Source: a virus. From it: a stretch of 64,000 nucleotides of DNA. The DNA lies in IMG/VR virus record IMGVR_UViG_3300010397_000004, positions 11,023 through 75,022 of that record. The stretch is one strand, 5' to 3'. Within the stretch, counting starts at the first letter, position 1, and the number at the start of each line of letters is the position of its first letter. The position numbers and the translations under genes are program-made. Positions 1 to 64,000 of the stretch are shown here, in pieces. Under the pieces are notes generated by a model. That model had not been told where the DNA came from and ran no database searches. It was given only the letters and a program-made list of their open reading frames with translations.

Positions 1-2
1 GC

Positions 3-2684
3 GCCGGCCTCCAGCTCACCAAGTTCGGGCTCATCGCCGGCGTCGTGGCCGCCGGCGTCGGCGAGATCGCGTCCGCGATCGCCGGACTAATCCCGCTACT
101 GAGCCAGCTGGTCAACGCGCTCGTCGCCGCCTCGGGGTCGGCACTCCTGCTGCCCCCGGCCCTCATCGCCGCGGGGGCGGCGTTCGCAACACTGAAGATC
201 GGCCTGTCCGGGTTCGGCACTGCGCTCAAAGACGCCTTCTCCAACAAAGAGGGTCTGCAGAAGCAGTTCGCCGACTCGCTGGCCAGGCTGGCACCGGCCG
301 CCCGGGACGTGGTCAAGGAGATCGTCAAGCTCAAGCCGGCGCTCACCGGTCTGAAGCTGGACGTCCAGAGCGTCCTCTTCTCGAAGCTCGCCCTCTCGTT
401 CCGCGACCTGGGTCGCACCTGGGTGCCGCTGCTCAACGTGGGACTGAAGCAGATGGCGGCCAGCCTCAACGGCGGGATCCGCGACATCCTGTCGTACCTC
501 GTGGCGGCCAGCACACAGGCCGACTGGGCGACCATCCTGAAGAACTCCGCGGCGTCGGCCAGCTCATTCGCCGGCGCTCTCCGGCCGCTGCTGCGGATCC
601 TGACTGACGTCTCCACCGTCGGGTCCGCCGTCCTGGCCAAACTGGCCGGCGGCCTTCCCGCTGCGCTCGACCGGTTCGCCAACAAGGTCTCTGCGCTCCG
701 CAAGGACGGCGGCCTGGCCGACATCATCACCGGCGGCCTCGACGCACTGAAGCAGTTCGGCGGACTGCTCGTCGACGTCGGCGGGATCTTCAAAGGGATC
801 TTCTCTGCGTCCGGCACCTCGAATGGGCTATTCAGCTTTTTCGATCGACTAAACAAGCTGATCAACTCGGCCAGCGGCCAGACCAACCTCGGCAAGATCT
901 TCGAGAGCCTGTCCCAAGTCGGCACAGCCCTGATGCCCGTTCTCGCCGCCGTCCTCGCCGCCCTGGTCCCCATTGCGAACGGGCTGGCCACCATTGCGAT
1001 CGCGCTCGGACCCGGGCTCACCACCCTGGTGACCGCGCTCGGCAGCGCGCTCGCCAGCCTGGCCACCCCCCTCGCCGGCATGGCGCCCATCTTCGCTGCC
1101 CTCGCCGCCGGGCTGCAGCCCCTGGCCAACATCATCACCGGGTTCCTGCTCGGCTTCACACCCGGCGTGGCCGCAGCCGTCACCGCGCTCGGCTCCGCCC
1201 TGTCCGGCCTCGCCCCGACCGCTGCGGCACTCGGCGGCGTCCTCGGCGGTGTGCTCGGCCAACTCATTCCAGTGCTCGTACCGATCGCCCAGATCCTGGC
1301 CCAACTCATCCTCACCCTGGCCCCGGGTGTGCTCGCATTCCTTTCATCCTTGGCAGCCGGCCTAGCGCCGCTCGTCGGCGTCGCCCCGCTCGTGGGGAAG
1401 GCGCTGTCGGGAATCCTCGCCGCGATCGCGCCGCTGCTCGAGGTGGCCGGCCCGGCCTTGGCCTACCTGCTCGGCCTGCTCGCAGTCCAACTGACAGGGC
1501 TGGTCAACGCGTTCGGTCCGCTCGCCGTCATCTTCGCCCAAGGGCTGGGCGAGGCCATCACCGACCTGCTGCCCGGCCTCATGCAGGCGGCCACCCTGAT
1601 CCTGCCGTTGCTCGTCACGCTAGGCGCCAGGTTGGCCGCATCGTTCGCGCCCCTTGTTCCGGTGCTGGTGCAATTCGTGCAGATTTTCGCTGCGCAATTG
1701 GCCGTACACATTCCAATCGCGGTTCGAATGTTCGAACAGCTATTCACTGTATTCGCCATAGCCGGCGACATCATTGCTCGAAATCTGCTTCAGGTTTTCG
1801 TAGCGTTGATCCCCGTGCTGCCACAATTGGTAGTCCAGGGACTCGCGCTCGTTGAGGCGCTCTTCCGGCTATTCGTGGTCATTTCGCCAATGCTGCCGGG
1901 ACTGGCCTATCTGGGGCTCCTGCTAACACAGATTGCGGTCAAGACCGGGATTCTTCAGTTGGCGATCGAACTGCTGACATTGGGCATCCAGTGGGCCACA
2001 GGGGTCGTCCGAATGCTCGGCGCAGTCATCGAGCTCTTCGTTGCGCCCGTCGACCGGGCCAAAAAGGGAATCGAATCATTCGGCGCCACCGCGCACGAAA
2101 CAATGGGTAACGTCGCCGCCTTGTTCCGCGGGCTCGGAAGTACCATCACAAACGCAGTCGGAAATCTGGGCTCGCTTCTCTACAACGCGGGTCGGAATGT
2201 CGTGCAGGGGCTGATCAACGGCATCAAGGACATGTTCGGCAACCTGGGAAACATCATGGGTTACGCGGCGCAGATCGTGCGCGACCACTGGCCATTCTCG
2301 CCGGCCCGCCGTGGTCCGCTATCCGGGCGTGGCGACCTGAAGTACGCCGGCCGTAACGTATTGACCCGCATTGGTGAGGGTATGGCCGCCGGCCGCGGTG
2401 ACCTCGCCCGCCAGGTCGCCGAAATTGCCGGCATGCTCAACATCCAGGCCGGTGGCGGTCTCGCTATGGCAGGGGCGGGCGCAGGTGCGACCGCGGGTGC
2501 CGGAAACGGTGCACCTGCCTACTTCGGTCCGTACCACCTCCAACTCGCCGACCAGACGCTCGCGTCGTTCGTTATCGATGCGATCACCGGGAACCCGGTC
2601 GACGTGGCCGAGGCCGTCGACGCCGGTAACCGGACCCGGGCGTGGGCGGACTCAGGACGCAAGCGGATCGGAGCGCCACAGTGA
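3..2684 (+). CDS. Tape measure protein (5'-truncated by window edge)
   Basis: Frame open from position 3. Long Ala/Leu/Gly-rich amphipathic repeats and a C-terminal 'WPFSPARRGPLSG' motif typical of actinophage TMPs; followed by tail genes. Confidence 0.9.
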   Translation, partial: AGLQLTKFGLIAGVVAAGVGEIASAIAGLIPLLSQLVNALVAASGSALLLPPALIAAGAAFATLKIGLSGFGTALKDAFSNKEGLQKQFADSLARLAPAARDVVKEIVKLKPALTGLKLDVQSVLFSKLALSFRDLGRTWVPLLNVGLKQMAASLNGGIRDILSYLVAASTQADWATILKNSAASASSFAGALRPLLRILTDVSTVGSAVLAKLAGGLPAALDRFANKVSALRKDGGLADIITGGLDALKQFGGLLVDVGGIFKGIFSASGTSNGLFSFFDRLNKLINSASGQTNLGKIFESLSQVGTALMPVLAAVLAALVPIANGLATIAIALGPGLTTLVTALGSALASLATPLAGMAPIFAALAAGLQPLANIITGFLLGFTPGVAAAVTALGSALSGLAPTAAALGGVLGGVLGQLIPVLVPIAQILAQLILTLAPGVLAFLSSLAAGLAPLVGVAPLVGKALSGILAAIAPLLEVAGPALAYLLGLLAVQLTGLVNAFGPLAVIFAQGLGEAITDLLPGLMQAATLILPLLVTLGARLAASFAPLVPVLVQFVQIFAAQLAVHIPIAVRMFEQLFTVFAIAGDIIARNLLQVFVALIPVLPQLVVQGLALVEALFRLFVVISPMLPGLAYLGLLLTQIAVKTGILQLAIELLTLGIQWATGVVRMLGAVIELFVAPVDRAKKGIESFGATAHETMGNVAALFRGLGSTITNAVGNLGSLLYNAGRNVVQGLINGIKDMFGNLGNIMGYAAQIVRDHWPFSPARRGPLSGRGDLKYAGRNVLTRIGEGMAAGRGDLARQVAEIAGMLNIQAGGGLAMAGAGAGATAGAGNGAPAYFGPYHLQLADQTLASFVIDAITGNPVDVAEAVDAGNRTRAWADSGRKRIGAPQ

Positions 2685-3583
2685 CCGCCGACGTCCGTAT
2701 CTACTTTGGACAACCGGGCTCTCTTACGACGCTGCCGCACCCCAAGGGAGGCGTGAGGAGCACCCGGCTCCGTCCCACTGTTGTGTTCGGCACCGGTGGC
2801 GGCGGTGTGCGGGTCGGGAAAATCACCGGCGGCAAACGGCAGTACACGCTCAGCTGGAGCGGCCTCGACCTCGACACCTTCAGCACCCTGCTGGAGTTCG
2901 ATCAGGGCCACCGCGGGCCCGGGCCGTTCGTGCTGCTGGACCCCGGCCAGCGGAACATGCTGACCGTCAACCAGAGCAGCACAACGTCGGAGACCAACGA
3001 CACCGACAACTTCACTGTCGCCGGGTCCGGCTACTCCGCGACCAGCGAGTCCACTGTGTACCGTCGCGGGCCGCGGTCGTTCCGGGTGAACATCGCCTAC
3101 GCATCGCAGTCCGGCACCGTCACCTTGGATCCGCCGGCCGCGGACTGGCCCGGCATCCCGGTGTACGCCAGCCGGCCGATCGTGTTCTCGTACTGGGCGC
3201 GCGGCAGCGGGTCGGACCCGATCGTCACCCTGACCCCGAAACTGACCTGGTACAGCACCGCCGGGGTGAGCCTGTCCACGACATCTGGCACCCCGACCCC
3301 GACGGCGTCAGCGTCATGGACGCAGATGTCGGTAACGGACACCCCGCCGGCTTCGGCCGCCTACGTTCTCTGCTCTGTGGCCGCATCCGGGGGATCAATT
3401 TCGGCCAGCGCCAGCCTGTACTTCGACCAGTTCCAACTCGAGGAAGGCGCCGCCGCGGGCACCTGGCGGCCCGGCACCGGTGTCATGCCCGTCCAGATCA
3501 TCTCCGTCGCTGAGGGCTGGCCGTTCTACCACCCCGAGCTGCGCGACGCCCCAACGATGATCCTGCAGGAGGCGGGGCCGTAG
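2681..3583 (+). CDS. Minor tail protein (distal-tail-like, beta-rich with possible carbohydrate-binding insert)
   Basis: GTG overlaps the TMP stop (GTGA); directly after TMP; Ser/Thr-rich, '...YFDQFQLEEG' motif. Confidence 0.7.
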   Translation: MTADVRIYFGQPGSLTTLPHPKGGVRSTRLRPTVVFGTGGGGVRVGKITGGKRQYTLSWSGLDLDTFSTLLEFDQGHRGPGPFVLLDPGQRNMLTVNQSSTTSETNDTDNFTVAGSGYSATSESTVYRRGPRSFRVNIAYASQSGTVTLDPPAADWPGIPVYASRPIVFSYWARGSGSDPIVTLTPKLTWYSTAGVSLSTTSGTPTPTASASWTQMSVTDTPPASAAYVLCSVAASGGSISASASLYFDQFQLEEGAAAGTWRPGTGVMPVQIISVAEGWPFYHPELRDAPTMILQEAGP

Positions 3584-6039
3584 TGCAGGACGCCACCGCG
3601 AACTTCGCGCTCGCCGTGTCAGCGTCCACAGTGGCGTGGCTGCCGCCGCTGGTGTACGCGGACTGGGCCCAGGACGGGTACGGGACCACCAACTCGATCG
3701 ACGACCTGTCCGGGCAGTCCAACAACATCCAGATCAGCCACGGCCTCGACGACGGCCTGCCAGACGAAGTCGCCTTCGGCACAACGTCAGGGGTTCCCAC
3801 ACTCACTGCCGACCTAGGCGGCCGCGGCGAAGTGACCGCGGCGCGCTACTTCTCCCCGTTCCGCACCGACTCACCGCTGTACGGGTACGAGCGGGACGTC
3901 GCCCCGCTCAAGGTCGACCACGGGTTAGTGACCGCTGGCGGCAAGGAGCGGATCCGGGTCTTCACCGGGCAAATGGCCGACGCCCCGGTCACTGGTGAGA
4001 AGGCGTCGCTGCAGGGTATCTCCGCAACGAGGGTCGCCCTGTCCACCCTGGTGCAACCACCCGTCATCGCCGGGGTGTTCAACCTGGCCGACACCGGGCT
4101 GACCGCGTCGTGGCCGGTGTCGTTCTCGCTCTACCAGTGCGGCATCTACTCCAGCCCACCCCCCGTACCCGGGTGCCGGGTCTGGATTCCGATGCACGGC
4201 GGCGGGAATGCCATGCTGCCCTCGGAGAACAGGTACCACGGTGTGCCATCCCTGAAGGGCATCGCCAAGGTCACCGGGGACACCTTCTTCGACCTCGCCG
4301 AACCCCGCGGTACACGCGGCCCATTCGTTGGTGCCGGCCGGTGCAGAGTCACCGCTGACAAGATCGCCGGGTGGAGCGGGTTCGTTTCGGTCCACGACAT
4401 GGAGACCGGCGACGACTGGCTCACCACCGCGGGCAGTCGCGGCCGACTGCAGTTCTACGTCCGCGGCGACCTCGTCAACGTCAACACCGCCCCGGGCGGT
4501 TCGGCAAGCTTCAACTGGGACGAGGTCGCGGACGTTGGCGGCCCCAGCGACCAGATCCTGGCCGGCGCCTACTGGACTACCCCAGCCAGCGGCCCGTACG
4601 TCGTGGCAGGCGTCGACCTGTCCCGCAGAGTGTTCGTCCACGTCTTCGACGGCACCCACAACGCCACCCTCACCAGCTCGGCATCGGTGGCCAGCGACGG
4701 CGAATGGCACCTCGTTGGCGCAGCCTGGGACGTCGCCAACAACCAGCTATGGGTCAACGTCGACGGCACCGTCACCACCAGCACCCCATCGCCGACGCTG
4801 TCGACGGCCGGCCTCGGCAGCACCCACCTCACAGGCGAACTCGACGACGGCATGAACTTCAACTCGGCGCTCACCTTCGCCGAGGTCCACTTCACCACCG
4901 GCGCCAACGCCAGCCCCGCCGTCGACTCGACCTGGCTCGATACGCAAACGTGGACCCGGCGGGCGTACCTGTACCCCTCCTCGCTCCGGCTCGTCGCCGT
5001 CGCCGAGGCCCAGCCACGCGAGGCGTGGGAGTACATCTCCTCACTGGCCCAGGCCGAATGCGCGAGCCTGCGCATCGACGAGAACGATGCCGTCCAGCTG
5101 TGGCCGCGTGGTTACTTCGCCACCGTCGCGGGCCAGACCGTCGCCGAGACCATCACCACCGACCTCGATGCTGGCGTGCCCGACGTGGCAATGGACCGGA
5201 CCCGCATCCGCAACGTCGCCCGCGTCACCTACCGGCAAACGAGGATCGACGCCCAACTGACCCAGTCGCCCATCCTGGATTTCCGCAGCCTGGTGGCCAT
5301 CCCGACCGGAGTCACCCAGATCAGCTTCGCGCTGCCAACGCCTGTCATCGCCCTCCTCGATTCGCTGTTCGGGTCGTTGACCCACCTCACCGCCAACCAG
5401 ATCGCCGGGATCGACCCGTTCGCGGTCGGCCCCAACTACGTGAGTCTGAACACCAGCAGTGATGCGCTCGGAACGTACTCCACCAGCTCCGATGTGGACG
5501 TCACCGTCGTGTCCTGGGATGCCGGGCAGGTTCTGGTCCAGTTCAACAACCTGACCTCATTCACCTGGTACCTCGTCAACGACAGCGACTCGCAGGGCAC
5601 GGACTTCGCGTACCTCGCCATCCAGGGCATCGCCATCCCTTCGACCGACGCCACCGTGACCGAAGCCTATGGGGCGTCGCTGGATGTGCGCGGCGAGCGT
5701 GCGGTCGTCGTCAACCTCCCCGCCATTCAGTCCAGTGTGGACGCTGCCCGGGTGGCGCGCCGGATCCTGGGAGATCTCGCATTCCCGCAACCCGTCATCC
5801 CGCAAGTCGACGTGTTCGGTGATCCGCGCCGCCAACCAGGCGACCTGGTCGTCTTCACCGACGACGCCGAGACCGGCGCCAACGGCCAATGGCGGTGCTG
5901 GGCGGTGAAACACCGAATCAACGGCGCCGACTACCGGCAGACGCTGCGCCTGTCGCAGGCCCGCTCCGTAGGCCGGTGGGGTGATGGCGTGTCCCGTTGG
6001 GGGCGCGTTGTGTGGGCCGGACTCGAGGAGGACGCATGA
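3583..6039 (+). CDS. Minor tail/baseplate hub protein with LamG-like domain
   Basis: 818 aa; 'SDGEWHLVGAAWD...LWVNVDG' LamG-like motif; C-terminal hub-type 'GDPRRQPGDLV' signature. Confidence 0.75.
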   Translation: MQDATANFALAVSASTVAWLPPLVYADWAQDGYGTTNSIDDLSGQSNNIQISHGLDDGLPDEVAFGTTSGVPTLTADLGGRGEVTAARYFSPFRTDSPLYGYERDVAPLKVDHGLVTAGGKERIRVFTGQMADAPVTGEKASLQGISATRVALSTLVQPPVIAGVFNLADTGLTASWPVSFSLYQCGIYSSPPPVPGCRVWIPMHGGGNAMLPSENRYHGVPSLKGIAKVTGDTFFDLAEPRGTRGPFVGAGRCRVTADKIAGWSGFVSVHDMETGDDWLTTAGSRGRLQFYVRGDLVNVNTAPGGSASFNWDEVADVGGPSDQILAGAYWTTPASGPYVVAGVDLSRRVFVHVFDGTHNATLTSSASVASDGEWHLVGAAWDVANNQLWVNVDGTVTTSTPSPTLSTAGLGSTHLTGELDDGMNFNSALTFAEVHFTTGANASPAVDSTWLDTQTWTRRAYLYPSSLRLVAVAEAQPREAWEYISSLAQAECASLRIDENDAVQLWPRGYFATVAGQTVAETITTDLDAGVPDVAMDRTRIRNVARVTYRQTRIDAQLTQSPILDFRSLVAIPTGVTQISFALPTPVIALLDSLFGSLTHLTANQIAGIDPFAVGPNYVSLNTSSDALGTYSTSSDVDVTVVSWDAGQVLVQFNNLTSFTWYLVNDSDSQGTDFAYLAIQGIAIPSTDATVTEAYGASLDVRGERAVVVNLPAIQSSVDAARVARRILGDLAFPQPVIPQVDVFGDPRRQPGDLVVFTDDAETGANGQWRCWAVKHRINGADYRQTLRLSQARSVGRWGDGVSRWGRVVWAGLEEDA

Positions 6040-6548
6040 CGATCGTGGCCCCAGCGGACGGCGACCTGCTCGACCCGGACTGGGCCGCGGACATCACCGA
6101 CGCGGTCAACGACCACGAGACCCGACTCGACGCGTTAGAGGTTGGTTGGACCACCTACGTGCCCACCCTTACCAACCTCACCAAGGGCAACGGCACGATC
6201 ACCGCGGCCTACCGTCGGCGATGGGGGAACACGGCCGACGTGAGGTTCAAATTCACGCTCGGCACCACCAGCGCGGTGGGTACGGCCCCCGAGGTCAGCC
6301 TGCCAACGGGCATGGAGTTTGCGAGCTACTACTCCGACAACATCGACATGCTCGGCACTGTGGCCCTGAACGACACCGGCACGGCAACGCGCGGTGGCTT
6401 CATCCGGCCGGACTACGCAGGCAGCGCCATCATCATCAGCTCCTACACGACCGCCGGTGTCCTTCAAAACGTTTCGTCGACATTGCCGCACGTCTGGGCA
6501 GCGACGGACGTCATCGCGTTCCTGGCCCTTTCCATCGAGTTGGCCTAG
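6036..6548 (+). CDS. Minor tail protein
   Basis: ATGA overlap; 'WTTYVPTLT...GNGTITAAY' beta-rich tail-tip-like domain. Confidence 0.65.
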   Translation: MTIVAPADGDLLDPDWAADITDAVNDHETRLDALEVGWTTYVPTLTNLTKGNGTITAAYRRRWGNTADVRFKFTLGTTSAVGTAPEVSLPTGMEFASYYSDNIDMLGTVALNDTGTATRGGFIRPDYAGSAIIISSYTTAGVLQNVSSTLPHVWAATDVIAFLALSIELA

Positions 6549-6558
6549 GAGGAGCGTC

Positions 6559-7422
6559 GTGATCCAGTTCCCGGACATCTCCCACTACCAGGGCAACATC
6601 GACCTCACCGGCGCCCAGGTCGTGGTGGCCAAAGCAACCCAGGGCGCCACCTACACCGACCCGCTGTATGGCCGTAACAAGGCGGAGGCCGCCCGGGTCG
6701 GCGCCCTGTTCGTGGCGTACCACTGGCTCGATACCAGCGACGCTGGTGCGCAGGCTCGCCACGCGTTCGCGGTGGTCGGCGCCGACGTTCCCCTGATGAT
6801 CGACGACGAGCAGGGCACCATCTCGGTACCGCACACCCTCGCCTTCGTCGACGCGTACCGAACGCTCGGCGGCCTGGTCGCGCTCGAGTACGCCCCGCGG
6901 TGGGTCTGGTGGAAGTCCGGCCAGCCCGACCTACGCCCGTTCACGGCGGCCGGGCTACACCTGGTGTCCTCGTCGTACCCCCAGGCCGGCTACACCGCCA
7001 CCGGCCCGGGCTGGGCCCCGTACGGCGGCGTCACGCCCACGATCTGGCAGTACACCGACGCCCGCCCCTTCAACGGCCAGCGGGTCGACTTCAACGCCTA
7101 CCGCGGTAGCGCCGACCAGCTGCGGGCGCTGCTGTACGGCACGGCTCAACCCAGGGAGGACGACATGAAGCTATTCCGGGCCGAACCGAGCGGAGCCGTC
7201 TGGGTGTCCAACGGGCCGCAACGGTGGCACATCCCCGACGTCGACAGCTACCACAAGGCACTCAAGCTCTGGGGTCTGACCGCGGCCGACGTCATCCCCA
7301 TCGCCGACGGCGATGAGGCCGGCCTCGGCCAGGACGTCACCGCCGGCGCCGGCGGCCTGATCCCGCACGAGCACACCATCCCGGCCGGCACAACCGGGCC
7401 GGCCGTGCCCGAGGCGGCGTAG
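6559..7422 (+). CDS. Endolysin, GH25 muramidase with C-terminal binding domain
   Basis: AGGAGG RBS then GTG; 'PDISHYQG', 'KATQG', 'AYHWL', 'IDDE', 'IWQYTD', 'VDFN' GH25 motifs. Confidence 0.9.
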   Translation: MIQFPDISHYQGNIDLTGAQVVVAKATQGATYTDPLYGRNKAEAARVGALFVAYHWLDTSDAGAQARHAFAVVGADVPLMIDDEQGTISVPHTLAFVDAYRTLGGLVALEYAPRWVWWKSGQPDLRPFTAAGLHLVSSSYPQAGYTATGPGWAPYGGVTPTIWQYTDARPFNGQRVDFNAYRGSADQLRALLYGTAQPREDDMKLFRAEPSGAVWVSNGPQRWHIPDVDSYHKALKLWGLTAADVIPIADGDEAGLGQDVTAGAGGLIPHEHTIPAGTTGPAVPEAA

Positions 7423-7429
7423 CCCGGGT

Positions 7430-7780
7430 GTGGAAGACAGCAGCACCATCGCCTCCCTGGCGGCCATGTGGCCCCAGGGTGTCATTGGCGTCGGAATCTT
7501 CGGGCTCGTCGTCCTCGCGCTGCGGCTCGCGTTCAGCCAACGGCGCATCACCGCTGACGCGGACGCGCGCACCGAGCGCGCCGACAAGCGATACGACGAC
7601 GAGGTCAGAGCGCATCAGGCGACGCAGGATCTCCTCGACGACGAGCGGGATCGGCGCCGCCGGATCGAGGACGAGATGAGCGAACTCCGGCAAGAGGTGA
7701 TCTCGCTCCGCCGAGAGGTCGAGGCGAGCCGGCGCGAGGTCGCCGCGCTGCGCCGGCAACTCGACGGCAGTGCGCCGTGA
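7430..7780 (+). CDS. Lysis-cassette membrane protein (1 TM + coiled coil)
   Basis: N-terminal hydrophobic helix then a heptad-rich charged region; follows the endolysin. Confidence 0.7.
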
Positions 7781-8355
7781 TGGCCGCGCACGCGGCCCAG
7801 TCCTGGGTGCGCCGGCTGGCGGCCGCGGCCCGGTCGCCGCGCGGCCAGTTGGCCACCCTGGTCACGTCGATCGTGCTTCTCGGCGTGGTGGTGCTGCTCT
7901 CGGTGCTGCTGCTGGTCGGGCACGCCACCGACCAGGCCGATGCGGCCAACGACCGGGCCAACCGAGCCGCCACCGGGGCCGAGCAGCTGTGCCAGCAGGT
8001 CCGCCAGCTGGGCGGCGTGTGCGCGGTCGACCCGGCGAGGTTCCGAGGCGCCACCGGGCCGGCCGGACCGCAGGGTCCCGCCGGGCCGGCCGGCATCCCC
8101 GGCCGCGACGGCGACCCCGGACCGCAGGGCGCGGCCGGTCCCGCCGGGCCGGCCGGGCCGGCCGGGCCAGTAGGCCCGCAGGGCCCGCCCGGTGACACGG
8201 GACCGCAGGGAACACCCGGGCCAGCGGGGCAGGCCGGTCCGCCCTGCCCGACCGGTACGCACGTCGAGGTCCTCAACGTCGTCACGACCAGCGGTACCCG
8301 GACCGCCCCGCTGTGTGTGACGGACACGCCGTCACCCAGCCCGGCGCCCGGCTAG
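7777..8355 (+). CDS. Membrane-anchored collagen-like protein
   Basis: One TM segment, Cys pair, long G-X-Y run ([11 protein letters not shown]...), Cys pair at the C-terminus. Confidence 0.8.
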
Positions 8356-8633
8356 GAAGCGCGCTCGCCCCCCGCGGCCTCCGCGTCGCGGAGGCGGTCG
8401 AAGTGGTCCGGCCCGGCCGAGCGGCCCGTCGTGTCGTGCCACTCGCCCTCGAGCTCGCAGCCGCCGGCGCGCCACTGCCATCGGCAGGTGAGGCAGAACT
8501 GGGTCGGGTGCCCGGCCGGCCCGCGGTCACCTGGCGGCAGCGGCCGGCACTGACACGGCGACCAGCCCACGATCACGTTCGGATACGCCAACTGGTGCCC
8601 GTTCGGGCAACGCGCTGGCTCGGGGACGTCCAT
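8352..8633 (-). CDS. Small Cys/His-rich (zinc-ribbon-like) protein
   Basis: 'RCPNGH...CQC...CLTC'; fills the gap between two + genes. Confidence 0.5.
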
Positions 8634-8660
8634 CGACCGAACCTACAAGGAAGGTCTGAC

Positions 8661-8864
8661 ATGAACCCATCGAAGATCGCCAAGGCGCTGACCGCGGGCG
8701 CGACCACCGCCCTCGGCATCTACTGGGCCGCAGACGCGAGCGGGAGCCTCAGCTGGCTGGCCCTTGCGGCCAGCCTGTGCGTCGGAGTCCTCTCCGGTGT
8801 GCTGACGTGGGCGGTACCGAACGCCGACACCCCGGCCGTCCCACCGGCCGAGGACAGCAAGTGA
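8661..8864 (+). CDS. Holin (2 TM)
   Basis: AAGGAAGG RBS; MNPSKIAKAL..., two hydrophobic helices, 'TWAVPN' end typical of actinophage holins. Confidence 0.75.
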   Translation: MNPSKIAKALTAGATTALGIYWAADASGSLSWLALAASLCVGVLSGVLTWAVPNADTPAVPPAEDSK

Positions 8865-9940
8865 AGGCCGGGGCCGTCGCCGCGGCCCTCGCCGCCGGCG
8901 CCACCGCCGTCCTCCTCGGAACCGCCGCCCTGTCCACCGACCCGGCCGCGTCGTCCACCAGCACCAGCCCAACGGTCCACTGTGGCCCGCCCGCCGACCC
9001 GTCCGTGGCCACGGACGGCACGTTCACCGTGGTGCTGAACTGCCAGGGCCCGGCCCCGGCCGCGCCCACCACCGCTCCGCCCACGCCGACGCCGAGCGCG
9101 ACGCCGACCACGGTTCCGACCACCGCACCGCCAACGACCACGCCCCCGCCCACGACGGCACCGCCGACGCCGTCGCCCGGCCTGAACGGCTGCCAGACCC
9201 GCCTCGCGGCCTGCGGGTTGCCCGATGCCACCTCTGCCGGCGTGCCGGCCGGGACCAAGCTGACGCCGATCGCGGGCGGGCTGACCGTCACCCAGCCCGG
9301 GGCGGTCATCGACGGGCAGGACATCTCGGGGTGCGTCGAGGTGCGGGCGCCCAACGTCACCATCCAGAACAGTCGGATCATCGGTGCCGGGTGCTTCTAC
9401 GCGGTCCGGAACTTCTCCACCGGCCTGCAGCTGCTCCACGACACCATCACCTGCGGCGGGTACAACGGCACCGGTGTGTCCGACAACGAGTTCGCCCTGG
9501 TGGCCAGCGACGTCTCCGCGTGCGAGAACGGAGCCAACGTCTCCAAGCCGGGGAACGTCACGATCCAGGACTCCTACATCCACGACCTGGTCACGGCGAA
9601 CGGCGCCCACACCGACGGCGTCCAGATCGGGCAGGCCGCCGCGCACCTGCGATTCCTGCACAACACGATCATCAACAGCGGCGGCCAGACCAGCGCGATC
9701 ATCATGTGGGACGAGGGTGACCCGCAAAACTCCGACGTGATCGTCGACCGGAACCTGCTGGCCGGCGGGTCCTACACCCTGTACTGCCCGCGCAGCAACA
9801 CCACGGGCATCCAGATCACCGGGAACCGCTTCGGCACCGGTGCCAGCTACGGGCCGTCCAACGGGTGCACCAGCGGCCACGTCGCGGTCTGGTCGGGCAA
9901 CGTCTCAGACAACAACGGGCGGGCGCTGCAGCCCGCCTGA
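8861..9940 (+). CDS. Secreted right-handed beta-helix (pectate-lyase-like) protein with Pro/Thr linker
   Basis: Signal-peptide-like N-terminus, PT-rich linker, 'NVTIQNSRI', 'NVTIQDSYIHDL', 'HTDGVQI', 'HNTI' repeats. Confidence 0.8.
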   Translation: MKAGAVAAALAAGATAVLLGTAALSTDPAASSTSTSPTVHCGPPADPSVATDGTFTVVLNCQGPAPAAPTTAPPTPTPSATPTTVPTTAPPTTTPPPTTAPPTPSPGLNGCQTRLAACGLPDATSAGVPAGTKLTPIAGGLTVTQPGAVIDGQDISGCVEVRAPNVTIQNSRIIGAGCFYAVRNFSTGLQLLHDTITCGGYNGTGVSDNEFALVASDVSACENGANVSKPGNVTIQDSYIHDLVTANGAHTDGVQIGQAAAHLRFLHNTIINSGGQTSAIIMWDEGDPQNSDVIVDRNLLAGGSYTLYCPRSNTTGIQITGNRFGTGASYGPSNGCTSGHVAVWSGNVSDNNGRALQPA

Positions 9941-9957
9941 CCAAGCCAAAACGAAGC

Positions 9958-9991
9958 GGCCCCGCCACCGGCTCAGACCGGGGGCGGGGCC
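9958..9991 (+). terminator. GC-rich hairpin ending the late/lysis transcript
   Basis: ggccccgcc-a-ccgg / ccgg-g-ggcggggcc inverted repeat directly after the stop at 9940. Confidence 0.6.
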
Positions 9992-10090
9992 CTTCCTCGT
10001 GCGCCCAGGCGGGTACGGTGGATCCAGGCGGCCGCCGGTGTAGTGGCCGGCGCGCCGCCGCCCTGTCCACTACCAGGGTCGGTGACAGCG

Positions 10091-11302
10091 ATGCCTCGAC
10101 GAGTCCTACCGTTCGACCCGTCCATCGGCGAACGAGTCCGCGCACGACGCCAAATGCGCCGGTGGAGCATCCGCCACGCCGCCGGCCGCGCCGGCGTCGC
10201 ACCCTCGACCTGGATGCGGATCGAACGCGGTGAGCTCCGCACCGACCGGTACATGATCTCGGACCTTGCCGCTGCCTTGGAGTGTTCCATCGCCGACCTG
10301 ACCGGCCAGCCCATTCCCTCCAGCGACCGCAGCCTGACGGCCGCGCACGCACGCGTGATCGCGCTCTGGCGGGTCCTGGTCGAGGTGGCGCCGGACGAAC
10401 CACCGCGCCGCCCGGTCCTCGCCATTCCAGCGCTGAGCGCCCGCATGGACCTGATCGACAGCCGCCGGGCCGCCTGCGACTTCGCCGGGGTGGCCCAGCT
10501 CCTGCCGGACCTTCTCCTCGACCTCCACGCCGCCACTAGGGACCGCCGCCGCGGCCGCGCTGCCCGCCTGCTCTTTCTTCGCGCTACCTACTCGGCCGCC
10601 AGCACGCTGCGCAGCCTCGGATACCTGGCCGAGGCCACGATCGCGGCGGAGCGGTGCCGCCAGGTGGCTGAGCAGATAGACCAGGCGGTGCCGCTCGCTG
10701 TCGCAGACTGGGCCCGCGCCCACGTGGCCCTTTCCAGCGGTTCCTTCGGGCGCGCCCTGACCCTGGTCAGTCGGGCCGCGGACGACCTCGAGCGGAACCT
10801 CGAGGCACCGACGGCGCCCGAGGTGCTCGGCATGCTTCACCTGTCCACAGCCATGGCTGTCCTGGCCGACCATCGAACTGACGACGCGTTCGCTCACATC
10901 AACGAGGCCGCCCAGCTGGCCGCTCGCACAGGAGAAACCACCAGCTGGAACATGTGCTTCGGCCCGAGCAACGTCGCCCTGTGGCGCATGGGCCTCGAGG
11001 TCGACACCGGACAACCGGCGGCAGCGATCGAAACCGCGAACAACGTGCGACCCGCCACGATCCCTTCCGTCGACCGGCAGTCCGCGTACTACCTGGACTT
11101 TGGTCGCGCGCTGGCAGACATCCCGGGCCGCGATCGGGACGCCGTGCGCATGCTTCTGCAGGCGGAACGCGTCGCTCCCCAGCGCATTCGGTCCTCCGTG
11201 TCGGCGCGGGACACGGCTCGCTTCCTACTCGACCGCAGCCGTCGCGCCGAGGGCGGCTCCGAACTGCTGGGCCTCTGCGAACGCCTAGGGGTGCACGCGT
11301 AG
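10091..11302 (+). CDS. XRE-family HTH regulator with TPR-like C-terminal region
   Basis: 'IGERVRARR...AAGRAGVAPSTWMRIERG' HTH; C-terminal 'FGPSNV' and 'AERVAPQ' motifs of actinobacterial XRE-TPR proteins. Confidence 0.85.
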   Translation: MPRRVLPFDPSIGERVRARRQMRRWSIRHAAGRAGVAPSTWMRIERGELRTDRYMISDLAAALECSIADLTGQPIPSSDRSLTAAHARVIALWRVLVEVAPDEPPRRPVLAIPALSARMDLIDSRRAACDFAGVAQLLPDLLLDLHAATRDRRRGRAARLLFLRATYSAASTLRSLGYLAEATIAAERCRQVAEQIDQAVPLAVADWARAHVALSSGSFGRALTLVSRAADDLERNLEAPTAPEVLGMLHLSTAMAVLADHRTDDAFAHINEAAQLAARTGETTSWNMCFGPSNVALWRMGLEVDTGQPAAAIETANNVRPATIPSVDRQSAYYLDFGRALADIPGRDRDAVRMLLQAERVAPQRIRSSVSARDTARFLLDRSRRAEGGSELLGLCERLGVHA

Positions 11303-11558
11303 GCGAACTGGCGTTGCGTACTCGCAACAGCGCCGCGTGTTCTGCCCATAGCGTTCTGTGCAGAGGCGCGGCGGTCCGGTACGCCCCGGGCTCTCGCCGC
11401 CGCGCCTCGCCAAGACGCCGTGGACGGTTGACCGGGGCCGACTCTGTGGCCCCCTGCAGGCCACCCCCCCTTGCGACGAGGACCTGGTCAACCTCCACGG
11501 CTTCTCGACCACATGGCCAACCGCGCACCGGCGGCCGGCCAGAGACGGAGAGCTTCTC

Positions 11559-11828
11559 ATGCAGTCCCGGCCAGCCTGGATCGTGCACCTACCGATCGAC
11601 GCCACCACCCTCGAAGCGGCCCTCGAGGTCGCCTGCCGGGTCGCGTGGGCGGTGGCGAGGGAGGTCGATGAGGCCGATCCGTATGGGACCGCGGTCGGGC
11701 TGGCCAACCCGACGACCATGCCGTCGATCGTGCACCCGGTGTACTGCAACCGGCCGGTCGGCAATCGGGTCTGCTGGCTGCGCCACCAGCACGTCGGCGA
11801 CTGCCAAGCGCTCGCATCGCCCTCCTGA
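11559..11828 (+). CDS. Small protein with C-terminal Cys/His motif, partner of XRE regulator
   Basis: GGAG RBS; 'YCNRP...CWLRHQHVGDC'. Confidence 0.6.
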   Translation: MQSRPAWIVHLPIDATTLEAALEVACRVAWAVAREVDEADPYGTAVGLANPTTMPSIVHPVYCNRPVGNRVCWLRHQHVGDCQALASPS

Positions 11829-12000
11829 CCTGACGATTGATAGTCGGACATCATCCGTTTGGGTGATGCCCGGCAGAGCGGTCGTTTAAGGCCGAGGCTG
11901 CCTAACCCCTCAGCGATCGCCCACAGTGGATGATCGCCCACCGGTAGACGGAGCCGGTCGGATAGGGGTGAGGCTGCCTACGACCTGAGCGATCGCCACG

Positions 12001-12032
12001 AGCGGGGGTCATCCGATCGGATGACCCCCGCT
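12001..12032. repeat. Perfect 32-bp palindrome
   Basis: agcgggggtcatccga|tcggatgacccccgct. Confidence 0.95.
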
Positions 12033-12074
12033 ATCTAATCGGGTGACCCCCGAACGATCGCCCCTGAAACGCAA

Positions 12075-12117
12075 GAAGGCCCCACGGCACCGGATCGCTC
12101 CGGGCCGTGGGGCCTTC
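12075..12117 (-). terminator. Hairpin terminator between convergent units
   Basis: gaaggccccacggc...gccgtggggccttc immediately past the stop of the leftward gene at 12131. Confidence 0.7.
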
Positions 12118-12130
12118 CTGTTGTCTGCTC

Positions 12131-12739
12131 TCACACCTGCGGCGTTGTCGCCGTTAGCGGTTTCCCGTTCAGACCCGGCTTCGACGGCCCGGTCACCTGG
12201 GGCCCACTGCGGCCGACCGGGCGGGCCTTCCGAACTCGCTCCACCACCGTCGCGGGCGGGGCTGCTACCGGCGCCACCGCCGGCGGGGCTGGAACCGGTG
12301 CCGGCTCGACCGCCGGCTCGGCAGCGACCTGCTCGACCTTCGCAGAGAACGACGCGATCCTCGCGCCCAGCTCCACGAGGGAGACCGAGGCAACGACGAT
12401 CAGGCCGTCGACCGTGAAAGGGAGAAGGTGCGCCGAGTCGTTGGTCTCGCCGTACCGGCCGGCCACGCCGACCATGTGCCAGTAGGAGACCCATCCGGCA
12501 ATGCCCGCGATCACCGCGGTGGCGGAGATGCGGACAGCCGCGAGAAGCGGCCGGGATAGGGGAATCCGAGAGGTCAGCTCGACCGTTAGCAGGAAGGCCA
12601 CAGATGGCCACGCTGCGATAACCTGGCTGATCGGGTTGTTCCGCGCGTGCAGGACATTCGCTGCCACCGAAGCAGCGACACCGAGCGCCAAGACTAGGCG
12701 GACGGTCCAACGCAGGCGCTTGAGTTGACTGAGTTCCAT
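12131..12739 (-). CDS. DUF2637-like membrane protein (found in actinomycete mobile elements)
   Basis: GAGGAGG RBS; 'ASVAANVLHA', 'IAAWPSVAFLL', 'SYWHMV', 'LPFTVDGLIV'; about 4 TM. Confidence 0.8.
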   Translation of the reverse strand: MELSQLKRLRWTVRLVLALGVAASVAANVLHARNNPISQVIAAWPSVAFLLTVELTSRIPLSRPLLAAVRISATAVIAGIAGWVSYWHMVGVAGRYGETNDSAHLLPFTVDGLIVVASVSLVELGARIASFSAKVEQVAAEPAVEPAPVPAPPAVAPVAAPPATVVERVRKARPVGRSGPQVTGPSKPGLNGKPLTATTPQV

Positions 12740-12906
12740 GGGTCCTCCTCGGGGATCCATGGACGGCCGCCGGTCGGCCGCCCCCGCGGTGGCCTCCGAC
12801 GTGGACTCGCGGAGCCGGGCTCGACGCTTGTCCAATGTGGTGGTGAGTGGTGGTGGGCCTGACGGCCACGGCTCCGGCCGGTACGAGACCGACCGGACCG
12901 GAGGTG

Positions 12907-13119
12907 TCAGGAGTCTTCTGCGAGCACCTCATCGAGTGCCGCGATCACCGCTCGGTGCTCGTCCCACGACTCGACGTTGCGCATCAAGTGCATCGCCGAG
13001 AGTTCGGGGGCGATGTCCGGGTACTGCTCCCGGAACCTTCGCAGGTGGGCCAAGGCCGATTCCTTCGTGATGTCCTCGGTCTTGTAGGGCGTCTCGATCT
13101 GCTTGCGCTTGGCGGCCAC
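12907..13119 (-). CDS. Small hypothetical protein
   Basis: Strong AAAGGAGG RBS; natural-looking 70-aa sequence. Confidence 0.75.
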   Translation of the reverse strand: MAAKRKQIETPYKTEDITKESALAHLRRFREQYPDIAPELSAMHLMRNVESWDEHRAVIAALDEVLAEDS

Positions 13120-13428
13120 GATGGCCTCCTTTCTTGGCCTCGCGGCCAGTGCCCCGCTGCGGTGTCGAACCGCTGCCGTCCTCTTGCGGGGTAGGTGCCG
13201 GGGATACGCTCCCGGCCGGCGATCACGGATATCGCTCCGACTCGGCTACTCCAGATTCGGCGGAATCCCTAGACACCTTCCACGGCGTGCCGTCCTTCGC
13301 CCCTCCGCGGGCGTCGCGGTCGCCGTGTTACCCGTCGGCGTCCCTGGGCGTCGATCACAGCTCGACGGCTAGGCTGGCATTGCTGCGTGCCGGGTGGCCG
13401 ATCTGTGAGCGCGCCACCCGGCGCCGTG

Positions 13429-13698
13429 CTAGTCGGTCACGCCCTCGCTCGGGCCGATCACCGTGAGCCAGAGTTCGTCTGGCCCGTGCCAGCTGGCACC
13501 GCAACCGTCGATGTCGATGGTGGCCACCTGTGGGCCGCGCCACCCGGGACCGAACACGCGCCATTCCTGGTGGAATGGTTCGGGTTCGCCGGTCGAGTGA
13601 AGCTCGGTCGGGTAGTCGGCGGCCCATAGGAGCGATGCCCACTGGCCGGCCTGGCGGTACTGCTCTTCGGTGCTCGGTAGATCAAGGCTTGTGTCCAT
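13429..13698 (-). CDS. Small hypothetical protein
   Basis: GAGGGAG RBS within a repeated leader; 89 aa. Confidence 0.65.
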   Translation of the reverse strand: MDTSLDLPSTEEQYRQAGQWASLLWAADYPTELHSTGEPEPFHQEWRVFGPGWRGPQVATIDIDGCGASWHGPDELWLTVIGPSEGVTD

Positions 13699-13778
13699 GT
13701 CCGTCTCCCTCGGACTTGCCGTCCCCTGTGGACGGGAAAAGTGGGCGGTAGGGCCACGACAGCCCTACCGCCCGTGGA

Positions 13779-13955
13779 TCAGGAGTTGATCGCCTTGGGC
13801 TCGACCGGCCGCGCCTCTGCGGGAACGCCCTCTGCCACCATCCGGCGGTACAGGGAGTTGATGACGGCCCGATGGGTGTCGTTCTCAACTGTGATCATCA
13901 GATCTCCGATCCGCTGCACGGCCGCTCGCCAGCCCGCTGCGAAGTCCTTTTCCAT
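13779..13955 (-). CDS. Small hypothetical protein (MEKDFAAGWRAA...)
   Basis: GGAGGGAG RBS within the same repeated leader; 58 aa. Confidence 0.65.
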   Translation of the reverse strand: MEKDFAAGWRAAVQRIGDLMITVENDTHRAVINSLYRRMVAEGVPAEARPVEPKAINS

Positions 13956-14310
13956 GTCGGTCTCCCTCCGACTTGGCCATCCCTTGTGGACTGACCTGTG
14001 TGGACCCGGAGGGAGTTGCACACCCCCTACGCCTGCGTCTTCCCGGCTGCCTTGCACCGTGCGCTGCGCTGCATCGCCTTGCGGCTTGTCTCGCGGTCCG
14101 TGGCCCGGGGCGCTGCCTTTCGGCTGCTGCCACGCCGGGCGGGTCTTGCGGTGAATCTATGTGGTGAGTGGGTATCCGCTGTTTCACATCTCCCGGGGGC
14201 TTTTCCCTGGCACCTCTCGGCGTCCGCTGCCCTCTCCGGCCCAGCTCCCCGCACGCGATTGCGTCATCGGTCGGCTTTGGTGTCGGCGCTTCCTCTTGTC
14301 TTGTACCCCA

Positions 14311-14418
14311 CACGATACACGTCGACGTGCGTCGTGCCAACCCCAGGCAAGACGTGGAACTGTCGGGTACCTGACACGTCGACGTGCATCGTGTCGCACG
14401 CACGTCGACGTGTATCCT
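14311..14418. promoter_or_regulatory. Divergent promoter region with three CACGTCGACGTG operators
   Basis: Exact 12-bp palindromes at 14318, 14375 and 14401; TANNNT -10 boxes on both strands (TATCGT on -, TATCCT on +). Confidence 0.75.
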
Positions 14419-14424
14419 GACCGC

Positions 14425-14715
14425 ATGGCCCGCCGGAAGCTCCACCGCGCCGACGTCGCCGAGCTCCTGGGCATCAACCCCGACTCGCTCGGCCGAGCCA
14501 AGCTGCCCGAACGCGACGGCACCGACGTCGAGGGCTCGCACGCCCGCCCCTACTGGTGGTCGACCACCATCGACGCGTGGCTCGCAGCCCGGCCAGGCAA
14601 GGGCTGGCGCGCCGGCCGGCCCGGACCACACCCCAAAACGGCCGCTGCCGGGCCCGAGGAAACCTCGGACCCGGCAGCACCCACCCCCCGGAGAAAGATC
14701 AAGCCTGCGCGGTGA
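14425..14715 (+). CDS. AlpA/MerR-like small HTH DNA-binding protein (leaderless)
   Basis: 'DVAELLGINPDSL...LPERDG...RPYWWSTTIDAWLAARPG'; ATG 6 nt after TATCCT. Confidence 0.75.
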   Translation: MARRKLHRADVAELLGINPDSLGRAKLPERDGTDVEGSHARPYWWSTTIDAWLAARPGKGWRAGRPGPHPKTAAAGPEETSDPAAPTPRRKIKPAR

Positions 14716-14956
14716 CCTCCGGCGCGGTGGTGGTGGCGAGCTGGGCGCTGGCCGATCTGGCGTCACGGAGGCGCCGAGCCTGCTGCAGCAACCACGACAG
14801 CGTGAGTACGGTCTGCTCGAGCTCCGGAGCGGACATCTCAGCCAGTGAGGCGGACGCCTCGCCGCTGTTGCCGCTGACGTGGTAGCGCACCGCTGCGCAC
14901 ATCAGCACCGTCGAGAGTTCTGGTAGCGGTGCTGGTTGAGCTGAGGGGCCGGTCAT
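14699..14956 (-). CDS. Small hypothetical protein
   Basis: GGAAGGA RBS; 85 aa. Confidence 0.5.
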   Translation of the reverse strand: MTGPSAQPAPLPELSTVLMCAAVRYHVSGNSGEASASLAEMSAPELEQTVLTLSWLLQQARRLRDARSASAQLATTTAPEVTAQA

Positions 14957-14958
14957 GG

Positions 14959-15240
14959 TCAGTTCCTTCCGGTGAGGAGTAGGCCGACGCAGGTGAGAGC
15001 GATACCCGCGAAGATCGAGGTGGCGGCCAGCCGCACCGGCAACGAGGCCGCGAGGCGGTCGTTGGTGCGGCGGGCGGCCCGGGCGGTGCGGTGCGCCCCG
15101 CGGTCGGTGTTGATGCGGTGACTGGACACCGCGCAGGCCAGTGAGTAACCCGCGACGATGACGAGAACAAGACCTGCGGCGCCGACGCGGATGATGATGG
15201 AAGCGTGCTGCACGACGGTGAAGCCTTTCGGGGAGGGCAC
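14959..15240 (-). CDS. Small 2-TM membrane protein
   Basis: Two hydrophobic segments flanking a basic loop; start uncertain. Confidence 0.5.
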   Translation of the reverse strand: MPSPKGFTVVQHASIIIRVGAAGLVLVIVAGYSLACAVSSHRINTDRGAHRTARAARRTNDRLAASLPVRLAATSIFAGIALTCVGLLLTGRN

Positions 15241-15596
15241 GCGGGGCCGCAGCGGCTGAGCCCCCTCGCTGGCGGCCCCGCGTGAGATAACTCCCTCCTG
15301 TCTGAGGGCAGCACGACGCCGAGCGCATGCTGCCGCCGACCTTGGAGTGGAGGTGACGCGCCCCTGTCGTTGAGCAAGACCCGGCAGGGACCCTAATGAC
15401 CAGGAGCGAGGCGGTTGTACCTCGCCCCCGGCCGGGTCTGCCGGGTCCCCAAGTTGCCAAACCGGGAGTCACGGCTTCCCCGTCACAAAACCTATGTACA
15501 CAGGTTAGTCAAAGTCAAGGGGCTAGCCGGCCCTTATCTTGCGTACACAAGATGCGGTGTGGTCGAATCTTCCTGCCAAACCGGGAGAAGAGAGCC

Positions 15597-15830
15597 ATGG
15601 TGAGCAGGAAAGATATGATTGCGTCGATCAAGTTGAAGATCGACACAGGAGAGTGGGCGCCAGGGGCCAGGTTGCCCACTACGAGCCAGTTGATGAGGAT
15701 GTACGACGTTAGTCAGTCCACGGTGGCCAACGCGATGTCGACCCTGATCGAGATGGGTCTCGTCGTTGGGGTGGCGGGCGGGGCTCGCTACGTCGCCGAG
15801 TCGGCCGACGCCGAGGGCGGGGTCGGATAG
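15597..15830 (+). CDS. GntR-family winged-helix regulator (DNA-binding domain only)
   Basis: 'IDTGEWAPGARLPTTSQLMRMYDVSQSTVANAMSTLIEMGLV'. Confidence 0.85.
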   Translation: MVSRKDMIASIKLKIDTGEWAPGARLPTTSQLMRMYDVSQSTVANAMSTLIEMGLVVGVAGGARYVAESADAEGGVG

Positions 15831-15974
15831 AACGATTAGGTCGGCACAGAAGAAACCGCCCGATCGGTTAAAGGATATCCGATTCCTAGGTACATAGGTT
15901 AGCCGATCATCCGGTAGTCTGCAGGTCACGCAGCGGCGTAGAACGGTGACTCTGCAACAAACTTCTGGATCGGG

Positions 15975-16397
15975 GTGGCGACGTTGACAACGGTGTTTGC
16001 GCGTTTTGCCCGACATGCCCATTGGGCCGCCGCCGCGTGCGACGGCGGCCTTCTGGGGTACGGAATTATCGCTATCCGGGATGACCGGTCAGATGTCCTA
16101 CCCCTCACGGTGCTGGCCATTGCGGCTGTCTCGCTCACATTCTTCGCGGTACGGCACGCTCTCAGGCGCCGGCGGCAGTGGCAGGCCGAGCGCGCCAGGC
16201 GCCTCGCCGCCATGGCACAGGAGCGGGCCCGCCAGCAGGCCATCGCGGAGGCGGACACGCAGCTGCTGCCGGTGTTCATCCCGTACCCGTCGCCACCGAC
16301 CTATGTCTCCCTGCGCAACACCGCAGACGACGAGTTGCGGATGGCGCTGCGGCGCGACCTCGAGACGACGGGGGACATCAGTCTGACTCCCCGCTGA
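15975..16397 (+). CDS. Membrane protein (2 TM)
   Basis: Hydrophobic segments followed by a basic coiled region; start uncertain. Confidence 0.5.
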   Translation: MATLTTVFARFARHAHWAAAACDGGLLGYGIIAIRDDRSDVLPLTVLAIAAVSLTFFAVRHALRRRRQWQAERARRLAAMAQERARQQAIAEADTQLLPVFIPYPSPPTYVSLRNTADDELRMALRRDLETTGDISLTPR

Positions 16398-16410
16398 CGG
16401 CGGCGGGGTT

Positions 16411-16494
16411 GAGGAGGCCGGGCCCCGATCGGGCCCGGCCTTCCTCTATGTCCGTACACGGCGAAGGCCGGCACCCGTTGGGGTGCCGGCCTTC
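16411..16494. terminator. Two tandem hairpins left of attP
   Basis: aggccgggccc..gggcccggcct (16411-16446) and gaaggccggcaccc..gggtgccggccttc (16463-16494). Confidence 0.7.
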
Positions 16495-16518
16495 TTCATT
16501 GGCGTTCGCCTATGCATC

Positions 16519-16779
16519 CGGTAGCAGGCCGGTAGCAAAACGGCCCCGACCGGGGGCGACAGGCCGAGGCCGGTCGACCGCCGTTCGCGCAGGTCAGGGG
16601 CCCGTCCTGTCTGGCCCTGTCTGTCCCGTGGCGCCGGGCTTGGGATTAGAAGTCCGTCGCTCTATCCGCTGAGCTACGGGCGCGGGATGTGCAAACGTGC
16701 TGGTCAAGACGCTCTCGGTCGGAACTGAAGGATCTTAGCGCCCCGTCCGGTAGCAGACTCGGTAGCAGAACCGGTACCG
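16519..16779. other. attP: 41-bp core (16643-16683) matching the 5' half of tRNA-Arg(UCU), flanked by CGGTAGCA arm-type repeats
   Basis: Minus strand reads GCGCCCGTAGCTCAGCGGATAGAGCGACGGACTTCTAATCC. CGGTAGCA at 16519, 16530, 16748, 16760 (variant at 16772). Adjacent to the integrase 3' end. Confidence 0.85.
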
Positions 16780-18161
16780 GTCGGGTCTGGCACAGTCTGA
16801 CCGGGCGCCGCCGGCCACAGCAAATCATTCATGCGGGTGGCCGCGTCGATCATCATGTCGTCGACGACGTGCTCGTACCGCTCCTGCATCCGGGACGTCG
16901 ACCAGCCCATCAGGCCCTGCACCACGCGGGCGTCGACCTTCAGCAGCCGGTTGAACGTCGCTGCCGTGTGGCGGGCGTCGTGCACCCGCAAGTCCCGCAG
17001 GCCGGCCTCGGCCAGGATCTCCTTCCATTCGCCCCAGTCGCGCCGGGCGTCGACCGGCCGGCCAAACGGGGTGGTGAACACGTGGCCGGTGTCCACCCAC
17101 TTCGACCCGGCCAACTCCCGCTCCTGCTGCTGCTGGATCAGGTGGGCGGCCAGGGCCCGCCGGACGTTCTCGGGCAAGGCCATCACCCGACGCTTGCGGT
17201 TCTTCGGCTCGCCCTTCACCAGGCCGCCGCTGTGGCGCTGCGGGCAACTGGAGGCGTGCCCGACGCAGGAGGCCGGGCAGGGCGGCGGGCAGGCCCGGGT
17301 GTGGCGCCGGCACGGGTCGGGGCAGGGCTGGGTCTTGTGCAGCCGTTGCCCGCACGCGTGGGCGTCCGTGCACCCGTGCTCCCAGGTGCGGCGGTACTGC
17401 TTCTCGCGGACTGTGAGGGTGCCCGCTTCGAGGTCGAGGTCGCTCGGCAGATCCGGACGGTCCGTGCGGTGCCAGGCCAGGCCAAGCGCCTCACCCTGGC
17501 GCAGCCCGCACGCGATGGCGACGTACCACCGCGCCCGGGTCCGCCGCTTCTCGATCACGGCGAAGATCCGCTGGACCTCGTCCACCCTCAGCGGGACGAT
17601 CTCCTCCTCGACGACGGGCAGGGGCTTGACCAACTTGGCCATGTTGCGCACGTTTGGGTGTTCACGCTCATAGTCGGACAGGGCTGACCGGAGCACCCGG
17701 TGAACCTTGTTCGCTTCGTTCGCTGACACGTCGCGCGCGATGGCCTTCAGCGCCCGAGAGATCTCCGTCGTGCCCAGGTCGTGCACCGCGGTGCCGCCGA
17801 GCTGCGCCGTGAGCCGGGCCGCGCAGCTGCGGTACGAGACGAACGCCTTGTACGCGAGGCGGTCCTGTTTGCGTTCGAGCCAGGCGTCCAGGTACTGGCC
17901 GAGGGTCTGCACCTTGCCGGCCCGGGCCACCTGCTTCGCGGCGACCTGGTCCTCGAGCTCGCGGACCTTGTCGGCGCACGCCTCGTAGCAGTCACATCCG
18001 ACGCGAGGTGACACCTTGCAGCCCGCGCACATTGCGCTGGCTCGCTTGCGCCTGTCGGGACTACCGTCGCCGCGCCGGCCGACGGTGACGAAGCCGACCC
18101 ACTGGCCGTTGGACGGGGTCAGGGTGACCGACAGCCCGCGCTTGTTGCGTTGTCGTGGCAT
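16704..18161 (-). CDS. int: Tyrosine integrase with Cys/His-rich insertions
   Basis: Catalytic motifs GLRQGEALGL (R), HDARH (HxxR), MGWS (W for H), RYEH (Y); start overlaps the repressor stop. Confidence 0.95.
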   Translation of the reverse strand: MPRQRNKRGLSVTLTPSNGQWVGFVTVGRRGDGSPDRRKRASAMCAGCKVSPRVGCDCYEACADKVRELEDQVAAKQVARAGKVQTLGQYLDAWLERKQDRLAYKAFVSYRSCAARLTAQLGGTAVHDLGTTEISRALKAIARDVSANEANKVHRVLRSALSDYEREHPNVRNMAKLVKPLPVVEEEIVPLRVDEVQRIFAVIEKRRTRARWYVAIACGLRQGEALGLAWHRTDRPDLPSDLDLEAGTLTVREKQYRRTWEHGCTDAHACGQRLHKTQPCPDPCRRHTRACPPPCPASCVGHASSCPQRHSGGLVKGEPKNRKRRVMALPENVRRALAAHLIQQQQERELAGSKWVDTGHVFTTPFGRPVDARRDWGEWKEILAEAGLRDLRVHDARHTAATFNRLLKVDARVVQGLMGWSTSRMQERYEHVVDDMMIDAATRMNDLLWPAAPGQTVPDPTGTGSATESATGRGAKILQFRPRAS

Positions 18162-18676
18162 CAACGTCTCCGCATCTGTGGTTCGGGGGGATTGCTGCGG
18201 TTCTCTTCGAGCATTTCGTCGAACAGGTTGAGCGACCGGGCGAGATGATTCAGGAGTGCTCGCTTCTGGCGGTCGGTCAGGATCGACCGCTGGTCGAGGC
18301 GGGCGAGGATATCCCGCACGACAGGCGGTAGGGGCGGCGGCGCGGACCCGACGGTTCCCAGTTCCTCACCGGTGGCCAGCCCGGCGCTGATCATCAGATC
18401 CCCGAGTCGGACGTTGAGCAGCGGCGCGATCTTCCGCAGCGTGTCAGTGTCGGGCGTGCTGGTGATGTTGCGCCGGATCCGGGAGATGCTCGACGCTGGT
18501 GCGCCGGAATCCCTGGCCAGGTCGGCGTCGCGCGAGTACCCGTTGAGGTTCATGAGCCTCTCGAGATAGGCACCGAAGTCGGGCTGCTGAGCTGTCGCTT
18601 TGGTGTTCACGGTGAGCACCGTAAACACGGAGACGGGCCCTTCGCGCAGGTCACCGCGGGCCGTGCTTGCATGCAT
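18161..18676 (-). CDS. Immunity repressor (XRE HTH)
   Basis: 'DLARDSGAPASSISRI...PDTDTLRKIAPLLNV'; divergent from cro-like gene; TAGGCT-N6-ATG suggests a leaderless start. Confidence 0.85.
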   Translation of the reverse strand: MHASTARGDLREGPVSVFTVLTVNTKATAQQPDFGAYLERLMNLNGYSRDADLARDSGAPASSISRIRRNITSTPDTDTLRKIAPLLNVRLGDLMISAGLATGEELGTVGSAPPPLPPVVRDILARLDQRSILTDRQKRALLNHLARSLNLFDEMLEENRSNPPEPQMRRR

Positions 18677-18808
18677 GCAATCAGCCTACGTTGATTGCTT
18701 ACGTGCACGCAAGCCAAACGGCGCGCGCCATGCGGGCGAGCACGCAGAAAACCTCGATGCACCCGTGCACGTGAGCACGGATTCTGATACGGTCCGTGCA
18801 TGCCAGCA
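18665..18808. promoter_or_regulatory. Genetic-switch operators (consensus about GCTTGCnTGCAnGCAAGC)
   Basis: gcttgcatgcatgcaatc at 18665, gcttacgtgcacgcaagc at 18697, weaker copies near 18759 and 18791. Confidence 0.65.
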
Positions 18809-19054
18809 AGCAAGGCGCCCGCCACGGTGCGAGTCCGGTTCAAGACCGAACGCGCCAACCAGATCGCAGAGGAGCGCGGCCTGCAACTGATCCGGGACCA
18901 GGCCCAGTTCTTCGGCGTCACCCCATCGAGCTACTCCCGAGTCATCAACGGCGTGGTCAACCCCGGCGAGGACTTCATCGCCTCGGTCCTGGCCTCGCAC
19001 CCCGGCGACGCCGACATCACGTGGGACGCCCTATTCGAGGTCGTCGAGGCATGA
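18800..19054 (+). CDS. Cro-like HTH protein (leaderless)
   Basis: 'QAQFFGVTPSSYSRVINGVVNPGEDFIA'; TACGGT-N6-ATG. Confidence 0.85.
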   Translation: MPASKAPATVRVRFKTERANQIAEERGLQLIRDQAQFFGVTPSSYSRVINGVVNPGEDFIASVLASHPGDADITWDALFEVVEA

Positions 19055-19404
19055 CCGCGGCCACCGTTCCCCAACCGGCCATCCCGGCCTGGCTCGTCGA
19101 CGCGACCATCGGTCTCGTCACCTCGGCCTATCAGGCCGGGCTGGCCGACCGGCCGGCCGTGCAGGCGAGCGCTCCAACGGACAGCACCGTGCTCGACCGG
19201 CTGGAGGCGGCCGCGCTGCTGCGCTGCAGCCGCACCAAGCTCGACGAGCTCGTCCGCCACGGCGTTGTGCCCAGCTTCAAGCTCGGCAACCGGCGGCTGT
19301 TCAACCGCGCCGACCTCGAGCAGTTCCTTGCGGCGCAACCGATGCCGTCCGCAGCCGCCTTGCCCCCGCGGGGCGGCGCGGCGCCTCAGCCGTCCTCCGG
19401 CTGA
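19051..19404 (+). CDS. Excisionase-like HTH_17 protein
   Basis: 'EAAALLRCSRTKLDELVRHGVVPSFKLGNRRLFNRADLEQFL'. Confidence 0.85.
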   Translation: MTAATVPQPAIPAWLVDATIGLVTSAYQAGLADRPAVQASAPTDSTVLDRLEAAALLRCSRTKLDELVRHGVVPSFKLGNRRLFNRADLEQFLAAQPMPSAAALPPRGGAAPQPSSG

Positions 19405-19506
19405 GAGCGGGAGGCGCGGTCCAGGGCCAGAGGCCGCGCCTCCCCACCCAAGCAAACGGGGCCGGTGTGCGCCGGCCCCGATGGACACGAAGGTGGAAGG
19501 AACCTC

Positions 19507-20007
19507 ATGTCTCTGTTGCAGGATGATACCGGAGTCGACCGGCGAAGAGCCGTGTGCGAAGCCGTCGTCTCCGACATGCGGGCCGACGCCGAGGCCGCGC
19601 ACGCCCTGCCGTTCAACCCCGGCAACGTCGCCACGCAGTTCTGCAACCAGGCTGCGGCCATCGCCTCTCTGGCCGAAGTGGTCGCCACTCTGTTGCCGAG
19701 ACCGGCGGCGGATGGACCGTCCACATTGGTCGGCGGTGCTGGTACCCGGCGCATGGTTTGGTTCCACATCGCCAACGCGATCCTCGACCGGCGCCTCCCG
19801 GAACCGCACCGGGTAACCCTGGTCGCCAACCTCGCACGGGCCACGCTGTGCGTCGACACCGTCGAGCAGGGTCGCGCGTGGGCGGAGTTCCTCGGCTGCC
19901 TGAGCAACGAGAGCTTCTTCGACGGACCGCTCCCCAGCTGGTACGCCCACCACGCCGACGGCCCGCTCGGTTGGTACTGGCACGTGCTGTGTGGTGACCG
20001 GGCATGA
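19507..20007 (+). CDS. Hypothetical protein
   Basis: GGAAGGAA RBS; stop overlaps the next start. Confidence 0.6.
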   Translation: MSLLQDDTGVDRRRAVCEAVVSDMRADAEAAHALPFNPGNVATQFCNQAAAIASLAEVVATLLPRPAADGPSTLVGGAGTRRMVWFHIANAILDRRLPEPHRVTLVANLARATLCVDTVEQGRAWAEFLGCLSNESFFDGPLPSWYAHHADGPLGWYWHVLCGDRA

Positions 20008-20618
20008 CCGCCGCCATCGCGCCCACCGCGCCCGCACCCCGCAGCCCCGAACCTGACGACGCAGCGGCCGGGATGTGGGCCCTCGTCGAACGCGCCCAGG
20101 CCGGCGAGTCGGCGGCGTTCGCCACGTTCTACGACCACTACTTCGACTTGGTGTTTCGGTACATCCGGTTCCGGGTCGGGAGCCAACCTCTCGCTGAGGA
20201 CCTGGCCTCGGACACCTTCCTGCGCGCCCTGAAGCGAATCAACAGCCTCACGTGGCAGGGCCGGGACCCAGGCGCGTGGTTGGTCACGATCGCCCGTAAC
20301 CTCATCGCGGACCACTACAAGTCCGGCCGGCACCGGCTTGAGGTGACGATCGGTGAGTTCGACGACAGCGATGTGCCCGATCTCGATAGCAGCCCCGAAC
20401 AGTTGGCGATCGAGTCTGGCACCGCGGCGACGCTCGCGGCAGCGGTCGAGATGCTCAACCCGTTGCAGCGCCGGTGCATCAAGCTCCGTTACTACGAGGG
20501 GCTGTCCGTTGCAGAGACAGCGGTGGCAATGGGCCGCGACCAGGGTGCGGTCAAGGCGCTGCAGTACCGGGCGATCCGGTCGTTGGCCCGGCAGCTCAAC
20601 GTGCAGGGGCTCCAATGA
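20004..20618 (+). CDS. ECF sigma factor, BldN/AdsA-like
   Basis: 'LVERAQAGE..AF', 'AEDLASDTFLRALKRI', 'TWQGRDPGAWLVTIARNLIADHYKS', 'GLSVAETA..MG...GAVKALQYRAIRSLAR'. Confidence 0.92.
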   Translation: MTAAIAPTAPAPRSPEPDDAAAGMWALVERAQAGESAAFATFYDHYFDLVFRYIRFRVGSQPLAEDLASDTFLRALKRINSLTWQGRDPGAWLVTIARNLIADHYKSGRHRLEVTIGEFDDSDVPDLDSSPEQLAIESGTAATLAAAVEMLNPLQRRCIKLRYYEGLSVAETAVAMGRDQGAVKALQYRAIRSLARQLNVQGLQ

Positions 20619-20980
20619 TCCGGGCCATTGTGGACAGAGGGCTGGACCTGCTGGTCGATGCGGCCCGTCAGGTGGGGCTGGCCCGGCCGGCCCGGTGGGG
20701 TCGGCACCGCGCTGGCTCCGGCCTGTCGACCATGCAGGCCGCGATCCGGCGTGAGGAGGACTGCCGGCGGGAGTTGGCCGGTCCGCTGGCCGCGTTCATG
20801 GCCGAGTTCGGTGACCTGCTGACCGCGTCGCCCGAGGTGAGTTCGGCCCGGCCATGCCCGGTTGTTGAGCGGCACCTGTTCCTGGTGCGGCAGTCGGTCC
20901 CGGTTTCCCCTGCCGGCGGACCGGTTGTGGGCGACGACGAGGATTGGGACCTGATCAATGTGTGGGCGGGTGCGTCGTGA
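20615..20980 (+). CDS. Hypothetical protein
   Basis: ATGA-coupled in the operon. Confidence 0.55.
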   Translation: MIRAIVDRGLDLLVDAARQVGLARPARWGRHRAGSGLSTMQAAIRREEDCRRELAGPLAAFMAEFGDLLTASPEVSSARPCPVVERHLFLVRQSVPVSPAGGPVVGDDEDWDLINVWAGAS

Positions 20981-21402
20981 GGGTGCTCGCGGTCGCTGAG
21001 GCCGGCGTCGTGCTGGTGCTGCTGGTGGTGATGGTCTGGCAGTTCCGTCGCCAGCGTGCCCGGGTGGACGTGCGGCCAGACCCCGACGTGGGGCTGCGCC
21101 TGATCCTCGAGGGCCCGGACCGGGTTGACGCGGCTGTTGCCGACGAAGCACCGGTCGCGCCCGCGCCCGCGCCGGCTGTGGTCACCGCGCCGGAGTACGA
21201 GGTTCCCCGGGCGTTGGTACCGGTCGAACCGGCACCCGTCGACGACCAGGCGGTCGCAACGCGGGAGACGTGGGCGACCCCGACCGCGCTGATCGGCACG
21301 CGCCGGGTTCACCGGTCGTGTGCGGAGGCGCGCCGCGATGGTCGGGTCGAGCGGGTGTGCGCCTTGTGCGTGCCAGTCCTCACCGGCGGTGGCCGTGGCT
21401 GA
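20977..21402 (+). CDS. Membrane-anchored hypothetical protein
   Basis: GTGA-coupled; N-terminal TM; C-terminal HxxC..CxxC. Confidence 0.55.
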   Translation: MRVLAVAEAGVVLVLLVVMVWQFRRQRARVDVRPDPDVGLRLILEGPDRVDAAVADEAPVAPAPAPAVVTAPEYEVPRALVPVEPAPVDDQAVATRETWATPTALIGTRRVHRSCAEARRDGRVERVCALCVPVLTGGGRG

Positions 21403-22426
21403 CAAGACGGGCATCCAGTGGACTGAGGCGACGTGGAACCCGCTGGTCGGGTGCACCGCGGTGAGCCCGGGCTGTGATCACTGCTACGCCGCGCGGGAGG
21501 CGTCGGGTCGGCTGTCGCAGCTGCCGCTGTACTCCGGGCTGGCCCGGGCCGGGGTGTTCACGGGCGAGGTGCGGCTGGTGTCCGATCGGCTGGACCAGCC
21601 GCTGCGGTGGCGCCGGCCGCGGCGGGTGTTCGTCAACTCGATGTCGGACCTGTTTCACGACGCGGTGCCGGACGAGTTCATCGTCGAGGTCTTCGCCCGC
21701 ATGTGGTGGTCGCCCAAGCACACGTTCCAGGTGCTGACAAAGCGCCACGGACGGCTGCGGTCCCTGCTCTCGCAGATCGAAGAGCAGCTGCGTCAGCGGG
21801 AGACTGACCTCGGGCTGGTTGACTGCCCGACACCGCTGCGGTGGCCGCTCCCGAACGTGTGGCTCGGTGTGTCGGTGGAGAACCAGAAGTGGGCCGACAT
21901 CCGAATCCCGGCCCTGCTCGACACCCCGGCTGCGGTGCGCTGGCTGTCGTGCGAACCTCTTCTCGGCCGGATTGACCTGACCCAATGGTTGTCACCCCGC
22001 CGGGCGGAGTGGGGCGAGCCGTACGCGGAGCCGACCAGCCCGGCCGGCCTGGTCGTGCGGGACCTCATCCTGCGTCCGGGCATCGACTGGGTGGTGGTCG
22101 GTGGCGAGTCCGGCCCGGCCGCCCGACCGATGCACCCAGACTCGGCACGCCTGCTGCGGGACCAGTGCACCGCAGCGGGCGTGCCGTTCTTCTTCAAGCA
22201 GTGGGGCGAGTGGGCGCCGTACGAGGTGGCGCGCCCCGTTGCGAGCGACCCGGGCACGTGCGCGGTGCACCCGTCGGGGATGACCGCACTGAGGCCGGAC
22301 AACCCCTTCGACCCGTTCGCCGCCGGACACCCCTACTGGACTTCGATGGTGCGCGCCGGCAAGAAGCGGGCCGGCCGCGAGCTGGACGGTCGCACCTGGG
22401 ACGAGTACCCGGAGGTCGACCTGTGA
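21395..22426 (+). CDS. Phage Gp37/Gp68 (DUF5131) family protein
   Basis: 'TGIQWTEATWNP..GCT.VSPGCDHCYA', 'FVNSMSDLFH', 'LTKR', 'SCEPLL', 'GGESG', 'FFFKQWG'. Confidence 0.92.
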   Translation: MADKTGIQWTEATWNPLVGCTAVSPGCDHCYAAREASGRLSQLPLYSGLARAGVFTGEVRLVSDRLDQPLRWRRPRRVFVNSMSDLFHDAVPDEFIVEVFARMWWSPKHTFQVLTKRHGRLRSLLSQIEEQLRQRETDLGLVDCPTPLRWPLPNVWLGVSVENQKWADIRIPALLDTPAAVRWLSCEPLLGRIDLTQWLSPRRAEWGEPYAEPTSPAGLVVRDLILRPGIDWVVVGGESGPAARPMHPDSARLLRDQCTAAGVPFFFKQWGEWAPYEVARPVASDPGTCAVHPSGMTALRPDNPFDPFAAGHPYWTSMVRAGKKRAGRELDGRTWDEYPEVDL

Positions 22427-22680
22427 CCGCCGGCATCCGCACCATGAGCGACCTGTCAGCCATGTGCGTCAACGGTTTCCACGACGCGTGCGACGACAAC
22501 CGGTGCCTGGACTACTGCCACGATGCCCCGGCCGAAGCGGTGCCGCTGTCCGAGGAGTGCGTGGGCCGGTACCACGAGGCGTGCCCGGACGGGCCGTGCG
22601 TCTGCGTGTGCCACCTGCCCGACCCGCTCGACCTCGACGACGAGTTCGGCCCGTGGCCCAGCGATGAGGAGGCGCGGTGA
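22423..22680 (+). CDS. Small protein with two tandem Cys/His motifs
   Basis: S..C....H..C....C...CH occurs twice; coupled at both ends. Confidence 0.6.
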   Translation: MTAGIRTMSDLSAMCVNGFHDACDDNRCLDYCHDAPAEAVPLSEECVGRYHEACPDGPCVCVCHLPDPLDLDDEFGPWPSDEEAR

Positions 22681-23891
22681 CGGCCGGCACGCTGGAGCAC
22701 CGCGGCCCGGCCAACGCCATCAGCGACGAGGAGGGCCGCCGCTGGTACGTGTTCGGCGAGGGCGACGACGCGGAACGGTTCGTGTCCGTCACCACCGCGC
22801 TGAGCGTGGTCCAGAAGGAGGGCCTGATCCGTTGGGCCACCTGGGAATCGGCCGACGCCGCGTTCGAGGAACTACCCAAGCTCGCCCGGTCGCTGCTGCG
22901 CCGGGAGTGCGGCAACACGTACAAGCGGTGCCAGCACGACTTCCGGGTCCGGTGTGTCGACTGCCCGTGCGGGGAGTGCCCCACATGCATGCGGAAGTGG
23001 ATCGCGAACCGGCACTACGGCATCACGTCCCGCCGGGCCGAGGAGGGCACCCGCGTCCACGACATCGTGGAGCACTGGGTCCTCAACGGTGGCGTGGTCG
23101 CCCCGCACGGCGACGACATCGCCCCGTACGTGGCCCAGTTCTTGGCCTGGGTGGCCGACTACGGGCTGACCCCGGACGCGTGGGAGATGGCCGAGGCCAC
23201 CGTCATCAACCGGGAGTACGGGTACGCCGGCACCCTCGACGCGATCGTCACGTTCCGGGCCGACGCCGGCCAGCTCTCCGCCGAGCTCGTGGCCAAGATG
23301 CTCGGCATCACGGTGTCGCAGGCGACCGCCGAGCATCGGGCCGTCACCGTGATCGTCGACCTGAAGTCGCGGGAGAAGGAAGAGGCCAAGCTGTACCCGG
23401 AGTACGCCCTGCAGGAGGCCGGGTACCGCAACGGCCAGGTGGTGCGGCTCCGCGACGGCCGTGAGATCCCCATGCCGGCCACCGACGGGGCGGTCATCGT
23501 GCAGGTCCGCCCCGACGGGTACCTGTGCCGGCCGGTCATCGCCGACGACACCACGTTCGGCGCGTTCCTGGCGGTGCTGAACCTGGCCCGCTGGTACTTC
23601 GAGCACGCCACCGCGTCGGTGTCATCGCGGTCGTTCAAAGTGCCGAAGGAACCCGAGGCGCCGAAGCCGGCCCGGGCCCCGCGGGCCGCGCCGGCGAAGA
23701 AGGCCGCCGCGCCGCGCAAGTCAGCGAAGCGGGCCGGTGTCGCGATCCAGGACGTGCCCGAACCGACGCTCCCGATCGACGCGCCTGCAGCCCGGCCGGT
23801 CAAGTCGATGTCGGCGATCATGCAGTCCGTGTCACGTCCGCTGGCCGACCCGGACCCGAACTCCCCGTACGGCGACGACATCCCGTTCTGA
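22677..23891 (+). CDS. PD-(D/E)XK exonuclease (RecE/Cas4-like) with Cys-rich insert
   Basis: 'SVTTAL', 'GTRVH', 'YAGTLD', 'VDLKS', 'LQEAGY'; ends DDIPF. Confidence 0.85.
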   Translation: MTAGTLEHRGPANAISDEEGRRWYVFGEGDDAERFVSVTTALSVVQKEGLIRWATWESADAAFEELPKLARSLLRRECGNTYKRCQHDFRVRCVDCPCGECPTCMRKWIANRHYGITSRRAEEGTRVHDIVEHWVLNGGVVAPHGDDIAPYVAQFLAWVADYGLTPDAWEMAEATVINREYGYAGTLDAIVTFRADAGQLSAELVAKMLGITVSQATAEHRAVTVIVDLKSREKEEAKLYPEYALQEAGYRNGQVVRLRDGREIPMPATDGAVIVQVRPDGYLCRPVIADDTTFGAFLAVLNLARWYFEHATASVSSRSFKVPKEPEAPKPARAPRAAPAKKAAAPRKSAKRAGVAIQDVPEPTLPIDAPAARPVKSMSAIMQSVSRPLADPDPNSPYGDDIPF

Positions 23892-23908
23892 GCACAAAGG
23901 ACAGACAC

Positions 23909-25096
23909 ATGGCAGGCAGAATCCTGACGCTCCAACGGCAGGTCCGCGAGCTCGGCCGGCTCCGCGCCGGGCTCACTGAAACGCGGGTGAAGGACGGCAG
24001 GGAGATCAGCTACCCGACGTCGTCGAAGACGTGGATCCTCACCTCGGCGAACCGGGACTACCTCGACGCCGCCGCCCAGCTGTGGGGTGGGGAGGTGACC
24101 GAGTGGCAGCCAGTCGGGAACGGGCCGAAGGCGTGGCGGGTCATCACCAACACCCCGGTCATCGACGCGATCCTGCCGCCAGGGGACCCGCTGTCGCAGC
24201 ACCAGGAGATGTGGTCACGCGGCGGGTGCCAGCGGCGGTGCGACGGTGAGCGGGAGCTGCTCACCGACCAGCCGTGCCTGTGCCGGGCCGAGCACGGCGA
24301 GGATTTCCACGAGCAGAAGCAGGGCACGGTGTGCGACATCCACACCCGGCTCAACGTGTTTCTTCCGGACCTGCCCGACATCGGTGTGTGGCGCGCGGAA
24401 ACGAAGGGGTTCTGGCCGGCCAACCACATCGCTGGCTACGTCGACATGATCAAAGGTCAGGTCGGGCCGAACGTGCTCGTGCCGGTCCGGTTGCGGATCG
24501 AGCCGCGCACCAAGGTGAAGGCCGGGAAGACGTCGCAGTTCATCGAGATCGTGGTCGAGCTGCGGAGCCGGGCCTCGTTCGCGGAGATCCTGAACGCGCC
24601 CGACGTCCTCGCCATCGGCGGCGGTCCCGAGCGCGCGGCGATCGGCGCCGGCCCCGCGCCCACCACCGCGGCGGCCGCGCCGGCGGCGGTCGGGCCGGGC
24701 CGGGCGACACCGGCGCAGTGGCGGGACCGGTTCGCCCAGGCCACCACCCTCGACGAGCTGCGTGCCATGTGGACCCCGGCCGGCCAGGACGAGGCCCTGG
24801 ACGAGGAGACCCGGAAAGCGTTCTGGGAAGCCAAGGGCCGCATCGATGGCCGGTCGCCAGCCTGGGCCGAGCAGCCCGTCGACGAGGCGCCCGCGGCCGA
24901 GCCGGTCGACGGCGAGGCCGAGCCGGACCGCGATGCGGTGTGGACCCAGGTCCTCACCGTCGCCGCGACGAAGGGCTGGAATCTCGCCGCGGTGACCGAA
25001 CGGCTGCACGCGGCCACGGGCAAGGCCCCGGCGGACGCGGACGGGTGGGCGCTGCAGCTGTTCCTCGACGCGGTCAACACCGGGCAGGTGGCGTGA
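23909..25096 (+). CDS. Recombination protein, Gp3-like (RDF-like) family
   Basis: 'LQRQVRELGRLRAG', 'WSRGGCQRRCDG', 'TRLNVFLPDLPDIGVWR.ETKG'; follows the exonuclease. Confidence 0.7.
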   Translation: MAGRILTLQRQVRELGRLRAGLTETRVKDGREISYPTSSKTWILTSANRDYLDAAAQLWGGEVTEWQPVGNGPKAWRVITNTPVIDAILPPGDPLSQHQEMWSRGGCQRRCDGERELLTDQPCLCRAEHGEDFHEQKQGTVCDIHTRLNVFLPDLPDIGVWRAETKGFWPANHIAGYVDMIKGQVGPNVLVPVRLRIEPRTKVKAGKTSQFIEIVVELRSRASFAEILNAPDVLAIGGGPERAAIGAGPAPTTAAAAPAAVGPGRATPAQWRDRFAQATTLDELRAMWTPAGQDEALDEETRKAFWEAKGRIDGRSPAWAEQPVDEAPAAEPVDGEAEPDRDAVWTQVLTVAATKGWNLAAVTERLHAATGKAPADADGWALQLFLDAVNTGQVA

Positions 25097-25620
25097 TGTC
25101 CAAACTGATGGACGCCAAGTGCCGCAACACCTACCGGTTGCTCAACCAGGGCGAGGTGTGGTTCCCGAAGGGTCGGCCACGCGTCGCGATCGCCGACATG
25201 GACCCGGAGTGGCGGTTCAACACCGCCCGGTTCCTGGAGCGCCGCGCCGCGGTGCTCGAGCTGCTGTACAGCATGGGCGAACTGGGGGTGCTCGGTGAGC
25301 CCACGATGCAGGCCGTTGTCGGCGAGGTGTGGGGCGAGACCGTCACGGCCGGCCCGTTGTTCTCCCACCTGGACCTGCTGGGCGAGCACGCTTCGGACGC
25401 CTTCGACCAGGAGCTCGAGCGCCGCGTAGGGGACCCGGTCGCGTGGCTGCGCACCACGCCGCTGTACCAGGCGCTGGTGGCCGGGCTGCCCCGCAGGGGC
25501 AAGCGCCTGGCCGCCCTGGCGGAGCGGGCCCGGCACTGGTCAACGTGCCCGGCCCGGACCGGGACCGGCGACTGCCTGTGCGACGACATCCGGGCCGCGG
25601 CTGCCGAGGTGGCAGCGTGA
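25096..25620 (+). CDS. Hypothetical protein
   Basis: TGATG coupling; 'DPVAWLRTTPLYQAL'. Confidence 0.65.
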   Translation: MSKLMDAKCRNTYRLLNQGEVWFPKGRPRVAIADMDPEWRFNTARFLERRAAVLELLYSMGELGVLGEPTMQAVVGEVWGETVTAGPLFSHLDLLGEHASDAFDQELERRVGDPVAWLRTTPLYQALVAGLPRRGKRLAALAERARHWSTCPARTGTGDCLCDDIRAAAAEVAA

Positions 25621-26450
25621 CCGCCTACCTGGACGGGCCGATGGTCGGGTTCGACACCGAGACCACCGGCATCGACGTCGAGCGGGACCGCATCGTGACC
25701 ACCTGCACCGTGCTGCTTCAGCCGGCTACCCCCACGTGGACGCAGAAGGTCACCTCCAACCTGATCGCGGTCGACGTGGACATCCCGGCCGCGGCCGAGG
25801 AGGTGCACGGCATCTCGACCAAGTTCGCCCGCGAGAACGGCGACCCGGCCCCTGTCGTGCTGGACGCGGTCGCTGACCAGCTGTACCGGGCGATGGCGGC
25901 CCGGATCCCGGTGGTCGGGTCCAACCTGGCGTACGACTTCACCATCCTCGACCGGGAGCTGCGCCGCCACGATCTGCCCACTGTGGACGAACGTCTCGGC
26001 CGTAGCCTCGGCCCGGTTATCGACGTGCTGGTGATCGACAAGTGGCTGGACCCGTACCGCAAGGGCAAACGGAAGCTCACTGACCTGTGCGAGCACTACG
26101 GCATCGAGCTGGTCGGGGCGCACGACTCCACGGTGGACGCGTTGGCGGCGGCCCGGGTGGCGTACCGGATGGGTCTGCTGGCGCGCACGAACTACCGGGA
26201 ACGGCTGGCCCAGCCCAACCCGCCCATGTACCCGGCGTTCCACCGGCTGGGCCACACCGGGGTCGCCGCCCGCTACCGGGAGCTCGCCGGGTTCAGCATG
26301 GCCGAGCTGCACGACGGCCAGGTGGTGTGGCGGGCCGAGCAGTGCGACAGTCTGCGCGCGCACTTCGACGCGCGGGGGGTCGCCCACGACGGGGTGCGCG
26401 GCGACTGGCCGATGATTCCGTTCGCCCTGGTGCCGGACGGTGCGGTGTGA
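25617..26450 (+). CDS. DnaQ-like 3'-5' exonuclease
   Basis: 'GFDTETTG', 'NLAYDFTIL', 'AHDSTVDA' (DEDDh). Confidence 0.9.
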   Translation: MTAYLDGPMVGFDTETTGIDVERDRIVTTCTVLLQPATPTWTQKVTSNLIAVDVDIPAAAEEVHGISTKFARENGDPAPVVLDAVADQLYRAMAARIPVVGSNLAYDFTILDRELRRHDLPTVDERLGRSLGPVIDVLVIDKWLDPYRKGKRKLTDLCEHYGIELVGAHDSTVDALAAARVAYRMGLLARTNYRERLAQPNPPMYPAFHRLGHTGVAARYRELAGFSMAELHDGQVVWRAEQCDSLRAHFDARGVAHDGVRGDWPMIPFALVPDGAV

Positions 26451-28114
26451 CGCTCACCCTGACCGACCTGTTCTGTGGCGCCGGCGGCTCCTCATCTGGG
26501 GCCGAGCAGGTACCGGGCGTCCGCGTCCGGATGGCCGCGAACCACTGGGCGCTCGCGGTCGCGACGCACAACGAGAACCTGCCCCACGCCGACCACGACA
26601 CCGCGAACATCAGCCAGGCCGAGCCTCGCCGTTACCCTCGCACGGACCTGCTGTGGGCGTCGCCGGAGTGCACCAACCACTCCCAGGCCAAGGGCAAGCG
26701 GAAGGCCGACCAGCAGCCCGACCTGTTCGGTGAGGTCCTGCCGGACGAGGCGGCCGTCCGGTCCCGGGCCACCATGATGGACGTCCTCCGGTTCGCCGAG
26801 ATCCACCGGTACCGGGCCATCGTGGTCGAGAACGTGGTCGAGGTCCGGGACTGGATCCTGTGGCCAGCGTGGGTGACCGGCCTCGACAACCTGGGGTACG
26901 AGCACGAAGTCGTCTACCTCAACTCGATGCACGCCCAGGCCGGCGGCCGGCCAGCGCCACAGTCCCGCGACCGGCTGTACGTGGTCGCGTGGCGGCGCGG
27001 TGACCGCGCACCGGACCTGACCCGGTGGACCCGCCCGCCAGCGTGGTGCCCGCGGTGCGACGCGGTCGTCCGCCCCATCAAGGCGTGGAAGCGGGTCGAC
27101 CGGCAACGCGGCCGGTACGGGGCGCAGTACGTGTTCCGCTGCCCGGCCGTCGCGTGCCGCGGCGGCGAGGTGTTCCCCGGCGTGCTCCCGGCCGCGGCCG
27201 CGATCGACTGGTCCCTCGCTGGTGAGCGCATCGGCGACCGGGCGAAGCCCCTCGCTTCCAAGACCATGGCGCGCATCGAGGCCGGCCTGCGCCGGTACGC
27301 CCGGGCGCCCTTCCTCACCCCGCTGCGCTCGGGTCGGCCCCGGACGCTCCGGGCCGACCAGCCGTTGGCGACTGTGGTCGCTAACGGATCGAATCACGGC
27401 CTGGTCGACCCGATGCTCGTGCCCACCGTGGCACGAGACCGGGTCCGGGCCCGCCGGGTGGCCGAACCCCTCCGCACTCAGACGGCCCGCCTCGAGGACG
27501 CCTTGGTCGTCCCCCTCCGCGCGCACGGCGTTGCCCGGCCGGCCAGCACCGACCCAGCGCCGACGGTCGCCGCGGCCGGCAACCACCACGCCCTCGTCAT
27601 GCGGAACAACACCGCCCGCGGCGACCAGGGCCAGATGTCCACATCGGTCGACGAACCGCTTCGCACCGTCCTGGCCGAGGCCCGGCAGTCCCTGATCCGG
27701 TGGGACGGCGCCATGGTGATGCGGAACAACGACGGCGGCGCCGAGATGAGCACGCCGGTGACCGAGCCGCTCCGCACGCTGACTGCGGCCGGGCACCAGT
27801 CCGTTGTCCGGTGGGACCACCTGGTGTACGGGTACGACGCCGGCGAGCTCCGCCCCGTCGCTGCGACCTTGCCCACGCAGACCACTGTCCAGGGCGACGC
27901 GCTGCTCGGCCCCGAGGTTGCGATCGACGACTGCACGTTCCGGATGCTGGAGCCGCACGAGATCCAGGCCGCGATGGCGTTCACGCCGACGTACGTGGTC
28001 CTCGGAAACAAGCGGGAGCGCGTCCGCCAGCTGGGCAACGCTGTTACCCCGCCCGCGGCCCGCGACCTCATCTCCGCCGTGGTCGAAGCCCTCACCGGCG
28101 GGGCGGTGGTCTGA
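26447..28114 (+). CDS. C5-cytosine DNA methyltransferase
   Basis: 'DLFCGAGG', 'WASPECT', 'VENV', 'QSRDR', 'QLGNAV'. Confidence 0.93.
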   Translation: MTLTLTDLFCGAGGSSSGAEQVPGVRVRMAANHWALAVATHNENLPHADHDTANISQAEPRRYPRTDLLWASPECTNHSQAKGKRKADQQPDLFGEVLPDEAAVRSRATMMDVLRFAEIHRYRAIVVENVVEVRDWILWPAWVTGLDNLGYEHEVVYLNSMHAQAGGRPAPQSRDRLYVVAWRRGDRAPDLTRWTRPPAWCPRCDAVVRPIKAWKRVDRQRGRYGAQYVFRCPAVACRGGEVFPGVLPAAAAIDWSLAGERIGDRAKPLASKTMARIEAGLRRYARAPFLTPLRSGRPRTLRADQPLATVVANGSNHGLVDPMLVPTVARDRVRARRVAEPLRTQTARLEDALVVPLRAHGVARPASTDPAPTVAAAGNHHALVMRNNTARGDQGQMSTSVDEPLRTVLAEARQSLIRWDGAMVMRNNDGGAEMSTPVTEPLRTLTAAGHQSVVRWDHLVYGYDAGELRPVAATLPTQTTVQGDALLGPEVAIDDCTFRMLEPHEIQAAMAFTPTYVVLGNKRERVRQLGNAVTPPAARDLISAVVEALTGGAVV

Positions 28115-28866
28115 TGCGGCCGTACTACGCCGACGACACCGTGACCCTCTGGCACGGTGACTGCCGCGACCTGGTCCCCGCGCTCGGCCTGACCGCGGAT
28201 TGCATCGTCACCGACCCGCCCTACGGTGAGACCGCGTTGTCCTGGGACGCGTGGCCGACCGGTTGGCTCAAGGCCGTGGCCGGCAGCGCCAGATCGCTGT
28301 GGTGCTTCGGATCGATGCGCATGTTCGGCTTCACCTGGGACGAGTTCTACAGCTCCGGCTGGGCCCTGTCACAGGACATCGTCTGGGAGAAGCACAACGG
28401 GTCCGGGTTCGCCGCCGACCGGTTCAGGCGAGTCCACGAGCACGCCGTCCACTGGTACTCGGGCGCCTGGTCGGACGTCTACCACGAGACCCCGACAACC
28501 GCCGACGCCGTGGTGAAGCAGATCCGCCGCAAGGAACGACCGACCCACATGGGCGACATCGACCGCAGTACCTACGAGAGCGCCGACGGCGGCCCCCGCC
28601 TGATGCGCTCCGTCATCTGGATGCGGTCGATGCACGGCTACGCCACCCACCCCACGGAGAAGCCCGTCGGCATCCTCGACCCGCTGATCCGGTACGCCTG
28701 CCCGCCCGGCGGCGTCGTGCTCGACCCGTTCGCCGGCAGCGGCTCCACGGCCGAGGCGGCCCGGATGACCGGGCGCAAGGCGATCCTCGTCGAGGCCGAC
28801 GAACGGTACTGCGACCTCATCGCTAACCGCCTCGCCCAGGGCGTTCTGATCGAGGACGGTGCCTGA
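28114..28866 (+). CDS. N6-adenine/N4-cytosine DNA methyltransferase (beta class)
   Basis: 'TDPPY', 'HPTEKP', 'LDPFAGSGST'. Confidence 0.93.
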   Translation: MRPYYADDTVTLWHGDCRDLVPALGLTADCIVTDPPYGETALSWDAWPTGWLKAVAGSARSLWCFGSMRMFGFTWDEFYSSGWALSQDIVWEKHNGSGFAADRFRRVHEHAVHWYSGAWSDVYHETPTTADAVVKQIRRKERPTHMGDIDRSTYESADGGPRLMRSVIWMRSMHGYATHPTEKPVGILDPLIRYACPPGGVVLDPFAGSGSTAEAARMTGRKAILVEADERYCDLIANRLAQGVLIEDGA

Positions 28867-29537
28867 TGGTCGACCTCGCCATCCCCGCGTCCTGCGCCGC
28901 CCGGCCTACGGTCGGCGGGGTCGTCGCCCCCTACATCAACCTCCGCCTCGCCGACGGCGGCGTCGACTTCCGCTCGCCCCACCACAAGGCGTACGAGGAA
29001 TGCTGGACGAACTGCTGGTGCCAGGTGTGCGGCCAGCCCACCGGGCGGCCCGCGGTCCTGTTCGGCGGCCCCAACCAGGTCGCCGCCGGCCGGTTCGACG
29101 AACCACCCCTGTGCGCACCGTGCGCGCAGTACGCGTCGAAGGCGTGCCCCATGGTCGCCGGCCGGCAACCCCGCTACGCCGACCGCGCCCGCATCAGCGA
29201 AGGCCGCCGCGGCCACACCTGCCCCGACCCGGGCTGCGGGTGCGGCGGGTTCGTCCCGGTCGACCCCAACCACGGCGACGCCGCCGGCGAGCCCGCCCAC
29301 AACTGGTACGCCGTGTTCATCGACCCGCGCGCCTACCAGGTCACCGCGCACAGGGCCACGGTCCGGTGCTCCGACCTGGGCTGTGAACACGAACGGGTCA
29401 TCGTCAACGGCGGCCAGCTCACCGCAGCCCCGCTGAAGGTGGTGCTGGTGTCCACACAGGACGAAGGCCGGGTGTGGCGGCCGTTGGCGCCGCACGAATG
29501 GCCCACCACCACCTGCACCAGGGAGGCCACATCATGA
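28866..29537 (+). CDS. Cys-rich hypothetical protein
   Basis: 'CQVCG', 'EPPLCAPCAQYASKACPM'; coupled. Confidence 0.7.
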   Translation: MVDLAIPASCAARPTVGGVVAPYINLRLADGGVDFRSPHHKAYEECWTNCWCQVCGQPTGRPAVLFGGPNQVAAGRFDEPPLCAPCAQYASKACPMVAGRQPRYADRARISEGRRGHTCPDPGCGCGGFVPVDPNHGDAAGEPAHNWYAVFIDPRAYQVTAHRATVRCSDLGCEHERVIVNGGQLTAAPLKVVLVSTQDEGRVWRPLAPHEWPTTTCTREATS

Positions 29538-30067
29538 CCGACGTCCGCGGTATCGACCTGTCTCTCACGGCCACCGGCCTCGCCTCGTCGCTGGGCTGGT
29601 GCACCACCGTGGGCTGCGATGGCATTACCGCCCTGCCGCTGCGGGAAAGGGTTCTCGCTCTGCACAAGCTGAAGGCCGAGCTGCTGGAGGCGATCGGCGA
29701 CCCCGGCCTGGTGTGCATCGAAACCCCGGCCCTGTCCAAGGCCCGCGGCGGGGTGTTCGAACGCGGCTGGCTGTGGTTCGCCGTCGTGTCCGCCCTGACC
29801 GCCCGGGATATCCCGGTGATCGGTGTCGGGACGGGCCAGCTGAAGAAGTACGCCACGGGTGACGGCCAGGCCAACAAGGGCAAGGTCATGGTGGCTGTCA
29901 CCCGGCGGTGGCCGCAGTTCGAAACCGGCGGCGACGACAACATGGCCGACGCCGCCGTCCCCGCCGCGATCGGCGCCGACCTGCTCGGCGAACCCCTCGC
30001 CGAGATGCCCGCCACCCACCGGGCTGCCCTGACCAAACTCGACCTGCCGGAAGGACTGGCCCGGTGA
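29534..30067 (+). CDS. RuvC-like Holliday junction resolvase
   Basis: 'GIDLSLTATG', 'CIE', 'LKKYATGDG.ANK', 'DNMADA'. Confidence 0.85.
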   Translation: MTDVRGIDLSLTATGLASSLGWCTTVGCDGITALPLRERVLALHKLKAELLEAIGDPGLVCIETPALSKARGGVFERGWLWFAVVSALTARDIPVIGVGTGQLKKYATGDGQANKGKVMVAVTRRWPQFETGGDDNMADAAVPAAIGADLLGEPLAEMPATHRAALTKLDLPEGLAR

Positions 30068-30720
30068 ACTACACCATGCGCCCGCTCGGCCCGTGGACCG
30101 AACCGGTGACCCAGAACCGGCGCGGCGCCCATGTGTTCAAAGCATCATGGGCCGACACGCTCGACCTGCTGTCCCGCGAACTTGAGCACCTGGGCGCCGA
30201 CGAGGTGATCCTGCAGGTCGACCTGCTCGAGCACCAGTTGCGCCGCGACGGCATGCCCCGCGCCGACGCCAAGATGGGTCCGTTCCCCGGGGTGCGGATC
30301 TCGTTCCAGTCCAAGCACGGGCCGCTCACGTACGCCACCGACGCCCACGAGAACAGCTACTACAACCCCCGTTGCCTCGCCGGGTGGCAGGCCAACGTGC
30401 GGGCCATCGCCCTCGCCTTGGAGGCGCTGCGGGCGGTCGACCGGTACGGAGTGTCCGGCCGGGGCCAGCAGTACACCGGCTGGACCGCCATCGAAGCCAC
30501 CGCCACAGTCTCTGATGTCGCCGCCGCGGCGCTGCTGCTCGACCCCAACGAGCCCGGCCGGCTCATCGGCGCTCCGACCGCGGTCATCACCGGGGCGTTC
30601 ACGGCCGCGGTGCGCCGCCACCACCCGGACTTCGGCGGCGACGGCAACGCGGACATGGCCGCCGTGGTCAGCAAGCTGCGGAACGCCCGGGACCTTCTCC
30701 TCACCGGGACGAAGCAATGA
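30064..30720 (+). CDS. Protein with C-terminal J-domain-like HPD motif
   Basis: 'NVRAIALALEALRAVDRYGV' and 'RRHHPDFGG'. Confidence 0.75.
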   Translation: MNYTMRPLGPWTEPVTQNRRGAHVFKASWADTLDLLSRELEHLGADEVILQVDLLEHQLRRDGMPRADAKMGPFPGVRISFQSKHGPLTYATDAHENSYYNPRCLAGWQANVRAIALALEALRAVDRYGVSGRGQQYTGWTAIEATATVSDVAAAALLLDPNEPGRLIGAPTAVITGAFTAAVRRHHPDFGGDGNADMAAVVSKLRNARDLLLTGTKQ

Positions 30721-30887
30721 GCCTGGCCGGCCGCCACTACCTCGAGCGCGGCCAACCCGTCACGGTGATCTGCGGTTGGGGCCCCGGCGGCGGCCCGCGC
30801 AACGTGTGGATCCGCCGCGCCGACGGCTCCGAAGTCGTGCGGCCCTTCCGGGGTCTACGCCTACCGAAGGACGAGGACCCGGCATGA
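30717..30887 (+). CDS. Small hypothetical protein (56 aa, below ORF-track cutoff)
   Basis: MSLAGRHYLERGQPVTVICGWGPGGGPRNVWIRRADGSEVVRPFRGLR...; ATGA overlaps at both ends. Confidence 0.7.
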   Translation: MSLAGRHYLERGQPVTVICGWGPGGGPRNVWIRRADGSEVVRPFRGLRLPKDEDPA

Positions 30888-31474
30888 CGACCACCGAACC
30901 CGATGAGGCCGACGGCCACCCCGATTCGGTGTGGGTGAGCAGCGACCGCACCGTCGACGACTACTACGTCGCCACCGTCCACCCGAGCAGCGACGTGTCC
31001 ATCCCGCTCACCGCGCACCAGGCCGTCGCGTACGCCATCACCGTCCTGCGGGCCGTCGCCGACGCCGAGTACGACGCCGCCGTCCTCGCCCAGATCACCA
31101 CCGCTACCGGCGGCGACCAACACGCCGCCGCGGCGACCGTCATGCAGCTGCGCGAAGCCCGGCCACCCCGTGACACCGCCCCCACCGCACCACTGGTGTT
31201 CACCCCGATCGTGTCGAAGGCCAACGGCCATCCGTTCGTGCTGGTGCATCTCCATGGTCAGGCCCTCACCCAGTGGACACCCGAGGACGCCCGTGGCCAC
31301 GCCCAGCACGTGCTCGACGTCGCCATCGTCGCCGACCACGACGCCGCCTACCTGCACTACCTGACGTCCGTCGTGGCCCTCGAACCCGAACGGGCCCGGG
31401 TCGCCGTCGACGCCCTACGGCAGCACCGGCACAACCAGCCCACAACCCAGGAAGGAACCACGGATGTCCACTGA
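30884..31474 (+). CDS. Hypothetical protein
   Basis: ATGA-coupled; natural composition. Confidence 0.65.
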   Translation: MTTTEPDEADGHPDSVWVSSDRTVDDYYVATVHPSSDVSIPLTAHQAVAYAITVLRAVADAEYDAAVLAQITTATGGDQHAAAATVMQLREARPPRDTAPTAPLVFTPIVSKANGHPFVLVHLHGQALTQWTPEDARGHAQHVLDVAIVADHDAAYLHYLTSVVALEPERARVAVDALRQHRHNQPTTQEGTTDVH

Positions 31475-31811
31475 GGACACAGGCCGGCAGGTCCAACCGT
31501 TCGCCGGCATCCTGCAGAAGATCGGCAAAGGTGTCGCCCACACCCGCATCTCGGAGGCGATGCAGCAACTCGTAGTCGCCGTCACCGAGACCGGCAAGAA
31601 GGGCACCCTGACCCTCACCGTCACCGTCGAGCAGATGAAGGACGCCGAAACGCTCAGCGTCTCGGCGAACTGCACGGTGAAGCTCCCGCAGGAGCAGCAG
31701 GCGTCGATCTTCTACGCCGACGAGGCCGGCAACCTCACCCGCAACGACCCCCGCCAGACCGCCGTCGACCTCGCCGTCGTCGGCACCGCACGCCGAGGAG
31801 ACACCGCATGA
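31464..31811 (+). CDS. Phage protein usually paired with DUF2303
   Basis: 'VTETGKKGTLTLTV', 'IFYADEAGNLTRNDPRQ'. Confidence 0.8.
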   Translation: MSTEDTGRQVQPFAGILQKIGKGVAHTRISEAMQQLVVAVTETGKKGTLTLTVTVEQMKDAETLSVSANCTVKLPQEQQASIFYADEAGNLTRNDPRQTAVDLAVVGTARRGDTA

Positions 31812-32680
31812 CCAACGACGCCCAGACCATCGTCGACACAGCCCGGCTCGGCGCCATCCCGTCCTCACTGAAACCGGGAACGATCTACACCGTCGCCACC
31901 GCCAACGGCGACGTCAAGCAGATCGACCTCACCGGCGACCAGTACCGCGACTTCCCCGCCCGGATCCGGCAGACCGTCCACCTCACCCACGCGGACAGCT
32001 TGCTCGCCTACTGGGACAAGCACTCCGACCCGGGCTCGGAGGTGTACGCCGACCGGCAGAAGTGCACCATCACCGCGATCCTCGACGCCCACTTCGGGGC
32101 CTATGGCTCGGCCCCCGAGCCGGATGACGGAACCACCGATGAGGAGTTCCGGCCCCGGTGGCAGGCCCACCGCGCCGTCCTCGAACTGACCCTGTCCGAC
32201 CCGCTCAAGGCGTGGATGGGCCGCGACAACCGGTACGACGACCAGGCCGGATTCGCCGAGTTCATCGAGGACTGGCTGCCCTACATCGTCGCCCCCGACT
32301 CCGCCGACCTCCTCGAGATGGTCCAGACGTTCCAAGCCACCACCCGGGCCACGTTCAAGTCCGCGTACAAGCTCGTCAACGGGCAACGCCAGCTCGAGTA
32401 CACCGAGCAGGTCGACGCCACCATGCGCGGCGACGCCATCGTCGTGCCCACCGGCCTGGTCCTGCACATGCCGATATGGCGCGGCGCGGCCGACGGCGTC
32501 GAACTCACCGCCCGGCTGCGGTACCGCGTCAACCACGGGGGCCCCGGCCAACTCGGCATCGGGTTCAAACTCGACCGACCCGGCGACGTCATCGACGCCG
32601 CGTTCGAGGCTGAGGTCGCCGCCGTCGCCGAGCACGTCGGCCGGCCCGTGCTGCGCGGCACCCCCGCCGGCGGCGCCTGA
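31808..32680 (+). CDS. DUF2303 (YfdQ-like) protein
   Basis: 'QAGFAEFIED', 'ADLLEM', 'ARLRYR'. Confidence 0.8.
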   Translation: MTNDAQTIVDTARLGAIPSSLKPGTIYTVATANGDVKQIDLTGDQYRDFPARIRQTVHLTHADSLLAYWDKHSDPGSEVYADRQKCTITAILDAHFGAYGSAPEPDDGTTDEEFRPRWQAHRAVLELTLSDPLKAWMGRDNRYDDQAGFAEFIEDWLPYIVAPDSADLLEMVQTFQATTRATFKSAYKLVNGQRQLEYTEQVDATMRGDAIVVPTGLVLHMPIWRGAADGVELTARLRYRVNHGGPGQLGIGFKLDRPGDVIDAAFEAEVAAVAEHVGRPVLRGTPAGGA

Positions 32681-33006
32681 TGACCCGGGTTGTCACTCTC
32701 GCGGGTGCCTCCGACGACCTCATCGAGGTCGGTGGGGCCATCCGCGAGGAATTCAGCTACCGCGGTGCCCCCAACGAGGGCGACCTGGTCGCATTTTCGG
32801 ACGGCACAGTGCTGCGCATCGTGTTCAGTGAGGCCGGCGAGGACGGGGTGTGGCGTATCACGCCCGTCGCCCGCGGCACGGCCACCCTCGACATCGTCCA
32901 GGCACCCGAAGACGACCCCGCCAACTTCACCGACGTCGCTTCGCTCAGCGGCGTCGAGGTGCGTTGGGCAGTGCACGGCCTCGCGTACGCCAAGGCGGTG
33001 GGGTGA
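32680..33006 (+). CDS. Hypothetical protein
   Basis: 'GASDDLIEVGGAIREEF'; coupled. Confidence 0.75.
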   Translation: MTRVVTLAGASDDLIEVGGAIREEFSYRGAPNEGDLVAFSDGTVLRIVFSEAGEDGVWRITPVARGTATLDIVQAPEDDPANFTDVASLSGVEVRWAVHGLAYAKAVG

Positions 33007-33446
33007 TGGTGGACCTGCCCAACTGGGAAGTCTCGGTCACCATGGTCCGTGGCGCCGGGCGAAGTAGGGAGGAACGCACCTTCCTCGCCGTTCTACCGGC
33101 CGCCACAGAGAAGGCGGCCCTGCGCGGCGGCCAGGACTACGGGCTCGGAATCAACACCGCGTCCGAGCACGAGTGGAAGTCCGCGGGCCGGGACACCTGC
33201 GTAGCCGCCCGCCCGTTCGACGGCGCCAACCTCGACGGGCTCACACCCGAGCAGGCCATGCGGCTCGCCGCGGTCACCGCCGACGCCATCCGCGACGCCG
33301 AACGGCGCGGCGCCCGCGATCAGCTAGGCCCGATCCTGGCCGACCTGCGGGCCAAGCTCGGCGAGGAATACGTCACCGACCCCATCGGCTACCTCGAAAA
33401 CCTGGAGCTGCAGCTGGCCACCCTCGCCGGGGAGGCACCCGAATGA
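33006..33446 (+). CDS. Hypothetical protein
   Basis: TGATG coupling. Confidence 0.6.
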   Translation: MVDLPNWEVSVTMVRGAGRSREERTFLAVLPAATEKAALRGGQDYGLGINTASEHEWKSAGRDTCVAARPFDGANLDGLTPEQAMRLAAVTADAIRDAERRGARDQLGPILADLRAKLGEEYVTDPIGYLENLELQLATLAGEAPE

Positions 33447-33988
33447 CCCGGTACAAACTCCCCGACGAGCTCGGCGGCCGGACCGTCGACGCCGAAGAAA
33501 CGTGGGGCGGGTGCGCCGGCGCCCGCCCCGAATACCGCATCGGCGACATCACCCTGACGATGCCGCCCGGCACGCCGCTGAAGGTCATGCCGCCGGCCGA
33601 ACCGCCACCGGGACCGTACCTCCTCGACGGCGGGGCAGTGGTCATCTGCACCAGCCCCGGCGACTGGTGGGTGCCGAACGGGCGTGGCAACCCCGGTGTG
33701 TTCCGCTACATGTGGCCCGGCTTCTGGGAGAAGTTCGGCGGCCCCGACGTCACCCTGGTGCCCCTCGTGCCCGACCCGGCCGCCGGCGTTCAGCTGCCGT
33801 GGGCGGGCGAATCGGCTGTGCTGGCCACAAGGCTCGGCGTTTGCACCCACGACCCCGGCGAGGGGGGCTCCCTCGTGCAGGAGCTGTACGGCTCCCGCGA
33901 CGCCCTCCTCCACCCCGACACCGCCGAGGCCAAGGGCGCCGCGCTCATCGCCGCGGCCCGGGCCGCCCGAACAGCGGTAGGCACCTGA
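33443..33988 (+). CDS. Hypothetical protein
   Basis: GGAGG RBS, ATGA coupling. Confidence 0.6.
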   Translation: MTRYKLPDELGGRTVDAEETWGGCAGARPEYRIGDITLTMPPGTPLKVMPPAEPPPGPYLLDGGAVVICTSPGDWWVPNGRGNPGVFRYMWPGFWEKFGGPDVTLVPLVPDPAAGVQLPWAGESAVLATRLGVCTHDPGEGGSLVQELYGSRDALLHPDTAEAKGAALIAAARAARTAVGT

Positions 33989-34338
33989 TGACAACCCAAC
34001 GGGCCCGCACCGACCGGGCGCTCAACATCGTGACCAAATGGCGAACCCTGTTCACCGGATGGCAGCTCGGCACCCGACCCAAGGGCGACCCCGAAGGCGA
34101 CGCCGTCCGCGACCACCGCGAGCTGAGCATCCTGCTCCGCGTCGAGTTGACCGCCCTGACCGGGCTGCTCCTGGCCAAGGGCGTGTGCACCGAGGACGAG
34201 TTGCTGGCCGCCTTCGAGCACGAGGCGGAGCTGCTGAACAAGGACTACGAGCGCAGGTTCCCCGGCGTCACCGCGCACGAGGACGGGCTGAACCTCGACC
34301 ATCGGGTCCTGCCCTGGATGAAGGGCTGGCGGCCGTGA
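33988..34338 (+). CDS. Hypothetical protein
   Basis: TGATG coupling; 'KWRTLFTGWQLGTRPKGDPE'. Confidence 0.65.
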   Translation: MTTQRARTDRALNIVTKWRTLFTGWQLGTRPKGDPEGDAVRDHRELSILLRVELTALTGLLLAKGVCTEDELLAAFEHEAELLNKDYERRFPGVTAHEDGLNLDHRVLPWMKGWRP

Positions 34339-34682
34339 CCGCCGCCGACAACCCGTTCGCCGAGTGGTGCCTCGTCGAACTCATGGGCCACCGCCGCGTC
34401 GCCGCGTATGTCACCGAAATCACCCTCGCCGGGGCCGGCATGCTCCGCCTCGACGAACCCGACGGCCGCACCCAGTACGTCAGCCCCACCTCCGTGTACG
34501 CCCTCCACCCCACCACCGAGGACGTGGTCCGGGCCATGGCCGGCCAGTGGCGCGAACCGCCGATCACCCGGTACGAGCTCGAGCAGGCCCAGGCCGCCGA
34601 CGACCCGCCGCCCGAACCGGCCAGCGCCGCCGGGCCGGCCCCGTACGCCAACCCGTGGGGGGAGCCCGAACCACCGTTCTGA
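34335..34682 (+). CDS. Hypothetical phage protein
   Basis: 'WCLVELMGHRRVAAYVTE'; GTGA coupling. Confidence 0.7.
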   Translation: MTAADNPFAEWCLVELMGHRRVAAYVTEITLAGAGMLRLDEPDGRTQYVSPTSVYALHPTTEDVVRAMAGQWREPPITRYELEQAQAADDPPPEPASAAGPAPYANPWGEPEPPF

Positions 34683-34847
34683 CCCCGGGGGCGGCACCGG
34701 TTCGGCACCGACCCGTCCAGCCGGCCAGACACCGCCCCCACCCCGGCACCACGCTGACCGGCGCAACCCCACCACCAGGGGTTGCGCCGCCAGCCTGCAC
34801 CACGCAAAACAGACAAACATCGATCAACAAAAAGGGGGGTGGTGGGC

Positions 34848-36434
34848 GTGAGCCAAGCCGGGCGCCGGGCGGCGCGCGCAGAACCCCGACCCACCGGCCC
34901 GGACACCGTTGACCCGCAGGGCACCCAAACCGCGGCCGAGGCCACCGCCGAACAGGCCGTCCTCGGGGCCATGCTGATCGACCCCACCGTGATCGACACC
35001 GTGACCGCCCGGATCAGTGGCCAGGACTACTACCAACCCCGACACGGGGTCATCCACAACGCCATCGTCGCCGTGTACCTGGCCGGGCGGCGCCCCGACG
35101 CGATCGCTGTGTCCCGCCACCTCACCGCCATGGGCAACATGCGCCTAGTGGCCGGCGGCGACGTGTACCTGTTCGAATGCATCCAGGCCGTACCCACCGC
35201 CGCGAACGCCAGCTACTACGCGGCCCTCATCGCCGACCACGCGCAACGCCGCAACCTGGCCCAGATCGCCGCCCGGCTCTCCCACGCCGCCACCGTCGAA
35301 GACCCCGCCCGGCGCAGCGAACTCGCCGAAGCGGCCCGCATGGAGCTCGACAAGGCCACCACGGTCACCGAGCCGGCCGAGGCGGACACCTGGGCGCCGC
35401 TCGACCTCACCCCCGCCCTCAGCGGCGGTACCCTCACCACCCCGCCCGTCATGCTGGCCCGCACGGACGGCACCAACCTGCTGTACCTCGGCCGAGTCCA
35501 CTCGCTGGCCGGAGAACCCGAAGCCGGCAAAACGTGGGTGGCGCTCGTCGGCGTCGTCCAGGCCCTCCACGACGGGCAACACGTCATCTACCTCGACTTC
35601 GAGGACACCCCGGAGGGCATCGTTAACCGGCTCCTCGCCCTCGGCGCCCACCCCCAACAGATCTCCGCCCAGCTGCACTACGTGCGCCCCGACCGGGCCA
35701 TCGACGGGCCCGCCCGGGCCGGCCTGACCAAACTCATCACCGACCACCCCGTCACCCTGTGCGTTATCGACGGAGTCACCGAAGCCATGACCCTCCACGG
35801 CCTCGACCCGTACAACAACCCCGACGCCGCCCGGTTCTACGAAGCCCTCCCAAGGCCCCTCGTACGGCTCCCCAACGCCCCCGCCGTCCTCCTCATCGAC
35901 CACGTCCCCAAGGACGAAGACCGCCCCAAGCGGTACGCCATCGGCGCGCAACACAAACTCGCCGGCCTCGACGGGGCCGCCTACGTCGTCGACATCGTCC
36001 GACCCTTCGCCCCCGACCAGCCCGGCATCTCCCGAATCCGCGTCGCCAAGGACCGGCCGGGCCAAGTTCGCCGCCACGCCACCGGCGGAGTCATCGCCGA
36101 ACTCCACATGGGCGGCGCCTACCCTGTCGTCACCGCCGAACTCCGCAAACCACTGCCCTCCGCGGCCGCCACAACACCCGACCAACACTGGCGCCCCACC
36201 CTCCTCATGGACCGGGTCAGTGCATGGCTCGAAGTCCACCCCGGGGCATCCCAGAACGAGATCGAAAAGGCCGTCCGGGGCCGTAACACAAACGTCCGCG
36301 CCGCCATCGAAGCACTCACCCTCGAGGGCTACATCCGGCGCGAGCCCGGAGACAACCGTCAATGGAGGCACTACCTCGACAAGCCCTTCCACAACCCCGA
36401 GGCCGGAGACCAAGACATCGATGACGAACGCTAG
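34848..36434 (+). CDS. Replicative helicase-like protein: DnaB N-terminal domain + RecA/AAA_25 ATPase + C-terminal wHTH
   Basis: 'AEQAVLGAML...DYYQPRH..I' DnaB-N; Walker A 'GEPEAGKT'; 'YLDFED'; 'VIDGV'; 'LIDHVPK'. Confidence 0.88.
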   Translation: MSQAGRRAARAEPRPTGPDTVDPQGTQTAAEATAEQAVLGAMLIDPTVIDTVTARISGQDYYQPRHGVIHNAIVAVYLAGRRPDAIAVSRHLTAMGNMRLVAGGDVYLFECIQAVPTAANASYYAALIADHAQRRNLAQIAARLSHAATVEDPARRSELAEAARMELDKATTVTEPAEADTWAPLDLTPALSGGTLTTPPVMLARTDGTNLLYLGRVHSLAGEPEAGKTWVALVGVVQALHDGQHVIYLDFEDTPEGIVNRLLALGAHPQQISAQLHYVRPDRAIDGPARAGLTKLITDHPVTLCVIDGVTEAMTLHGLDPYNNPDAARFYEALPRPLVRLPNAPAVLLIDHVPKDEDRPKRYAIGAQHKLAGLDGAAYVVDIVRPFAPDQPGISRIRVAKDRPGQVRRHATGGVIAELHMGGAYPVVTAELRKPLPSAAATTPDQHWRPTLLMDRVSAWLEVHPGASQNEIEKAVRGRNTNVRAAIEALTLEGYIRREPGDNRQWRHYLDKPFHNPEAGDQDIDDER

Positions 36435-36460
36435 AAATCGGCCCGAAAACGGCCGCCAAC

Positions 36461-36620
36461 CCCGGTGCGTCCCGGTGCGTCCCCGGTGCGTCCCGGACGC
36501 ACCCAGTGCACACCGAGCCAGGTGCGTCCCGCGTCCCCTCCCCCTTCGGGGACGCGGACGCACTTGGCGTCGATCACTGGCAATGGGAATAGATCAACTA
36601 CAGGGCCGGTGCGTCCGCGA
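36461..36620. repeat. Iteron-like GGTGCGTCC repeats, probable replication origin
   Basis: Three tandem ccggtgcgtcc, further copies near 36521 and 36608, inverted ggacgcac copies; directly after the helicase; coincides with the GC-skew flip. Confidence 0.7.
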
Positions 36621-36638
36621 TCTTGAAAGGGGGTGCCC

Positions 36639-37310
36639 ATGACAACAACCGACACCCAAAACGACGATGACAACGGCGGCCCGAAGAAGTGCGGGGCCCC
36701 CCGCCGACAGGCCGACGCCCCGTGCACGCGTCCCGCCGGCTGGGGCACGCCGCACCCCGGCATCGGGCGGTGCAAGCTCCACGGCGGGTCGACGCCGAGC
36801 CACGTGCTGCATGCCCAGCGCCAGGTGGCCGAGCAGGCCGCGGCGGCGTACGGCGCGGCCCGGGACGTGAACCCGGTACAGGCGATGGTCGAGCTGCTGC
36901 ACGACACGGCCGGCCACGTGGCCTGGCTGCGCGACATCATCCAGACCGAGCAGCCGGACGCGCTGATCTGGGGCGTGGCCGACGAGATCAACAAGGGCAG
37001 CGGCGAGTTCCCCGGCGTCGACATCCGGAAGGCCGCAGCCCCCTCCGTCTGGCTGCAGCGTTACGACGTAGAGAGGCGCCTGCTGCTCGACGTGTCCCGC
37101 GACCTGGCCAGGCTGGGCATCGAGTGGGACGCGCGGGAGGCGATCCGCAAGGAGGGCGCGGTTCTGGCCCGGGTGGCGCGGGAGATGGCGCGGCGGCTGG
37201 GTCACGACCCGGCGGATGAGCGGGTGGCGGCGGCGTACCGGGGGGCGTTGCGGGACGTGCTGGGGGCCGGGGTGGACGTGGACCGGGTGGTTGAGGGGCG
37301 GTTGGCGTGA
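36639..37310 (+). CDS. HGGxSTG-domain protein, probable terminase small subunit
   Basis: 'KCGA.RRQ...CTRPAGWGT.HPGIGRCKLHGGSTP' followed by a helical region. Confidence 0.6.
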   Translation: MTTTDTQNDDDNGGPKKCGAPRRQADAPCTRPAGWGTPHPGIGRCKLHGGSTPSHVLHAQRQVAEQAAAAYGAARDVNPVQAMVELLHDTAGHVAWLRDIIQTEQPDALIWGVADEINKGSGEFPGVDIRKAAAPSVWLQRYDVERRLLLDVSRDLARLGIEWDAREAIRKEGAVLARVAREMARRLGHDPADERVAAAYRGALRDVLGAGVDVDRVVEGRLA

Positions 37311-37380
37311 GGCAAATGTGGATCTCCGCGCTACACCATAAGCGGAATTATGGGCGACCGCGTAGTACTACTATGGTGCG

Positions 37381-37845
37381 ATGGTGGTCTGCAAAACGTG
37401 CGGCGTGGACAAGTCCCCAGACGATTTCTACCGGCAGGCCCGCGGCGTCAAGGGGCTGCGCCCTGACTGCAAGTCCTGCCACAGCACCAAGCGGCGCGCC
37501 GACTACGCCGCGGGCAGGGGCAGCCGCGGCCGGGACGCCTCGTACGAGCAGCTGCTCAAGCGCGAGTACGGGATCACCCTGGCCGACTACAACGCGATGC
37601 TGCGCCGCCAGGCCCACCGGTGCGCGATCTGCCGCCGCCCGGAGACGGTCAGGATCAAGCGCACGGGCGAGCTCAAGCGGCTCGCCGTCGATCACGACCA
37701 CGTCACCGGGGCGGTCCGGGGTCTGCTCTGCCACCGGTGCAACGTCCTGGTCTGGGCGCTGGAGGACAACCACACGACCCTGGCCGCCATTGGCGCGTAC
37801 ATCGAGGAGTTCCGGGAGACCTTCGCCAATGGTGCCCCGGTGTAG
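37381..37845 (+). CDS. Endonuclease VII-family (HNH-like) protein
   Basis: 'YGITLADYNAML..Q..RCAIC', 'LAVDHDH.TGAVRGLLCHRCN'; TACTAT-N6-ATG leaderless start. Confidence 0.9.
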   Translation: MVVCKTCGVDKSPDDFYRQARGVKGLRPDCKSCHSTKRRADYAAGRGSRGRDASYEQLLKREYGITLADYNAMLRRQAHRCAICRRPETVRIKRTGELKRLAVDHDHVTGAVRGLLCHRCNVLVWALEDNHTTLAAIGAYIEEFRETFANGAPV

Positions 37846-37866
37846 CTCGGCCCCGGTGGGTGCCCG

Positions 37867-38214
37867 GTGAGCGCGTGCCGCCCGGATTGCCGGGTTCCGT
37901 CGCCGTCGCAGGCGCATTGCGGGGCGTGCCATCACACGTTCGGGTCGGTGTCGGCGTTCACCGTGCACCGGCGGGGCGGGGTGTGCCGGCCGCCGGCGGA
38001 GCTCGGCCTGGCCGAGGTGGCCGGGCTGTGGTGTTCGCCGGAGGGCCATGCGAAGCGGGCTGCGGGTGGTGCCAGGTTGGCGCAGGTTCGTGCGTCCCGC
38101 GTTTCGGGTGTGTGCGCAGACGGGCCGGGGGACCTGGGTGCTCCCTCTGTCCCTTCAAAGATCAACAACTCGGATCTTGCCCACAGGGAGGGGTCGACCG
38201 ATGTCGCAGCCTGA
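37867..38214 (+). CDS. FDXHR-like zinc-binding protein
   Basis: 'AHCGACHHTFGSVSAFTVHR..GVC..PAELGL'. Confidence 0.65.
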   Translation: MSACRPDCRVPSPSQAHCGACHHTFGSVSAFTVHRRGGVCRPPAELGLAEVAGLWCSPEGHAKRAAGGARLAQVRASRVSGVCADGPGDLGAPSVPSKINNSDLAHREGSTDVAA

Positions 38215-38623
38215 GCAGACCACCACGAAGGAGGCCCGGCCGTCGGTCGCCGAGCTCGTGCGGGAGATGGTTCCCGAGCACGCCCACCGCACCGGCGGCC
38301 CGTTTCGATCCACCTGGAAGTGGTCGACGCCGGCCGGGTGGTGGGAGCTGGAGATGTCGATGCCGTTCGTGTCCGCCGGGTACCTGGCCCTGCGCGGCTC
38401 ATGCACCGCGGCGCTGCCGTACAGCTTCGCCGGGCTGGCCGCGGCGCGGGCCCTGCTGGTGGCGCTGGGCGGGCTGCCGCCTAAGCCGCCGGCGGCCGAG
38501 CGGCCGGGGTGGTGGGGCGAGGGGTGCCGGTGCACGGTCACGCCCGAGGTCGTCCAGGGCACCGGCGCCCGGGTGGTCCGGCTGAACGGGTGCCCGCTGC
38601 ACTCGGCGGTAGGTGAGCCCTGA
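38201..38623 (+). CDS. Hypothetical protein
   Basis: GGAGG RBS. Confidence 0.55.
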   Translation: MSQPEQTTTKEARPSVAELVREMVPEHAHRTGGPFRSTWKWSTPAGWWELEMSMPFVSAGYLALRGSCTAALPYSFAGLAAARALLVALGGLPPKPPAAERPGWWGEGCRCTVTPEVVQGTGARVVRLNGCPLHSAVGEP

Positions 38624-38868
38624 TGGCCGCGGACGCGACCATCCGGTTCGAGGGGCCCAGCCTGGCGACCCTGCCGTTCCAGCTGGACGTGCGGGTGGCC
38701 ATGGTCCTGCCACCGATGCGGTACATGACCGGCGACGGGGTGGAGGTGGGCCTGTCGCCGGCGGGTCCGCCGACCCCGGAGCTGGCACCGCTGCTCGAGG
38801 TGCAGGGCGACCGGGTGACGGTGGCCGCGGCGCTGCGGGCGCTGGCCGCCCAGCTGGATCCGGGGTGA
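38623..38868 (+). CDS. Hypothetical protein
   Basis: TGATG coupling. Confidence 0.55.
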   Translation: MAADATIRFEGPSLATLPFQLDVRVAMVLPPMRYMTGDGVEVGLSPAGPPTPELAPLLEVQGDRVTVAAALRALAAQLDPG

Positions 38869-39104
38869 GGACCACGGTGGCTGAGGTGACCGCGACGCGG
38901 GTGTGTCAGGCGTGCCGGACTGGGCTGCCGTGGCGGTCTGTGCATGAGATGCGCGTGCCGCCGGTGGGGTTGGTGTACGCGTGCCTGGATGTGGTGGCGT
39001 GCCGGCGGCGGGCGGAGGCGTTGGGGATTTGGGGGTGGGTGGGTCCGTTGCCGGCGGGTCTGCCGGAGGCGTCCATTGTGGAGAGTGGGAGGCGTAGGAA
39101 GTGA
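38865..39104 (+). CDS. Small Cys-containing hypothetical protein
   Basis: GTGA coupling; 'CQAC...ACLDVVAC'. Confidence 0.5.
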   Translation: MRTTVAEVTATRVCQACRTGLPWRSVHEMRVPPVGLVYACLDVVACRRRAEALGIWGWVGPLPAGLPEASIVESGRRRK

Positions 39105-39949
39105 GCCCTGTCGACGGTTCGGTGTCGTTCGCGGAGTGGGTGCCGCGGGCGGAGTACGACGCGGCGTGCGTCACGTTGGCGCAGATGCACGCGGCGGCGG
39201 TGGGTGAGGTGCGTGGCCCGATCCGGGGTGTGGTTGAGGATGTGGCCGATGTGCGGGCCCAGCGGGACGCGGCGCTGTTGGTGGTGGCCGGGGTGCGGGC
39301 GGCGTTGCGCCGGTTCGATGGGCCGCCGGCGGCGGAGCCGGTGTTGCCGGGTGAGCGGGCGGTGGTGGAGGCGGCGGTGGCGTGGCGGGCGATGGTCGCG
39401 GCTACTGGGGAGTGGGGGATCCGGATCGAGGGCGGCGCGCTGGCCGATGCGGTGGACGCGCTGCTTCCTGGTGAGGAGACGTTCGGGCGGAGCGACGTCA
39501 CGTGTGGGACGTGCGGGGGTGAGGGCGTGGTGGCGTGCGCGGCTCACGTGGCTGGGTGTGTCGACATGGAGCGTGCCTGTCCGGACTGCCGGTTGGCTCC
39601 GGCTACCCGTGAGCCTGGTGGGGTCGACGGCTCGACCCGGTTGGATCCGGTGATCGAGGAGGCGGCGCAGGCGGCCCGGTTGGCTGGGTTCGAGCAGCGT
39701 GGTGATGGGCCGCCGCGGGCGCGTTGGGATCAGCTGCATCCGACGGAGCGTGCCTGGTATCGGGCGATGGTTCGGGCTGCGGTGCCGGTCATTGAGCGGG
39801 CGGCGTTCCGCGCTGCGGCCGAGTTGCCGTTGCCGCATGGTGGTGGGTTCGTCGACGAGTCGCAGCGGCGGTCGGAAGAGAACGGCGCCAACCGGCTACG
39901 GCAGGCAATCCGCGATCGGGCTGGTCGGGGTGGTGGAGATCATGCCTGA
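39101..39949 (+). CDS. Hypothetical protein with CxxC motifs
   Basis: GGAGG upstream; 'CGTCGGEG...CPDC'. Confidence 0.6.
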   Translation: MSPVDGSVSFAEWVPRAEYDAACVTLAQMHAAAVGEVRGPIRGVVEDVADVRAQRDAALLVVAGVRAALRRFDGPPAAEPVLPGERAVVEAAVAWRAMVAATGEWGIRIEGGALADAVDALLPGEETFGRSDVTCGTCGGEGVVACAAHVAGCVDMERACPDCRLAPATREPGGVDGSTRLDPVIEEAAQAARLAGFEQRGDGPPRARWDQLHPTERAWYRAMVRAAVPVIERAAFRAAAELPLPHGGGFVDESQRRSEENGANRLRQAIRDRAGRGGGDHA

Positions 39950-40181
39950 TCTCTTCGTGGCCGAGCCTCCGCACGTGTGTCAAACGCCGATCCGGGGCCA
40001 GCGCAACTGGCTGCACAACGTGGCCGCTCGCCAGGCCGGCAGCGTCTGGAAGTGCGACATCTGTGGCCGGATCTGGGAGTGCTACCTCGGACTGTTGGGT
40101 CTCTACTGGTGGGACCCGAGCGAGGCCACGGTCGCACGGTTCGCCACCGATCGGGCTACTCGCACGGGCGGTGGGTCGTGA
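39942..40181 (+). CDS. Small hypothetical protein
   Basis: GGAG RBS; 'HVC...GSVWKCDICGRIW'. Confidence 0.6.
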   Translation: MPDLFVAEPPHVCQTPIRGQRNWLHNVAARQAGSVWKCDICGRIWECYLGLLGLYWWDPSEATVARFATDRATRTGGGS

Positions 40182-40408
40182 GCCGCCGCGGGCTGTGCCG
40201 GCACTGTGGCAAGCCGGATGCGCCCGTGTCTGAGAACGGCTTCATCGACCGCCATTACCGGGCCGACCACGAGCTCGGGACGCGGCCGAGTGGGGAACTC
40301 TGTGCGGGCAGCGCGATGGGTGGCGGGCATCTTCGTCCGGGCGAGGCGTGCGTGCACTCGGTGCCGAACCCGGACTGTCGGGCTGCTCAGGTTGGTGGTG
40401 GGGGGTGA
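40178..40408 (+). CDS. Small Cys/His-rich protein
   Basis: GTGA coupling; 'CRHCGK...RH...CAGS'. Confidence 0.55.
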   Translation: MSRRGLCRHCGKPDAPVSENGFIDRHYRADHELGTRPSGELCAGSAMGGGHLRPGEACVHSVPNPDCRAAQVGGGG

Positions 40409-40599
40409 GCACCGACGCGGCCACCGCGTTCAAGCGGCTCGGGTTGGCGTTCCGGATCGCCGACCTGAATATCGCTCTGGGCTTGGCTGATCGGGTGCCT
40501 GGGCATTACTCGCCGGAGGCTGTTGAGCGGGCCCGAGTTCGGCGGGCGGAGCTTGAGGCCGACTTCGAGCGGTTGGGGGTGCCCGATGATGCTGCATGA
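40405..40599 (+). CDS. Small hypothetical protein
   Basis: GTGA coupling. Confidence 0.5.
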   Translation: MSTDAATAFKRLGLAFRIADLNIALGLADRVPGHYSPEAVERARVRRAELEADFERLGVPDDAA

Positions 40600-41032
40600 C
40601 CGGATCCGGGCCGTGGTCGAGGAGCGGCTACGGATCGCGCGGGCCGCCAACCCATCGCCGTGGCGACGGTTTGTGGGTCGGACCGGGCTGAACCATCTCG
40701 ACCCGAACACGATCTTCGGCGACGGCGAGCCGCGCGGCTTCGACAGGCTCCGCAACGTGTGCAACCTCGACTATTCGTGGGAGCGCGACGCGAATGCCGA
40801 GCACATCATGGCCAACGATCCGGCCGACGCCATCCTGGCGGCTGAGCACGCGTTGGGGATCCTGGCGCGGCACGAGGCGGTGCTGGACGAACTGGACCGC
40901 CTGGTCTGCGGCGGGTGCCAGGAGTTGTGCCACTCCCGTTCGGGGCTGTCGTGCGACTCGCCCGACGCGCCCTGGCCATGCGCCGAGGTTCGTGCGCTGG
41001 CGACCCGGTTCGGCGTGGAGGTGTCGGGGTGA
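40586..41032 (+). CDS. DUF6221-like protein
   Basis: 'AEHIMANDPA', 'ILARH', 'WPCAEVRALA'. Confidence 0.65.
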   Translation: MMLHDRIRAVVEERLRIARAANPSPWRRFVGRTGLNHLDPNTIFGDGEPRGFDRLRNVCNLDYSWERDANAEHIMANDPADAILAAEHALGILARHEAVLDELDRLVCGGCQELCHSRSGLSCDSPDAPWPCAEVRALATRFGVEVSG

Positions 41033-42150
41033 CCGGGCGTGCGACTCCGGGTGGTGCGTCGACGCCGGATGCGTTGGCGTTGATTGATGCCACTGTGGAC
41101 GGCCGGTGTGCGTGTGGGTGTGGGGCGGCGTTGCGGCCGGATGGGCCGTCGGGGTGGTTCGCGTCGGAGGAGTGTCAGCGGCGTTTCCAGTCGCCGGCGG
41201 TGGACGTGACCGGGTCGGCGGGGGATGAGTTGGCGCGGTTGTTGGCGGATCAGCCGGCGTGGTTGGTGCGGGTGCTGGCGTCGTTGGAGGCGGGGCGGGC
41301 GGCTGCTGGTCTGGTGTTGGTGTGGGATCAGACGCCGGAGCCGGCGGGTGAGGCGGTGACGTCGGATTCGCGGCCGCCGTTCGAGTTGGGGGGCGATCCG
41401 CTGCCGGAGGACGTGAGGCGGGAGTTGGTGGCGTTCCGCCGGCACTGTGCGCGGTGCGGGCGGCGTGAGGTGCCGCAGTTGTTGGTTCGGCCGCGGTTGG
41501 CGCAGCTGTCGTTCGAGATCGCCGAGCCGACTGCGGTGGTGCCGGTGGACGATGTGATGTTCCACGGTTGTGGTTCCTGTGGCCGGCCGTTGGTGGGGTT
41601 GGCGCTGTGGGCGACGGCTGATTACTCGTCGGGGGCGGGTGTGGTAGTGCTGGCGTTGCGGACCCGGGTCGGGGGGAACCTGTACTCGGTGCGGGTCTGG
41701 CAGGACGTGGACGAGCTCCGGTTCTTCCGAAGCACGGAGTTGGCCGACCATCGGTGGCGGGATTGCGAGCGCGCGTTGATGGAGTACCGGCTGCCGGTGT
41801 GCGTGATGGCTGGCTGCGGCGAGAAGGCCCGGGAGCGGTTTGTGGTGGCCCGCCGCCCGGATCCGGATCCGTTGCTGCCGTGGAGTTTGTGCGGGCGGTC
41901 GTGGGATCCGGGTGAGGTGATCCGGTTGTGCCCGGGCCACGCGTCGATGTTGGTGCGGGGTGAGGATCCGGCCCGGCCGGGGGTGTTGCGGGATGAGCTG
42001 GTGCACGGGCTGAGGTTCCAGACGGCTGAGGCGTCCGAGCTGGCGGCGGCCGCGCGGCGGGAGCTGGTCGCTGAGCGGGTGCGGCAGTGGGCGGCTTTGG
42101 ACATCACACCGGACCAGGTTTGTCGCAGGCTGTTTGGTAGTGGTGCCTGA
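41029..42150 (+). CDS. Cys-rich hypothetical protein
   Basis: 'LIDATVDGRCACGCG..L..DGPSGWFASEECQ'; several CxxC motifs. Confidence 0.6.
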   Translation: MTGRATPGGASTPDALALIDATVDGRCACGCGAALRPDGPSGWFASEECQRRFQSPAVDVTGSAGDELARLLADQPAWLVRVLASLEAGRAAAGLVLVWDQTPEPAGEAVTSDSRPPFELGGDPLPEDVRRELVAFRRHCARCGRREVPQLLVRPRLAQLSFEIAEPTAVVPVDDVMFHGCGSCGRPLVGLALWATADYSSGAGVVVLALRTRVGGNLYSVRVWQDVDELRFFRSTELADHRWRDCERALMEYRLPVCVMAGCGEKARERFVVARRPDPDPLLPWSLCGRSWDPGEVIRLCPGHASMLVRGEDPARPGVLRDELVHGLRFQTAEASELAAAARRELVAERVRQWAALDITPDQVCRRLFGSGA

Positions 42151-43058
42151 TGCCTCGGCCGCAACAGGCGTTGTTGTGCGCGTCGCCGGCGTGCCCTCCG
42201 CACCGGGGGAAGCACACGGCGGAGTGTTTGGCCACAGATGACAAGTGCCCGGGCTGCTTGCCGCGTCTGGCCGGCGATGGGGTGCGGTTGTGTCCATTGT
42301 GTACTCGCCTGATCGGTGAGGACGCCCGGACCCTGGCGGCGCGGGACCGGGACCTGGAGGTGGTGCTCGCCGGCGGTGGCGGGGTGGGTGGGGAGCATGT
42401 CTCGCACGGTGGCCGGGATCCCAATGTGAAGCTGAACCCGGCGGCAGTGGCGGCCCGGTCGGCGGTGCGCCGCCAGCTGGTGGCGTTGGTGCGGTTGATC
42501 TGTGAGGAGCGGGGTGTGCACTTGCCGACGTTCACGGCGGTGCCGGCCCGGCCGGAGGGGTTCGTGGGGCCGTTGCCGTTGCGCCGGTTCGTGGACGCCC
42601 GACTGGGCACCCTGGCCGGGTTCGTGGGGAAGCATGCCCTGTGGTTGGCGGCGCATCCGGGGGCGGGTGAGCACGCCCAGGTGCTGAGGTCTTTGGTGCG
42701 GTCGACGTGGGGTGTGGCTTTTCCGGCGGGTGTGCGGTTGTTTCCGGTGCGGGTGCCGGGTGGTTCCGGGGTGGCGGTGTGTCCGGGGTCGGTGCGGGTG
42801 CGGGTGGCTTTCGCGGTGACCCGGCGCGGTCTGGTGTCCGAGGTGTTTGGGTTGGCGCCGTGTGAGGGGTTGTTGTGGACTGTGATCCGGCCGGGTGATG
42901 ACCGGTTGCCGGCGGCGGTGTTGTGTAACCAGCGGGATGAGCATGTGTGGCCGTCGTCGTCGTGGTTGCGCCGGTTGGCGCCGTTGTTGTTGGCGCAGGC
43001 CCGGCGGGTGCAGGTAGCCGCCGCCGCGGGCGAGGCTGCGACGGGGGTGGCGGCGTGA
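42150..43058 (+). CDS. Cys-rich hypothetical protein (possible late regulator by position)
   Basis: N- and C-terminal Cys/His clusters; TGATG coupling. Confidence 0.6.
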   Translation: MPRPQQALLCASPACPPHRGKHTAECLATDDKCPGCLPRLAGDGVRLCPLCTRLIGEDARTLAARDRDLEVVLAGGGGVGGEHVSHGGRDPNVKLNPAAVAARSAVRRQLVALVRLICEERGVHLPTFTAVPARPEGFVGPLPLRRFVDARLGTLAGFVGKHALWLAAHPGAGEHAQVLRSLVRSTWGVAFPAGVRLFPVRVPGGSGVAVCPGSVRVRVAFAVTRRGLVSEVFGLAPCEGLLWTVIRPGDDRLPAAVLCNQRDEHVWPSSSWLRRLAPLLLAQARRVQVAAAAGEAATGVAA

Positions 43059-43258
43059 GCTCGGGCCGGGGTTCCCGCCGGGCCCGGGTGGCGGCCGCGG
43101 TGTGGCGGGCGTACGACCGCCGACCGTTGTGCTGGTTCGTGGACATATTCGAAGGGGCCCGGGTGGCGTTCGAGCGGTGGCCGCTGGTGTGCCTTCTCGT
43201 CGCGCAGCTGGTTGTCCTCGTGGCGCTCGTGGCGGGGTCGCACGGGTGGTGGCTGTGA
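43055..43258 (+). CDS. Small membrane protein
   Basis: C-terminal TM; GTGA coupling at both ends. Confidence 0.55.
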   Translation: MSSGRGSRRARVAAAVWRAYDRRPLCWFVDIFEGARVAFERWPLVCLLVAQLVVLVALVAGSHGWWL

Positions 43259-44244
43259 GGGTGATGCAGTGGCAGGCCACCGCGGGCGGGTCGATGACGT
43301 ACCGGTTGGATTGGCCGGGCCGGGTGTTGACCCGCCTGGGTCACACGGTGCGCCGGTGTGAGCGGGCCATCCATTCGTGGGTGGCGGACTCGGATGTTGT
43401 GGTGGGCCAGTTCGTGGCGAACGAGGCCCCGTCGTTGCGGTGGCAGGAGTGGGCGGCCGAGGGCCGGACCCTGGTGTACGACGTTGACGACGACCTGTCG
43501 TGTGTGGACCCGGAGTCGGTGAAGGCGTACGCGTACTACTCGGATCCGGTGGTGCAGGCCCGGATCGGGGCGAACATGGCCGTGGCGACGAGGGTGACGG
43601 CGGCGACGGACGGGATCGCGGCGTGGGCGGCCCGGTGGGCCCGGGATGTGGTGGTGGTGCCGAACGGGCTGCCCGCGCAGTTGCTGTGCGCCCCGGATCG
43701 GCCGGCCCGGGCCGATGGGCGGGTGGTGGTGGGGTGGGCGGGGTCGATGCAGACGTTGCCCGAGTTGCGGCTGGTGGCCCGGGCGTTGCAGCGTCTGCTC
43801 GAGTCGACACCGGGGGTGGTGGTTCACACCGTGGGGGTGCCGGCCGACGCGGTCGCGTCGACGGGGCTGACCCACCCGGGCGTCCAGGTGACGCCGTGGG
43901 TGGCCGGCACCGACACCTACCTAACGGTGATCGACTTCGATGTGTGGGTGGCGCCGTACCGGGACATCGCGTTCAACCGGGCGAAGGTGCCGACGAAGGC
44001 CCTGGAGGCGATGTTCCTGGGTATCCCGATCGTGGCGTCTCCGGTCGGGCAGTACGCGACGGTGGTGCGGCACGGGGTCACCGGGTTGCTGGTCCGCGCC
44101 GACCACGAGTGGGGCCGCCACATCCGCGGCCTGGTCCTGGATCCGGCCCGCCGGGCGGCGATGGGTGACGCGGCGAGGTCGGCGGCCGCGGCCCATGTGG
44201 TGGAAGGTTTGGGCCCGTTGTGGGAGAAAGCGCTCACCCCCTGA
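43255..44244 (+). CDS. GT-B (GT4-like) glycosyltransferase
   Basis: 'VYDVDDDL', 'VVVPNGL', 'VGWAGS', 'KALEAMFLGIPIVASPV', 'HGVTGLLV'. Confidence 0.88.
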   Translation: MRVMQWQATAGGSMTYRLDWPGRVLTRLGHTVRRCERAIHSWVADSDVVVGQFVANEAPSLRWQEWAAEGRTLVYDVDDDLSCVDPESVKAYAYYSDPVVQARIGANMAVATRVTAATDGIAAWAARWARDVVVVPNGLPAQLLCAPDRPARADGRVVVGWAGSMQTLPELRLVARALQRLLESTPGVVVHTVGVPADAVASTGLTHPGVQVTPWVAGTDTYLTVIDFDVWVAPYRDIAFNRAKVPTKALEAMFLGIPIVASPVGQYATVVRHGVTGLLVRADHEWGRHIRGLVLDPARRAAMGDAARSAAAAHVVEGLGPLWEKALTP

Positions 44245-44277
44245 ACGTGTGTGTCCACATAGGAGAGAGGCATCGGA

Positions 44278-45168
44278 ATGATTGACGGCAAGCGGGTGGT
44301 GGCGTGGACACCGTTCGGGCGGGAACGGTCGGTGAGCATTTTGACCGAGTACCTGCGCCGCGACCACGAACGCGGCATCGTCGACGAGCACTGGTTGTTC
44401 ATGAACACCGACGTGGCCGGGCAGGAGTCCGACATCGCGTACGCGTATGGGTTGGCGGCCCGGCACCCCGGGTGGGTGCGGATCGTGGAACGGCCGCCGG
44501 GGGAGCCGTACCGCACGCCGAAGCAGCGCAACACCGGCCTGGCGTACCGGTACATGACCGACCCTGACACGGTGTACGTGCGCCTGGACGACGACATCAT
44601 CTACGTGCACGAGGACGCGATCGGGCGGCTGGCCAAGGCGAAGCTGGAGATGCGGCCCACGTTGTGCTGCCACGCGATGATGTGGAACAACGCGATCACG
44701 TCGTGGTACCTGCAGCAGGCCGGGGTGATCCCGTTCGAGTTCGACACCGGCGGGTCGGCGCCGCTGCGGATGGAGGTGGGGTCGCCGTTCTGCATGGACC
44801 CGGTCGGGTGGGCGTCGGGTGACTTCGCGGTGGCGATCCACGAACTGCTGCTCGGCTGGCTGGACGCCGGCGAACCGCAGCGGGCGTTCCTGTACCAGGA
44901 CATGCCGTTGCAGCTGGGGCAGCAGTTCTCCGTGTCGGCGTTCGCTTCGCTCGGTGCGGACTACGCGGCGCTGCCGCGGCCGGGTGTGCTGGAGCCGGAC
45001 GAGGAGGAGCACTGGCACACGGTGCACCAGCCGCGGGTGATCGGGGCGCCGAACATCATCGTGGGGAACGCCCTGGTGTCGCACTACACGTTCGGGCCGC
45101 AGCAGCGGGCGGTGTTGGCCACCGACATCCTGGACCGGTACCGGGCCCTGGCCGGGAAGCTCACGTGA
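44278..45168 (+). CDS. GT-A-fold glycosyltransferase-like protein
   Basis: 'WTPFGRER..SIL', 'YVRLDDDIIY' DxD-type motif, 'VSHYTFGPQ'. Confidence 0.7.
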   Translation: MIDGKRVVAWTPFGRERSVSILTEYLRRDHERGIVDEHWLFMNTDVAGQESDIAYAYGLAARHPGWVRIVERPPGEPYRTPKQRNTGLAYRYMTDPDTVYVRLDDDIIYVHEDAIGRLAKAKLEMRPTLCCHAMMWNNAITSWYLQQAGVIPFEFDTGGSAPLRMEVGSPFCMDPVGWASGDFAVAIHELLLGWLDAGEPQRAFLYQDMPLQLGQQFSVSAFASLGADYAALPRPGVLEPDEEEHWHTVHQPRVIGAPNIIVGNALVSHYTFGPQQRAVLATDILDRYRALAGKLT

Positions 45169-45887
45169 GCGGGATGAAGGTCGGGGTGGTCATCCCCGCC
45201 CACAACGCCCAACCGTTCATCGAAACGCTGCTGGCCACGGTGAACGCCCAGACGTACCCGTGCGCTGCGTACATTGTGGACGACGCGTCCACCGACGGGC
45301 TGGCCGCGTTCTTGAAGGCGCGGCCGTCGTGGTGGCGGCGGTTCGAACGGTCCGAGCAGCGGCGCGGCTGGCCGGCCGCGCTGAACTTCGCCGCCAACCT
45401 GGCCATCCTCGACGGCTGCGACGCCCTGTTCTACTGCGCCGCCGATGACTTCCTGCGCCTGGACTGCATCGAACGGTGTGTGCGGGCGCTGGCCCGCCAC
45501 GACTGGGTGGTGCCGTACGCCCAGCAGATCGGCGGCGAGAACGTGGTCCAGGCGTCCCGGGCCGGCGCCACCCTGGCCGACTTCGCCCTGTGGCCCCCGG
45601 TCATCGACCACGCCCTCATCCACACCCACGTGTGGCAGGCCGTGCGCGGGTACGCCACCGACGTCACCGTGCCCGGATCGTGGGGTGCCGCGGAGGACTG
45701 GGACTTCTGGATCCGGGTCCTCAAGGCCGGGTACGGCGACTACGGGGTGATCGAGGAGCCGCTGTACTACCACCGGGTCCACCCCGGTCAGCTGTCCCGC
45801 GGCCGGGCCGCCATCCACCAGCAGACGGTGGAACTGCTCGCCGCGAAGCACCCCGACGTGTTCGCCCCCGACCCTGATGAGGAGTAG
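45165..45887 (+). CDS. GT2 glycosyltransferase
   Basis: 'VVIPAHNA', 'IVDDASTD', 'AADD', 'AEDWDFWIR', 'YYHRVH'. Confidence 0.92.
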   Translation: MSGMKVGVVIPAHNAQPFIETLLATVNAQTYPCAAYIVDDASTDGLAAFLKARPSWWRRFERSEQRRGWPAALNFAANLAILDGCDALFYCAADDFLRLDCIERCVRALARHDWVVPYAQQIGGENVVQASRAGATLADFALWPPVIDHALIHTHVWQAVRGYATDVTVPGSWGAAEDWDFWIRVLKAGYGDYGVIEEPLYYHRVHPGQLSRGRAAIHQQTVELLAAKHPDVFAPDPDEE

Positions 45888-45890
45888 CGC

Positions 45891-46148
45891 ATGCCAGGAC
45901 CACAACGACGCCCCCACCAGCAGCAGCAGCGGGCCGGGGTGCCGGTCGTCATCGACCCGGCCGAGGTGATGCAGAACCTGCACGGCCAGTACGCCGACGT
46001 GGTGGCCAACCTGATGCAGGAGAACGCCGAGCTCACCGCGGCGCTGCGCACCACCGCCCAGGAACGCGACGAGTGGAAGGCCAAGGCCGACGCGGCCCGG
46101 GCCGCCGCCGGCGTGGCCCCGATGGCGTTGCCAGGGGGCGGCGGCTGA
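45891..46148 (+). CDS. Small coiled-coil protein
   Basis: GAGGAG RBS; 'LMQENAELTAAL'. Confidence 0.65.
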   Translation: MPGPQRRPHQQQQRAGVPVVIDPAEVMQNLHGQYADVVANLMQENAELTAALRTTAQERDEWKAKADAARAAAGVAPMALPGGGG

Positions 46149-46162
46149 CCGGCCCGGCCCGC

Positions 46163-46372
46163 GTGCCCGTCGACGAGTACGCCAGCGTCCACGACATCGT
46201 CGCGGGCACGGGCCTGTCCGCCCGGGCGGTCCGGCGGCGGGCCCGGGCGGAGGGTTGGCGCACCCGGCCGCTGCGGACCGGGCGCCGCGGCCGCCCCGAA
46301 CTCGGGTACCTGTTCGCGGATGTGCTCGCGTCGTTCGGCGCGTCGGTTGACCCGGCCGACCCGAAGGGGTAA
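46163..46372 (+). CDS. Small HTH-like DNA-binding protein
   Basis: 'SVHDIVAGTGLSARAVRRRARAEGW'. Confidence 0.5.
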   Translation: MPVDEYASVHDIVAGTGLSARAVRRRARAEGWRTRPLRTGRRGRPELGYLFADVLASFGASVDPADPKG

Positions 46373-46426
46373 ACAAATCACCGTATAGTGGTCCGCACCC
46401 TGCCAAGGGGAGCCATGCGGGCACGC

Positions 46427-46499
46427 CGCGGTGTGGAGCAGCTGGTAGCTCGCTGGGCCCATAACCCAGAGGTCACCGGTTCAAATCCGGTCGCCGCAA
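46427..46499 (+). tRNA. Initiator tRNA-fMet (CAT), CCA not encoded
   Basis: CGCGGTG...CGCCGCA with C1:A72 mismatch; anticodon stem CTGGG/CCCAG; GGTTCAAATCC T-arm. Confidence 0.93.
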
Positions 46500-46577
46500 C
46501 CTACCCGTGAAATCGATACCGGTGTCGAGAGACCGAACCGTTCCCCGTGGCGGTGGGGTCAGGGTCGACACACAACA

Positions 46578-46615
46578 CGAAGCCCCCGCCGGGGCCAAGC
46601 CCGGCGGGGGCTTCG
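46578..46615 (+). terminator. Hairpin terminator after tRNA
   Basis: cgaagcccccgccggg / cccggcgggggcttcg perfect 16-bp stem. Confidence 0.75.
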
Positions 46616-46642
46616 CGCATCCACGGAAGGGAGCCGGCCCGT

Positions 46643-47143
46643 ATGGGACTGCAAGGCAAGGTCACCGACTACGGCGACCTCCTCCACGTTGAGACCTGGA
46701 TCGTCAAGGGCCGTCGCGTGGACTTCGTGGCCCACTACGGCGCCGAGACCGACACCGGCCCCGCCGACCGCGTGCCGGGCACAGGGCCCGCCACACCACC
46801 GCCACGAAAGGCAGAACTGATCATGGACCTGCACGAGGACAAGAAGCGCACCCGCACCGCCAGCGCGGTCGACGAATTCGGTGTCCCGACCACGTTCGAC
46901 GGCACGATGGCGTACACCGTGGACGACCCGACGCTGGTCAACCTCACCGACAACGGTGACGGTTCCTGCGTCATCGCCGCCGTCGGCGGCGGCGCGATCG
47001 GCGTGGCCAACCTGACGTTCACGGCCACCCCGACCGTGGGCGACCCGGTCGTCCGGGTCGAGGCGATCAACGTCATCCCGGGCGCCGTGGAGGGCTTCAG
47101 CTTCGTCGACGGCGCCGAGGAAGAGGTCACCCCGGACGCCTGA
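46643..47143 (+). CDS. Hypothetical protein with beta-rich (Ig-like) C-terminal domain
   Basis: GGGAG RBS; 'YTVDDPTLVNLTDNGDGSCVIAAVG'; alternative start at 46823. Confidence 0.6.
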   Translation: MGLQGKVTDYGDLLHVETWIVKGRRVDFVAHYGAETDTGPADRVPGTGPATPPPRKAELIMDLHEDKKRTRTASAVDEFGVPTTFDGTMAYTVDDPTLVNLTDNGDGSCVIAAVGGGAIGVANLTFTATPTVGDPVVRVEAINVIPGAVEGFSFVDGAEEEVTPDA

Positions 47144-47216
47144 CCGGCGACCGGCAAACGTTTCCCTGGCCGGCGCGGCCCCGCCCACCCTCCCGGGTCG
47201 GGGCCGTGCCCACCGG

Positions 47217-47675
47217 TCACTTCTTCGAGCAGGTCAGCACGATCGGCTGGTTTGACGCCAGCGTGGTGCCCTCGGCCGGCTCGACCTTCCTCACGGTCCA
47301 GTTCTGAGCCAGGACCACGAACGTGTCGTCCGGGTCGGCCGACCCGTAGACCACGTTCGTGAACCCGAGCCGCTCCAGCTGGTCGTGCACGATCAACGCA
47401 TTCCCGCCGACGAGCCCGGTCGGGATCCGCAGCTGCACCGCCGGCGGGGTGGTCGGCGCCGCGAATGTCGGGAACCCGGTGAACGTAGGCCCCGGCGTGA
47501 ACGCCGGCAGGGCGCCGTTGCCGGCCCGCCCTACGTAGGCCGTGAACGCCAGCAGTCCGCACAGCAGCAACACGCACCCGCCCGCGACCAGCCCGATCAG
47601 CACCCCGGGGTGGATTTTCGCCCGAGGTGGGCGGGGCGGCGGGACGGTCGGCCACTGCTGCGGCGCCTGGGTCAT
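47217..47675 (-). CDS. Membrane-anchored PASTA-like domain protein
   Basis: GGAG RBS; Pro-rich N-terminus, 1 TM, 'LVGGNA....QLERLGFTNV...NWTV..VEPAEGT...IVLTCSK'. Confidence 0.75.
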   Translation of the reverse strand: MTQAPQQWPTVPPPRPPRAKIHPGVLIGLVAGGCVLLLCGLLAFTAYVGRAGNGALPAFTPGPTFTGFPTFAAPTTPPAVQLRIPTGLVGGNALIVHDQLERLGFTNVVYGSADPDDTFVVLAQNWTVRKVEPAEGTTLASNQPIVLTCSKK

Positions 47676-47928
47676 ATCGGCTCCATGCGGTAACGAGACG
47701 ACTCCTCGCGGTCGCCTGGCTCGGCCCATCGTGGCCGCCGCGATCGATGGTCACCATCACCCTTTCGGGCCGCGGACCGCCGCCAGAACGGCGACCCGTT
47801 TCCCCACCGTTGTGCCCCGGCCCGCGGGTTCCGCTCCTTGTTGGGGAACGGGAGGCCGCGGGTTCGCGGGCCGGGCGCACGCACGCGCCGTTCCCCGATG
47901 CACCGTTCCCCAACGGAAGAGATCAACT

Positions 47929-49020
47929 ATGCGGGCCCACTCGATCAACTACCTGAGACGGGACGGGCGCCCGAAAGGCCACCTCGTCTCCGTCGGCTTC
48001 TGGGTCTTCAACGCCCCGCGGCCGCTGCTGCTGTGCCGGCTCCTCGGCCACAAGGCAGTCATCGACGGCGTCGGCGACCCCAGCGTCGAGCGCCGGCGGC
48101 GCGGCCTGCTGTCCCGGTGGGTGTGCTGCGACCGGTGCGGAGAACGCCCCGAACCGCAGGGCTATCTCAACCCGTTCGCACCCTGGCACAGGATCGGCCT
48201 GCGCTACAGGGGCCGGTTCAACGGCACCCTGCCCGACCGGGACAAGACCACACGGGCCCACACCGAGCTGGTGGCCGAGCGCCAGTACTCGCCACCGGGG
48301 CCGTGGCCCCGGAAACTGACCGGTGAGCTGGGCGGCCAACTCGTCATCGGCGGGGCAGTTCCTTCCGTCGGATTCGGGGTGAAAGTCGGCCACGGCGGCA
48401 GCGAAGAGACCCTGGCCTGCCACCTGCACCTCGGCAAACTCGGCGCCCTGTACCTGCACACCGAGCGCTTCGGGACCTGGTGGCAGCGCCGCCTCAACCC
48501 GGTCGGCTACCACTCGCGCGTCATCGAGGTCGAGGTCGACACCGAGCGCCTGCGATGGCGGCTCTGGGTCAGGCGCGACGAGTCGTCCGCATCCACTCCG
48601 AAGTGGATGGACGGCAGCGTGCGCATCAACCCGTTCGACCTCACGCTCGGGCCGAAACGGTACGCGTACGAGAACGTCGGCGACCCCGTGACGGCCACAG
48701 TGCGGCTCCCGCACGGCGACGACCACCAGGTCACCCTCCAGCTGCAGCGGGTCCTGTTCGGACGCAAGCGGTGGCGTAAACGACAGTCATGGGCGGCCGA
48801 CTGGGACGCGCGCCCCGGCATCGACACCAAACCCCACGGCGGCGCGATCTGGGGCTCCGGCGTGAAGATCACCGATTCGAGCGGGCGGCGAGACCACGCC
48901 GACCCGTACCACGAACACCAGTGGGTCCTCGAAGCGTGCGCGGCCATCGCGGTGCAGATCACCGGGATGCGGACGCGGTCCGGGTACCACCCGTTCCCCA
49001 CGGAGAGAACAGATGCCTGA
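47929..49020 (+). CDS. Hypothetical Trp/Arg-rich protein
   Basis: 'CRLLGHK...CCDRCG'; stop overlaps the next start. Confidence 0.65.
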   Translation: MRAHSINYLRRDGRPKGHLVSVGFWVFNAPRPLLLCRLLGHKAVIDGVGDPSVERRRRGLLSRWVCCDRCGERPEPQGYLNPFAPWHRIGLRYRGRFNGTLPDRDKTTRAHTELVAERQYSPPGPWPRKLTGELGGQLVIGGAVPSVGFGVKVGHGGSEETLACHLHLGKLGALYLHTERFGTWWQRRLNPVGYHSRVIEVEVDTERLRWRLWVRRDESSASTPKWMDGSVRINPFDLTLGPKRYAYENVGDPVTATVRLPHGDDHQVTLQLQRVLFGRKRWRKRQSWAADWDARPGIDTKPHGGAIWGSGVKITDSSGRRDHADPYHEHQWVLEACAAIAVQITGMRTRSGYHPFPTERTDA

Positions 49021-49210
49021 CCTGAGAACAAGGACCAGCGAGCAGCTGCACGACCGGCTCACCGAGATCGAGACCGAGCTCGGTCATCCGGCGGCCGACG
49101 GCCAGCTGTTCGATGACGTGATGCGCCACCTCGCGGACCTGCTCCGCGAGATCGGGCTCATCCACATCGAGCTCGCCCGCCGCACAGCGACCGGCTGGAG
49201 GCCGATGTGA
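49013..49210 (+). CDS. Small helical protein
   Basis: GGAG RBS; coupled. Confidence 0.6.
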   Translation: MPDLRTRTSEQLHDRLTEIETELGHPAADGQLFDDVMRHLADLLREIGLIHIELARRTATGWRPM

Positions 49211-50235
49211 AGGTCGCAGTCACCGGCGGCGCCGGCTTCATCGGCGGCCACGTCGTCGACGAGCTCCACGCCCGCGGCCACCAGGTTCTCATCGTCGACC
49301 ACCACGGCCGGCGCGGCCACGCCACCGACGACGAGTTCATGCTCGCCGACGTCCGCGACCCTGTCGCCATGGCCGAGGTCGCCGCCCACGTCGACGGCAT
49401 CATCCACCTCGCCGCCTGTCTCGGCACCCAGGAGACCATCCGCAACCCGCGGCCCGCCGCCGAAACCAACATCCAGGGCGGCCTCAACTTCCTGGAAGGG
49501 CTCGCCCAGTACAACATCCCGGGTGTCTACATTGGAGTCGGCAACCACTGGATGAACAACAGCTACTCGATCACGAAGACGACGATCGAGCGGTTCGTTG
49601 CCATGTACAACCAGGAACGCGGTACCCGCTGCAACGTGGTCCGGCTCGTCAACGCATACGGCCCCCGCCAGTCCGTCGCCCCCCCGTTCGGGCCGGCCAA
49701 GGTCAGGAAGATCACACCCGCGTTCGTGTGCCGGGCGCTCACCGGCGCCGACATCGAGGTGTACGGCGACGGCGAGCAGATCTCCGACATGGTCCACGTC
49801 ACCGACGGCGCGAAGGCCCTGGTGTCCGCCCTCGAGCACGCCGCCGGCGGCGACGTGTTCGACCGGGCCGTCGAATGCGGGCCGGTCCAGTCGTGCACCG
49901 TCAACGAGGTCGCGCACCGGGTCATCGAGGCCGCGACCGGGTTCGGGTTCGACCCTGTCGACCTGGTCCATCTGCCCATGCGACCGGGCGAGGTGCCCGG
50001 CGCCCGGGTCACCGCGGACACCTCCACCCTGGCTCTGGTCGGCATGGACCCGGCCAGCCTGGTGCCCCTCGACGCCGGCATCTCCGACACCGTCGGCTGG
50101 TTCATCGAGAACTGGCTCTCCGGCTGGACCGCCGCTCAGCAGAAGGCGACCAGCACCCCGCAGGACCGGTGCGTCCGGGACAGCGGCGACTGCGGATGGT
50201 GCGCCCCGACCTGCCGGCAACTCGCCGCATCATGA
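49207..50235 (+). CDS. NAD-dependent nucleotide-sugar epimerase/dehydratase (extended SDR)
   Basis: 'VTGGAGFIG', 'IHLAA', 'YSITK' (YxxxK), 'NAYGPRQ', 'YGDGEQISDMVHV'. Confidence 0.93.
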   Translation: MKVAVTGGAGFIGGHVVDELHARGHQVLIVDHHGRRGHATDDEFMLADVRDPVAMAEVAAHVDGIIHLAACLGTQETIRNPRPAAETNIQGGLNFLEGLAQYNIPGVYIGVGNHWMNNSYSITKTTIERFVAMYNQERGTRCNVVRLVNAYGPRQSVAPPFGPAKVRKITPAFVCRALTGADIEVYGDGEQISDMVHVTDGAKALVSALEHAAGGDVFDRAVECGPVQSCTVNEVAHRVIEAATGFGFDPVDLVHLPMRPGEVPGARVTADTSTLALVGMDPASLVPLDAGISDTVGWFIENWLSGWTAAQQKATSTPQDRCVRDSGDCGWCAPTCRQLAAS

Positions 50236-50810
50236 CCACCGTCGTCGCCGCCGCCCGGGACGGCCTGGTCGCCATGGCCGCGGACACCATGGTCAACGTC
50301 TACGACCGGCCCGTGCCCGGCGGCGTCTCGAAGATCCTCCGGGTGCCGGCCGGCCGCGGTCAGGTCCTGCTCGGCTGCGCCGGCTTCGCCGGGATCATCG
50401 GCGTGCTCGCCGCCGGTCTACACATCGACGGCGAGCCCGAGGACGACGCGGCCGTCCATCCGTGGGCCCACGCCGTCGCGCACGCCGTGACCGACCTCGC
50501 CGTCGACGCCAAGCTCACCGACGACAGCGGCCGGATGGACGCCCACCTCATCCTCGGATGGCGCGGCCAACTGTGGACCCTCGGCCACATGGTCGCCGTG
50601 CCCGCACGCGACGGCGTCGCCGCGATCGGGTCCGGGGAAGGCCCGGCCATCGGTGCCCTCGACGCGCTGCTCGAGGTGGCCGGCCACGAACCGCTCGCCC
50701 AACTCGTCGCCCGGGCCGCCCGGATCGCAGCCGCCCGCGACCGGTACTCCGGCGGCCCGCTCGACGTCCACCTCCTGCCCGGGCCGGACGATGCTGACGC
50801 TGCCGGCTGA
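50232..50810 (+). CDS. Ntn-hydrolase protease (proteasome-beta/HslV-like)
   Basis: 'MTTVVAA..DG.VAMAADT', 'SKI', 'GCAG', 'AIGSG', 'DRYSGG'. Confidence 0.8.
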   Translation: MTTVVAAARDGLVAMAADTMVNVYDRPVPGGVSKILRVPAGRGQVLLGCAGFAGIIGVLAAGLHIDGEPEDDAAVHPWAHAVAHAVTDLAVDAKLTDDSGRMDAHLILGWRGQLWTLGHMVAVPARDGVAAIGSGEGPAIGALDALLEVAGHEPLAQLVARAARIAAARDRYSGGPLDVHLLPGPDDADAAG

Positions 50811-51231
50811 GGCATACGCCGCGGTCCTCGACCACTGCAGCCGGGCCCTACCCGACGAGGCGTGCGGCATCATCGCCGGCCCGGCCGGCCAGCCCCACGC
50901 CGACGTCTCCGCCACCCGGGTCGTCCCGCTGGCCAACGTGGCCGACCGACCCGGCAGCCGGTTCGAGTTCGACCCGACCCAGCAATTGGCCGCCTACGAC
51001 CAGATGGACGCCCTCCGCGAGGACCCGGTCGTCCTCTACCACTCCCACCCGGCCGGGCCGCCCGTACCATCCCCGACCGACGTGGCGGCCGCCGCCGGCG
51101 GAACCTGCCTCTGGCTCATCGTGGCCATGGCCGGCCCCGCCCCGAAAGCCCGGGTGTGGGCCATCGACGGCGACCAGGTCACCGAGCACGTGCTGCAGAT
51201 CGTGGACGGCCCCAGTGGACCCCCGGCCTGA
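50791..51231 (+). CDS. JAB/MPN+ (M67) metallo-isopeptidase
   Basis: 'LPDEACGIIAG' and JAMM motif 'YHSHP....PSPTD'. Confidence 0.9.
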   Translation: MLTLPAEAYAAVLDHCSRALPDEACGIIAGPAGQPHADVSATRVVPLANVADRPGSRFEFDPTQQLAAYDQMDALREDPVVLYHSHPAGPPVPSPTDVAAAAGGTCLWLIVAMAGPAPKARVWAIDGDQVTEHVLQIVDGPSGPPA

Positions 51232-52879
51232 CAGCTACGACCGGTGGGCCGCCTCGGAAGAGCCGGCCGCGTGGGACGACAACCCGTACGCCGACGACGT
51301 CGTATTCCCCGAACCGCCCACGTGGGCGCCCACCGCGGTGGACGCCGAAACGTTCGACCCGCAGGCGTACCTCGACCAGTTCGACCGGGTCCGGCTCGGC
51401 TCCGACCCCACCTACCGGCGGGCCGCCACCCGCCGCGACCCGCTTCTATTCGCCCTGGTCTACCTCGACCGGCACCTCCGCTCCGACGCCACCGCCGGCC
51501 AGGTCACCATGGCCGACCCGCACCTCGACTGGTGCCGGCGCGCCCTGGCCTGGCTCACGCCCGTCGTCGAGCCGCGCAGCCAACGACACGCCGAGATCGC
51601 CCCCCGCGAGACCGGCAAGAGCAGTTGGTGGTTCCTGGCCCTGCCCCTGTGGGCGGCCGCGCACGGACACGTGCGGTTCGTGGTCGCGTTCGCCGACTCG
51701 ACCGGGCAGGCCGAGACGCACCTGATGACGTTCAAGCGCGAGTTCGAGGTCAACCACCTCCTGCGCGAGGACTACCCCGACCTGTGCGCCCCGGCGCGCC
51801 GCCAGTCCGGCACCACGGTCGCCGACCGCCAAGGCATGATCCACCAGCGCAACGGGTTCTCCTTCGCGGCCAGGGGCATCGACAGCGCCAACCTTGGCCT
51901 GAAGGTGTCCGAACGGCGCCCGGACGTGATCCTGTTCGACGACGTCGAACCCGACGAGTCCTCGTACAGCGAGCTCCTGGCAGGGAAGCGGCTCCGCACC
52001 ATCATCGACGCGGTTCTCCCGATGAACCTCCTCGCCCGGGTCGTCCTCATCGGCACCGTCACCATGCCCGGGTCGATCGTGCACCAGCTGGTCCGGGCCG
52101 CCGCCGGCGACGACACCGAGGACTGGGTTGCCGAGGAACGGTTCGTCGCCCACCACGCACTCCCGATCGTCGTCCGCGACGACGGATCCGAGCGCAGCAT
52201 CTGGCCCGCGAAGTGGCCGATGGAGATGCTCAACGAGATCCGGCACACACGCTCTTATCGAAAGAACTTCGCCAACGACCCCATCGGCTCCAACGGCGGG
52301 TACTGGACTCTCGACGACTTCGTGTACGGCCAACTCGACGGAGTCGTCGCGGAGATCCTGTCCATCGACCCAGCCGTCACCACGAAGAAGACCTCCGACT
52401 TCACCGGCCTCGCCATCGTCGGCTTCCAACCATCCACAGTGGAAACCGACAGCCGCACCGGTCGCCGGGCGCAACGCCCATCGCGGTGCGTGGTCGAGGA
52501 GGCATGGGAGGTTCGCCTCACCGGCGACCCGCTACGCACCCACGTGCTGAAGCTGCTCGCCAGGCACCCACGCGTGCGCGCAGTACTGGTCGAAACCAAC
52601 CAGGGCGGCGAGAACTGGCACGCCATCCTTCACGACCTGCCCGTGAAACTGCTCACCGTGCACCAGACCGTGAAGAAGGAAGTCCGGGCCGCGAACTGCC
52701 TCAACTTCTACCAGCGGGGCCGGGTGCTCCACGCCAAGAAGCTCGCCCGCCTCGAGGAACAACAGACCGCGTTCCCGAAGGCCCCGCACGACGACATGGT
52801 CGACGCGGTGACCGCGCCGATCCTGCGCCTGCTCGCACCCGGCAAGCCGGGCAAGACCCAGACCGTGTTCCCACGATGA
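51215..52879 (+). CDS. Terminase large subunit
   Basis: Walker A 'APRETGKS', Walker B 'ILFDDVE', nuclease 'SIDPA...SDFTG', 'VETNQGG', 'HDDMVDA'. Confidence 0.93.
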   Translation: MDPRPDSYDRWAASEEPAAWDDNPYADDVVFPEPPTWAPTAVDAETFDPQAYLDQFDRVRLGSDPTYRRAATRRDPLLFALVYLDRHLRSDATAGQVTMADPHLDWCRRALAWLTPVVEPRSQRHAEIAPRETGKSSWWFLALPLWAAAHGHVRFVVAFADSTGQAETHLMTFKREFEVNHLLREDYPDLCAPARRQSGTTVADRQGMIHQRNGFSFAARGIDSANLGLKVSERRPDVILFDDVEPDESSYSELLAGKRLRTIIDAVLPMNLLARVVLIGTVTMPGSIVHQLVRAAAGDDTEDWVAEERFVAHHALPIVVRDDGSERSIWPAKWPMEMLNEIRHTRSYRKNFANDPIGSNGGYWTLDDFVYGQLDGVVAEILSIDPAVTTKKTSDFTGLAIVGFQPSTVETDSRTGRRAQRPSRCVVEEAWEVRLTGDPLRTHVLKLLARHPRVRAVLVETNQGGENWHAILHDLPVKLLTVHQTVKKEVRAANCLNFYQRGRVLHAKKLARLEEQQTAFPKAPHDDMVDAVTAPILRLLAPGKPGKTQTVFPR

Positions 52880-52900
52880 CCAGGTAGGGGGGCCATCCAC

Positions 52901-54634
52901 GTGCCAGCCCCCGCCGACCTGATCACCGCGTACGAGGAGCTCGTCGAGTACCGCCCGGCGTACGAAGAGGCCAAGGACATGTACGCCGGCCAGGTCGGCG
53001 AAACGTACGCGTCCGAGCGGGTCAAACGTCTCCTCGCCCGGGCGCGCGCCGACGACATCGAAGAGTTCAACTACGCGCACATCCCGGTCGACACCATCGC
53101 CAATCGGCTCGAGATCACGTCGGTGACCGTGGTCAGACCGGACGCGGACGACCAGACGACGGAAGGGGGCACCGGTGGGGTACGGGCCGACAGTCAGAAC
53201 ACCAAGACCCCGGATGCCGAGAAAGGTGCGCGCGTCGGTGAGGGTGCGGCTCCCAAGGCTGCGGATGCCGAGCACTACTCGCAGGCGCAGGCGGCGCTAG
53301 ACAAGCTCCGCGAGGACAACCAGCTCGACGCCGAATCCGCCGGCCTACACCACAAGGTGTCCCGCGACGGCGACTGCTACCTCATCGTCTGGCCGGCCAG
53401 CGACGACAAGGGCAAAGTCACCGCCGTCGATATGCGCGTCAACGACGCCCTCACCACCCGAGTCATCTACGACGTCGAGGACCCGCTCAAGGTCGCGTAT
53501 GCGATCAAGTCCTGGACCTACGACGAGGTCGACGCGGGCGGCAACAAGATCCAGCGCACCCGTGCCACCCTCTACTACGACAACCGGGTCGAGCGGTGGA
53601 TCAGCAAGCCCGACAAGAAGGCACAGGCCCTGTGCGACCCGGACGCCTGGCTCCCGTACGAACCCGTCGGCAAGGACGGCAAACGCGAACCCGCGGTGAA
53701 GGAACACGACTACGGCCGGGTGCCCGTCTTCCACTTCCGGAACGACCGGCCGTACGGCCAACCCGAGCACCGGTACGCGTACGGCCCGCAGCAGATGCTC
53801 AACAAGCTGGTCATGGCCCAGGCGGTCGCGGTCGACTTCCAGTCGTTCCCGCAGCGATACCTGCTCATGGACCCGTCCGCCGACCAGACCATGGCCAACT
53901 TCCTCGACCCCAACCACCCCGAGGACGACGACGACCCCGAGGGCGACGCCAACGCGTCCAACCTGTCGGCCGACCCGTCGTCGGTGTGGAAGCTGTTCGG
54001 CGCGAAGTCGACCGGCCAGTACGACCCGGCCTCACCCGACACCTTCCTCAAGCCGTTCGACCGCTACGTCCAAGCAATGGCCGAACTCACCGAGACCCCG
54101 CTCTACCGGTTCGGATCGGCATTCGCGCAGACCCCCAGCGGAGCCGCACAGCGTGCAGCCGACACCCCGACCGTCAACAAGGTCGAGAACCGGCAAAGCT
54201 CCTACGACGCCACCTGGGAAGACGCGTACCAGTTCGCGTTGAAGCTGCTCGGCTTCGACGTCACCGTCTCCGTGGCGTGGAAGCCCGCCGAGCAGGCGAC
54301 CGACTTCGAAGCGTGGTCCGTGGTCGGGGCCAAGGTCGACGCCGGGGTACCGCGTCGGCAGGCCCTCATCGAGACCGGGTACACGCCCGACCAGGTCGAC
54401 GAGTGGCTCGGCGGCGAGGCCGCGATGTCCGCGCTGCTACAGAAGAAGGTCGACCTGATCACCGGTGTCGCCAACGCGCTGCAATCGCTCGGAGCTGCAG
54501 TCGCCATGGGCGTCATCCACGAGGATCAGGTCGGTGCACTGGTGTCCTCATTGGTCGGTGAGGTACAGCAGAGCCAAGCCCAGGACACAGCGCCCGACAG
54601 CGGGCAGACCCAGGCCGCCGAGACAGGCACCTGA
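52901..54634 (+). CDS. Portal protein (SPP1-like)
   Basis: Follows TerL; 'GDCYLIVW', 'HDYGRVPVFHFRN', 'FPQRY', 'PSGAA'. Confidence 0.9.
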   Translation: MPAPADLITAYEELVEYRPAYEEAKDMYAGQVGETYASERVKRLLARARADDIEEFNYAHIPVDTIANRLEITSVTVVRPDADDQTTEGGTGGVRADSQNTKTPDAEKGARVGEGAAPKAADAEHYSQAQAALDKLREDNQLDAESAGLHHKVSRDGDCYLIVWPASDDKGKVTAVDMRVNDALTTRVIYDVEDPLKVAYAIKSWTYDEVDAGGNKIQRTRATLYYDNRVERWISKPDKKAQALCDPDAWLPYEPVGKDGKREPAVKEHDYGRVPVFHFRNDRPYGQPEHRYAYGPQQMLNKLVMAQAVAVDFQSFPQRYLLMDPSADQTMANFLDPNHPEDDDDPEGDANASNLSADPSSVWKLFGAKSTGQYDPASPDTFLKPFDRYVQAMAELTETPLYRFGSAFAQTPSGAAQRAADTPTVNKVENRQSSYDATWEDAYQFALKLLGFDVTVSVAWKPAEQATDFEAWSVVGAKVDAGVPRRQALIETGYTPDQVDEWLGGEAAMSALLQKKVDLITGVANALQSLGAAVAMGVIHEDQVGALVSSLVGEVQQSQAQDTAPDSGQTQAAETGT

Positions 54635-54636
54635 CC

Positions 54637-55641
54637 GTGGCCGGGCCGCTGCCCGACTGGATGACCGCCCACGACCAGCGGGCCCTCAAGTTCGAACAGC
54701 AAGCGCAGGACCACACCGCGGCCGCCCTCAAGCTGGCCCTTGCCGACGCGGCCCGCCGCCTGGCCGCCGAGTACATCAAGGCCGTCGGCAAACTCGATCA
54801 GCCGGTGCCGCCGACCGCGCAGAGCTCACTGCGCGCCGCCCTGCGCCGCATCGTGACCGCGCTCGCCACCGGCATGGTGTCCGAACTGCCGGCCCTCATC
54901 AGCGCGCTGACCGACATCGCCGAGCAGGGCCTGCGCCTCGGAGCGCACGCCTCGCCGGGCCGGCCGCGGCGAACCCAGCTGGCCCAGTCCGCCGAACTGC
55001 GCGCCGCGATCCGCCGAACTGAGAAGACCCTCCGCGACCAGATCGCCGAGATGCAGCAGCAGGCCGCGGCAGCAGACCTTCGCACCTTCGGTGACGTCAC
55101 CACCGTCATCGCCAAGGGCCAGCAGGTCGTCAACAAGGCCCAGGCCGCAGCCGCGTGGGCAGCCAACCGGGCCGTGAACGAAGGCGCCCGGGCAGTCGCC
55201 GACCGTTCGAAGTCACCGGTGCTGTGGGTGGCCGAACCCGGGGCGTGCCTGACCTGCTTGGCCTACGCCGGGCACCTCGCCGAACCAGGAGAACCCTTCC
55301 CGGCCGGGCTGACCTTCGGTGACAAGTCCACCGTGGACGAACCGATCGACGGACCACCGGCGCACCCGTGGTGCCGCTGCCGGCTGCAGCCCTGGTACGG
55401 CACCGAACCACAGTTCGGCGTCGAACTGCCCACCGCACTCAAGCGCGAAGCGCAACGCCAGGTACTGCGCGGGAAATCCCTGTACGCCTCGCGGCCCGCG
55501 AAGCTCCGGGCCGCTGACCGGCTACTCAAGACCAGCCTGTCCGGTCTACCCGAGCACGTGAAGCTCACCGCCGCGCACAAGGTACAGGCCGGTGTCATGG
55601 CCTGGGCCCTGCCAAAGCGGCCGCACACAACCAAGCCCTGA
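54637..55641 (+). CDS. MuF-like head morphogenesis / minor capsid protein
   Basis: 'WVAEPGACLTC', 'PPAHPWCRCRL'; follows portal. Confidence 0.8.
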   Translation: MAGPLPDWMTAHDQRALKFEQQAQDHTAAALKLALADAARRLAAEYIKAVGKLDQPVPPTAQSSLRAALRRIVTALATGMVSELPALISALTDIAEQGLRLGAHASPGRPRRTQLAQSAELRAAIRRTEKTLRDQIAEMQQQAAAADLRTFGDVTTVIAKGQQVVNKAQAAAAWAANRAVNEGARAVADRSKSPVLWVAEPGACLTCLAYAGHLAEPGEPFPAGLTFGDKSTVDEPIDGPPAHPWCRCRLQPWYGTEPQFGVELPTALKREAQRQVLRGKSLYASRPAKLRAADRLLKTSLSGLPEHVKLTAAHKVQAGVMAWALPKRPHTTKP

Positions 55642-55690
55642 GGCCGCGACGGTCCACCGGGGCAGTTCCCCAACCCAAGCGAAGGTCGAG

Positions 55691-56482
55691 ATGACACGAA
55701 CCCTGGCCGTGACGGCCAAACCGAACACGATCATCGGGTACCGCGCCAGCGGACAGCCGATCCGCCTGCACACCGGTGCGAACTGGAGCACCTTCCAGGT
55801 CACCCCGGACGAAGGCGGCGACGATGACGACGAGCCCGACGACGACGTCGACGACGTCGACGAAACGACCGACGAAGGTAGCGGCGACTGGACGCCCCCC
55901 ACACGCGAGGAGTGGGACCGCACCCAGGCCGGGCTGAAGCGGAACAACGCCGAGAACAAGCGGCTCCGTCTGCTCAGTAAGGCCCTCGCCGCCCGCGGTG
56001 TGGACCCGTCCACCGACGAGGGCAGGACCGCCCTCGACGAGCTGCTCGCCGGCCGCACCGTCGACCCCGACGGCAAACCCGCCGACGCCAGCGTGAAAAC
56101 GCAGATCACGAGGGCGGTTGAGCGGGCAACCGCGAAGACCGAAACCAAGTACAAGGGCGCGCTCGCGGCTGTGGCCGTAGAGGCTGCGCTCAGCCGGGCC
56201 GGGTACTCGGCCGGCGAGGAACGCCTGGCAAGGGTCATGAAGATGATCGACATGGACGAGGTCGACGTCGACGACGACGGCCAGGTCGTCGGCATCGTCG
56301 ACCAGATCGCCGACATCAAGCACGACGTCCCGGAATGGTTCCAGGGCACCACCAAGGCGCCCAGCGTAGTGCGCCGCGGCGCCGCCGACGTCGACGCCGG
56401 CCCCCGATCCACGAAGGCAACCGGCGACACCAAGACCTGGCTCGAGCGGGTCGACAAGCAGATGACCGGCGGCGGGGGCTGA
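55691..56482 (+). CDS. Capsid scaffolding protein
   Basis: 'IIGYRASGQPI', acidic linker, coiled coil, 'IADIKHDVPEWF'. Confidence 0.8.
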   Translation: MTRTLAVTAKPNTIIGYRASGQPIRLHTGANWSTFQVTPDEGGDDDDEPDDDVDDVDETTDEGSGDWTPPTREEWDRTQAGLKRNNAENKRLRLLSKALAARGVDPSTDEGRTALDELLAGRTVDPDGKPADASVKTQITRAVERATAKTETKYKGALAAVAVEAALSRAGYSAGEERLARVMKMIDMDEVDVDDDGQVVGIVDQIADIKHDVPEWFQGTTKAPSVVRRGAADVDAGPRSTKATGDTKTWLERVDKQMTGGGG

Positions 56483-56546
56483 CTCTCCGCACTGCACCTC
56501 CAGCACCACCCACCTGATCGCACATCACGGGCAGGGGGTGGAGTCG

Positions 56547-59500
56547 GTGGTCACCAGGAAACCATTCAAAGGCTCGCTGCATCCCCGCGGTGCGCACACC
56601 GGCAAGTTCGTCGAGAAGCTCGACGTACCAGCGTGGTTGAGCACCGTCAGCGGCCAGCTGCTCGACCTCGCAAGCGGCGGGACCGACCACAAGCAGGCGC
56701 AGGACCAGCGTGTGCACGCGGCCACCCGGGCAACCATGCAGGGCCACTCGCTGGAGACCGCCCGCCAACTGGCCCGGCCCGGCCGGACCGGAAAGGTCGA
56801 TCGGACCAAGCTGCGGGCCCAGGTCCGCGGCCTCGACGACGACAAGCTCGCCCAGCTCCGCACCGAACTGGGCAGCAAGGGCCACCCCGACGCTGTCAGC
56901 GTCGTCGACGCCGAGCTCGCCCGCCGAGCAGGCGCCACCGCGAAGGCACCCAAGGCGAAGCCGTCCCTGGCCGAACGCATCGACCAGGACGGGTACGCCA
57001 AGCAGATCCGCGCCATGAGCGACGACAAGCTCGCCGACGAGTTCGTTCGGATCTCCCGCCAACCCAGCCTCACAGCCCACGACGAAGCCGCGATCATCGC
57101 CATCGCCGACGAGATGGGCCGCCGGGACAACGCCCGGCACGCCGACACGATCAGCACTGAGCAGGCCCACCAGGACGCCCGGATCGACGCCCTCGTCGCG
57201 CGCGGGTACTCGTACCGGGACGCCTACGCCGAGGTGCACGGCCTCGACTCCGACGTGCTGGACCGGCAGGAGCGGGCGTCCCTTGTGGACGCCCAGCGAG
57301 CCAAGGGCGAAACCCGCGAGCAGGCCCTGCGCCGTCTCTACGCCGAGCACGTGCACCTCCAGTACCTGGCCGCCGAGCAGGCGTCGAACGGGCACCTGCT
57401 CACCCCGGCCGCGCGCGCGCAGGGCATCGCCGCCCTGTCGCTGTTCTCCGGCCCCAGCGCGCGGGCGAACAAGCATGCGTCGGATGAGCTGAAGGAGTTC
57501 TGGCGAACCCACCCGCGGGTCACGTACGCGGAGTTCAAGTCCGCGACGTTGGCCCGGCCGGCGGATGCGAAGGCGGCCGAGCGTGCCCGGCAGGCTGCTC
57601 GGACCGCCGAGGTGGCCCAGCCCGGCGACCGTGGTCAGAAACGCGGCCCGCGCAAGAAGCCCACCAGCCGCGGATCGCTCAGCGCCCCCGAGCGCCAGTT
57701 CCTGGTCGGGCTGTCGAAGGAGCACAGCGGGATCGCGTTCTCAGACGAGGACGGGTACCGCGACAAGGCCACCCGCGACCGCCTGGCAGAGCTGGGCTAC
57801 GTGCGGGTCGAGCCGGCCGGTGGCCGGCGGAAGGCCATCCACATCACCACGCACGGGCGCACCGCCGCGGCCGAACTCGACTCGAAAGCCATGGCCTCCG
57901 GGCCAGCGCCGGCGCAGGGGGTCTCCAGCAGCCAGCCGCCGATGGCGCGTGAACTCGCGCAACGGTCGATGACCGACCTTAGCCGCCTGGCCAGGATGTT
58001 CCATGTCTCGAGCAATGCCAAGGATCCCGAGGGTCTGGCCAGGGATATTCGAGCGAGCCGCCTTCGGGCCTGGCGCGTGCCGGGCGAGGACTCCGCCGCC
58101 GACATGGAGAAGGCCGCAGCTGGCGCCGACCATGAACTAAGGCGCGGGTTGGCCGAGATCGACGCGGCCAAGCCGGCGAAGCGGGTGCCGGCAAAGAAGG
58201 CCACCAGGAAGGCCGCCGCCCCTGACGTCGGCGACGTGGCCATCTGGGAGCCGCACGACGAGCCAGCAGTTCGTGGTGTGGTCGGCCGTGACGGACGCGG
58301 CTTGTACGTGGAGTGGCCCAACGGGACCGGCGGAAGCCCTCGCCGCGAGCGAATGACGGCGGTCAAGAAGGACGACCGGGTCCGGTTCGAGTCCCCCGAC
58401 GGCTCGCCGCTGGGCGGTTCGAAGCCACCGGCGAAGAAGGCCGCCAAGGCCGCACCGAGCGCCCCGGTGAAGCGCCTCACCGCCGCCGACCGGGCGCAGG
58501 CCGCCCGGGTGGCCAGTGCGTTCCACCAGGACTGGCAGAAGACCCAGCCCCTGTTGGGCGACGGCACCCGCAAGCCGAAATTCAAGACGACCACCGACCG
58601 GGCCTGGATCCAGGCACACGGCACCGACCAGGTGGACATCGCCAACACCTCATACGCCGACCTGCCCGACGACTGGCAGCAAGAGAACCGCGACGCCGCT
58701 GAGGTCGTGCAGCGAATCCTCAAGGAGCGCGGCGGCACCGTCGACCTGTCCGACGAGAAGACCCGCCTCGAGGTCGGCGACCAGATCCACAACGCTTGGC
58801 TCAGCCGACACGGCACCGAGGACTGGGTCAAGGAATCCGGCCTCGATGTCCCGTTCGCGGAACTGCCCCGGTCGGAGCAGGACAAGGACCTCGACCAGCT
58901 GAAGGTCGCCATGGCCGCCCTGGCGCCGGCCAAGAAGGCTACCCCGCGCAAGGCGGCCGGAGCTCCGCCGACGACCCGTGGCATCACATCCAAGGTCGAA
59001 GCCCGCAGGTCCGGGTTGATCGGGGTCGCCCGCAGTTCGGCTGTGGGCGGCAACAACCCGGCCGCCGAGGAAGTGGCCCGGATGCAGGGCTTCGATGCCA
59101 AGCCCAAGGTCGGCGACGCCAAGGCCGTGGACGCCGTGATCGCGGCCGGTGGTATCGAACTGTGGCGCGGCGGTGACCCGGCCAGCATCGACGCGATGCG
59201 CAGCGGGAACCTGCACTACGGCGGCGGGTTCTTCGGGTCCGGCTACTACTCTTCCGTCGGCCGGGGCGCGGCCGAGGACTTCTCCGGCGCCCGCGGTCAC
59301 AGCGAACCCGGCCACGGCGCTGTGGTTCGGATGGCGTTGCACCCGGACGCCAAAGTGGTCGGGTACGACGACCTCGACGCCCAGTACAAGAGCTTCGAGG
59401 CGAAGGACCCGCAACTGGCGAAGGCCATCGACCGCAACGGGTACGCGGCGATGCTCGGCTACGACGCGGTCCGCGTGCCGGCCAAATACGGGGACGGCAC

Positions 59501-62500
59501 CGCCAGCCCGGTCGACCAGCTGATCGTCCTCAACCGGTCGAAGCTGACGGTGGACCGGGACCAGGAGCACTACGCCACCGGCGACCTGCTGACCGACGCA
59601 GAGTTCGCCGACATGGTGAAGTGGTTCAACGCCAAGGACGCGGCGCAGGCCAAGGCGGACCGGGAAGCCAGTAAGGCCCGACGAAACACCGGGTCGCAGA
59701 CCACGCCAGCGAAGAGGTCAGCAGCTGCGGCACCTCCGTCTCATGTGGACGTACGCCGCGAGTTGGTCGCCGCCAAGACGCCCGACGCGCGCAAGCAGTA
59801 CCTCGAAAGCCTGGGCCTGAACAAGACCCAAGCCAACGCGCTCGCCAAGGCGCTGGGCGCCCGCCAGAACCGCGGCACCGTCGACGAGGTCCTCGACAAC
59901 ATCGTTCGATACTTCGACACCGGACCCGATACAAGGCACCACAGCGAGCCGCCCTCGGCGCCGGCCAAGAAGGCCGCGCCCAGGAAGGCCGCCAACCCGG
60001 GCGGCCTATTCGTCGCCCGACCCGGCCACCCCGGCCTTACGGCGGCGCAGAAGGCCGCGGTGCAGCGCTACACCAACAGCGACCTAGTGACCGCACAGGT
60101 CAACGACATTCTGCGCCAGGGCAAACCCCACACCGCACTCATCCGTCGCATCGACGAAGCCCTGGCCGGGTCACAGACCACAGAGCCAATGGTCACCTAC
60201 CGCGGCATGGCCGAACTGTCTGGCCACGGCCGCGAGGGCGGGGTCCAGCGGGCCCTCGGGCTCAGCGGGTCATCGCTGCCAGACAACCTGGTGGGACACG
60301 AATGGACCGAAAGGGCGTTCACCTCCACCACCCACCGGCGCGGCATCGCCGAGGTGTTCTCGTCTGGTCCGAACCCTGTGATCCTCGAGATCCGGGTGCC
60401 TGCGGGCACGCATGCAGTCGCCCGGCCCGGCGGTGAGGAGGAGGTCCTCCTCGATCGCGGCTTGACGTACCGGGTCGTGGGTGACCGGATCCAGACCCAA
60501 ATGGTGGGGATAAGCGGAGACGAACCGCTCCGGAAGCGTGTCCTCGAAGTCGAGGTGGTACCCAAGGCATCCGGTCGTGAGGCCCGCCAGGCCGAGATCA
60601 AGGCCGCCCGCCAGGTCAGTGATGTGGCCGCCGAGGTGCACGAGCTCGTTGGCAATGGGGCCAGTCCGGCGGCGATACGGCACCGCCTCGACGCCGAGGC
60701 GCAGCGCACGGGCATCGACACCCGGCGCTTGCAGGAGCTGGCCGACAACCCCGACGCGCTGAAGGCTGCCGCCGACAGGATGGCCGAGGCGGCCGGGCTA
60801 CGCCGAGTCGGCGATGTGCACCCGGCGCCGCCGATCCCATTCGACCGACGCAACCACAGCATCGCCGGCCCCGACATCGAACAGGGCCGGCCGGTGGATG
60901 TCCTGCGGCCCACGCACGTCGCCACCCTGAGCACGGGCGAAAAGGTCAACCTTGGGCCCGCCAAGGTGAAGGCGTCCACCCGGCCGCTGCCTGGCAGCGC
61001 CGCCGGCGGGACCCGGCCGGCGAAGGAGACGAAGAACGGCGTACCCGAGCCCGCGGGCACTGTGCGAGCGGAGGGCTACTCCAGCGCGCGGAACGTAAAC
61101 CTGCGAGTGGTGGCCGACGGTAATGGCGGCTACGTCGGCGAGCGCCAGGAACGCGGGACCGGCGAATGGCATTTCGATGGCGCGCTCGGCACCGGGAACA
61201 CCCCCAAGGACATCACCTCGCGCATGCCGCGTGGCCAGTGGAAAATGGTCGCCGCTCCGAAAGCGACGCCGCCGGAGGCCGCCCCGGCACCCCCCGCCCA
61301 GGGCGGCCTCTTGGCCGAATGGCATGCCCAGGACCAGACGCTTTCCGCCGCACCGGCCGGCCTCGACCGCCGCACCACCAACCTCACCCAGGCCCAGCGC
61401 ACCGCCCTGCGTTACTACCAGGGCGCCCCAGGGGTCGGTATCAACGCCGCCCTCTACCGGCCGCCCGCGCAACTACACGGGTCCACCAAGCGCACGATCG
61501 CAGCCATCGACTCGGCCATCGACGGGTCGCGCCTTACCGACGATGTCGAGGTGTGGCGCGGTATCCGCGGCGCCGACCGTGTCTTCGGCCGTGATCTCGA
61601 CGGAGACCTCACCGGCCACGAGTGGACCGAGCCCGCGTTCCTGTCCACCAGCGCCTCGCAACGCGTCGCGGCCGGGTTCGCCAGCGACAACGACGGTCCG
61701 CCCGCCCTGCTGCGCATCCGGGTACCCAAGGGCACCGGTGCGGTGCAGGTCAGCAGGCGCGACCACCAGGGTGAACTCCTGCTTCAGCGCGGGCTGCGTT
61801 TGCGGGTCACCGCCGACCACGGCACCAACGCCAACGGGCAACGGGTGCTCGACGTTGACGTGGTGCCGGCCGCCGAGGCGCCGGCCAACCCGGACGGCCT
61901 CGACGACATGGAGCCGCACAGCCTCCGCAGTTACGCCCAGGAGTACGAGGTCAAGGTCAGCGGGCGCACCGACGACCAGATCAAGGCCGACCTCCGCAAG
62001 CAAGGCATCGGGTCGCCAGCGTTCGAGCGAGCCAAGCAGGACGCCGAGGACGCCGCAGCCGGCGCCGAACCAGCAGTCACACCGGCGCACCTTCCCAGCG
62101 GCAGCACCGCGACCTCCACCCGGGTCGACGACCCAGCCGGCGAGCCCGGCCTGCTGCAAGTCCTGCCCGAGGCGCAACGCGGTGAGCCCGGCGACGGGAA
62201 GTACCGCAACCCGGACGGCACCCGCGGCCCGTGGGGCCGGTTCGGGGCATCTGGTCTCCTGCTGCGCCACGTCGGCCCCGACGGGCAGGCCCGGTACCTG
62301 CTGGGCCGCCGGTCTACGGGCGTCGAAAACGGTGGCACGTGGGCGTTCCCAGGCGGAGCGAAGGACGAGAACGAGTCCGACTACCAGGGCGCCGCCAGGG
62401 AGACAGCCGAGGAGCTCGGTCTGACCGACCAGGACCTGAGCACCGCCCGGGTCAACGGCACCCACACCGCGACCACGCCGGGCGGCTGGCACTACACCAG

Positions 62501-64000
62501 CGTCGCCGCGACGGTGCCCACCCAGTTCACGCCGAAGGACACCGAACACGGGTGGGAGACCGACGAAACGCGGTGGATGACCGCCGACGAGATCGCCGAA
62601 CTGGACCGCAAGGGCGAGCTCCACCCGGCCCTGGCCGGTGGGCAGTTGCAGGCCAACGTTCTCAGCCTGTTCCCCGACACCGCGACCCCGCGCGCGAAGG
62701 GCGGCGGCTCGGCCAGCACCTCGGCGCCTGCTGTCCGACGGATGTCGAACGACTTCTCCGGCGGCGTTATCCCGGTCATCGCGCGCGAGAAGGCCGACGC
62801 GCCGATCCACCTGCCCAACCACGGCAGCGACCAGGGACTGGTTCACCTCGACTCGGCGCTCGGGTCGCTGTGGAACGACCTGTACCACGACCAGCGTGAA
62901 CCGAACTCGTTCATCAACGAGATCGCCATCCTGGGTGACCGGTCGGGCAACTTCCAGATCAGCTTCGACGATGTCCTCGACCGGCTACGCGAACTGAAGA
63001 CGCAGGCCGCCGACCAGGCCGTGGCCAACCGGATCCAGGAGGCCATCGACTCCATCGACTCGCCGCGGGTCCCGGTCCCCGAGGTTCCCGACACCGTGCC
63101 GGACGTCGTGAAGAACTACCTGGCCGACCTCGCCGAGATCCCAACCGCCAGGCGGACGGGCCGCCTCGGCGGGCACGACACCGACAAGTCGGTGCTAGAC
63201 CAGCAAGCTGAACTCATTCGCCGGATCGACGCCGGTGAGGTCGACCGCCACCGCGCTCTCGACCTGCTCCGCGCGAGACACCTTCACGAAAGCACCGACG
63301 GGGCCACGCACATGTGGCGCCTGGCCGACCACCTGGTCACCCCGAAAATCGTGACCGGGTACGAGCGCGGGCCCGACGGCACCATGCAACCGGTCGAGGA
63401 GGACAACCCCAACTACAGGATTGTCCGTGACTGGCTGCGGGACGCCCACGCCCGCCGGGCTGGCCGCCCGACCAGCTCCAGCCCCGAAAGCAAGCCGCCG
63501 GCCACGGACAAACGCGGTGCGGCCCGTGCCGCCTACCAGGCTGTCGTGGACGCACGCCCCTACGCCACCGCCGGCGCCGAACTCGCCGAACTGCTCGACA
63601 AGAAGGCCGACAACAAGGTCATCGCCGAGCACATCAGGGCGATCGCTAACCCCGGCCACCCGGACATGGAGGAGGCCGCCCGCGGCGGCAACGGCGACAA
63701 GATCCGCCGCGACCTCGAGGCCGTCGCCACCGCGTTCGACCGCGGCGACGACGCGACCGGCAAACGGCTGATGCTGGCCCTGCTGAAGCAGCACAACCTC
63801 AGCACCGTTGGCGGCGAACCCGGTAACGAGAAGGCTTTCAACCCGGACGTGCACGAGGGCGTCGGCGGCGATCATCAGACGGGCGACCGTGTGCGCGTGG
63901 TCCGGCCGGGCGTCTCGCTGCGCCGCGGTCCGGGCGATGATGTGCAGCTGTCGCGGGCGTTAGTGCGCAGCGTGCCGACGGCCCCGGCCCCGGCTTTGGC
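56547..64000 (+). CDS. Giant (>2,480 aa, 3'-truncated) polyvalent protein: RyR repeat, three ART/ART-like domains, NUDIX, GrpE-like repeats
   Basis: Manually translated segments all fall in the same frame (start positions divisible by 3). The ORF track lists no + ORF in that frame past 56482, as expected for a frame with no stop before the window end. Motifs are detailed in the findings. Confidence 0.88.
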   Translation, partial: MVTRKPFKGSLHPRGAHTGKFVEKLDVPAWLSTVSGQLLDLASGGTDHKQAQDQRVHAATRATMQGHSLETARQLARPGRTGKVDRTKLRAQVRGLDDDKLAQLRTELGSKGHPDAVSVVDAELARRAGATAKAPKAKPSLAERIDQDGYAKQIRAMSDDKLADEFVRISRQPSLTAHDEAAIIAIADEMGRRDNARHADTISTEQAHQDARIDALVARGYSYRDAYAEVHGLDSDVLDRQERASLVDAQRAKGETREQALRRLYAEHVHLQYLAAEQASNGHLLTPAARAQGIAALSLFSGPSARANKHASDELKEFWRTHPRVTYAEFKSATLARPADAKAAERARQAARTAEVAQPGDRGQKRGPRKKPTSRGSLSAPERQFLVGLSKEHSGIAFSDEDGYRDKATRDRLAELGYVRVEPAGGRRKAIHITTHGRTAAAELDSKAMASGPAPAQGVSSSQPPMARELAQRSMTDLSRLARMFHVSSNAKDPEGLARDIRASRLRAWRVPGEDSAADMEKAAAGADHELRRGLAEIDAAKPAKRVPAKKATRKAAAPDVGDVAIWEPHDEPAVRGVVGRDGRGLYVEWPNGTGGSPRRERMTAVKKDDRVRFESPDGSPLGGSKPPAKKAAKAAPSAPVKRLTAADRAQAARVASAFHQDWQKTQPLLGDGTRKPKFKTTTDRAWIQAHGTDQVDIANTSYADLPDDWQQENRDAAEVVQRILKERGGTVDLSDEKTRLEVGDQIHNAWLSRHGTEDWVKESGLDVPFAELPRSEQDKDLDQLKVAMAALAPAKKATPRKAAGAPPTTRGITSKVEARRSGLIGVARSSAVGGNNPAAEEVARMQGFDAKPKVGDAKAVDAVIAAGGIELWRGGDPASIDAMRSGNLHYGGGFFGSGYYSSVGRGAAEDFSGARGHSEPGHGAVVRMALHPDAKVVGYDDLDAQYKSFEAKDPQLAKAIDRNGYAAMLGYDAVRVPAKYGDGTASPVDQLIVLNRSKLTVDRDQEHYATGDLLTDAEFADMVKWFNAKDAAQAKADREASKARRNTGSQTTPAKRSAAAAPPSHVDVRRELVAAKTPDARKQYLESLGLNKTQANALAKALGARQNRGTVDEVLDNIVRYFDTGPDTRHHSEPPSAPAKKAAPRKAANPGGLFVARPGHPGLTAAQKAAVQRYTNSDLVTAQVNDILRQGKPHTALIRRIDEALAGSQTTEPMVTYRGMAELSGHGREGGVQRALGLSGSSLPDNLVGHEWTERAFTSTTHRRGIAEVFSSGPNPVILEIRVPAGTHAVARPGGEEEVLLDRGLTYRVVGDRIQTQMVGISGDEPLRKRVLEVEVVPKASGREARQAEIKAARQVSDVAAEVHELVGNGASPAAIRHRLDAEAQRTGIDTRRLQELADNPDALKAAADRMAEAAGLRRVGDVHPAPPIPFDRRNHSIAGPDIEQGRPVDVLRPTHVATLSTGEKVNLGPAKVKASTRPLPGSAAGGTRPAKETKNGVPEPAGTVRAEGYSSARNVNLRVVADGNGGYVGERQERGTGEWHFDGALGTGNTPKDITSRMPRGQWKMVAAPKATPPEAAPAPPAQGGLLAEWHAQDQTLSAAPAGLDRRTTNLTQAQRTALRYYQGAPGVGINAALYRPPAQLHGSTKRTIAAIDSAIDGSRLTDDVEVWRGIRGADRVFGRDLDGDLTGHEWTEPAFLSTSASQRVAAGFASDNDGPPALLRIRVPKGTGAVQVSRRDHQGELLLQRGLRLRVTADHGTNANGQRVLDVDVVPAAEAPANPDGLDDMEPHSLRSYAQEYEVKVSGRTDDQIKADLRKQGIGSPAFERAKQDAEDAAAGAEPAVTPAHLPSGSTATSTRVDDPAGEPGLLQVLPEAQRGEPGDGKYRNPDGTRGPWGRFGASGLLLRHVGPDGQARYLLGRRSTGVENGGTWAFPGGAKDENESDYQGAARETAEELGLTDQDLSTARVNGTHTATTPGGWHYTSVAATVPTQFTPKDTEHGWETDETRWMTADEIAELDRKGELHPALAGGQLQANVLSLFPDTATPRAKGGGSASTSAPAVRRMSNDFSGGVIPVIAREKADAPIHLPNHGSDQGLVHLDSALGSLWNDLYHDQREPNSFINEIAILGDRSGNFQISFDDVLDRLRELKTQAADQAVANRIQEAIDSIDSPRVPVPEVPDTVPDVVKNYLADLAEIPTARRTGRLGGHDTDKSVLDQQAELIRRIDAGEVDRHRALDLLRARHLHESTDGATHMWRLADHLVTPKIVTGYERGPDGTMQPVEEDNPNYRIVRDWLRDAHARRAGRPTSSSPESKPPATDKRGAARAAYQAVVDARPYATAGAELAELLDKKADNKVIAEHIRAIANPGHPDMEEAARGGNGDKIRRDLEAVATAFDRGDDATGKRLMLALLKQHNLSTVGGEPGNEKAFNPDVHEGVGGDHQTGDRVRVVRPGVSLRRGPGDDVQLSRALVRSVPTAPAPAL

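Follow-up and report, generated by a model that had tools for sequence, protein, structure and literature searches.

Adjacent genes for an HslV/BPH-like Ntn protease and a JAB metallopeptidase upstream of terL in a temperate actinophage, and their separate occurrence in related phages

A gene for a proteasome-like Ntn threonine protease (hereafter Ntn) and a gene for a stand-alone JAB metallopeptidase lie next to each other immediately 5' of terL, the gene for the large terminase subunit, in a phage of the temperate Micromonosporaceae type, the hosts of which are high-GC soil bacteria. Their adjacency is best seen as a coincidence, and the explanation towards which we lean is that both are independent, optional late cargo genes of a variable slot 5' of terL, which became neighbours through an accident of insertion. 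The two genes would have landed side by side in that slot in one small lineage of such phages, and their products would act separately, not as successive steps of one pathway. The stretch analysed (the window) comprises 64,000 nucleotides of a 75,022-bp source record, which is a complete temperate actinophage genome.

A chain of overlapping genes leading into terL

The genes upstream of terL (Table 1) overlap one another. The epimerase stop and the Ntn start share an ATGA at positions 50232–50235, the Ntn stop (50808–50810) lies inside the JAB gene (an overlap of 20 nt), and the JAB stop (51229–51231) lies beyond the GTG that starts terL at 51215 (an overlap of 17 nt), which confirms the JAB–TerL overlap described in the original prediction. 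That GTG is the sole start codon 5' of the N-terminal stretch common to TerL relatives. No terminator was found on the + strand between positions 45800 and 53000. Through these overlaps, translation of Ntn and JAB is linked to that of the late (packaging/head) operon and, since the chain runs into terL, both are probably expressed late, as had been proposed. That both are real genes with these boundaries is borne out by their coding-type GC3 (0.92 for Ntn and 0.92 for JAB; 0.93 for the epimerase and 0.91 for TerL), by Pfam and PHROG matches and by the overlaps read in the sequence. GC at codon positions 1/2/3 is 0.83/0.52/0.92 in Ntn and 0.77/0.53/0.92 in JAB. The first ORF of Table 1 has no match in Pfam or PHROG; by eye only, it resembles a 66-aa ORF that lies directly 5' of the JAB gene in a related phage (L027).

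Table 1. Genes of the chain that leads into terL (positions in the window)
Feature	Position	Strand	Length (aa)	Matches and remarks
ORF of unknown function	49013..49210	+	65	GC3 0.89; coupled to epimerase start; context only
NAD-dependent nucleotide-sugar epimerase/dehydratase	49207..50235	+	342	PF01370 8.3e-38; phrog_540 6.3e-52; context only
HslV/BPH-like Ntn threonine protease	50232..50810	+	192	phrog_1040, PF00227, HslV/BPH profile and fold matches
Stand-alone JAB/JAMM zinc metallopeptidase, Mec/desampylase (JAMM1) type	50791..51231	+	146	PF14464
Large terminase subunit TerL	51215..52879	+	554	phrog_38 6.9e-55; GTG start

Identity of the two proteases

The Ntn protein begins with M-T-T and has neither a propeptide nor an extra domain able to target it to the procapsid. 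It matches PHROG 1040 ('peptidase HslV family', E = 1.2e-13) and, barely over the cut-off (22.7 against 22.4), the Pfam family Proteasome (PF00227, E = 8.4e-05), while a profile built from 30 homologues retrieves HslV at 2.5e-10 and BPH at 1.3e-7 from the PDB (solved structures span 2.5e-10 to 1e-7). Residues T2, D18, K34, G133, G135 and D170 are invariant in 30/30 homologues, and G48, S134 and S173 are kept in at least 90% of them; in mature numbering the conserved residues correspond to proteasome Thr1/Asp17/Lys33/Gly47/Ser129/Asp166/Ser169. The AlphaFold model (pLDDT 95.9) has four helices, and its best structural matches in Foldseek are HslV (E = 2e-11) and BPH (5ovs, TM 0.76–0.79). Both the catalytic residues and the alpha-beta-beta-alpha Ntn fold (Foldseek, Pfam) place the protein among the proteasome-like Ntn hydrolases (group I, HslV/BPH-like). 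It falls short of HslV proper (30.4 and 32.6 bits against cut-offs of 157.75 and 137 for TIGR03692 and NF003964, respectively), and the sequence and model comparisons point to a group-I proteasome homologue that is HslV/BPH-like and not an HslV orthologue. The enzyme would lose Met1, after which Thr1 would serve as the nucleophile, and may assemble as an HslV/BPH-like double ring; it would work without HslU, because no gene for HslU or an AAA+ protein was found in the phage genome and no HslU above the family cut-off in five host genomes.

A tblastn search of 50,697 phage records with Ntn returned nothing at E 1e-3. The protein probably belongs among the proteasome homologues that a 2021 survey linked to phages; it reported the bioinformatically defined AAH and PPH in phages and prophages (Fuchs, Alva & Lupas 2021, PMC8665760). 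With HslV, BPH, AAH and PPH it shares a compact single-domain Ntn fold of ~180–200 aa with no propeptide and no AAA+ partner, and the Thr1/Asp17/Lys33/Gly47 catalytic set; carriage by phages or prophages is shared with PPH and AAH. Membership of PPH is disfavoured, as PPH proteins are ~140 aa long and lack helix H2 (PMC8665760) whereas Ntn has 192 aa and four helices; AAH, set against Ntn by description only, would be the likelier home. The survey contains no actinophage with AAH and no informative gene context (PMC8665760), whereas the Ntn family described here is found in the terminase/portal modules of Micromonosporaceae (pro)phages.

The JAB protein matches Prok-JAB (PF14464, E = 3.4e-23, 82.2 bits against a cut-off of 25), its motif E23 ... 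H84-S-H86-x7-S94-x2-D97 is invariant in 14/14 homologues, and 2KKS (5.3e-14) as well as PfJAMM1 are its matches in the PDB. These are also the best matches of its model (pLDDT 90.6; TM 0.85 to 2KKS and 0.79–0.91 to PfJAMM1), and both the zinc site and the MPN fold make it a member of the JAB/JAMM metallopeptidases (PF14464). The catalytic motifs of the two enzymes are thus intact, as originally described, with residues that are invariant or at least 90% kept in homologues. That the JAB is an isopeptidase, as had also been proposed, is supported by the modelled fold, which is like those of Rpn11 and of PfJAMM1 bound to SAMP2 and places it on the isopeptidase-type branch (JAMM1/Rpn11-like fold) and not with the RadC type.

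Mec (the Rv1334-type CysO-cysteine hydrolase), the archaeal desampylase JAMM1 (5LD9/5LDA) and DSY2949 (2KKS), with which it shares the layout of a minimal stand-alone JAB of ~130–150 aa with the full JAMM motif, are its best family, sequence and fold matches. It differs from Mec and the desampylases in being phage-encoded beside terL, in a genome with no sulfur-carrier (ThiS-family), E1 (ThiF) or CysM gene, and it scores under the equivalog cut-off of the NCBIfam desampylase model (NF041370, E = 1.3e-25, 89.8 bits against 130), so that it was not assigned to the Mec/desampylase equivalog. Cap3 (type II CBASS) and BilC (Bil) resemble it in fold and chemistry, but similarity to the PADLOC defence JAB models is very weak (best E = 0.0017, 15.9 bits) and searches of the phage for a ThiF-type E1, a type to which the E1 part of Cap2 would belong, and for a Ubl partner found neither, which argues against a defence JAB of the Cap3/BilC kind. 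The JAB of lambda gpK is likewise phage-encoded, and this tail-tip type goes with the ubiquitin-like protein TAPI (gpI) (Iyer, Burroughs & Aravind 2006, PMC1779556). The present protein, in contrast, is a 146-aa single domain with no NlpC/P60 fusion and no match to the Lambda_tail_I Ubl, and its gene stands before terL in the packaging module and not in a tail-tip module, a difference in position that had been pointed out at the start; its matches to PHROG tail families (1e-11 to 1e-14) are confined to the JAB domain. Small stand-alone JABs are also found among the terminase/portal/MuF genes of other actinobacterial siphoviruses, namely Cluster D mycobacteriophages (such as Troll4, gp11) and Gordonia phage Zany (gp11), where they are annotated as 'metalloprotease' or 'JAB/MPN domain protein'. 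They are 28–31% identical to the present JAB and lie between portal and MuF whereas the latter lies directly 5' of terL; no Ntn homologue was found in these phages by tblastn.

Distribution of the two genes in related phages

The original prediction took the two genes for one coupled module and proposed that their co-occurrence be searched for in phages. This search revealed mixed states, with relatives that carry one gene, the other or neither, and therefore argues for two separate optional genes and not a dedicated pair. Nineteen distinct Ntn loci, near terS, terL or portal, have no JAB nearby, and Prok-JAB is absent from five whole Ntn-bearing viral records (completeness is 90% or more in three); an HMM search of 27 JAB loci found no Ntn. 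In L027, L039 and L046, the nearest JAB–terL relatives, a JAB gene lies directly 5' of terL without Ntn. L027 has a TerL 65% and a portal 59% identical to those of the present phage, and no Ntn gene was found in the whole records of L027 and L039. L046 has the order epimerase–JAB–terL, with an epimerase 80% identical to that of the window which abuts the JAB gene, leaving no Ntn between them. TerL relatives at 43–65% identity comprise L016, L027, L039 and L055–L062; among these, L055–L061 (TerL 54–56% identical) carry neither gene, and their terS–terL slot is empty or holds a 61-aa gene or a 104–119-aa gene. The absences are to be read with the completeness of the records, since several of the relatives are 44–60% complete (L027 58%) and a missing gene there is not proof; neither gene occurs in the records of two more distant TerL relatives, G003 and G004, which are 93% and 100% complete.

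In the JAB tree, the phage proteins group apart in a clade with long branches, and those encoded adjacent to terL make up one clade (support 100/99) in which Ntn-bearing and Ntn-free contigs are interleaved. Both genes are found together only in the window and apparently in at least two further contigs, from Logan (2,287 bp and 15,783 bp), where the pairing is deduced solely from shared longest-contig sizes (2,287 bp for Ntn P0003 and JAB P0097; 15,783 bp for P0013 and P0093). Across the loci and records compared, the pair is not a conserved two-gene system. If these contigs do hold both genes, the pairing persists in one sublineage and could be selected. A predicted Ntn–JAB complex gave an ipSAE of 0.01, which counts neither for nor against binding.

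In relatives, namely Micromonosporaceae (pro)phages, Ntn occurs by itself within the packaging/head module, either 5' of terS, between terS and terL (L016), in the terL–portal interval (L012, L023) or in the portal–MuF interval (L021); its flanks vary from locus to locus and no conserved neighbour gene was found. That it stays in such modules through several rearrangements is consistent with a role in virion assembly, in which Ntn would serve as an accessory protease of non-canonical type for head maturation or cargo processing (acting on the scaffold, the MuF protein or a 3,457-aa head-associated polyvalent protein), with JAB trimming some other component of the head. Neither in this phage nor in L012 did the interval from portal to major capsid protein show a canonical prohead protease, the giant MuF-type polyvalent protein is encoded 3' of the scaffold gene in this phage, and the JAB genes of Cluster D and Zany lie beside MuF, some annotators labelling the product 'capsid maturation protease'. 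We nonetheless consider such a role rather unlikely. L027, a close relative with the same type of head module, lacks Ntn (in a record 58% complete), the more complete G003 and G004 lack both genes, the Ntn protein has no domain for procapsid targeting, and many JAB relatives are found at the end of early or middle operons and not in head modules. To our knowledge, SPP1-type portal–MuF–scaffold–capsid modules normally require no protease. An essential part in head maturation, which the original prediction had named in advance as the result that would tell against an anti-defence function, is itself disfavoured by the patchy distribution in close relatives. Against the reading of independent cargo stands the observation that phages unrelated to one another also have Ntn or JAB in their packaging/head modules (JAB in Cluster D and Zany), which hints at a shared late-stage or virion-related theme.

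Possible substrates and roles

Searches of the 75,022-bp genome for ThiS, ThiF, Prok_Ub and Lambda_tail_I gave no match, and the genome has a single JAB gene. The earlier statement that no Ubl, E1 or E2 gene lies nearby therefore holds for Ubl and E1, the families searched, and does so over the whole genome. With no Ubl or E1 in the phage, the JAB substrate should be host-derived or an unrecognised phage protein. If the two genes are independent cargo, JAB would be a Mec/JAMM1-like zinc hydrolase whose cleavage site follows the C-terminal Gly-Gly of a beta-grasp (ubiquitin-like) protein, and, because the phage has no beta-grasp protein, its substrate would come from the host. An adduct or conjugate of a Ubl of the sulfur-carrier type could be that substrate, and so could a defence Ubl conjugate. 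Small ORFs ending in Gly-Gly were scanned for Ubl or Pup candidates; the scan yielded a single candidate of note, a 69-aa ORF with PGGGG at its C terminus (45939–46148), which was rejected by eye, as it looks helical and not beta-grasp and does not have the terminal Gln/Glu of Pup. Depupylation is performed by Dop, not by JAMM enzymes, and the suggestion that JAB acts on Pup conjugates of the Pup-proteasome tagging system is therefore rejected on chemistry.

Prok-JAB genes are present in 196/201 Micromonosporaceae genomes, 168/201 having exactly one, of housekeeping type, and 28/201 having two to four, so that extra JAB-containing systems exist in the host family. A substrate class for such a JAB would thus always be present, which would suit a metabolic role, with JAB as a captured Mec that boosts late cysteine release or sulfur-carrier processing and Ntn recycling host protein. 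The closest cellular relatives of JAB (~40% identity), 135-aa actinobacterial proteins named M67 metallopeptidase or [CysO sulfur-carrier protein]-S-L-cysteine hydrolase, fit this as well. However, the phage JABs stand in a clade of their own and under the equivalog cut-off, neither cysO nor cysM is found with their genes, and Mec is not known to be a rate-limiting step; we find a metabolic role improbable.

The function originally predicted was anti-defence, with the two enzymes as a coupled late deconjugation module that strips host tags from assembling virion proteins. Such a module would amount to a mini deubiquitinase plus proteasome; the Ubl tags removed, be it from proteins of the virion or of the host, would be Bil-type or Cap2/CBASS-type cGAS conjugates. 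It is compatible with two intact enzymes chained to terL, with an isopeptidase-type fold like those of Rpn11 and SAMP2-bound PfJAMM1, with the lack of Ubl and E1 genes in the phage and with a patchy accessory distribution typical of counter-defence genes, and the 28 genomes with additional Prok-JAB genes show that extra systems occur in the host family. Overexpressed Cap3 abolishes CBASS protection (bioRxiv 10.1101/2022.03.31.486616), an effect that a phage JAB could in principle match. Nevertheless, we hold such a module to be very doubtful: the pair is not conserved, JAB scores far more weakly with the PADLOC defence models (E ~1e-3, 16 bits) than with the desampylase model (1.3e-25), most genomes of the host family (168/201) have the single housekeeping-type JAB only, and none of the 19 distinct loci offers a link between the Ntn family and Ubl systems. 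No report of a phage JAB as counter-defence against Bil or CBASS was found in the literature searched. We give only a slim chance to the version in which the terL-adjacent JAB strips Bil/Bub or Cap2 tags late and Ntn, where present, disposes of the tag or the tagged protein. JAB by itself is a possible candidate for an anti-Ubl-defence enzyme.

Should either enzyme be shown to act on host Ubl conjugates, a deconjugase encoded by a phage would for the first time be known to serve as counter-defence, and Ubl-based immunity in Actinobacteria would be opened to study. Whatever the two enzymes act on, an HslV/BPH-like family resides in actinobacterial phages and prophages, consistently within the terminase/portal module, where the 2021 survey had neither an actinophage carrier nor an informative gene context. 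In this lineage the stretch just 5' of terL, which is the terS–terL interval wherever terS was recognised, is a hot spot for varied small enzymes and, as such, a good hunting ground for accessory functions.

Gene layout of the packaging region

The source record comprises 75,022 bp (the window being its bases 11023–75022), has a G+C content of ~70% and bears a 123-bp direct terminal repeat, with a completeness rating of 100%. Its nearest relatives by protein, prophages found in Micromonospora, Plantactinospora and Actinoplanes, point to a temperate phage of the siphovirus type whose hosts would be Micromonosporaceae-like Actinobacteria. On the plus strand, genes whose codon bias is typical of coding sequence (GC3 0.89–0.93) follow one another without a break from a 65-aa ORF to a giant ORF (see table), and no terminator-like site was found on this strand in 45800–53000. 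The epimerase and Ntn genes are joined by an ATGA, and the Ntn/JAB and JAB/TerL pairs overlap by 20 and 17 nt, respectively. The protein starts (M-T-T for Ntn, M-L-x-L-P for JAB) match those in all homologues; for TerL, the GTG at 51215 is the sole start codon 5' of the N-terminal stretch common to its relatives. The presence of two adjacent protease genes before terL, as originally predicted, was confirmed by GC3, family matches, catalytic residues and structure models.

Features of the packaging region and of the corresponding slot in relatives
Feature	Position	Strand	Remark
65-aa ORF	49013–49210	+	
Nucleotide-sugar epimerase	49207–50235	+	
Ntn protease	50232–50810	+	
JAB	50791–51231	+	
TerL	51215–52879	+	
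Portal	52901–54634	+	
MuF-like protein, then scaffold protein, then giant ORF	downstream of portal	+	
104–119-aa gene between terS and terL	L055:2358–2669; L059:5564–5920		TerL relatives without JAB and Ntn

Three glycosyltransferase-like genes lie shortly before the packaging genes (43102–45884; phrog_7162 at 2.4e-41 and two weaker matches); together with the epimerase, they could have a role in virion or DNA glycosylation. On the minus strand, a listed 170-aa frame (47217–47729) would encode a membrane-anchored, proline-rich protein; its GC is highest at codon position 1 (0.89) and only 0.67 at position 3, and a plus-strand frame in 47200–47500 has a third-position GC of 0.92–0.94.

Families and folds of the two enzymes

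Both genes are of known families. The Ntn protein matches the PHROG 'peptidase HslV family' (1.2e-13) and, barely above cut-off, Pfam Proteasome; a profile of 30 sequences found HslV (2.5e-10), BPH (1.3e-7) and also proteasome beta subunits among solved structures. Among the 30 homologues, conservation extends over T2, D18, K34 and D170, over G48 and S173 (in at least 90%) and over the GSG at 133–135, in which both glycines are invariant and S134 is present in at least 90%; in mature numbering, these residues make up the complete proteasome catalytic set. The structure model, a very confident one (pLDDT 95.9), matches HslV and BPH, the latter best by TM-score. An HslV orthologue was rejected (30 bits versus a cut-off of 158), and HslU is absent from the phage genome, with none above the family cut-off in five host genomes. 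Searching 1.84 billion representative proteins with the profile gave 62 clusters at ≤1e-30 and 483 at ≤1e-10, almost all of them single-domain proteins of 180–200 aa beginning at the Thr. Compact group-I homologues (AAH, CPH and PPH) were catalogued by Fuchs, Alva and Lupas in 2021 (PMC8665760), who already recorded PPH and AAH in phages and found neither an Actinobacteria-specific phage with AAH nor a gene context suggesting function. Ntn is probably an AAH-type member. One homologue (47% identity; L024:8001–8543) lies in non-phage surroundings of an Actinomycetales MAG, flanked by genes for a dehydrogenase-like protein and for a regulator-like one of 1,038 aa; the family therefore includes cellular members too.

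JAB matches Pfam Prok-JAB (3.4e-23), and its top NCBIfam model is 'desampylase' (1.3e-25, under the equivalog cut-off). The nearest solved sequences are 2KKS and PfJAMM1. Because its model (pLDDT 90.6) superposes on 2KKS (TM 0.85), PfJAMM1 (including the SAMP2 complex), BRCC36 and Rpn11, the protein is classed as isopeptidase-type, and a RadC-type JAB was rejected. Its closest cellular relatives are actinobacterial proteins of 135 aa (~40% identity) named M67 peptidase or CysO-cysteine hydrolase. Stand-alone JAB genes have already been annotated in actinophage head modules (Troll4 gp11 and Zany gp11).

Distribution of the Ntn and JAB genes among relatives

The original prediction had read the two genes as a coupled late deconjugation module directed against host defence. 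That reading is supported only in part: the enzymes and their late coupling through gene overlaps hold, but neither the pairing nor the link to defence does. No JAB gene was found near Ntn in the 19 distinct Ntn loci (21 fetched from viral and genome collections), nor any Prok-JAB anywhere in five whole Ntn-bearing viral records; conversely, the Ntn HMM gave no match in 27 JAB loci. As for defence, JAB matches the PADLOC models of defence-system JABs at E about 1e-3 only.

JAB is followed by terL, portal, MuF and scaffold in L027 (where TerL and portal share 65% and 59% identity, respectively, with those of the window) and L039, and a 1.7-kb contig (L046) has the order epimerase-JAB-terL, with an 80% identical epimerase whose stop abuts the JAB start, which is the arrangement of the window without the Ntn gene. 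In high-GC phages, many further JAB relatives are found where early or middle operons end. In the JAB tree, terL-adjacent JABs form a single well-supported clade (100/99), within which Ntn-positive contigs (the window, P0093 and P0097, the last two credited with both genes only from the equal sizes of their Ntn-match and JAB-match contigs) interleave with Ntn-negative ones (L027 and L046). TerL relatives at 54–56% identity have neither gene; their terS-terL gap is empty or holds a 61-aa ORF or a 104–119-aa gene, the last showing that the slot accepts varied cargo. JAB-terL adjacency is thus the older feature, at the level of the lineage; the Ntn gene, a cassette of its own, has repeatedly been inserted or lost, and the slot upstream of terL gathers varied cargo.

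In all but one or two of the surveyed loci, the Ntn gene lies near terminase or portal in a late operon, commonly in the order HNH-Ntn-small genes-terS-terL-portal-MuF, with variants between terS and terL (L016), terL and portal (L012 and L023) or portal and MuF (L021). No other gene is consistently adjacent to it. In L021:5625–13023, whose contig bears the label of a Burkholderiaceae MAG, it stands between portal-like and MuF-like genes; this slot is the usual place of head-maturation proteases. A ~363-aa protein without Pfam or PHROG match (window 47929–49020, inside ORF 47542–49020) recurs at 42–49% identity in three Ntn-carrying loci (L007:5813–6910, L019:9375–10412 and L017:11429–11860), at differing distances from the Ntn gene.

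Possible roles

For Ntn, persistent location in packaging/head modules is the only contextual signal. The modules follow the SPP1 pattern (portal, MuF, scaffold, capsid), and no canonical prohead protease was seen in them; Ntn may have a part as accessory maturation or cargo-processing protease. A 3,457-aa protein encoded nearby also speaks for it: a single frame immediately 3' of the scaffold gene (window 56538–64000, on to genome coordinate 3034; L026) that runs out of the window across the record ends, the circular genome having been cut within it. Its N-terminal part resembles MuF/head-morphogenesis proteins, and further parts are similar to ADP-ribosyltransferases and one to Nudix proteins (PHROG matches); the whole has the appearance of a polyvalent protein associated with the head. 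However, L027 has the same head-module type without Ntn (in a record 58% complete), and TerL relatives at a greater distance also lack the gene, in records that are nearly complete.

For JAB, three candidate functions fit: (i) counter-defence deconjugation, (ii) an auxiliary function in sulfur-carrier or cysteine metabolism and (iii) processing of a virion component. The phage genome gave no match to ThiS-like or Prok_Ub Ubl, Lambda_tail_I, ThiF-type E1 or a second JAB; any Ubl substrate would therefore come from the host or be an unrecognised one. Prok-JAB occurs in 196 of 201 Micromonosporaceae genomes (exactly one in 168, two to four in 28; counts only for the four unpublished genomes included, G080, G121, G153 and G213), and thus the host family always offers a substrate class of the Mec type; about one in seven of these genomes has additional JAB-containing systems. 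No phage JAB acting in counter-defence was found in the literature searched. The only notable small Gly-Gly-tailed ORF in the genome (69 aa, 45939–46148) is apparently helical and ends P-G-G-G-G; it is not obviously beta-grasp and, lacking a terminal Gln/Glu, not Pup-like.

With moderate confidence, we regard the pair as two independent accessory late enzymes: JAB would be a Gly-Gly-specific Ubl-tail hydrolase whose target is a host beta-grasp protein, and Ntn a ring protease working without HslU. What is new is the presence of this proteasome-homologue family in phages and prophages of Actinobacteria, its consistent terminase/portal context and, in one sublineage, the occurrence of the Ntn and JAB enzymes side by side.

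Follow-up and report, generated by a model that had tools for sequence, protein, structure and literature searches.

A 64,000-nucleotide stretch of phage DNA, called the window here (G000:C1:11023-75022), ends within a reading frame that the first-pass annotation had described as a single chain of more than 2,480 amino acids without a stop codon. The product was proposed to be ejected into the host with the phage DNA and to combine ARTs, as writers, with NUDIX and RyR domains, as processors of NAD-derived chemistry. The locus raises the questions of whether so long a frame is a genuine gene, which domains it encodes, and whether its product is carried in the phage head.

Extent and setting of the giant gene

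In the ORF listing with open ends, the plus-strand frame at 56538..63998 encodes 2,487 amino acids and contains no stop codon in the window. Position 56547, just 5' of which lies a GGGGG/GGAG-like stretch, is the second in-frame GTG; 56538 and 56547 are equally plausible as the start. The virus record that contains the window is 75,022 bp long and carries a 123-bp direct terminal repeat. Read as a circle, it represents a 74.9-kb phage genome. When the contig was extended and translated in this way, a check that had been proposed along with the original claim, the frame was found to stay open across the repeat and to end at C1:3034, giving a full-length protein of 3,457 amino acids (371 kDa). 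The single frame is real and larger than had been claimed. Its final 970 residues, which include another pair of VIP2 ARTs and the second copy of an ART-like domain, had been missed because they lie past the end of the window. The giant gene and its neighbours are located as follows.

51215-52879: TerL, upstream of the giant gene
52901-54634, plus strand: portal
54637-55641, plus strand: 334-aa protein with weak MuF-type PHROG matches
55592-56482, plus strand: scaffold-like protein
56538..64000, plus strand: giant ORF, part in the window (aa 1-2487), from the ORF listing with open ends and its translation
G000:C1:122-3034, outside the window, across the 123-bp terminal repeat: rest of the giant ORF (aa 2488-3457)
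G000:C1:3744-4808: major capsid gene, downstream of the giant gene

Along the genome, TerL is followed by the portal, the 334-aa protein, the scaffold-like protein, the giant gene, the 120-aa ORF and the major capsid protein, with the 120-aa ORF coupled translationally to the stop codon of the giant gene by an ATGA overlap. No immunity family was matched by this small ORF.

The phage genome is high in GC (~70%), DNA of this kind contains many long spurious frames, and the giant gene crosses the ends of the record. Nevertheless, it is extremely improbable that the single gene is an artefact, whether a chance frame or a product of how the contig ends were joined in assembly. GC3 of the giant frame is 81-92% in each 200-codon block, and the frame is therefore coding over its whole length. 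In addition, seven domains with database support all lie in this frame, and the 123-bp repeat is the same at both ends of the record, with the frame preserved through it into more ART domains. Cysteine is absent from all 3,457 residues of the chain, as compared to 0.82% in the neighbouring proteins.

Domains of the giant protein

The following features were located along the chain.

56580..56609, plus strand: N-terminal leader HPRGAHTGKF (aa 15-24), from motif comparison among relatives
56673..57563, plus strand: predicted head-association domain (aa 46-342), from homology to MuF-like tails
57678..57881, plus strand: segment claimed as wHTH-like, with a sub-threshold match to Pfam DUF6293_C
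58218..58391, plus strand: putative SH3-like segment, as called in the first-pass annotation
58470..58967, plus strand: tandem RyR (R12/RyDEP-family) domain (aa 645-810), H663/W666 and H751/W754/D784
59067..59627, plus strand: ART-fold domain A, copy 1 (aa 844-1030), R877, Y904, D976, Q994
60015..60572, plus strand: Alt/VIP2-type ART 1 (aa ~1160-1345), R1222, S1263-T-T, E1300-x-E1302
60579..60986, plus strand: recurrent 135-aa module, copy 1, helical bundle with a small beta portion
61335..61892, plus strand: Alt/VIP2-type ART 2 (aa ~1600-1785), R1674, S1703-T-S, Q1744-x-E1746
62181..62642, plus strand: NUDIX hydrolase domain (aa 1882-2035), PF00293 above cut-off
62355-62423, plus strand: Nudix box (aa 1940-1962)
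62685..63437, plus strand: conserved domain of unassigned fold (aa 2050-2300), common to at least six other giants
63525..63995, plus strand: recurrent 135-aa module, copy 2
aa 2508-2790, outside the window: region without domain assignment
aa ~2800-2977, outside the window: VIP2 ART 3, R2851/S2876/E2924
aa 3006-3200, outside the window: ART-like domain A, copy 2
aa ~3290-3457, outside the window: VIP2 ART 4, R3339/S3370/E3415

Both VIP2 ARTs that had been claimed in the window were confirmed by Pfam matches above the cut-off. PF03496 (ADPrib_exo_Tox; cut-off 23.4 bits) matched two stretches of P0001 with 115 bits and two stretches of P0002 with 60 bits. The R-S-E residues are intact in all four VIP2 ARTs, in the form of an invariant R, S-T-[ST] and E, and two positions ahead of the catalytic E, ARTs 1-4 carry E, Q, A and E, respectively (ExE, QxE, AxE, ExE).

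An ART fold was likewise found where an ART-like domain had been called (~59070-59560; aa 844-1030). Both copies of this domain have a diphtheria-toxin (DT)/PARP-type ART fold and are related to ART-PolyVal. They carry R-Y-(Q/E) residues; the usual catalytic Glu position is variable in the family and is Q in copy 1, and strand 1 has Arg instead of the His of the ART-PolyVal H-Y-D set. ART-PolyVal (PF18760) gave no direct Pfam match to the domain and no candidates in the genome search, and two relatives of the domain showed sub-threshold PF18760 matches (E 0.0036 and 2.3e-5). The giant chain was compared with itself by BLAST, using pieces of 200 aa. A Foldseek/VIA match (rmsd 7.3-7.6) to chain 9k3a_B of the cyanophage A4 pre-ejectosome, considered as evidence that a packaged protein has an ART fold, was set aside because its paper mentions no such domain.

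The claimed NUDIX domain is borne out by its PF00293 match (44.2 bits; cut-off 21.1) and by an intact Nudix box, GX5EX7REUXEEXGU, in which every Glu, Arg and Gly position is present. Its closest solved relative is RenU (E 1.3e-17), an ADP-ribose/NADH hydrolase with ADPR, FAD and NADH as substrates. For the claimed RyR repeat, membership of the family was established via relatives that match PF02026, but not by a direct match: PF02026 gave no Pfam match to the segment, nor any in a six-frame search of the genome. The segment has 1,142 relatives, and PF02026 is matched by 15 of 40 small ones (30-50% identity), the best at 1.4e-11. Its sole PDB sequence match was a RyR1 repeat (E 0.5), while hhalign against RyDEP gave an E-value of 4e-4 and a probability of 35%. 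Residues H751, W754 and D784 align with RyDEP H75, W78 and D117, which make up the H-x-x-W motif and contribute the Asp to the catalytic dyad; in place of RyDEP H100 there is a Ser, at a position that is not conserved in the subfamily of the giant's domain. Searches of the 'phages' collection and viral_contigs with the RyR segment returned nothing. In some relatives, conservation covers both the RyR domain and the putative SH3-like segment (the matches of P0016, P0075 and P0031 span the two).

The two modules that had been called GrpE-like are a genuine repeat of 135 aa, but kinship with GrpE was not supported by Pfam, PDB profile search, Foldseek or VIA. GrpE (PF01025) received no support from a Pfam scan of segments or from a six-frame GrpE search of the genome, and no GrpE link emerged from a two-copy profile searched against the PDB or from an AF2 model compared with the PDB by Foldseek (best E 0.66). 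The module contains a stretch, '...F[ND]P..HE...V.VVRPG...', which we take to resemble GrpE. Neither viral_contigs nor genome_contigs yielded a match to it, and no small standalone homologues were found.

No fold could be assigned to approximately 40% of the chain. PDB sequence searches gave no credible match for aa 1-640, aa 2050-2300 or aa 2488-2790, the ESM Atlas gave no usable match for aa 2050-2300, and NCBIfam added nothing. Basic linkers, reported earlier as AKKAA-type, are present in the chain as AKKA-type (Lys/Ala/Pro 'PAKKA') linkers.

N-terminus, relatives and known systems

The N-terminal helical domain, described in the first-pass annotation as ending in '...ELKEFWRTHPRVTYAEF', was confirmed. 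It is homologous (aa 46-342) to the C-terminal tails of MuF-like/minor-capsid-protein-2 proteins, and also to a 390-aa portal-adjacent protein of a Microcystis phage. MuF-like proteins share only their tail region with the giant chain, in which Pfam detected no MuF, Phage_min_cap2 or portal domain; the N-terminal domain is not the MuF core. A complex prediction for the 334-aa MuF-like neighbour and the N-terminal 345 aa of the giant protein gave a score of 0.00 without controls, which speaks neither for nor against an interaction. The leader motif, HPR-x(1-7)-G-[KR]-[FW], also occurs at residues 10-26 in seven other giants and three small relatives, and directly after the portal domain in the portal fusion P0007. 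As for the claimed wHTH-like segment, only a sub-threshold match to the winged-helix family DUF6293_C was obtained (aa 410-444, E 0.006).

Giants of 1,147-5,843 aa have single modules in common, in differing orders. The same NUDIX, RyR, ART-like and VIP2 domains are fused straight to portal proteins in relatives: P0004 consists of a portal and a NUDIX domain 72% identical to that of the giant, P0007 of a Mu-type portal, NUDIX and the ART-like domain, and P0017 of a portal, a RyR domain (55% identical to the giant's) and VIP2. The lone genome_contigs match in the searches for relatives was a Bacillota MAG.

The claim that this architecture was undescribed went too far. Reports exist of phage polyvalent proteins in which the number of ART domains ranges from one to twelve and of MuF/portal fusions of Alt/VIP2 ARTs and Nudix (PMC5512222, PMC9503650), and the function of phage RyR domains has likewise been reported (PMC13232231). 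Because the polyvalent class has already been described (Iyer et al. 2017, 2022), the giant protein is a large new example and not a new kind of system. Like the polyvalent proteins known from phages and conjugative elements (Iyer, Burroughs, Anand, de Souza, Aravind 2017, PMC5512222), it is a phage-encoded, giant single chain of many effector domains, with its gene among packaging/head genes, its modules shuffled and its ARTs in one to many copies; delivery with the DNA is predicted for all. The hubs of that set, however, are H-Y-D ART-PolyVal, zincin, methylase and SNF2, whereas the giant protein contains, besides RyR and a RenU-like NUDIX, four R-S-E and two R-Y-(Q/E) DT/PARP-fold ARTs, and lacks peptidase, methylase and helicase domains. 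The same study separates the Alt/VIP2 R-S-E clade from the ARTs of polyvalent proteins, and the RyR domain goes unmentioned in it.

MuF/portal-fused ARTs (Iyer et al. 2022, PMC9503650) and T4 Alt are alike in that an Alt/VIP2 ART and Nudix are attached to head proteins; injection with the DNA has been predicted for the MuF/portal-fused ARTs and Nudix and demonstrated for Alt. In contrast to those fusions, which mostly have one effector per head protein, the giant is a separate protein of at least nine modules with an N-terminus that is MuF-tail-like only. RyDEP of mycobacteriophage DyoEdafos (PMC13232231) belongs to the same family as the giant's RyR domain by transitive Pfam matches, with the H-x-x-W and Asp aligned, but it is a free 138-aa homodimer whose gene lies among early/NAD-salvage genes, whereas the giant has a tandem-repeat version inside a head-gene protein. 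It was not until 2026 that phage proteins with a RyR domain were found to degrade or sequester Thoeris cyclic-ADPR signals, which they do as free cytoplasmic proteins (PMC13232231). The MuF polymorphic toxins that temperate phages encode (Jamet et al. 2017, PMC5576092) are similar in having a head-module gene and variable toxin-type domains; the giant differs from them in having no MuF domain, single C-terminal toxin or recognisable immunity gene.

Probable packaging and possible functions

The giant protein is probably a head-packaged, co-ejected polyvalent effector that is aimed at NAD-derived chemistry. We infer that this ~70% GC phage would make one 371-kDa polyvalent chain as virion cargo, late and together with the head proteins, and that the N-terminal HPRG leader and the ~300-aa MuF-tail-like domain would bring it into the procapsid. 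The cysteine-free chain would then exit with the DNA, and its modules would act within the first minutes of infection. The four Alt/VIP2 R-S-E ARTs and the two DT/PARP-fold ARTs would modify a number of different host targets with NAD+ as substrate, cyclic-ADPR defence signals would be bound or cleaved by the RyR/RyDEP-type domain, and the RenU-like NUDIX would hydrolyse ADP-ribose-type dinucleotides. The idea of a co-ejected writer and NUDIX/RyR processor, as put forward originally, fits the location between scaffold and major capsid genes, the MuF-like N-terminus and the portal-fused relatives; the GrpE-like label given to two of its modules gained no support.

A 371-kDa cargo is large for a ~75-kb capsid. 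A cargo comparable in size, the virion RNA polymerase of phage N4 (~3,500 aa), is carried inside the capsid of that ~70-kb phage and is ejected into the host. This precedent indicates that cargo of the giant's size is physically possible, while the domains and function of the N4 protein are unrelated.

Alternatively, the protein might be a late cytoplasmic multi-enzyme that is unpackaged, active in the producing cell and lost at lysis, with roles such as late host shut-off, a block of abortive-infection signalling or superinfection exclusion. Such a role would agree with the lack of a portal or MuF core domain in the giant chain itself, with the fact that packaging is itself deduced, and with RyDEP of phage DyoEdafos being an early-to-mid cytoplasmic protein and not a head protein. 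It is nevertheless unlikely, as the gene lies within the head-gene block, with scaffold on one side and capsid on the other, the N-terminus is homologous to minor-capsid-protein tails, portals are fused to the same domains in relatives, and cysteine is avoided in the chain. We consider it quite improbable that the protein is a MuF-type polymorphic toxin serving the lysogen, freed on particles or at lysis against competitors and accompanied by a downstream immunity gene. This class is known (PMC5576092), toxin-type ART domains are shuffled among relatives, and the small 120-aa ORF is coupled to the stop codon by the ATGA overlap; however, that ORF matches no immunity family, the MuF Pfam domain is absent, there are at least nine modules instead of one C-terminal toxin, and RyR and NUDIX are modules of the counter-defence type and not of the toxin type.

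A mainly structural protein, acting as an internal core, DNA-condensing protein or capsid-size determinant with decayed enzyme domains as passengers, is very improbable. The Lys/Ala/Pro 'PAKKA' linkers resemble DNA-binding tails, and the ~40% of the chain without an enzyme assignment would also suit such a function. In contrast, R-S-E is retained in all four VIP2 ARTs, the Nudix box is intact, and domains are swapped between relatives where colinearity would be expected of a structural protein.

A more specific version of the co-ejected effector is rather doubtful and is offered as a tentative reading. The virion might be preloaded with a dismantling line for NAD-derived immune signals, in which the RyR domain may linearise or sequester Thoeris-type cyclic ADPR, the adjacent RenU-like NUDIX may destroy the ADPR so formed, and the six ART-fold domains may re-route NAD+ onto host targets, with all of these enzymes perhaps there at DNA entry, ahead of any phage gene expression. 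As part of the same reading, the HPR-x-G-[KR]-[FW] leader may be a general capsid-loading signal for the cargo proteins of high-GC phages.

If the giant protein were absent from virions, it would be merely another large multi-domain late protein. [quoted passage not shown] The loading and ejection of very large cargo could be approached through the absence of cysteine from the chain, its conserved leader at the N-terminus and the relatives fused to portals.

A single coding frame in the head module

An ORF listing that allowed open ends returned a single stop-free frame on the + strand, from window position 56538 to the last full codon (2,487 aa), in agreement with the first-pass annotation, which had proposed a hidden ORF of more than 2,480 aa. 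The start proposed there, 56547, is the second in-frame GTG; since a G-rich, Shine-Dalgarno-like stretch lies upstream of both 56538 and 56547, either may be the start. The window covers bases 11023-75022 of the virus record (G000:C1; 75,022 bp), which has an identical 123-bp repeat at its two ends. When it is read as a circle of 74,899 bp, the frame gains 970 codons past the window and stops at C1:3034, giving a protein of 3,457 aa, 371 kDa and pI 7.4, here called the giant, whose gene occupies ~14% of the genome. In each 200-codon block GC3 was 81-92%, as compared to 43-57% GC at codon position 2. Thus, the frame is coding over its full length, and a chance product of high GC content is rejected.

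Genes of the head module around the giant (window positions unless marked)
51215-52879: TerL
52901-54634: portal
54637-55641: 334-aa protein
55592-56482: scaffold-like protein (Pfam Phage_scaffold, 6.9e-12)
56538-64000 plus G000:C1:122-3034, + strand: giant, frame kept on the circular reading
G000:C1:3031-3393, just beyond the window: 120-aa ORF (L003), overlapping the giant's stop codon (ATGA)

The scaffold-like gene upstream and a major capsid protein gene downstream of L003 confirm the earlier placement, which had the giant immediately following the scaffold gene within the capsid operon. L003 had no match in Pfam, PHROG or NCBIfam; candidate roles are those of a chaperone, an immunity protein or a head protein. 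The 334-aa protein had no Pfam match, and its PHROG matches, which were to minor head proteins of the MuF type, were weak (E 4e-5 and 3e-4); the MuF core and MuF tail of this phage may be split between its gene and the giant. The head module showed no recognisable prohead protease of the canonical kind. In the region directly upstream of terL (window 49728-51231) lies an HslV-like Ntn peptidase (phrog_1040), which may take part in processing the giant or other head proteins.

Domains of the giant

Assigned regions of the giant (aa)
~645-810: RyR domain, assigned through relatives
844-1030: ART-like A, copy 1 (predicted)
~1160-1345: Alt/VIP2 ART 1, residue two before the catalytic Glu = E
1348-1483: 135-aa module, copy 1
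~1600-1785: Alt/VIP2 ART 2, same residue = Q
1882-2035: NUDIX, Nudix box at 1940-1962
2330-2486: 135-aa module, copy 2
~2800-2977: Alt/VIP2 ART 3, same residue = A
3006-3200: ART-like A, copy 2 (predicted)
~3290-3457: Alt/VIP2 ART 4, same residue = E

The two VIP2 ARTs reported previously were recovered with Pfam ADPrib_exo_Tox, together with two more beyond the window, and the Arg, S-T-[ST] and catalytic Glu are intact in all four. The residue two before the Glu differs among them (E, Q, A and E), so the four domains are unlike in the loop usually tied to target choice. Similarly, the NUDIX assignment holds, with a Pfam match above the cut-off and a complete Nudix box. Among solved structures it is closest to mycobacterial RenU (6uuf, 1.3e-17), which prefers ADP-ribose, FAD and NADH as substrates (PMC4401782).

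Pfam RyR had no direct match in the giant's segment or in the genome search, and the RyR repeat named earlier was instead supported through its relatives. All-against-all HMMER with aa 346-1170 found 1,142 of these, mostly over aa ~645-810 and many of them standalone proteins of 140-250 aa; 15 of 40 standalone-type relatives (30-50% identical) matched Pfam RyR (best 1.4e-11). In a PDB sequence search the only match to aa ~645-810 was an RyR1 repeat (E 0.5), aligned to both half-repeats. A 2026 preprint demonstrates that phage proteins with an RyR domain (RyDEP) overcome Thoeris by cleaving or sequestering 2'/3' cyclic ADPR (PMC13232231). The profile of the giant's subfamily matched RyDEP of mycobacteriophage DyoEdafos with an E of 4e-4, yet a probability of only 35%, aligning H751/W754 with H75/W78 and D784 with D117, and placing a Ser opposite the phosphate-binding H100. 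We accept the segment as a member of the RyR/RyDEP family; it may act either as a glycosidase or as a sponge.

The domain described as 'ART-like' was modeled with a pLDDT of 86.5 (11 sequences in the alignment). Foldseek matched the model to the catalytic domains of PARP2, tankyrase and PARP4 (E ~1e-3) and, in a viral structure library, to many phage proteins (E values down to 5.6e-11, TM scores up to 0.76), among them some that bear the name PolyVal ADP-ribosyltransferase and one capsid-protease/MuF fusion from a Microbacterium phage. ART-PolyVal gave sub-threshold matches in two relatives. Invariant residues of the family are the strand 1 Arg, G-x-G-x-Y in strand 2, G-Y-D and L-N-R; the position normally taken by Glu is variable (Q994 in copy 1, E3203 in copy 2). 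The domain thus has an ART fold whose R-Y-x site is unusual, and it is a predicted ART, in line with the first 'ART-like' call. Four relatives (P0028, P0029, P0063 and P0092) each carry 3-5 tandem A copies, and another, P0016, is 5,843 aa long; together they suggest that multi-ART giants form a large family that has yet to be annotated.

The repeated 135-aa module, earlier called GrpE-like, is real and occurs in a dozen other giants, one of which has four copies. Its kinship to GrpE found no support: the Pfam scan of the module had no match, the genome search gave no candidate while positive controls responded in 14/14 genomes, and GrpE was absent from the PDB matches of a two-copy profile. 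The model (pLDDT 78.6), a four-helix bundle with a poorly defined beta part, retrieved only generic helical bundles, and the label is best dropped pending a better model. The proposed wHTH segment had a single sub-threshold Pfam match (E 0.006). Approximately 40% of the giant has no domain assignment, including aa 2508-2790 and aa 2050-2300, the latter common to six or more giants.

Evidence for a probable role as head cargo

Several relatives connect the giant to the portal and MuF proteins. The segment at aa 46-342 shares 32% identity, over 309 aa, with a 390-aa protein adjoining the portal gene in a Microcystis phage. Within it, aa 259-342 share 54-59% identity with the very end of the C-terminal tail in Streptomyces-phage proteins that carry the annotation MuF-like minor capsid protein or capsid maturation protease and whose first 354 aa are Pfam Phage_min_cap2; one more viral contig has this homologue likewise in tail position. 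Among database relatives, portal fusions comprise P0004 (Phage_portal and a NUDIX 72% identical to the giant's), P0007 (Portal_Mu, NUDIX and ART-like A) and P0017 (Phage_portal, an RyR 55% identical to the giant's and a VIP2 ART).

None of the giant's 3,457 residues is a cysteine; the mean content of ten proteins encoded nearby in the phage is 0.82% (P ~4e-13), and nine other homologous giants (1,447-2,488 aa) likewise lack it, consistent with unfolded passage through a narrow channel. The N-terminal HPRGAHTGKF noted earlier (window 56580-56609) is an instance of HPR-x(1-7)-G-[KR]-[FW], found at residues 10-26 in seven further giants and in three small ART-like proteins, and at residue 455 of P0007, directly past the portal domain; it is a candidate cargo loading or docking signal. 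The basic linkers also proved real: four near-identical Lys/Ala/Pro 'PAKKA[AT]' linkers, all within the giant's first third and located at domain boundaries, may be DNA-contact or processing sites.

PAKKA[AT] linkers (approximate window positions; aa)
58191-58205; 551
58431-58445; 631
58929-58943; 797
59964-59978; 1142

The MuF-like tail homology, portal fusions, absence of cysteine, HPR motif and PAKKA linkers make it probable that the giant is a head-packaged, co-ejected effector. A late cytoplasmic enzyme that stays unpackaged is unlikely, and a polymorphic toxin serving the lysogen is less likely again. We consider a mainly structural protein improbable, and an artefact scarcely credible. 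Domains and residues are what we observe; packaging, ejection, processing and targets are what we infer.

Relation to polyvalent proteins

The architecture had been regarded as undescribed. However, its class is already described: polyvalent proteins are giant proteins of phages or plasmids that combine 2-15 effector domains, are encoded among packaging genes and are mosaic among relatives; of their modifying domains ART is the most frequent, and a single protein may have as many as 12 ART copies (Iyer et al. 2017, PMC5512222), and Alt/VIP2 ARTs and Nudix domains are fused to MuF and portal proteins (Iyer et al. 2022, PMC9503650). The giant belongs to this class and differs in its four R-S-E Alt/VIP2 ARTs within a polyvalent chain, a clade kept separate from the H-Y-D ARTs that polyvalent proteins carry (PMC5512222), in two R-Y-x ART folds, in a RyR/RyDEP-family domain (RyR is named in neither paper), in a RenU-like NUDIX, and in lacking peptidase, methylase and helicase hubs. 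Given the established role of each family, its domains may act jointly on NAD-derived chemistry: the ARTs would consume NAD+, the RyR domain would handle cyclic ADPR, and the NUDIX domain would remove ADPR or NADH.

Follow-up and report, generated by a model that had tools for sequence, protein, structure and literature searches.

The giant gene that runs off the 3′ end of the window (the whole stretch of 64,000 nucleotides analyzed here) probably encodes a virion-packaged, injected "polyvalent" effector, similar to T4 Alt in its mode of action. The gene lies among head genes, the N terminus of its product carries a module like the C terminus of MuF proteins, and its ADP-ribosyltransferase (ART) modules recur in proteins fused to MuF or portal domains; all of these speak for packaging.

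The giant gene and its surroundings

The phage carrying the gene is 75 kb long, with about 70% G+C and direct terminal repeats, and is of the actinomycete type. Its head cluster runs in the order terminase, portal, a weakly MuF-like ORF, scaffold, giant gene, and major capsid.

51215..56482, + strand: head-module context (terminase, portal, scaffold)
51215-52879, + strand: large terminase; weak Pfam Terminase_6C match (E 0.0021, 18.5 bits, under the 22.6-bit cut-off)
52901-54634, + strand: portal (Pfam SPP1_portal)
54637..55641, + strand: separate ORF (334 aa) 3′ of the portal gene, weakly MuF-like
55592-56482, + strand: scaffold (Pfam Phage_scaffold; phrog_194 scaffold)
56538..64000, + strand: giant polyvalent-protein gene, from the ORF list and translation, continuing past the window end
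contig 3744-4808, 3′ of the giant gene: major capsid gene (phrog_10 major head protein)

The first in-frame GTG of the giant gene is at 56538; in an independent assembly, the gene caller chose the GTG at 56547. The ORF crosses the 123-bp terminal repeat of the contig and resumes at contig bases 122-3034, for a total of 3,457 (or 3,454) aa. In the other assembly, a 75,040-bp contig, it is a single 3,454-aa protein (P0158) that differs from ours only in its start and in T3322I.

Neither a Phage_Mu_F nor a portal domain was found in a Pfam search of the window part of the giant protein. The sole MuF signal of the phage genome is a match in the neighboring 334-aa ORF, at window positions 55120-55386, which falls under the Phage_Mu_F cut-off (E 0.005, 13.5 bits); the same ORF matches phrog_115, minor head protein, at E 3e-4. 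Within the window, the giant protein contains the following modules.

57003..57551, + strand: N-terminal module (aa 156-338), like the C-terminal part of phage MuF-like or "capsid maturation protease" proteins
59040..59567, + strand: divergent ART-fold domain, copy A (aa 835-1010), from its AF2 fold and family conservation
60021..60566, + strand: ART-1 (aa 1162-1343), PF03496; YRG, FTSTT, E-E-E
60570..60998, + strand: recurrent helical and beta module, copy A (aa 1345-1487), with homologous segments elsewhere
61368..61871, + strand: ART-2 (aa 1611-1778), PF03496; WRG, FLSTS, Q-G-E
62283..62603, + strand: NUDIX hydrolase domain (aa 1916-2022), PF00293 at E 2.4e-11 and phrog_1198 at E 6e-19
63525..63998, + strand: recurrent helical and beta module, copy B (aa 2330-2487), from its AF2 model and fold matches

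The N-terminal module is a candidate for the part that would bring the protein into the head. In tblastn, aa 259-333 are 55-59% identical to Streptomyces phage genes for MuF-like minor capsid proteins or capsid maturation proteases, with the match in gene 5 of phage Ignacio (602 aa) falling at about aa 503-576; phrog_1752 matches aa 58-339 at E 9.7e-11.

R-S-E domains and the origin of the array

An earlier note had described three ART-type domains with different catalytic signatures in this ORF. Every motif that it quoted is present in frame between the start (56538 or 56547) and the window end, and the regions are indeed of the ART type, with ExE, QxE, and an Arg/Tyr/Gln variant as their third-motif signatures. 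In ART-1, VTYRG is at aa 1219 (nt 60192), FTSTT at aa 1261, and GEEEVLL at aa 1299; in ART-2, VWRG is at aa 1672 (nt 61551), FLSTS at aa 1701, and HQGELLL at aa 1743 (nt 61764-61784). The presence of these motifs in one ORF is well beyond chance. The count of three was too low because the window edge cuts the ORF; past it are two further PF03496 domains, ART-3 (A-R-E) and ART-4 (E-A-E), and the divergent domain once more. PF03496 (ADPrib_exo_Tox) matched two stretches of the window part at E 3e-33, the best stretch in ART-2 being aa 1614-1760, and when the complete phage record was searched, four matches exceeded the curated cut-off, all within the giant ORF.

When the four R-S-E paralogues are aligned, R, S-T, and E are invariant, and the third-motif signatures of ART-1 to ART-4 read EEE, QGE, ARE, and EAE. 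ART-3, with Ala at −2 of the Glu, deviates from the (Q/E)xE consensus. Judged from the alignment, three kinds of residue at −2 (E, Q, A, and E) would be compatible with different acceptors. ART-1 aligned to the catalytic domain of Certhrax in the PDB (E 7e-6), and ART-2 did so weakly (E 0.0096). Certhrax itself bears QxE and modifies an Arg of vinculin. The idea that ExE enzymes modify Arg and QxE enzymes other acceptors stands as a tendency and fails as a rule: AexU has QxE although the rest of its ExoS-like group has ExE, and ExE occurs in the C3-like SpyA and Vis (PMC6628389).

The earlier note had also proposed duplication and diversification within the gene, and here the evidence points elsewhere. 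In the tree, the R-S-E domains separate into two old clades. ART-2 tends to group with a domain of P0121, which shares its QxE form, with borderline support at the fork (80/77), and the rest of that clade is unresolved; a clade including P0128, P0114, P0096, and P0152 has a small or hydrophobic residue (A, L, or S; Tyr in P0096) before x-E. A cassette of about 710 aa, made up of an unknown domain, ART-3, and a divergent domain, is collinear in three other polyvalent proteins at 38-51% identity, and one relative (L004) has only the divergent domain in common with the giant protein, at 72% identity. Given the collinear cassette and this single shared domain, the array looks to have been assembled by shuffling of cassettes or modules rather than by recent in-gene duplication.

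The divergent domain and other modules

In copy A of the divergent domain, LWRG is at aa 875 (nt 59160), GFFGSGYY at 897, GYDAVRV at 974, and DQLIVLNR at 993 (nt 59514-59537). Its signature is thus an Arg (in LWRG), Gly-x-Gly-x-Tyr, Gly-Tyr-Asp, a Gln at the Glu-equivalent position, and Leu-Asn-Arg; the second copy, past the window end, has Glu at that position. The motif order, of the diphtheria-toxin/PARP kind, matches that of PARP: W-[H/R]-G, G-x-G-x-Y, Y-D-[S/A]-h, [E/Q]-Y-h-h-h. Pfam and PHROG searches gave no match, nor did profiles for PARP, RES, or ART-PolyVal or a sequence search of PDB chains. The AF2 model of copy A (pLDDT 91.7) has an ART fold. The top Foldseek matches were 9k3a_B and PARP2, and VIA Z scores were 9.5 for 9k3a_B (139 aa), 8.0 for the SAIP catalytic domain, 7.7 for diphtheria toxin, 7.2 for ParT, and 7.1 for MbcT; with PARPs and RES included, structural matches ranged from Z 9.5 to 5.0.

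The family is large, with 898 library representatives at E<=1e-3, and was found in 53 IMG/VR viral contigs. Among 172 aligned copies, the Arg is kept in 168, the Tyr in 166, the Asp in 170, and the Asn and Arg of the last motif in 169 each, whereas the Glu-equivalent position is Q in 56, E in 32, Y in 24, and H in 12. By this alignment, the family is under strong purifying selection, and since the key residues are kept in proteins of very different composition, selection would be on a pocket and not on bulk. Transferase activity should not be assumed, because the Glu-equivalent position is unconserved. The suggestion that this domain is of a kind seen on phage head proteins was borne out: the usual fusion partners of the family are MuF or portal domains, with Phage_Mu_F in P0141, P0094, L005, and L016 (in which the domain is the C-terminal cargo of a protein of about 780 aa) and with Phage_portal, NUDIX, and PF03496 in P0096.

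The NUDIX domain follows ART-2, still inside the window, and its Nudix box (G-x5-E-x7-R-E-x2-E-E-x-G-L) is intact in translation. With the corresponding region of P0096, a portal-fused protein, it shares 53% identity; an NCBIfam search assigned neither a subfamily nor a substrate. Linkers rich in Lys, Ala, and Pro, of the PAKKA type, occur at aa 551, 631, 797, and 1142. Six other polyvalent proteins have segments homologous to the helical and beta module, as does L005. Copy B, not copy A, was the one modeled and compared by fold, and its best AF2 model had a pLDDT of 91.0 (the remaining four, 54-64). Foldseek ranks 1-9 were all GrpE (E 0.075-0.65), and VIA aligned residues 1-150 of the model with Mycobacterium tuberculosis GrpE 8gb3_E (Z 8.0, rmsd 2.7, 97 aa, 21% identity). 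The PF01025 profile did not match; as a lead from the model, the module may be GrpE-like, by fold only.

A packaged effector, its rivals, and known systems

[quoted passage not shown] There, as one chain or cut at the Lys/Ala/Pro-rich linkers, its enzymes would consume host NAD+. The four R-S-E domains, all with Arg, S-T-S/T, and the catalytic Glu, would be mono-ADP-ribosyltransferases of the Alt/VIP2/C3 type; the divergent copies may either transfer or hydrolyze ADP-ribose or merely bind NAD+ or ADP-ribose, and plausible substrates of the Nudix domain are ADP-ribose, NAD-type caps, or signals derived from ADP-ribose. Against this reading, the protein has no MuF or portal domain, no peptidase domain able to release the modules was found in it, ART-3 is off consensus, and copy A has Gln. 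This Gln and the lack of a conserved catalytic acid in the divergent family leave room for some domains being inactive or limited to binding. At about 370 kDa, by an estimate from its 3,457 residues, the protein would be mechanistically demanding to pass through a tail. Macro and ARH, enzymes that remove ADP-ribose and could protect a lysogen, were not found encoded in the phage; strongly toxic ARTs would make this absence puzzling.

The same modules could form a counter-defense toolbox rather than serve host takeover. ART-fold and Nudix domains would then act mainly on NAD+-derived immune molecules, by binding, consuming, or destroying them, or would ADP-ribosylate defense proteins, the divergent domain being a binder of NAD+ or ADP-ribose or an NADase and not a transferase. 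Virion-packaged Nudix, Macro, and NADAR have been argued to counter ADP-ribose-derived signals (PMC9503650). The variable Glu-equivalent position beside kept putative NAD-pocket residues, structural neighbors that include ParT and two toxins that degrade NAD+ (MbcT and RES), and the recurrence of NUDIX, PF03496 ART, and divergent domain together in P0096 would all suit such a role. However, the four PF03496 domains have full transferase motifs of a kind typical of protein-modifying toxins, no defense-related family was identified among the profile matches of the giant protein, and the Nudix substrate was not assignable by NCBIfam subfamily, so we consider this unlikely. [quoted passage not shown] ART domains are frequent in MuF toxins, which are confined to temperate phages (PMC5576092), the divergent domain is MuF cargo in L016, and exchange at the level of domains, as seen with L004, resembles that of polymorphic toxins; but the giant protein lacks the MuF domain, no small immunity-like gene was identified alongside (the 120-aa ORF 3′ of the giant gene had no family match), and neither antidote, Macro or ARH, is encoded. 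It seems very improbable that this is a structural or degenerate internal head protein, its ART-like domains being relics (pseudoenzymes) kept as bulk cargo or as a DNA-condensing protein. The PAKKA-type linkers are reminiscent of basic DNA-binding tails, and the Gln of copy A and the Ala of ART-3 could be read as decay, but Arg, STS, and Glu are retained in all four R-S-E domains, the Nudix box is intact, and the near-invariance of the divergent family indicates selection on its pocket.

The packaged-effector reading places the giant protein closest to the polyvalent proteins that Iyer, Burroughs, Anand, de Souza, and Aravind (2017) described from phages and conjugative elements, in which ARTs are the commonest protein-modifying domain, with up to 12 per protein (PMC5512222). 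The likeness is in the very large polypeptide with several effector domains, the location among virion genes, and the predicted codelivery with DNA; by analogy, action on several targets would fit this concept. Their ARTs, however, are of the H-Y-D type (ART-PolyVal/HYD2), whereas here four R-S-E PF03496 domains are in one protein, the PF18760 profile found no match in it, and the second ART-fold family has an Arg for the His. T4 Alt and the MuF-fused Alt/VIP2 ARTs are likewise R-S-E mono-ARTs, encoded with head genes and packaged, and Alt is injected (PMC9503650, PMC5576092). MuF-ART fusions are common and include the active EFV toxin (PMC5576092), and Nudix fusions with MuF, portal, or protease also occur (PMC9503650). 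Those proteins carry one ART each, on a recognizable MuF or stand-alone scaffold; the giant protein combines a Nudix domain with six ART-fold domains, four of them of the R-S-E type, in some 3,450 aa, with no MuF core.

In comparison with the mART toxins C3, C2, and Certhrax (PF03496), ART-1 and ART-2 fit (Y/F)R, (Y/F)xSTS, and (Q/E)xE (PMC6628389), but they show little sequence identity, lie in a cluster of phage structural genes, and come with no component for secretion or translocation, and ART-3 and its relatives have a small or hydrophobic residue (in one case Tyr) for Q/E at −2 of the Glu. The divergent domain, by its model, shares the fold of diphtheria toxin and PARP (H-Y-[EDQ]), of ParT, RES, and MbcT, and of its best structural match, 9k3a chain B, a virion-internal ejection protein of the cyanophage A4 pre-ejectosome; the paper on that structure (PDB 9k3a) does not mention an ART domain. 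It differs from diphtheria toxin and PARP in having Arg for His in strand 1 and a variable Glu position followed by an invariant Leu-Asn-Arg. The divergent ART-fold domain is uncatalogued, and the giant protein that carries it joins the known class of polyvalent effectors.

Reading frame and head-gene setting of the giant protein

The interval at window 59070-61870 lies wholly within one plus-strand ORF, which starts at a GTG (window 56538) and meets no stop before the window ends. The window covers bases 11023-75022 of a 75,022-bp IMG/VR virus record whose ends form a 123-bp direct terminal repeat, and reading the ORF across this repeat leads to a stop at contig base 3034, for a product of 3,457 aa in all, the giant protein. 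A frame this long could have arisen by misassembly at the terminal repeat. We reject this, and take the join to be real, because the same protein, at 3,454 aa, is found on an independently assembled contig of 75,040 bp; it differs by a single substitution and by beginning at the GTG at window 56547. The motifs that the earlier note had read as three ADP-ribosyltransferase (ART) domains all fall in this frame: LWRG (aa 875), GFFGSGYY (aa 897), GYDAVRV (aa 974), and DQLIVLNR (aa 993) in a divergent domain; VTYRG (aa 1219), FTSTT (aa 1261), and GEEEVLL (aa 1299) in ART-1; and VWRG (aa 1672), FLSTS (aa 1701), and HQGELLL (aa 1743) in ART-2.

The gene sits among head genes, in the order large terminase, SPP1-type portal, 334-aa ORF, scaffold, giant gene, 120-aa ORF, and major capsid. 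The 334-aa ORF (54637-55641) has a sub-threshold Phage_Mu_F match (13.5 bits), the sole such match in the genome; the Pfam search found no Phage_Mu_F core domain (PF04233 or related) in the giant protein itself. The giant N-terminus (aa 156-338) resembles the C-terminal part only of MuF-like or "capsid maturation protease" proteins, with 55-59% identity to those of Streptomyces phages over aa 259-333. Given this Streptomyces-phage-like module and a G+C content of about 70%, the host is probably an actinomycete, one similar to Streptomyces. No close relative of the whole protein was found in searches of viral_contigs or genome_contigs, nor was the 14-kb region matched among phages by megablast. 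Roughly 1,500 of its residues carry no assignment.

Just upstream of the terminase region, window 49207-50235 encodes an NAD-dependent epimerase/dehydratase (PF01370, E 8e-38), an unusual placing for a sugar-nucleotide enzyme gene in a phage. Within the giant gene, four Lys/Ala/Pro-rich basic linkers of the "PAKKA" type separate modules (window 58188, 58428, 58926, and 59961). Such linkers recall the basic tails that nucleoid proteins of actinobacteria carry; they could bind packaged DNA or mark processing sites. A reading of window 58500-58920 as a tandem RyR-repeat-like domain is unsupported: at E<=1, PF02026 matched neither aa 355-854, scanned separately, nor anything in the whole record.

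Four toxin-type ART domains and the origin of the array

A whole-record search with PF03496 (ADPrib_exo_Tox) gave four matches, all in the giant ORF, at 64, 62.1, 40.7, and 24.5 bits, each exceeding the curated cut-off of 23.4 bits. Two stretches fall in the part of the protein encoded in the window (E 3e-33) and two, ART-3 and ART-4, in the C-terminal part (E 2.8e-16). From ART-1 to ART-4, the domains span aa 1162-1343, 1611-1778, 2774-2951, and 3260-3457. Against the catalytic domain of Certhrax in the PDB, ART-1 aligns at E 7e-6 and ART-2 weakly, at E 0.0096. An alignment of the four paralogues (A2) shows no variation at the region 1 Arg, at the region 2 S-T, or at the catalytic Glu, the first two regions reading YRG/FTSTT, WRG/FLSTS, WRG/YLSTS, and WRG/YSSTS from ART-1 to ART-4. 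The third region varies: it is E-E-E in ART-1, Q-G-E in ART-2, A-R-E in ART-3, and E-A-E in ART-4. Thus, the distinct third-motif signatures proposed earlier, ExE for ART-1 and QxE for ART-2, are borne out, both in domains above the PF03496 cut-off. ART-1, ART-2, and ART-4 match in full the toxin-group consensus of (Y/F)R, (Y/F)xSTS, and (Q/E)xE (PMC6628389); ART-3 keeps the catalytic Glu, with Ala replacing the Q/E two positions earlier.

After ART-2 lies a NUDIX domain (aa 1916-2022; PF00293, 44.2 bits against a cut-off of 21.1 bits), in which the Nudix box GX5EX7REX2EEXGU is intact in translation (G-AKDEN-E-SDYQGAA-RE-TA-EE-L-G-L). Assignment to a Nudix subfamily was attempted, and none was obtained. 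We also considered a phage-encoded ADP-ribose eraser acting as an antidote; this is unsupported, as no Macro or ADP-ribosylhydrolase (ARH) gene was matched anywhere in the phage record.

How did such an array arise? The earlier note had proposed duplication and diversification, and recent tandem duplication now appears unlikely. Paralogue identities within the giant protein are 26-47%. A segment of about 710 aa (aa 2508-3217), made up of a domain of unknown kind, ART-3, and a second copy of the divergent domain (copy B), has a collinear counterpart at the C-terminus of each of three further polyvalent proteins, P0128 (51% identity over 718 aa), P0096 (40% over 741 aa), and P0114 (38% over 730 aa). 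P0096 also shares 53% identity with the giant protein in the NUDIX region. A further contig, L004, has only the divergent domain in common with the giant protein, at 72% identity, in an otherwise unrelated protein of 1,232 aa with a peptidoglycan-binding domain; tblastx between the two gave, apart from this domain, only high-G+C noise. Given the collinear cassettes and the single module shared with L004, these sequence comparisons suggest an array put together from mobile cassettes, not one made in place by recent duplication.

The tree agrees with cassette assembly, but most of it is not resolved. The ART-3 type is split from the rest, and the branching of ART-1, ART-2, and ART-4 among the domains of other proteins is not resolved; ART-2 tends to pair with the QxE domain of one relative, P0121, at borderline support (80/77). 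The ART-3 clade (support 93/99), in which the residue two before the catalytic Glu is A, L, S, or Y, is drawn open owing to a long-branch row within it. As judged from these sequences, the ART subtypes are not private to the giant gene. The cassette itself lies outside the window, on contig bases 183-2311 (L003), and its first ~260 aa form the domain without assignment; one of the three proteins that share it is portal-fused.

The divergent ART-fold domain and its family

The divergent domain had no Pfam or PHROG family match and no relative among PDB sequences, whether searched as a single sequence or as a profile. Its AlphaFold2 model, built from a 40-sequence alignment, has a pLDDT of 91.7 and a pTM of 0.88. 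With VIA-align, the best match to this model was chain B of the cyanophage A4 pre-ejectosome (9k3a_B; Z 9.5 over 139 aa, rmsd 3.3), followed by the catalytic domain of the Streptomyces insecticidal toxin SAIP (Z 8.0), diphtheria toxin (7.7), ParT (7.2), and MbcT (7.1), with many PARPs at Z 5-6. The top Foldseek matches were 9k3a_B, PARP2, and PARP14, the 9k3a_B and PARP2 matches at E ~2e-3. As modeled, the domain belongs unambiguously to the ART-fold superfamily. The matching part of 9k3a_B is a domain at about residues 1261-1604 of this pre-ejectosome protein. The text of the A4 structure paper does not contain ADP-ribosyl, PARP, or diphtheria (PMC12002296), and therefore an ART-fold domain in a solved cyanophage ejection protein may so far have been overlooked.

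Conservation was assessed over 172 full-length copies. The Arg of W-R-G is kept in 168, the Tyr of Gly-x-Gly-x-Tyr in 166, and the Asp of Gly-Tyr-Asp in 170, while the Asn and the Arg of Leu-Asn-Arg are each kept in 169. By motif order and secondary structure, rather than residue-level superposition, the first Arg is placed where predicted strand 44-50 ends, the site of His in H-Y-[EDQ] ARTs; the Tyr is on predicted strand 73-77. The position equivalent to the catalytic Glu, assigned by motif order and the start of a predicted strand only, is Gln in 56 copies, Glu in 32, Tyr in 24, and His in 12, with others in the remainder; of the two copies in the giant protein, copy A (aa 835-1010) has Gln there and copy B (aa 2995-3217) has Glu. 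In PARPs, the motifs run W-H-G, G-x-G-x-Y-F, Y-D-S-V, and E-Y-h-h-h, an order that the sequence of the divergent domain recalls, with Arg in place of His. Profile searches gave a weak contact between the R-S-E profile and the W-R-G region (E 0.009-0.06) and, for PARP (PF00644), ART-PolyVal (PF18760), and RES (PF08808), no match to the domain at E<=1; one relative, P0015, had a single sub-threshold ART-PolyVal match (E 0.0036, 18.5 bits against a cut-off of 31.2 bits). No assignment of the domain to either classical ART clade can be made.

The family is large. Counted at 50% identity, phmmer against the full library gave 898 representatives at E<=1e-3, 182 of them at E<=1e-10, ranging from stand-alone proteins of 200-300 aa to giants in which as many as four full copies occur; a homologue search returned 2 proteins with the domain as query and 4 with the family alignment A1. 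The suggestion that this domain is of a kind found in phage head proteins holds up well, relatives often being fused to Phage_Mu_F or Phage_portal. Phage_Mu_F and the divergent domain occur in one protein in P0141, P0094, L016, and L005; P0096 combines Phage_portal, NUDIX, PF03496, and the divergent domain; and further members carry a Zeta toxin, GNAT, or PI3/4-kinase-like domain. A search with a smaller alignment (A3) found the domain encoded by 53 IMG/VR contigs of 43-70% G+C, in frames of 239-5,890 aa stop to stop, a few of which are truncated where the contig ends. By tblastn, it was found in none of 50,697 GenBank phage records and in no PLSDB plasmid.

Two of these stop-to-stop frames are larger than that of the giant gene, one of 5,890 aa (L025:1157-18826) and one of 4,448 aa (L023:6116-19459); the latter locus also has a PI3/PI4-kinase-like match. 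Many of the stand-alone members of 200-320 aa begin, upstream of the domain in alignment A1, with a conserved H-L-P-G-K-H-D-Q-x-x-H-G motif (P0017, P0035, P0037, P0038, P0062, P0076, P0132, and P0139), a possible signal for targeting or cleavage.

Recurrent modules, possible roles, and known systems

A module of ~150 aa occurs twice in the giant protein.

Copies of the recurrent module in the giant protein
Window 60570-60998, plus strand: copy A (aa 1345-1487), four or five helices and a small beta domain
Window 63525-63998, plus strand: copy B (aa 2330-2487), four or five helices and a small beta domain

It is also found in six other polyvalent proteins and in locus L005, and ends in a motif of the kind F-D/N-P-x-x-H-E ... 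V-x-V-V-R-P-G ... V-x-L-S-x-A-x-V. Of five AlphaFold2 models, one was confident (pLDDT 91) and the other four were poor. Foldseek ranks 1 to 9 were GrpE throughout, at weak E values (0.075-0.65). With VIA, Mycobacterium tuberculosis GrpE aligned to the whole module model at Z 8.0 (rmsd 2.7, 97 aa, 21% identity), a score that ties with unrelated helical bundles; it was the sole fold match to span both the helical and the beta parts. Searched against the genome, the GrpE profile PF01025 matched nothing at E<=1, and Pfam scans of the giant protein did not find it either; the modules had no match among PDB sequences, and a protein-atlas search with aa 2035-2487 gave no lead. We regard the modeled resemblance to GrpE as a lead only, under which the module could be a candidate binder of host DnaK.

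What might the giant protein do? We think it likely that it is a packaged multi-ART effector, where packaging, injection, activity, and targets are all things that we infer. A role in counter-defence or in NAD signaling seems unlikely, a polymorphic toxin that benefits the lysogen decidedly so, and we would be very surprised if the protein were degenerate structural cargo. One can also envision, as an unlikely further proposal, a self-contained, injected NAD+/ADP-ribose machine with two unrecognized parts, the Arg/Tyr ART-fold domain and DnaK-engaging GrpE-like modules. Here the Arg/Tyr domain would not be a plain transferase; as the partner of an R-S-E ART in the ~710-aa cassette, it would bind or process NAD+ or ADP-ribose for the ART with which it travels. 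The GrpE-like modules would engage host DnaK, to ratchet in the ~3,450-aa chain and refold it on its exit from the tail, much as the mitochondrial Hsp70/GrpE motor does in import; alternatively, they might present DnaK as a target.

The giant gene offers a compact test case for both head-packaged ARTs and polyvalent proteins. To our knowledge, experimental work on head-packaged ARTs is almost confined to T4 Alt, and we know of polyvalent proteins so far as a computational concept. Four toxin-type ARTs, with three different residues at the specificity position, are joined in one protein that is probably injected by a phage, making it possible to ask directly whether several host targets are hit by one particle-borne protein. 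The divergent domain exposes a large, mostly virus-borne ART-fold family, present in no Pfam or PHROG model. Its Arg/Tyr signature is unusual, it lacks a fixed catalytic acid, and the solved structure nearest to it is a domain, itself unannotated, in an ejection protein from a cyanophage. The GrpE-like modules, if real, would tie protein injection to the host Hsp70 system.

The anatomy of the giant protein fits the polyvalent-protein class (PMC5512222) together with the theme of head-packaged ART and Nudix proteins (PMC9503650). Like polyvalent proteins, it joins at least two distinct effector domains in one viral ORF, with PF03496 present four times, the ART-fold family twice, and NUDIX and other recurrent modules besides, and its gene lies amid virion and packaging genes, between scaffold and major capsid. 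In mode of working, T4 Alt and MuF-ART toxins such as EFV (PMC5576092) would be its nearest analogues, although MuF polymorphic toxins carry an N-terminal MuF in the same chain (PMC5576092), whereas the giant protein is without the MuF core. The divergent domain has the ART fold in common with H-Y-[EDQ] ARTs (diphtheria toxin, PARP, and ART-PolyVal) but has Arg where they have the strand 1 His. In 2017, Alt/VIP2-type ARTs were said not to occur in genuine polyvalent proteins (PMC5512222). The giant protein contradicts that exclusion: compared with published cases, it is a genuine polyvalent protein with four Alt/VIP2-type R-S-E domains, and it adds an uncatalogued Arg/Tyr ART-fold family.
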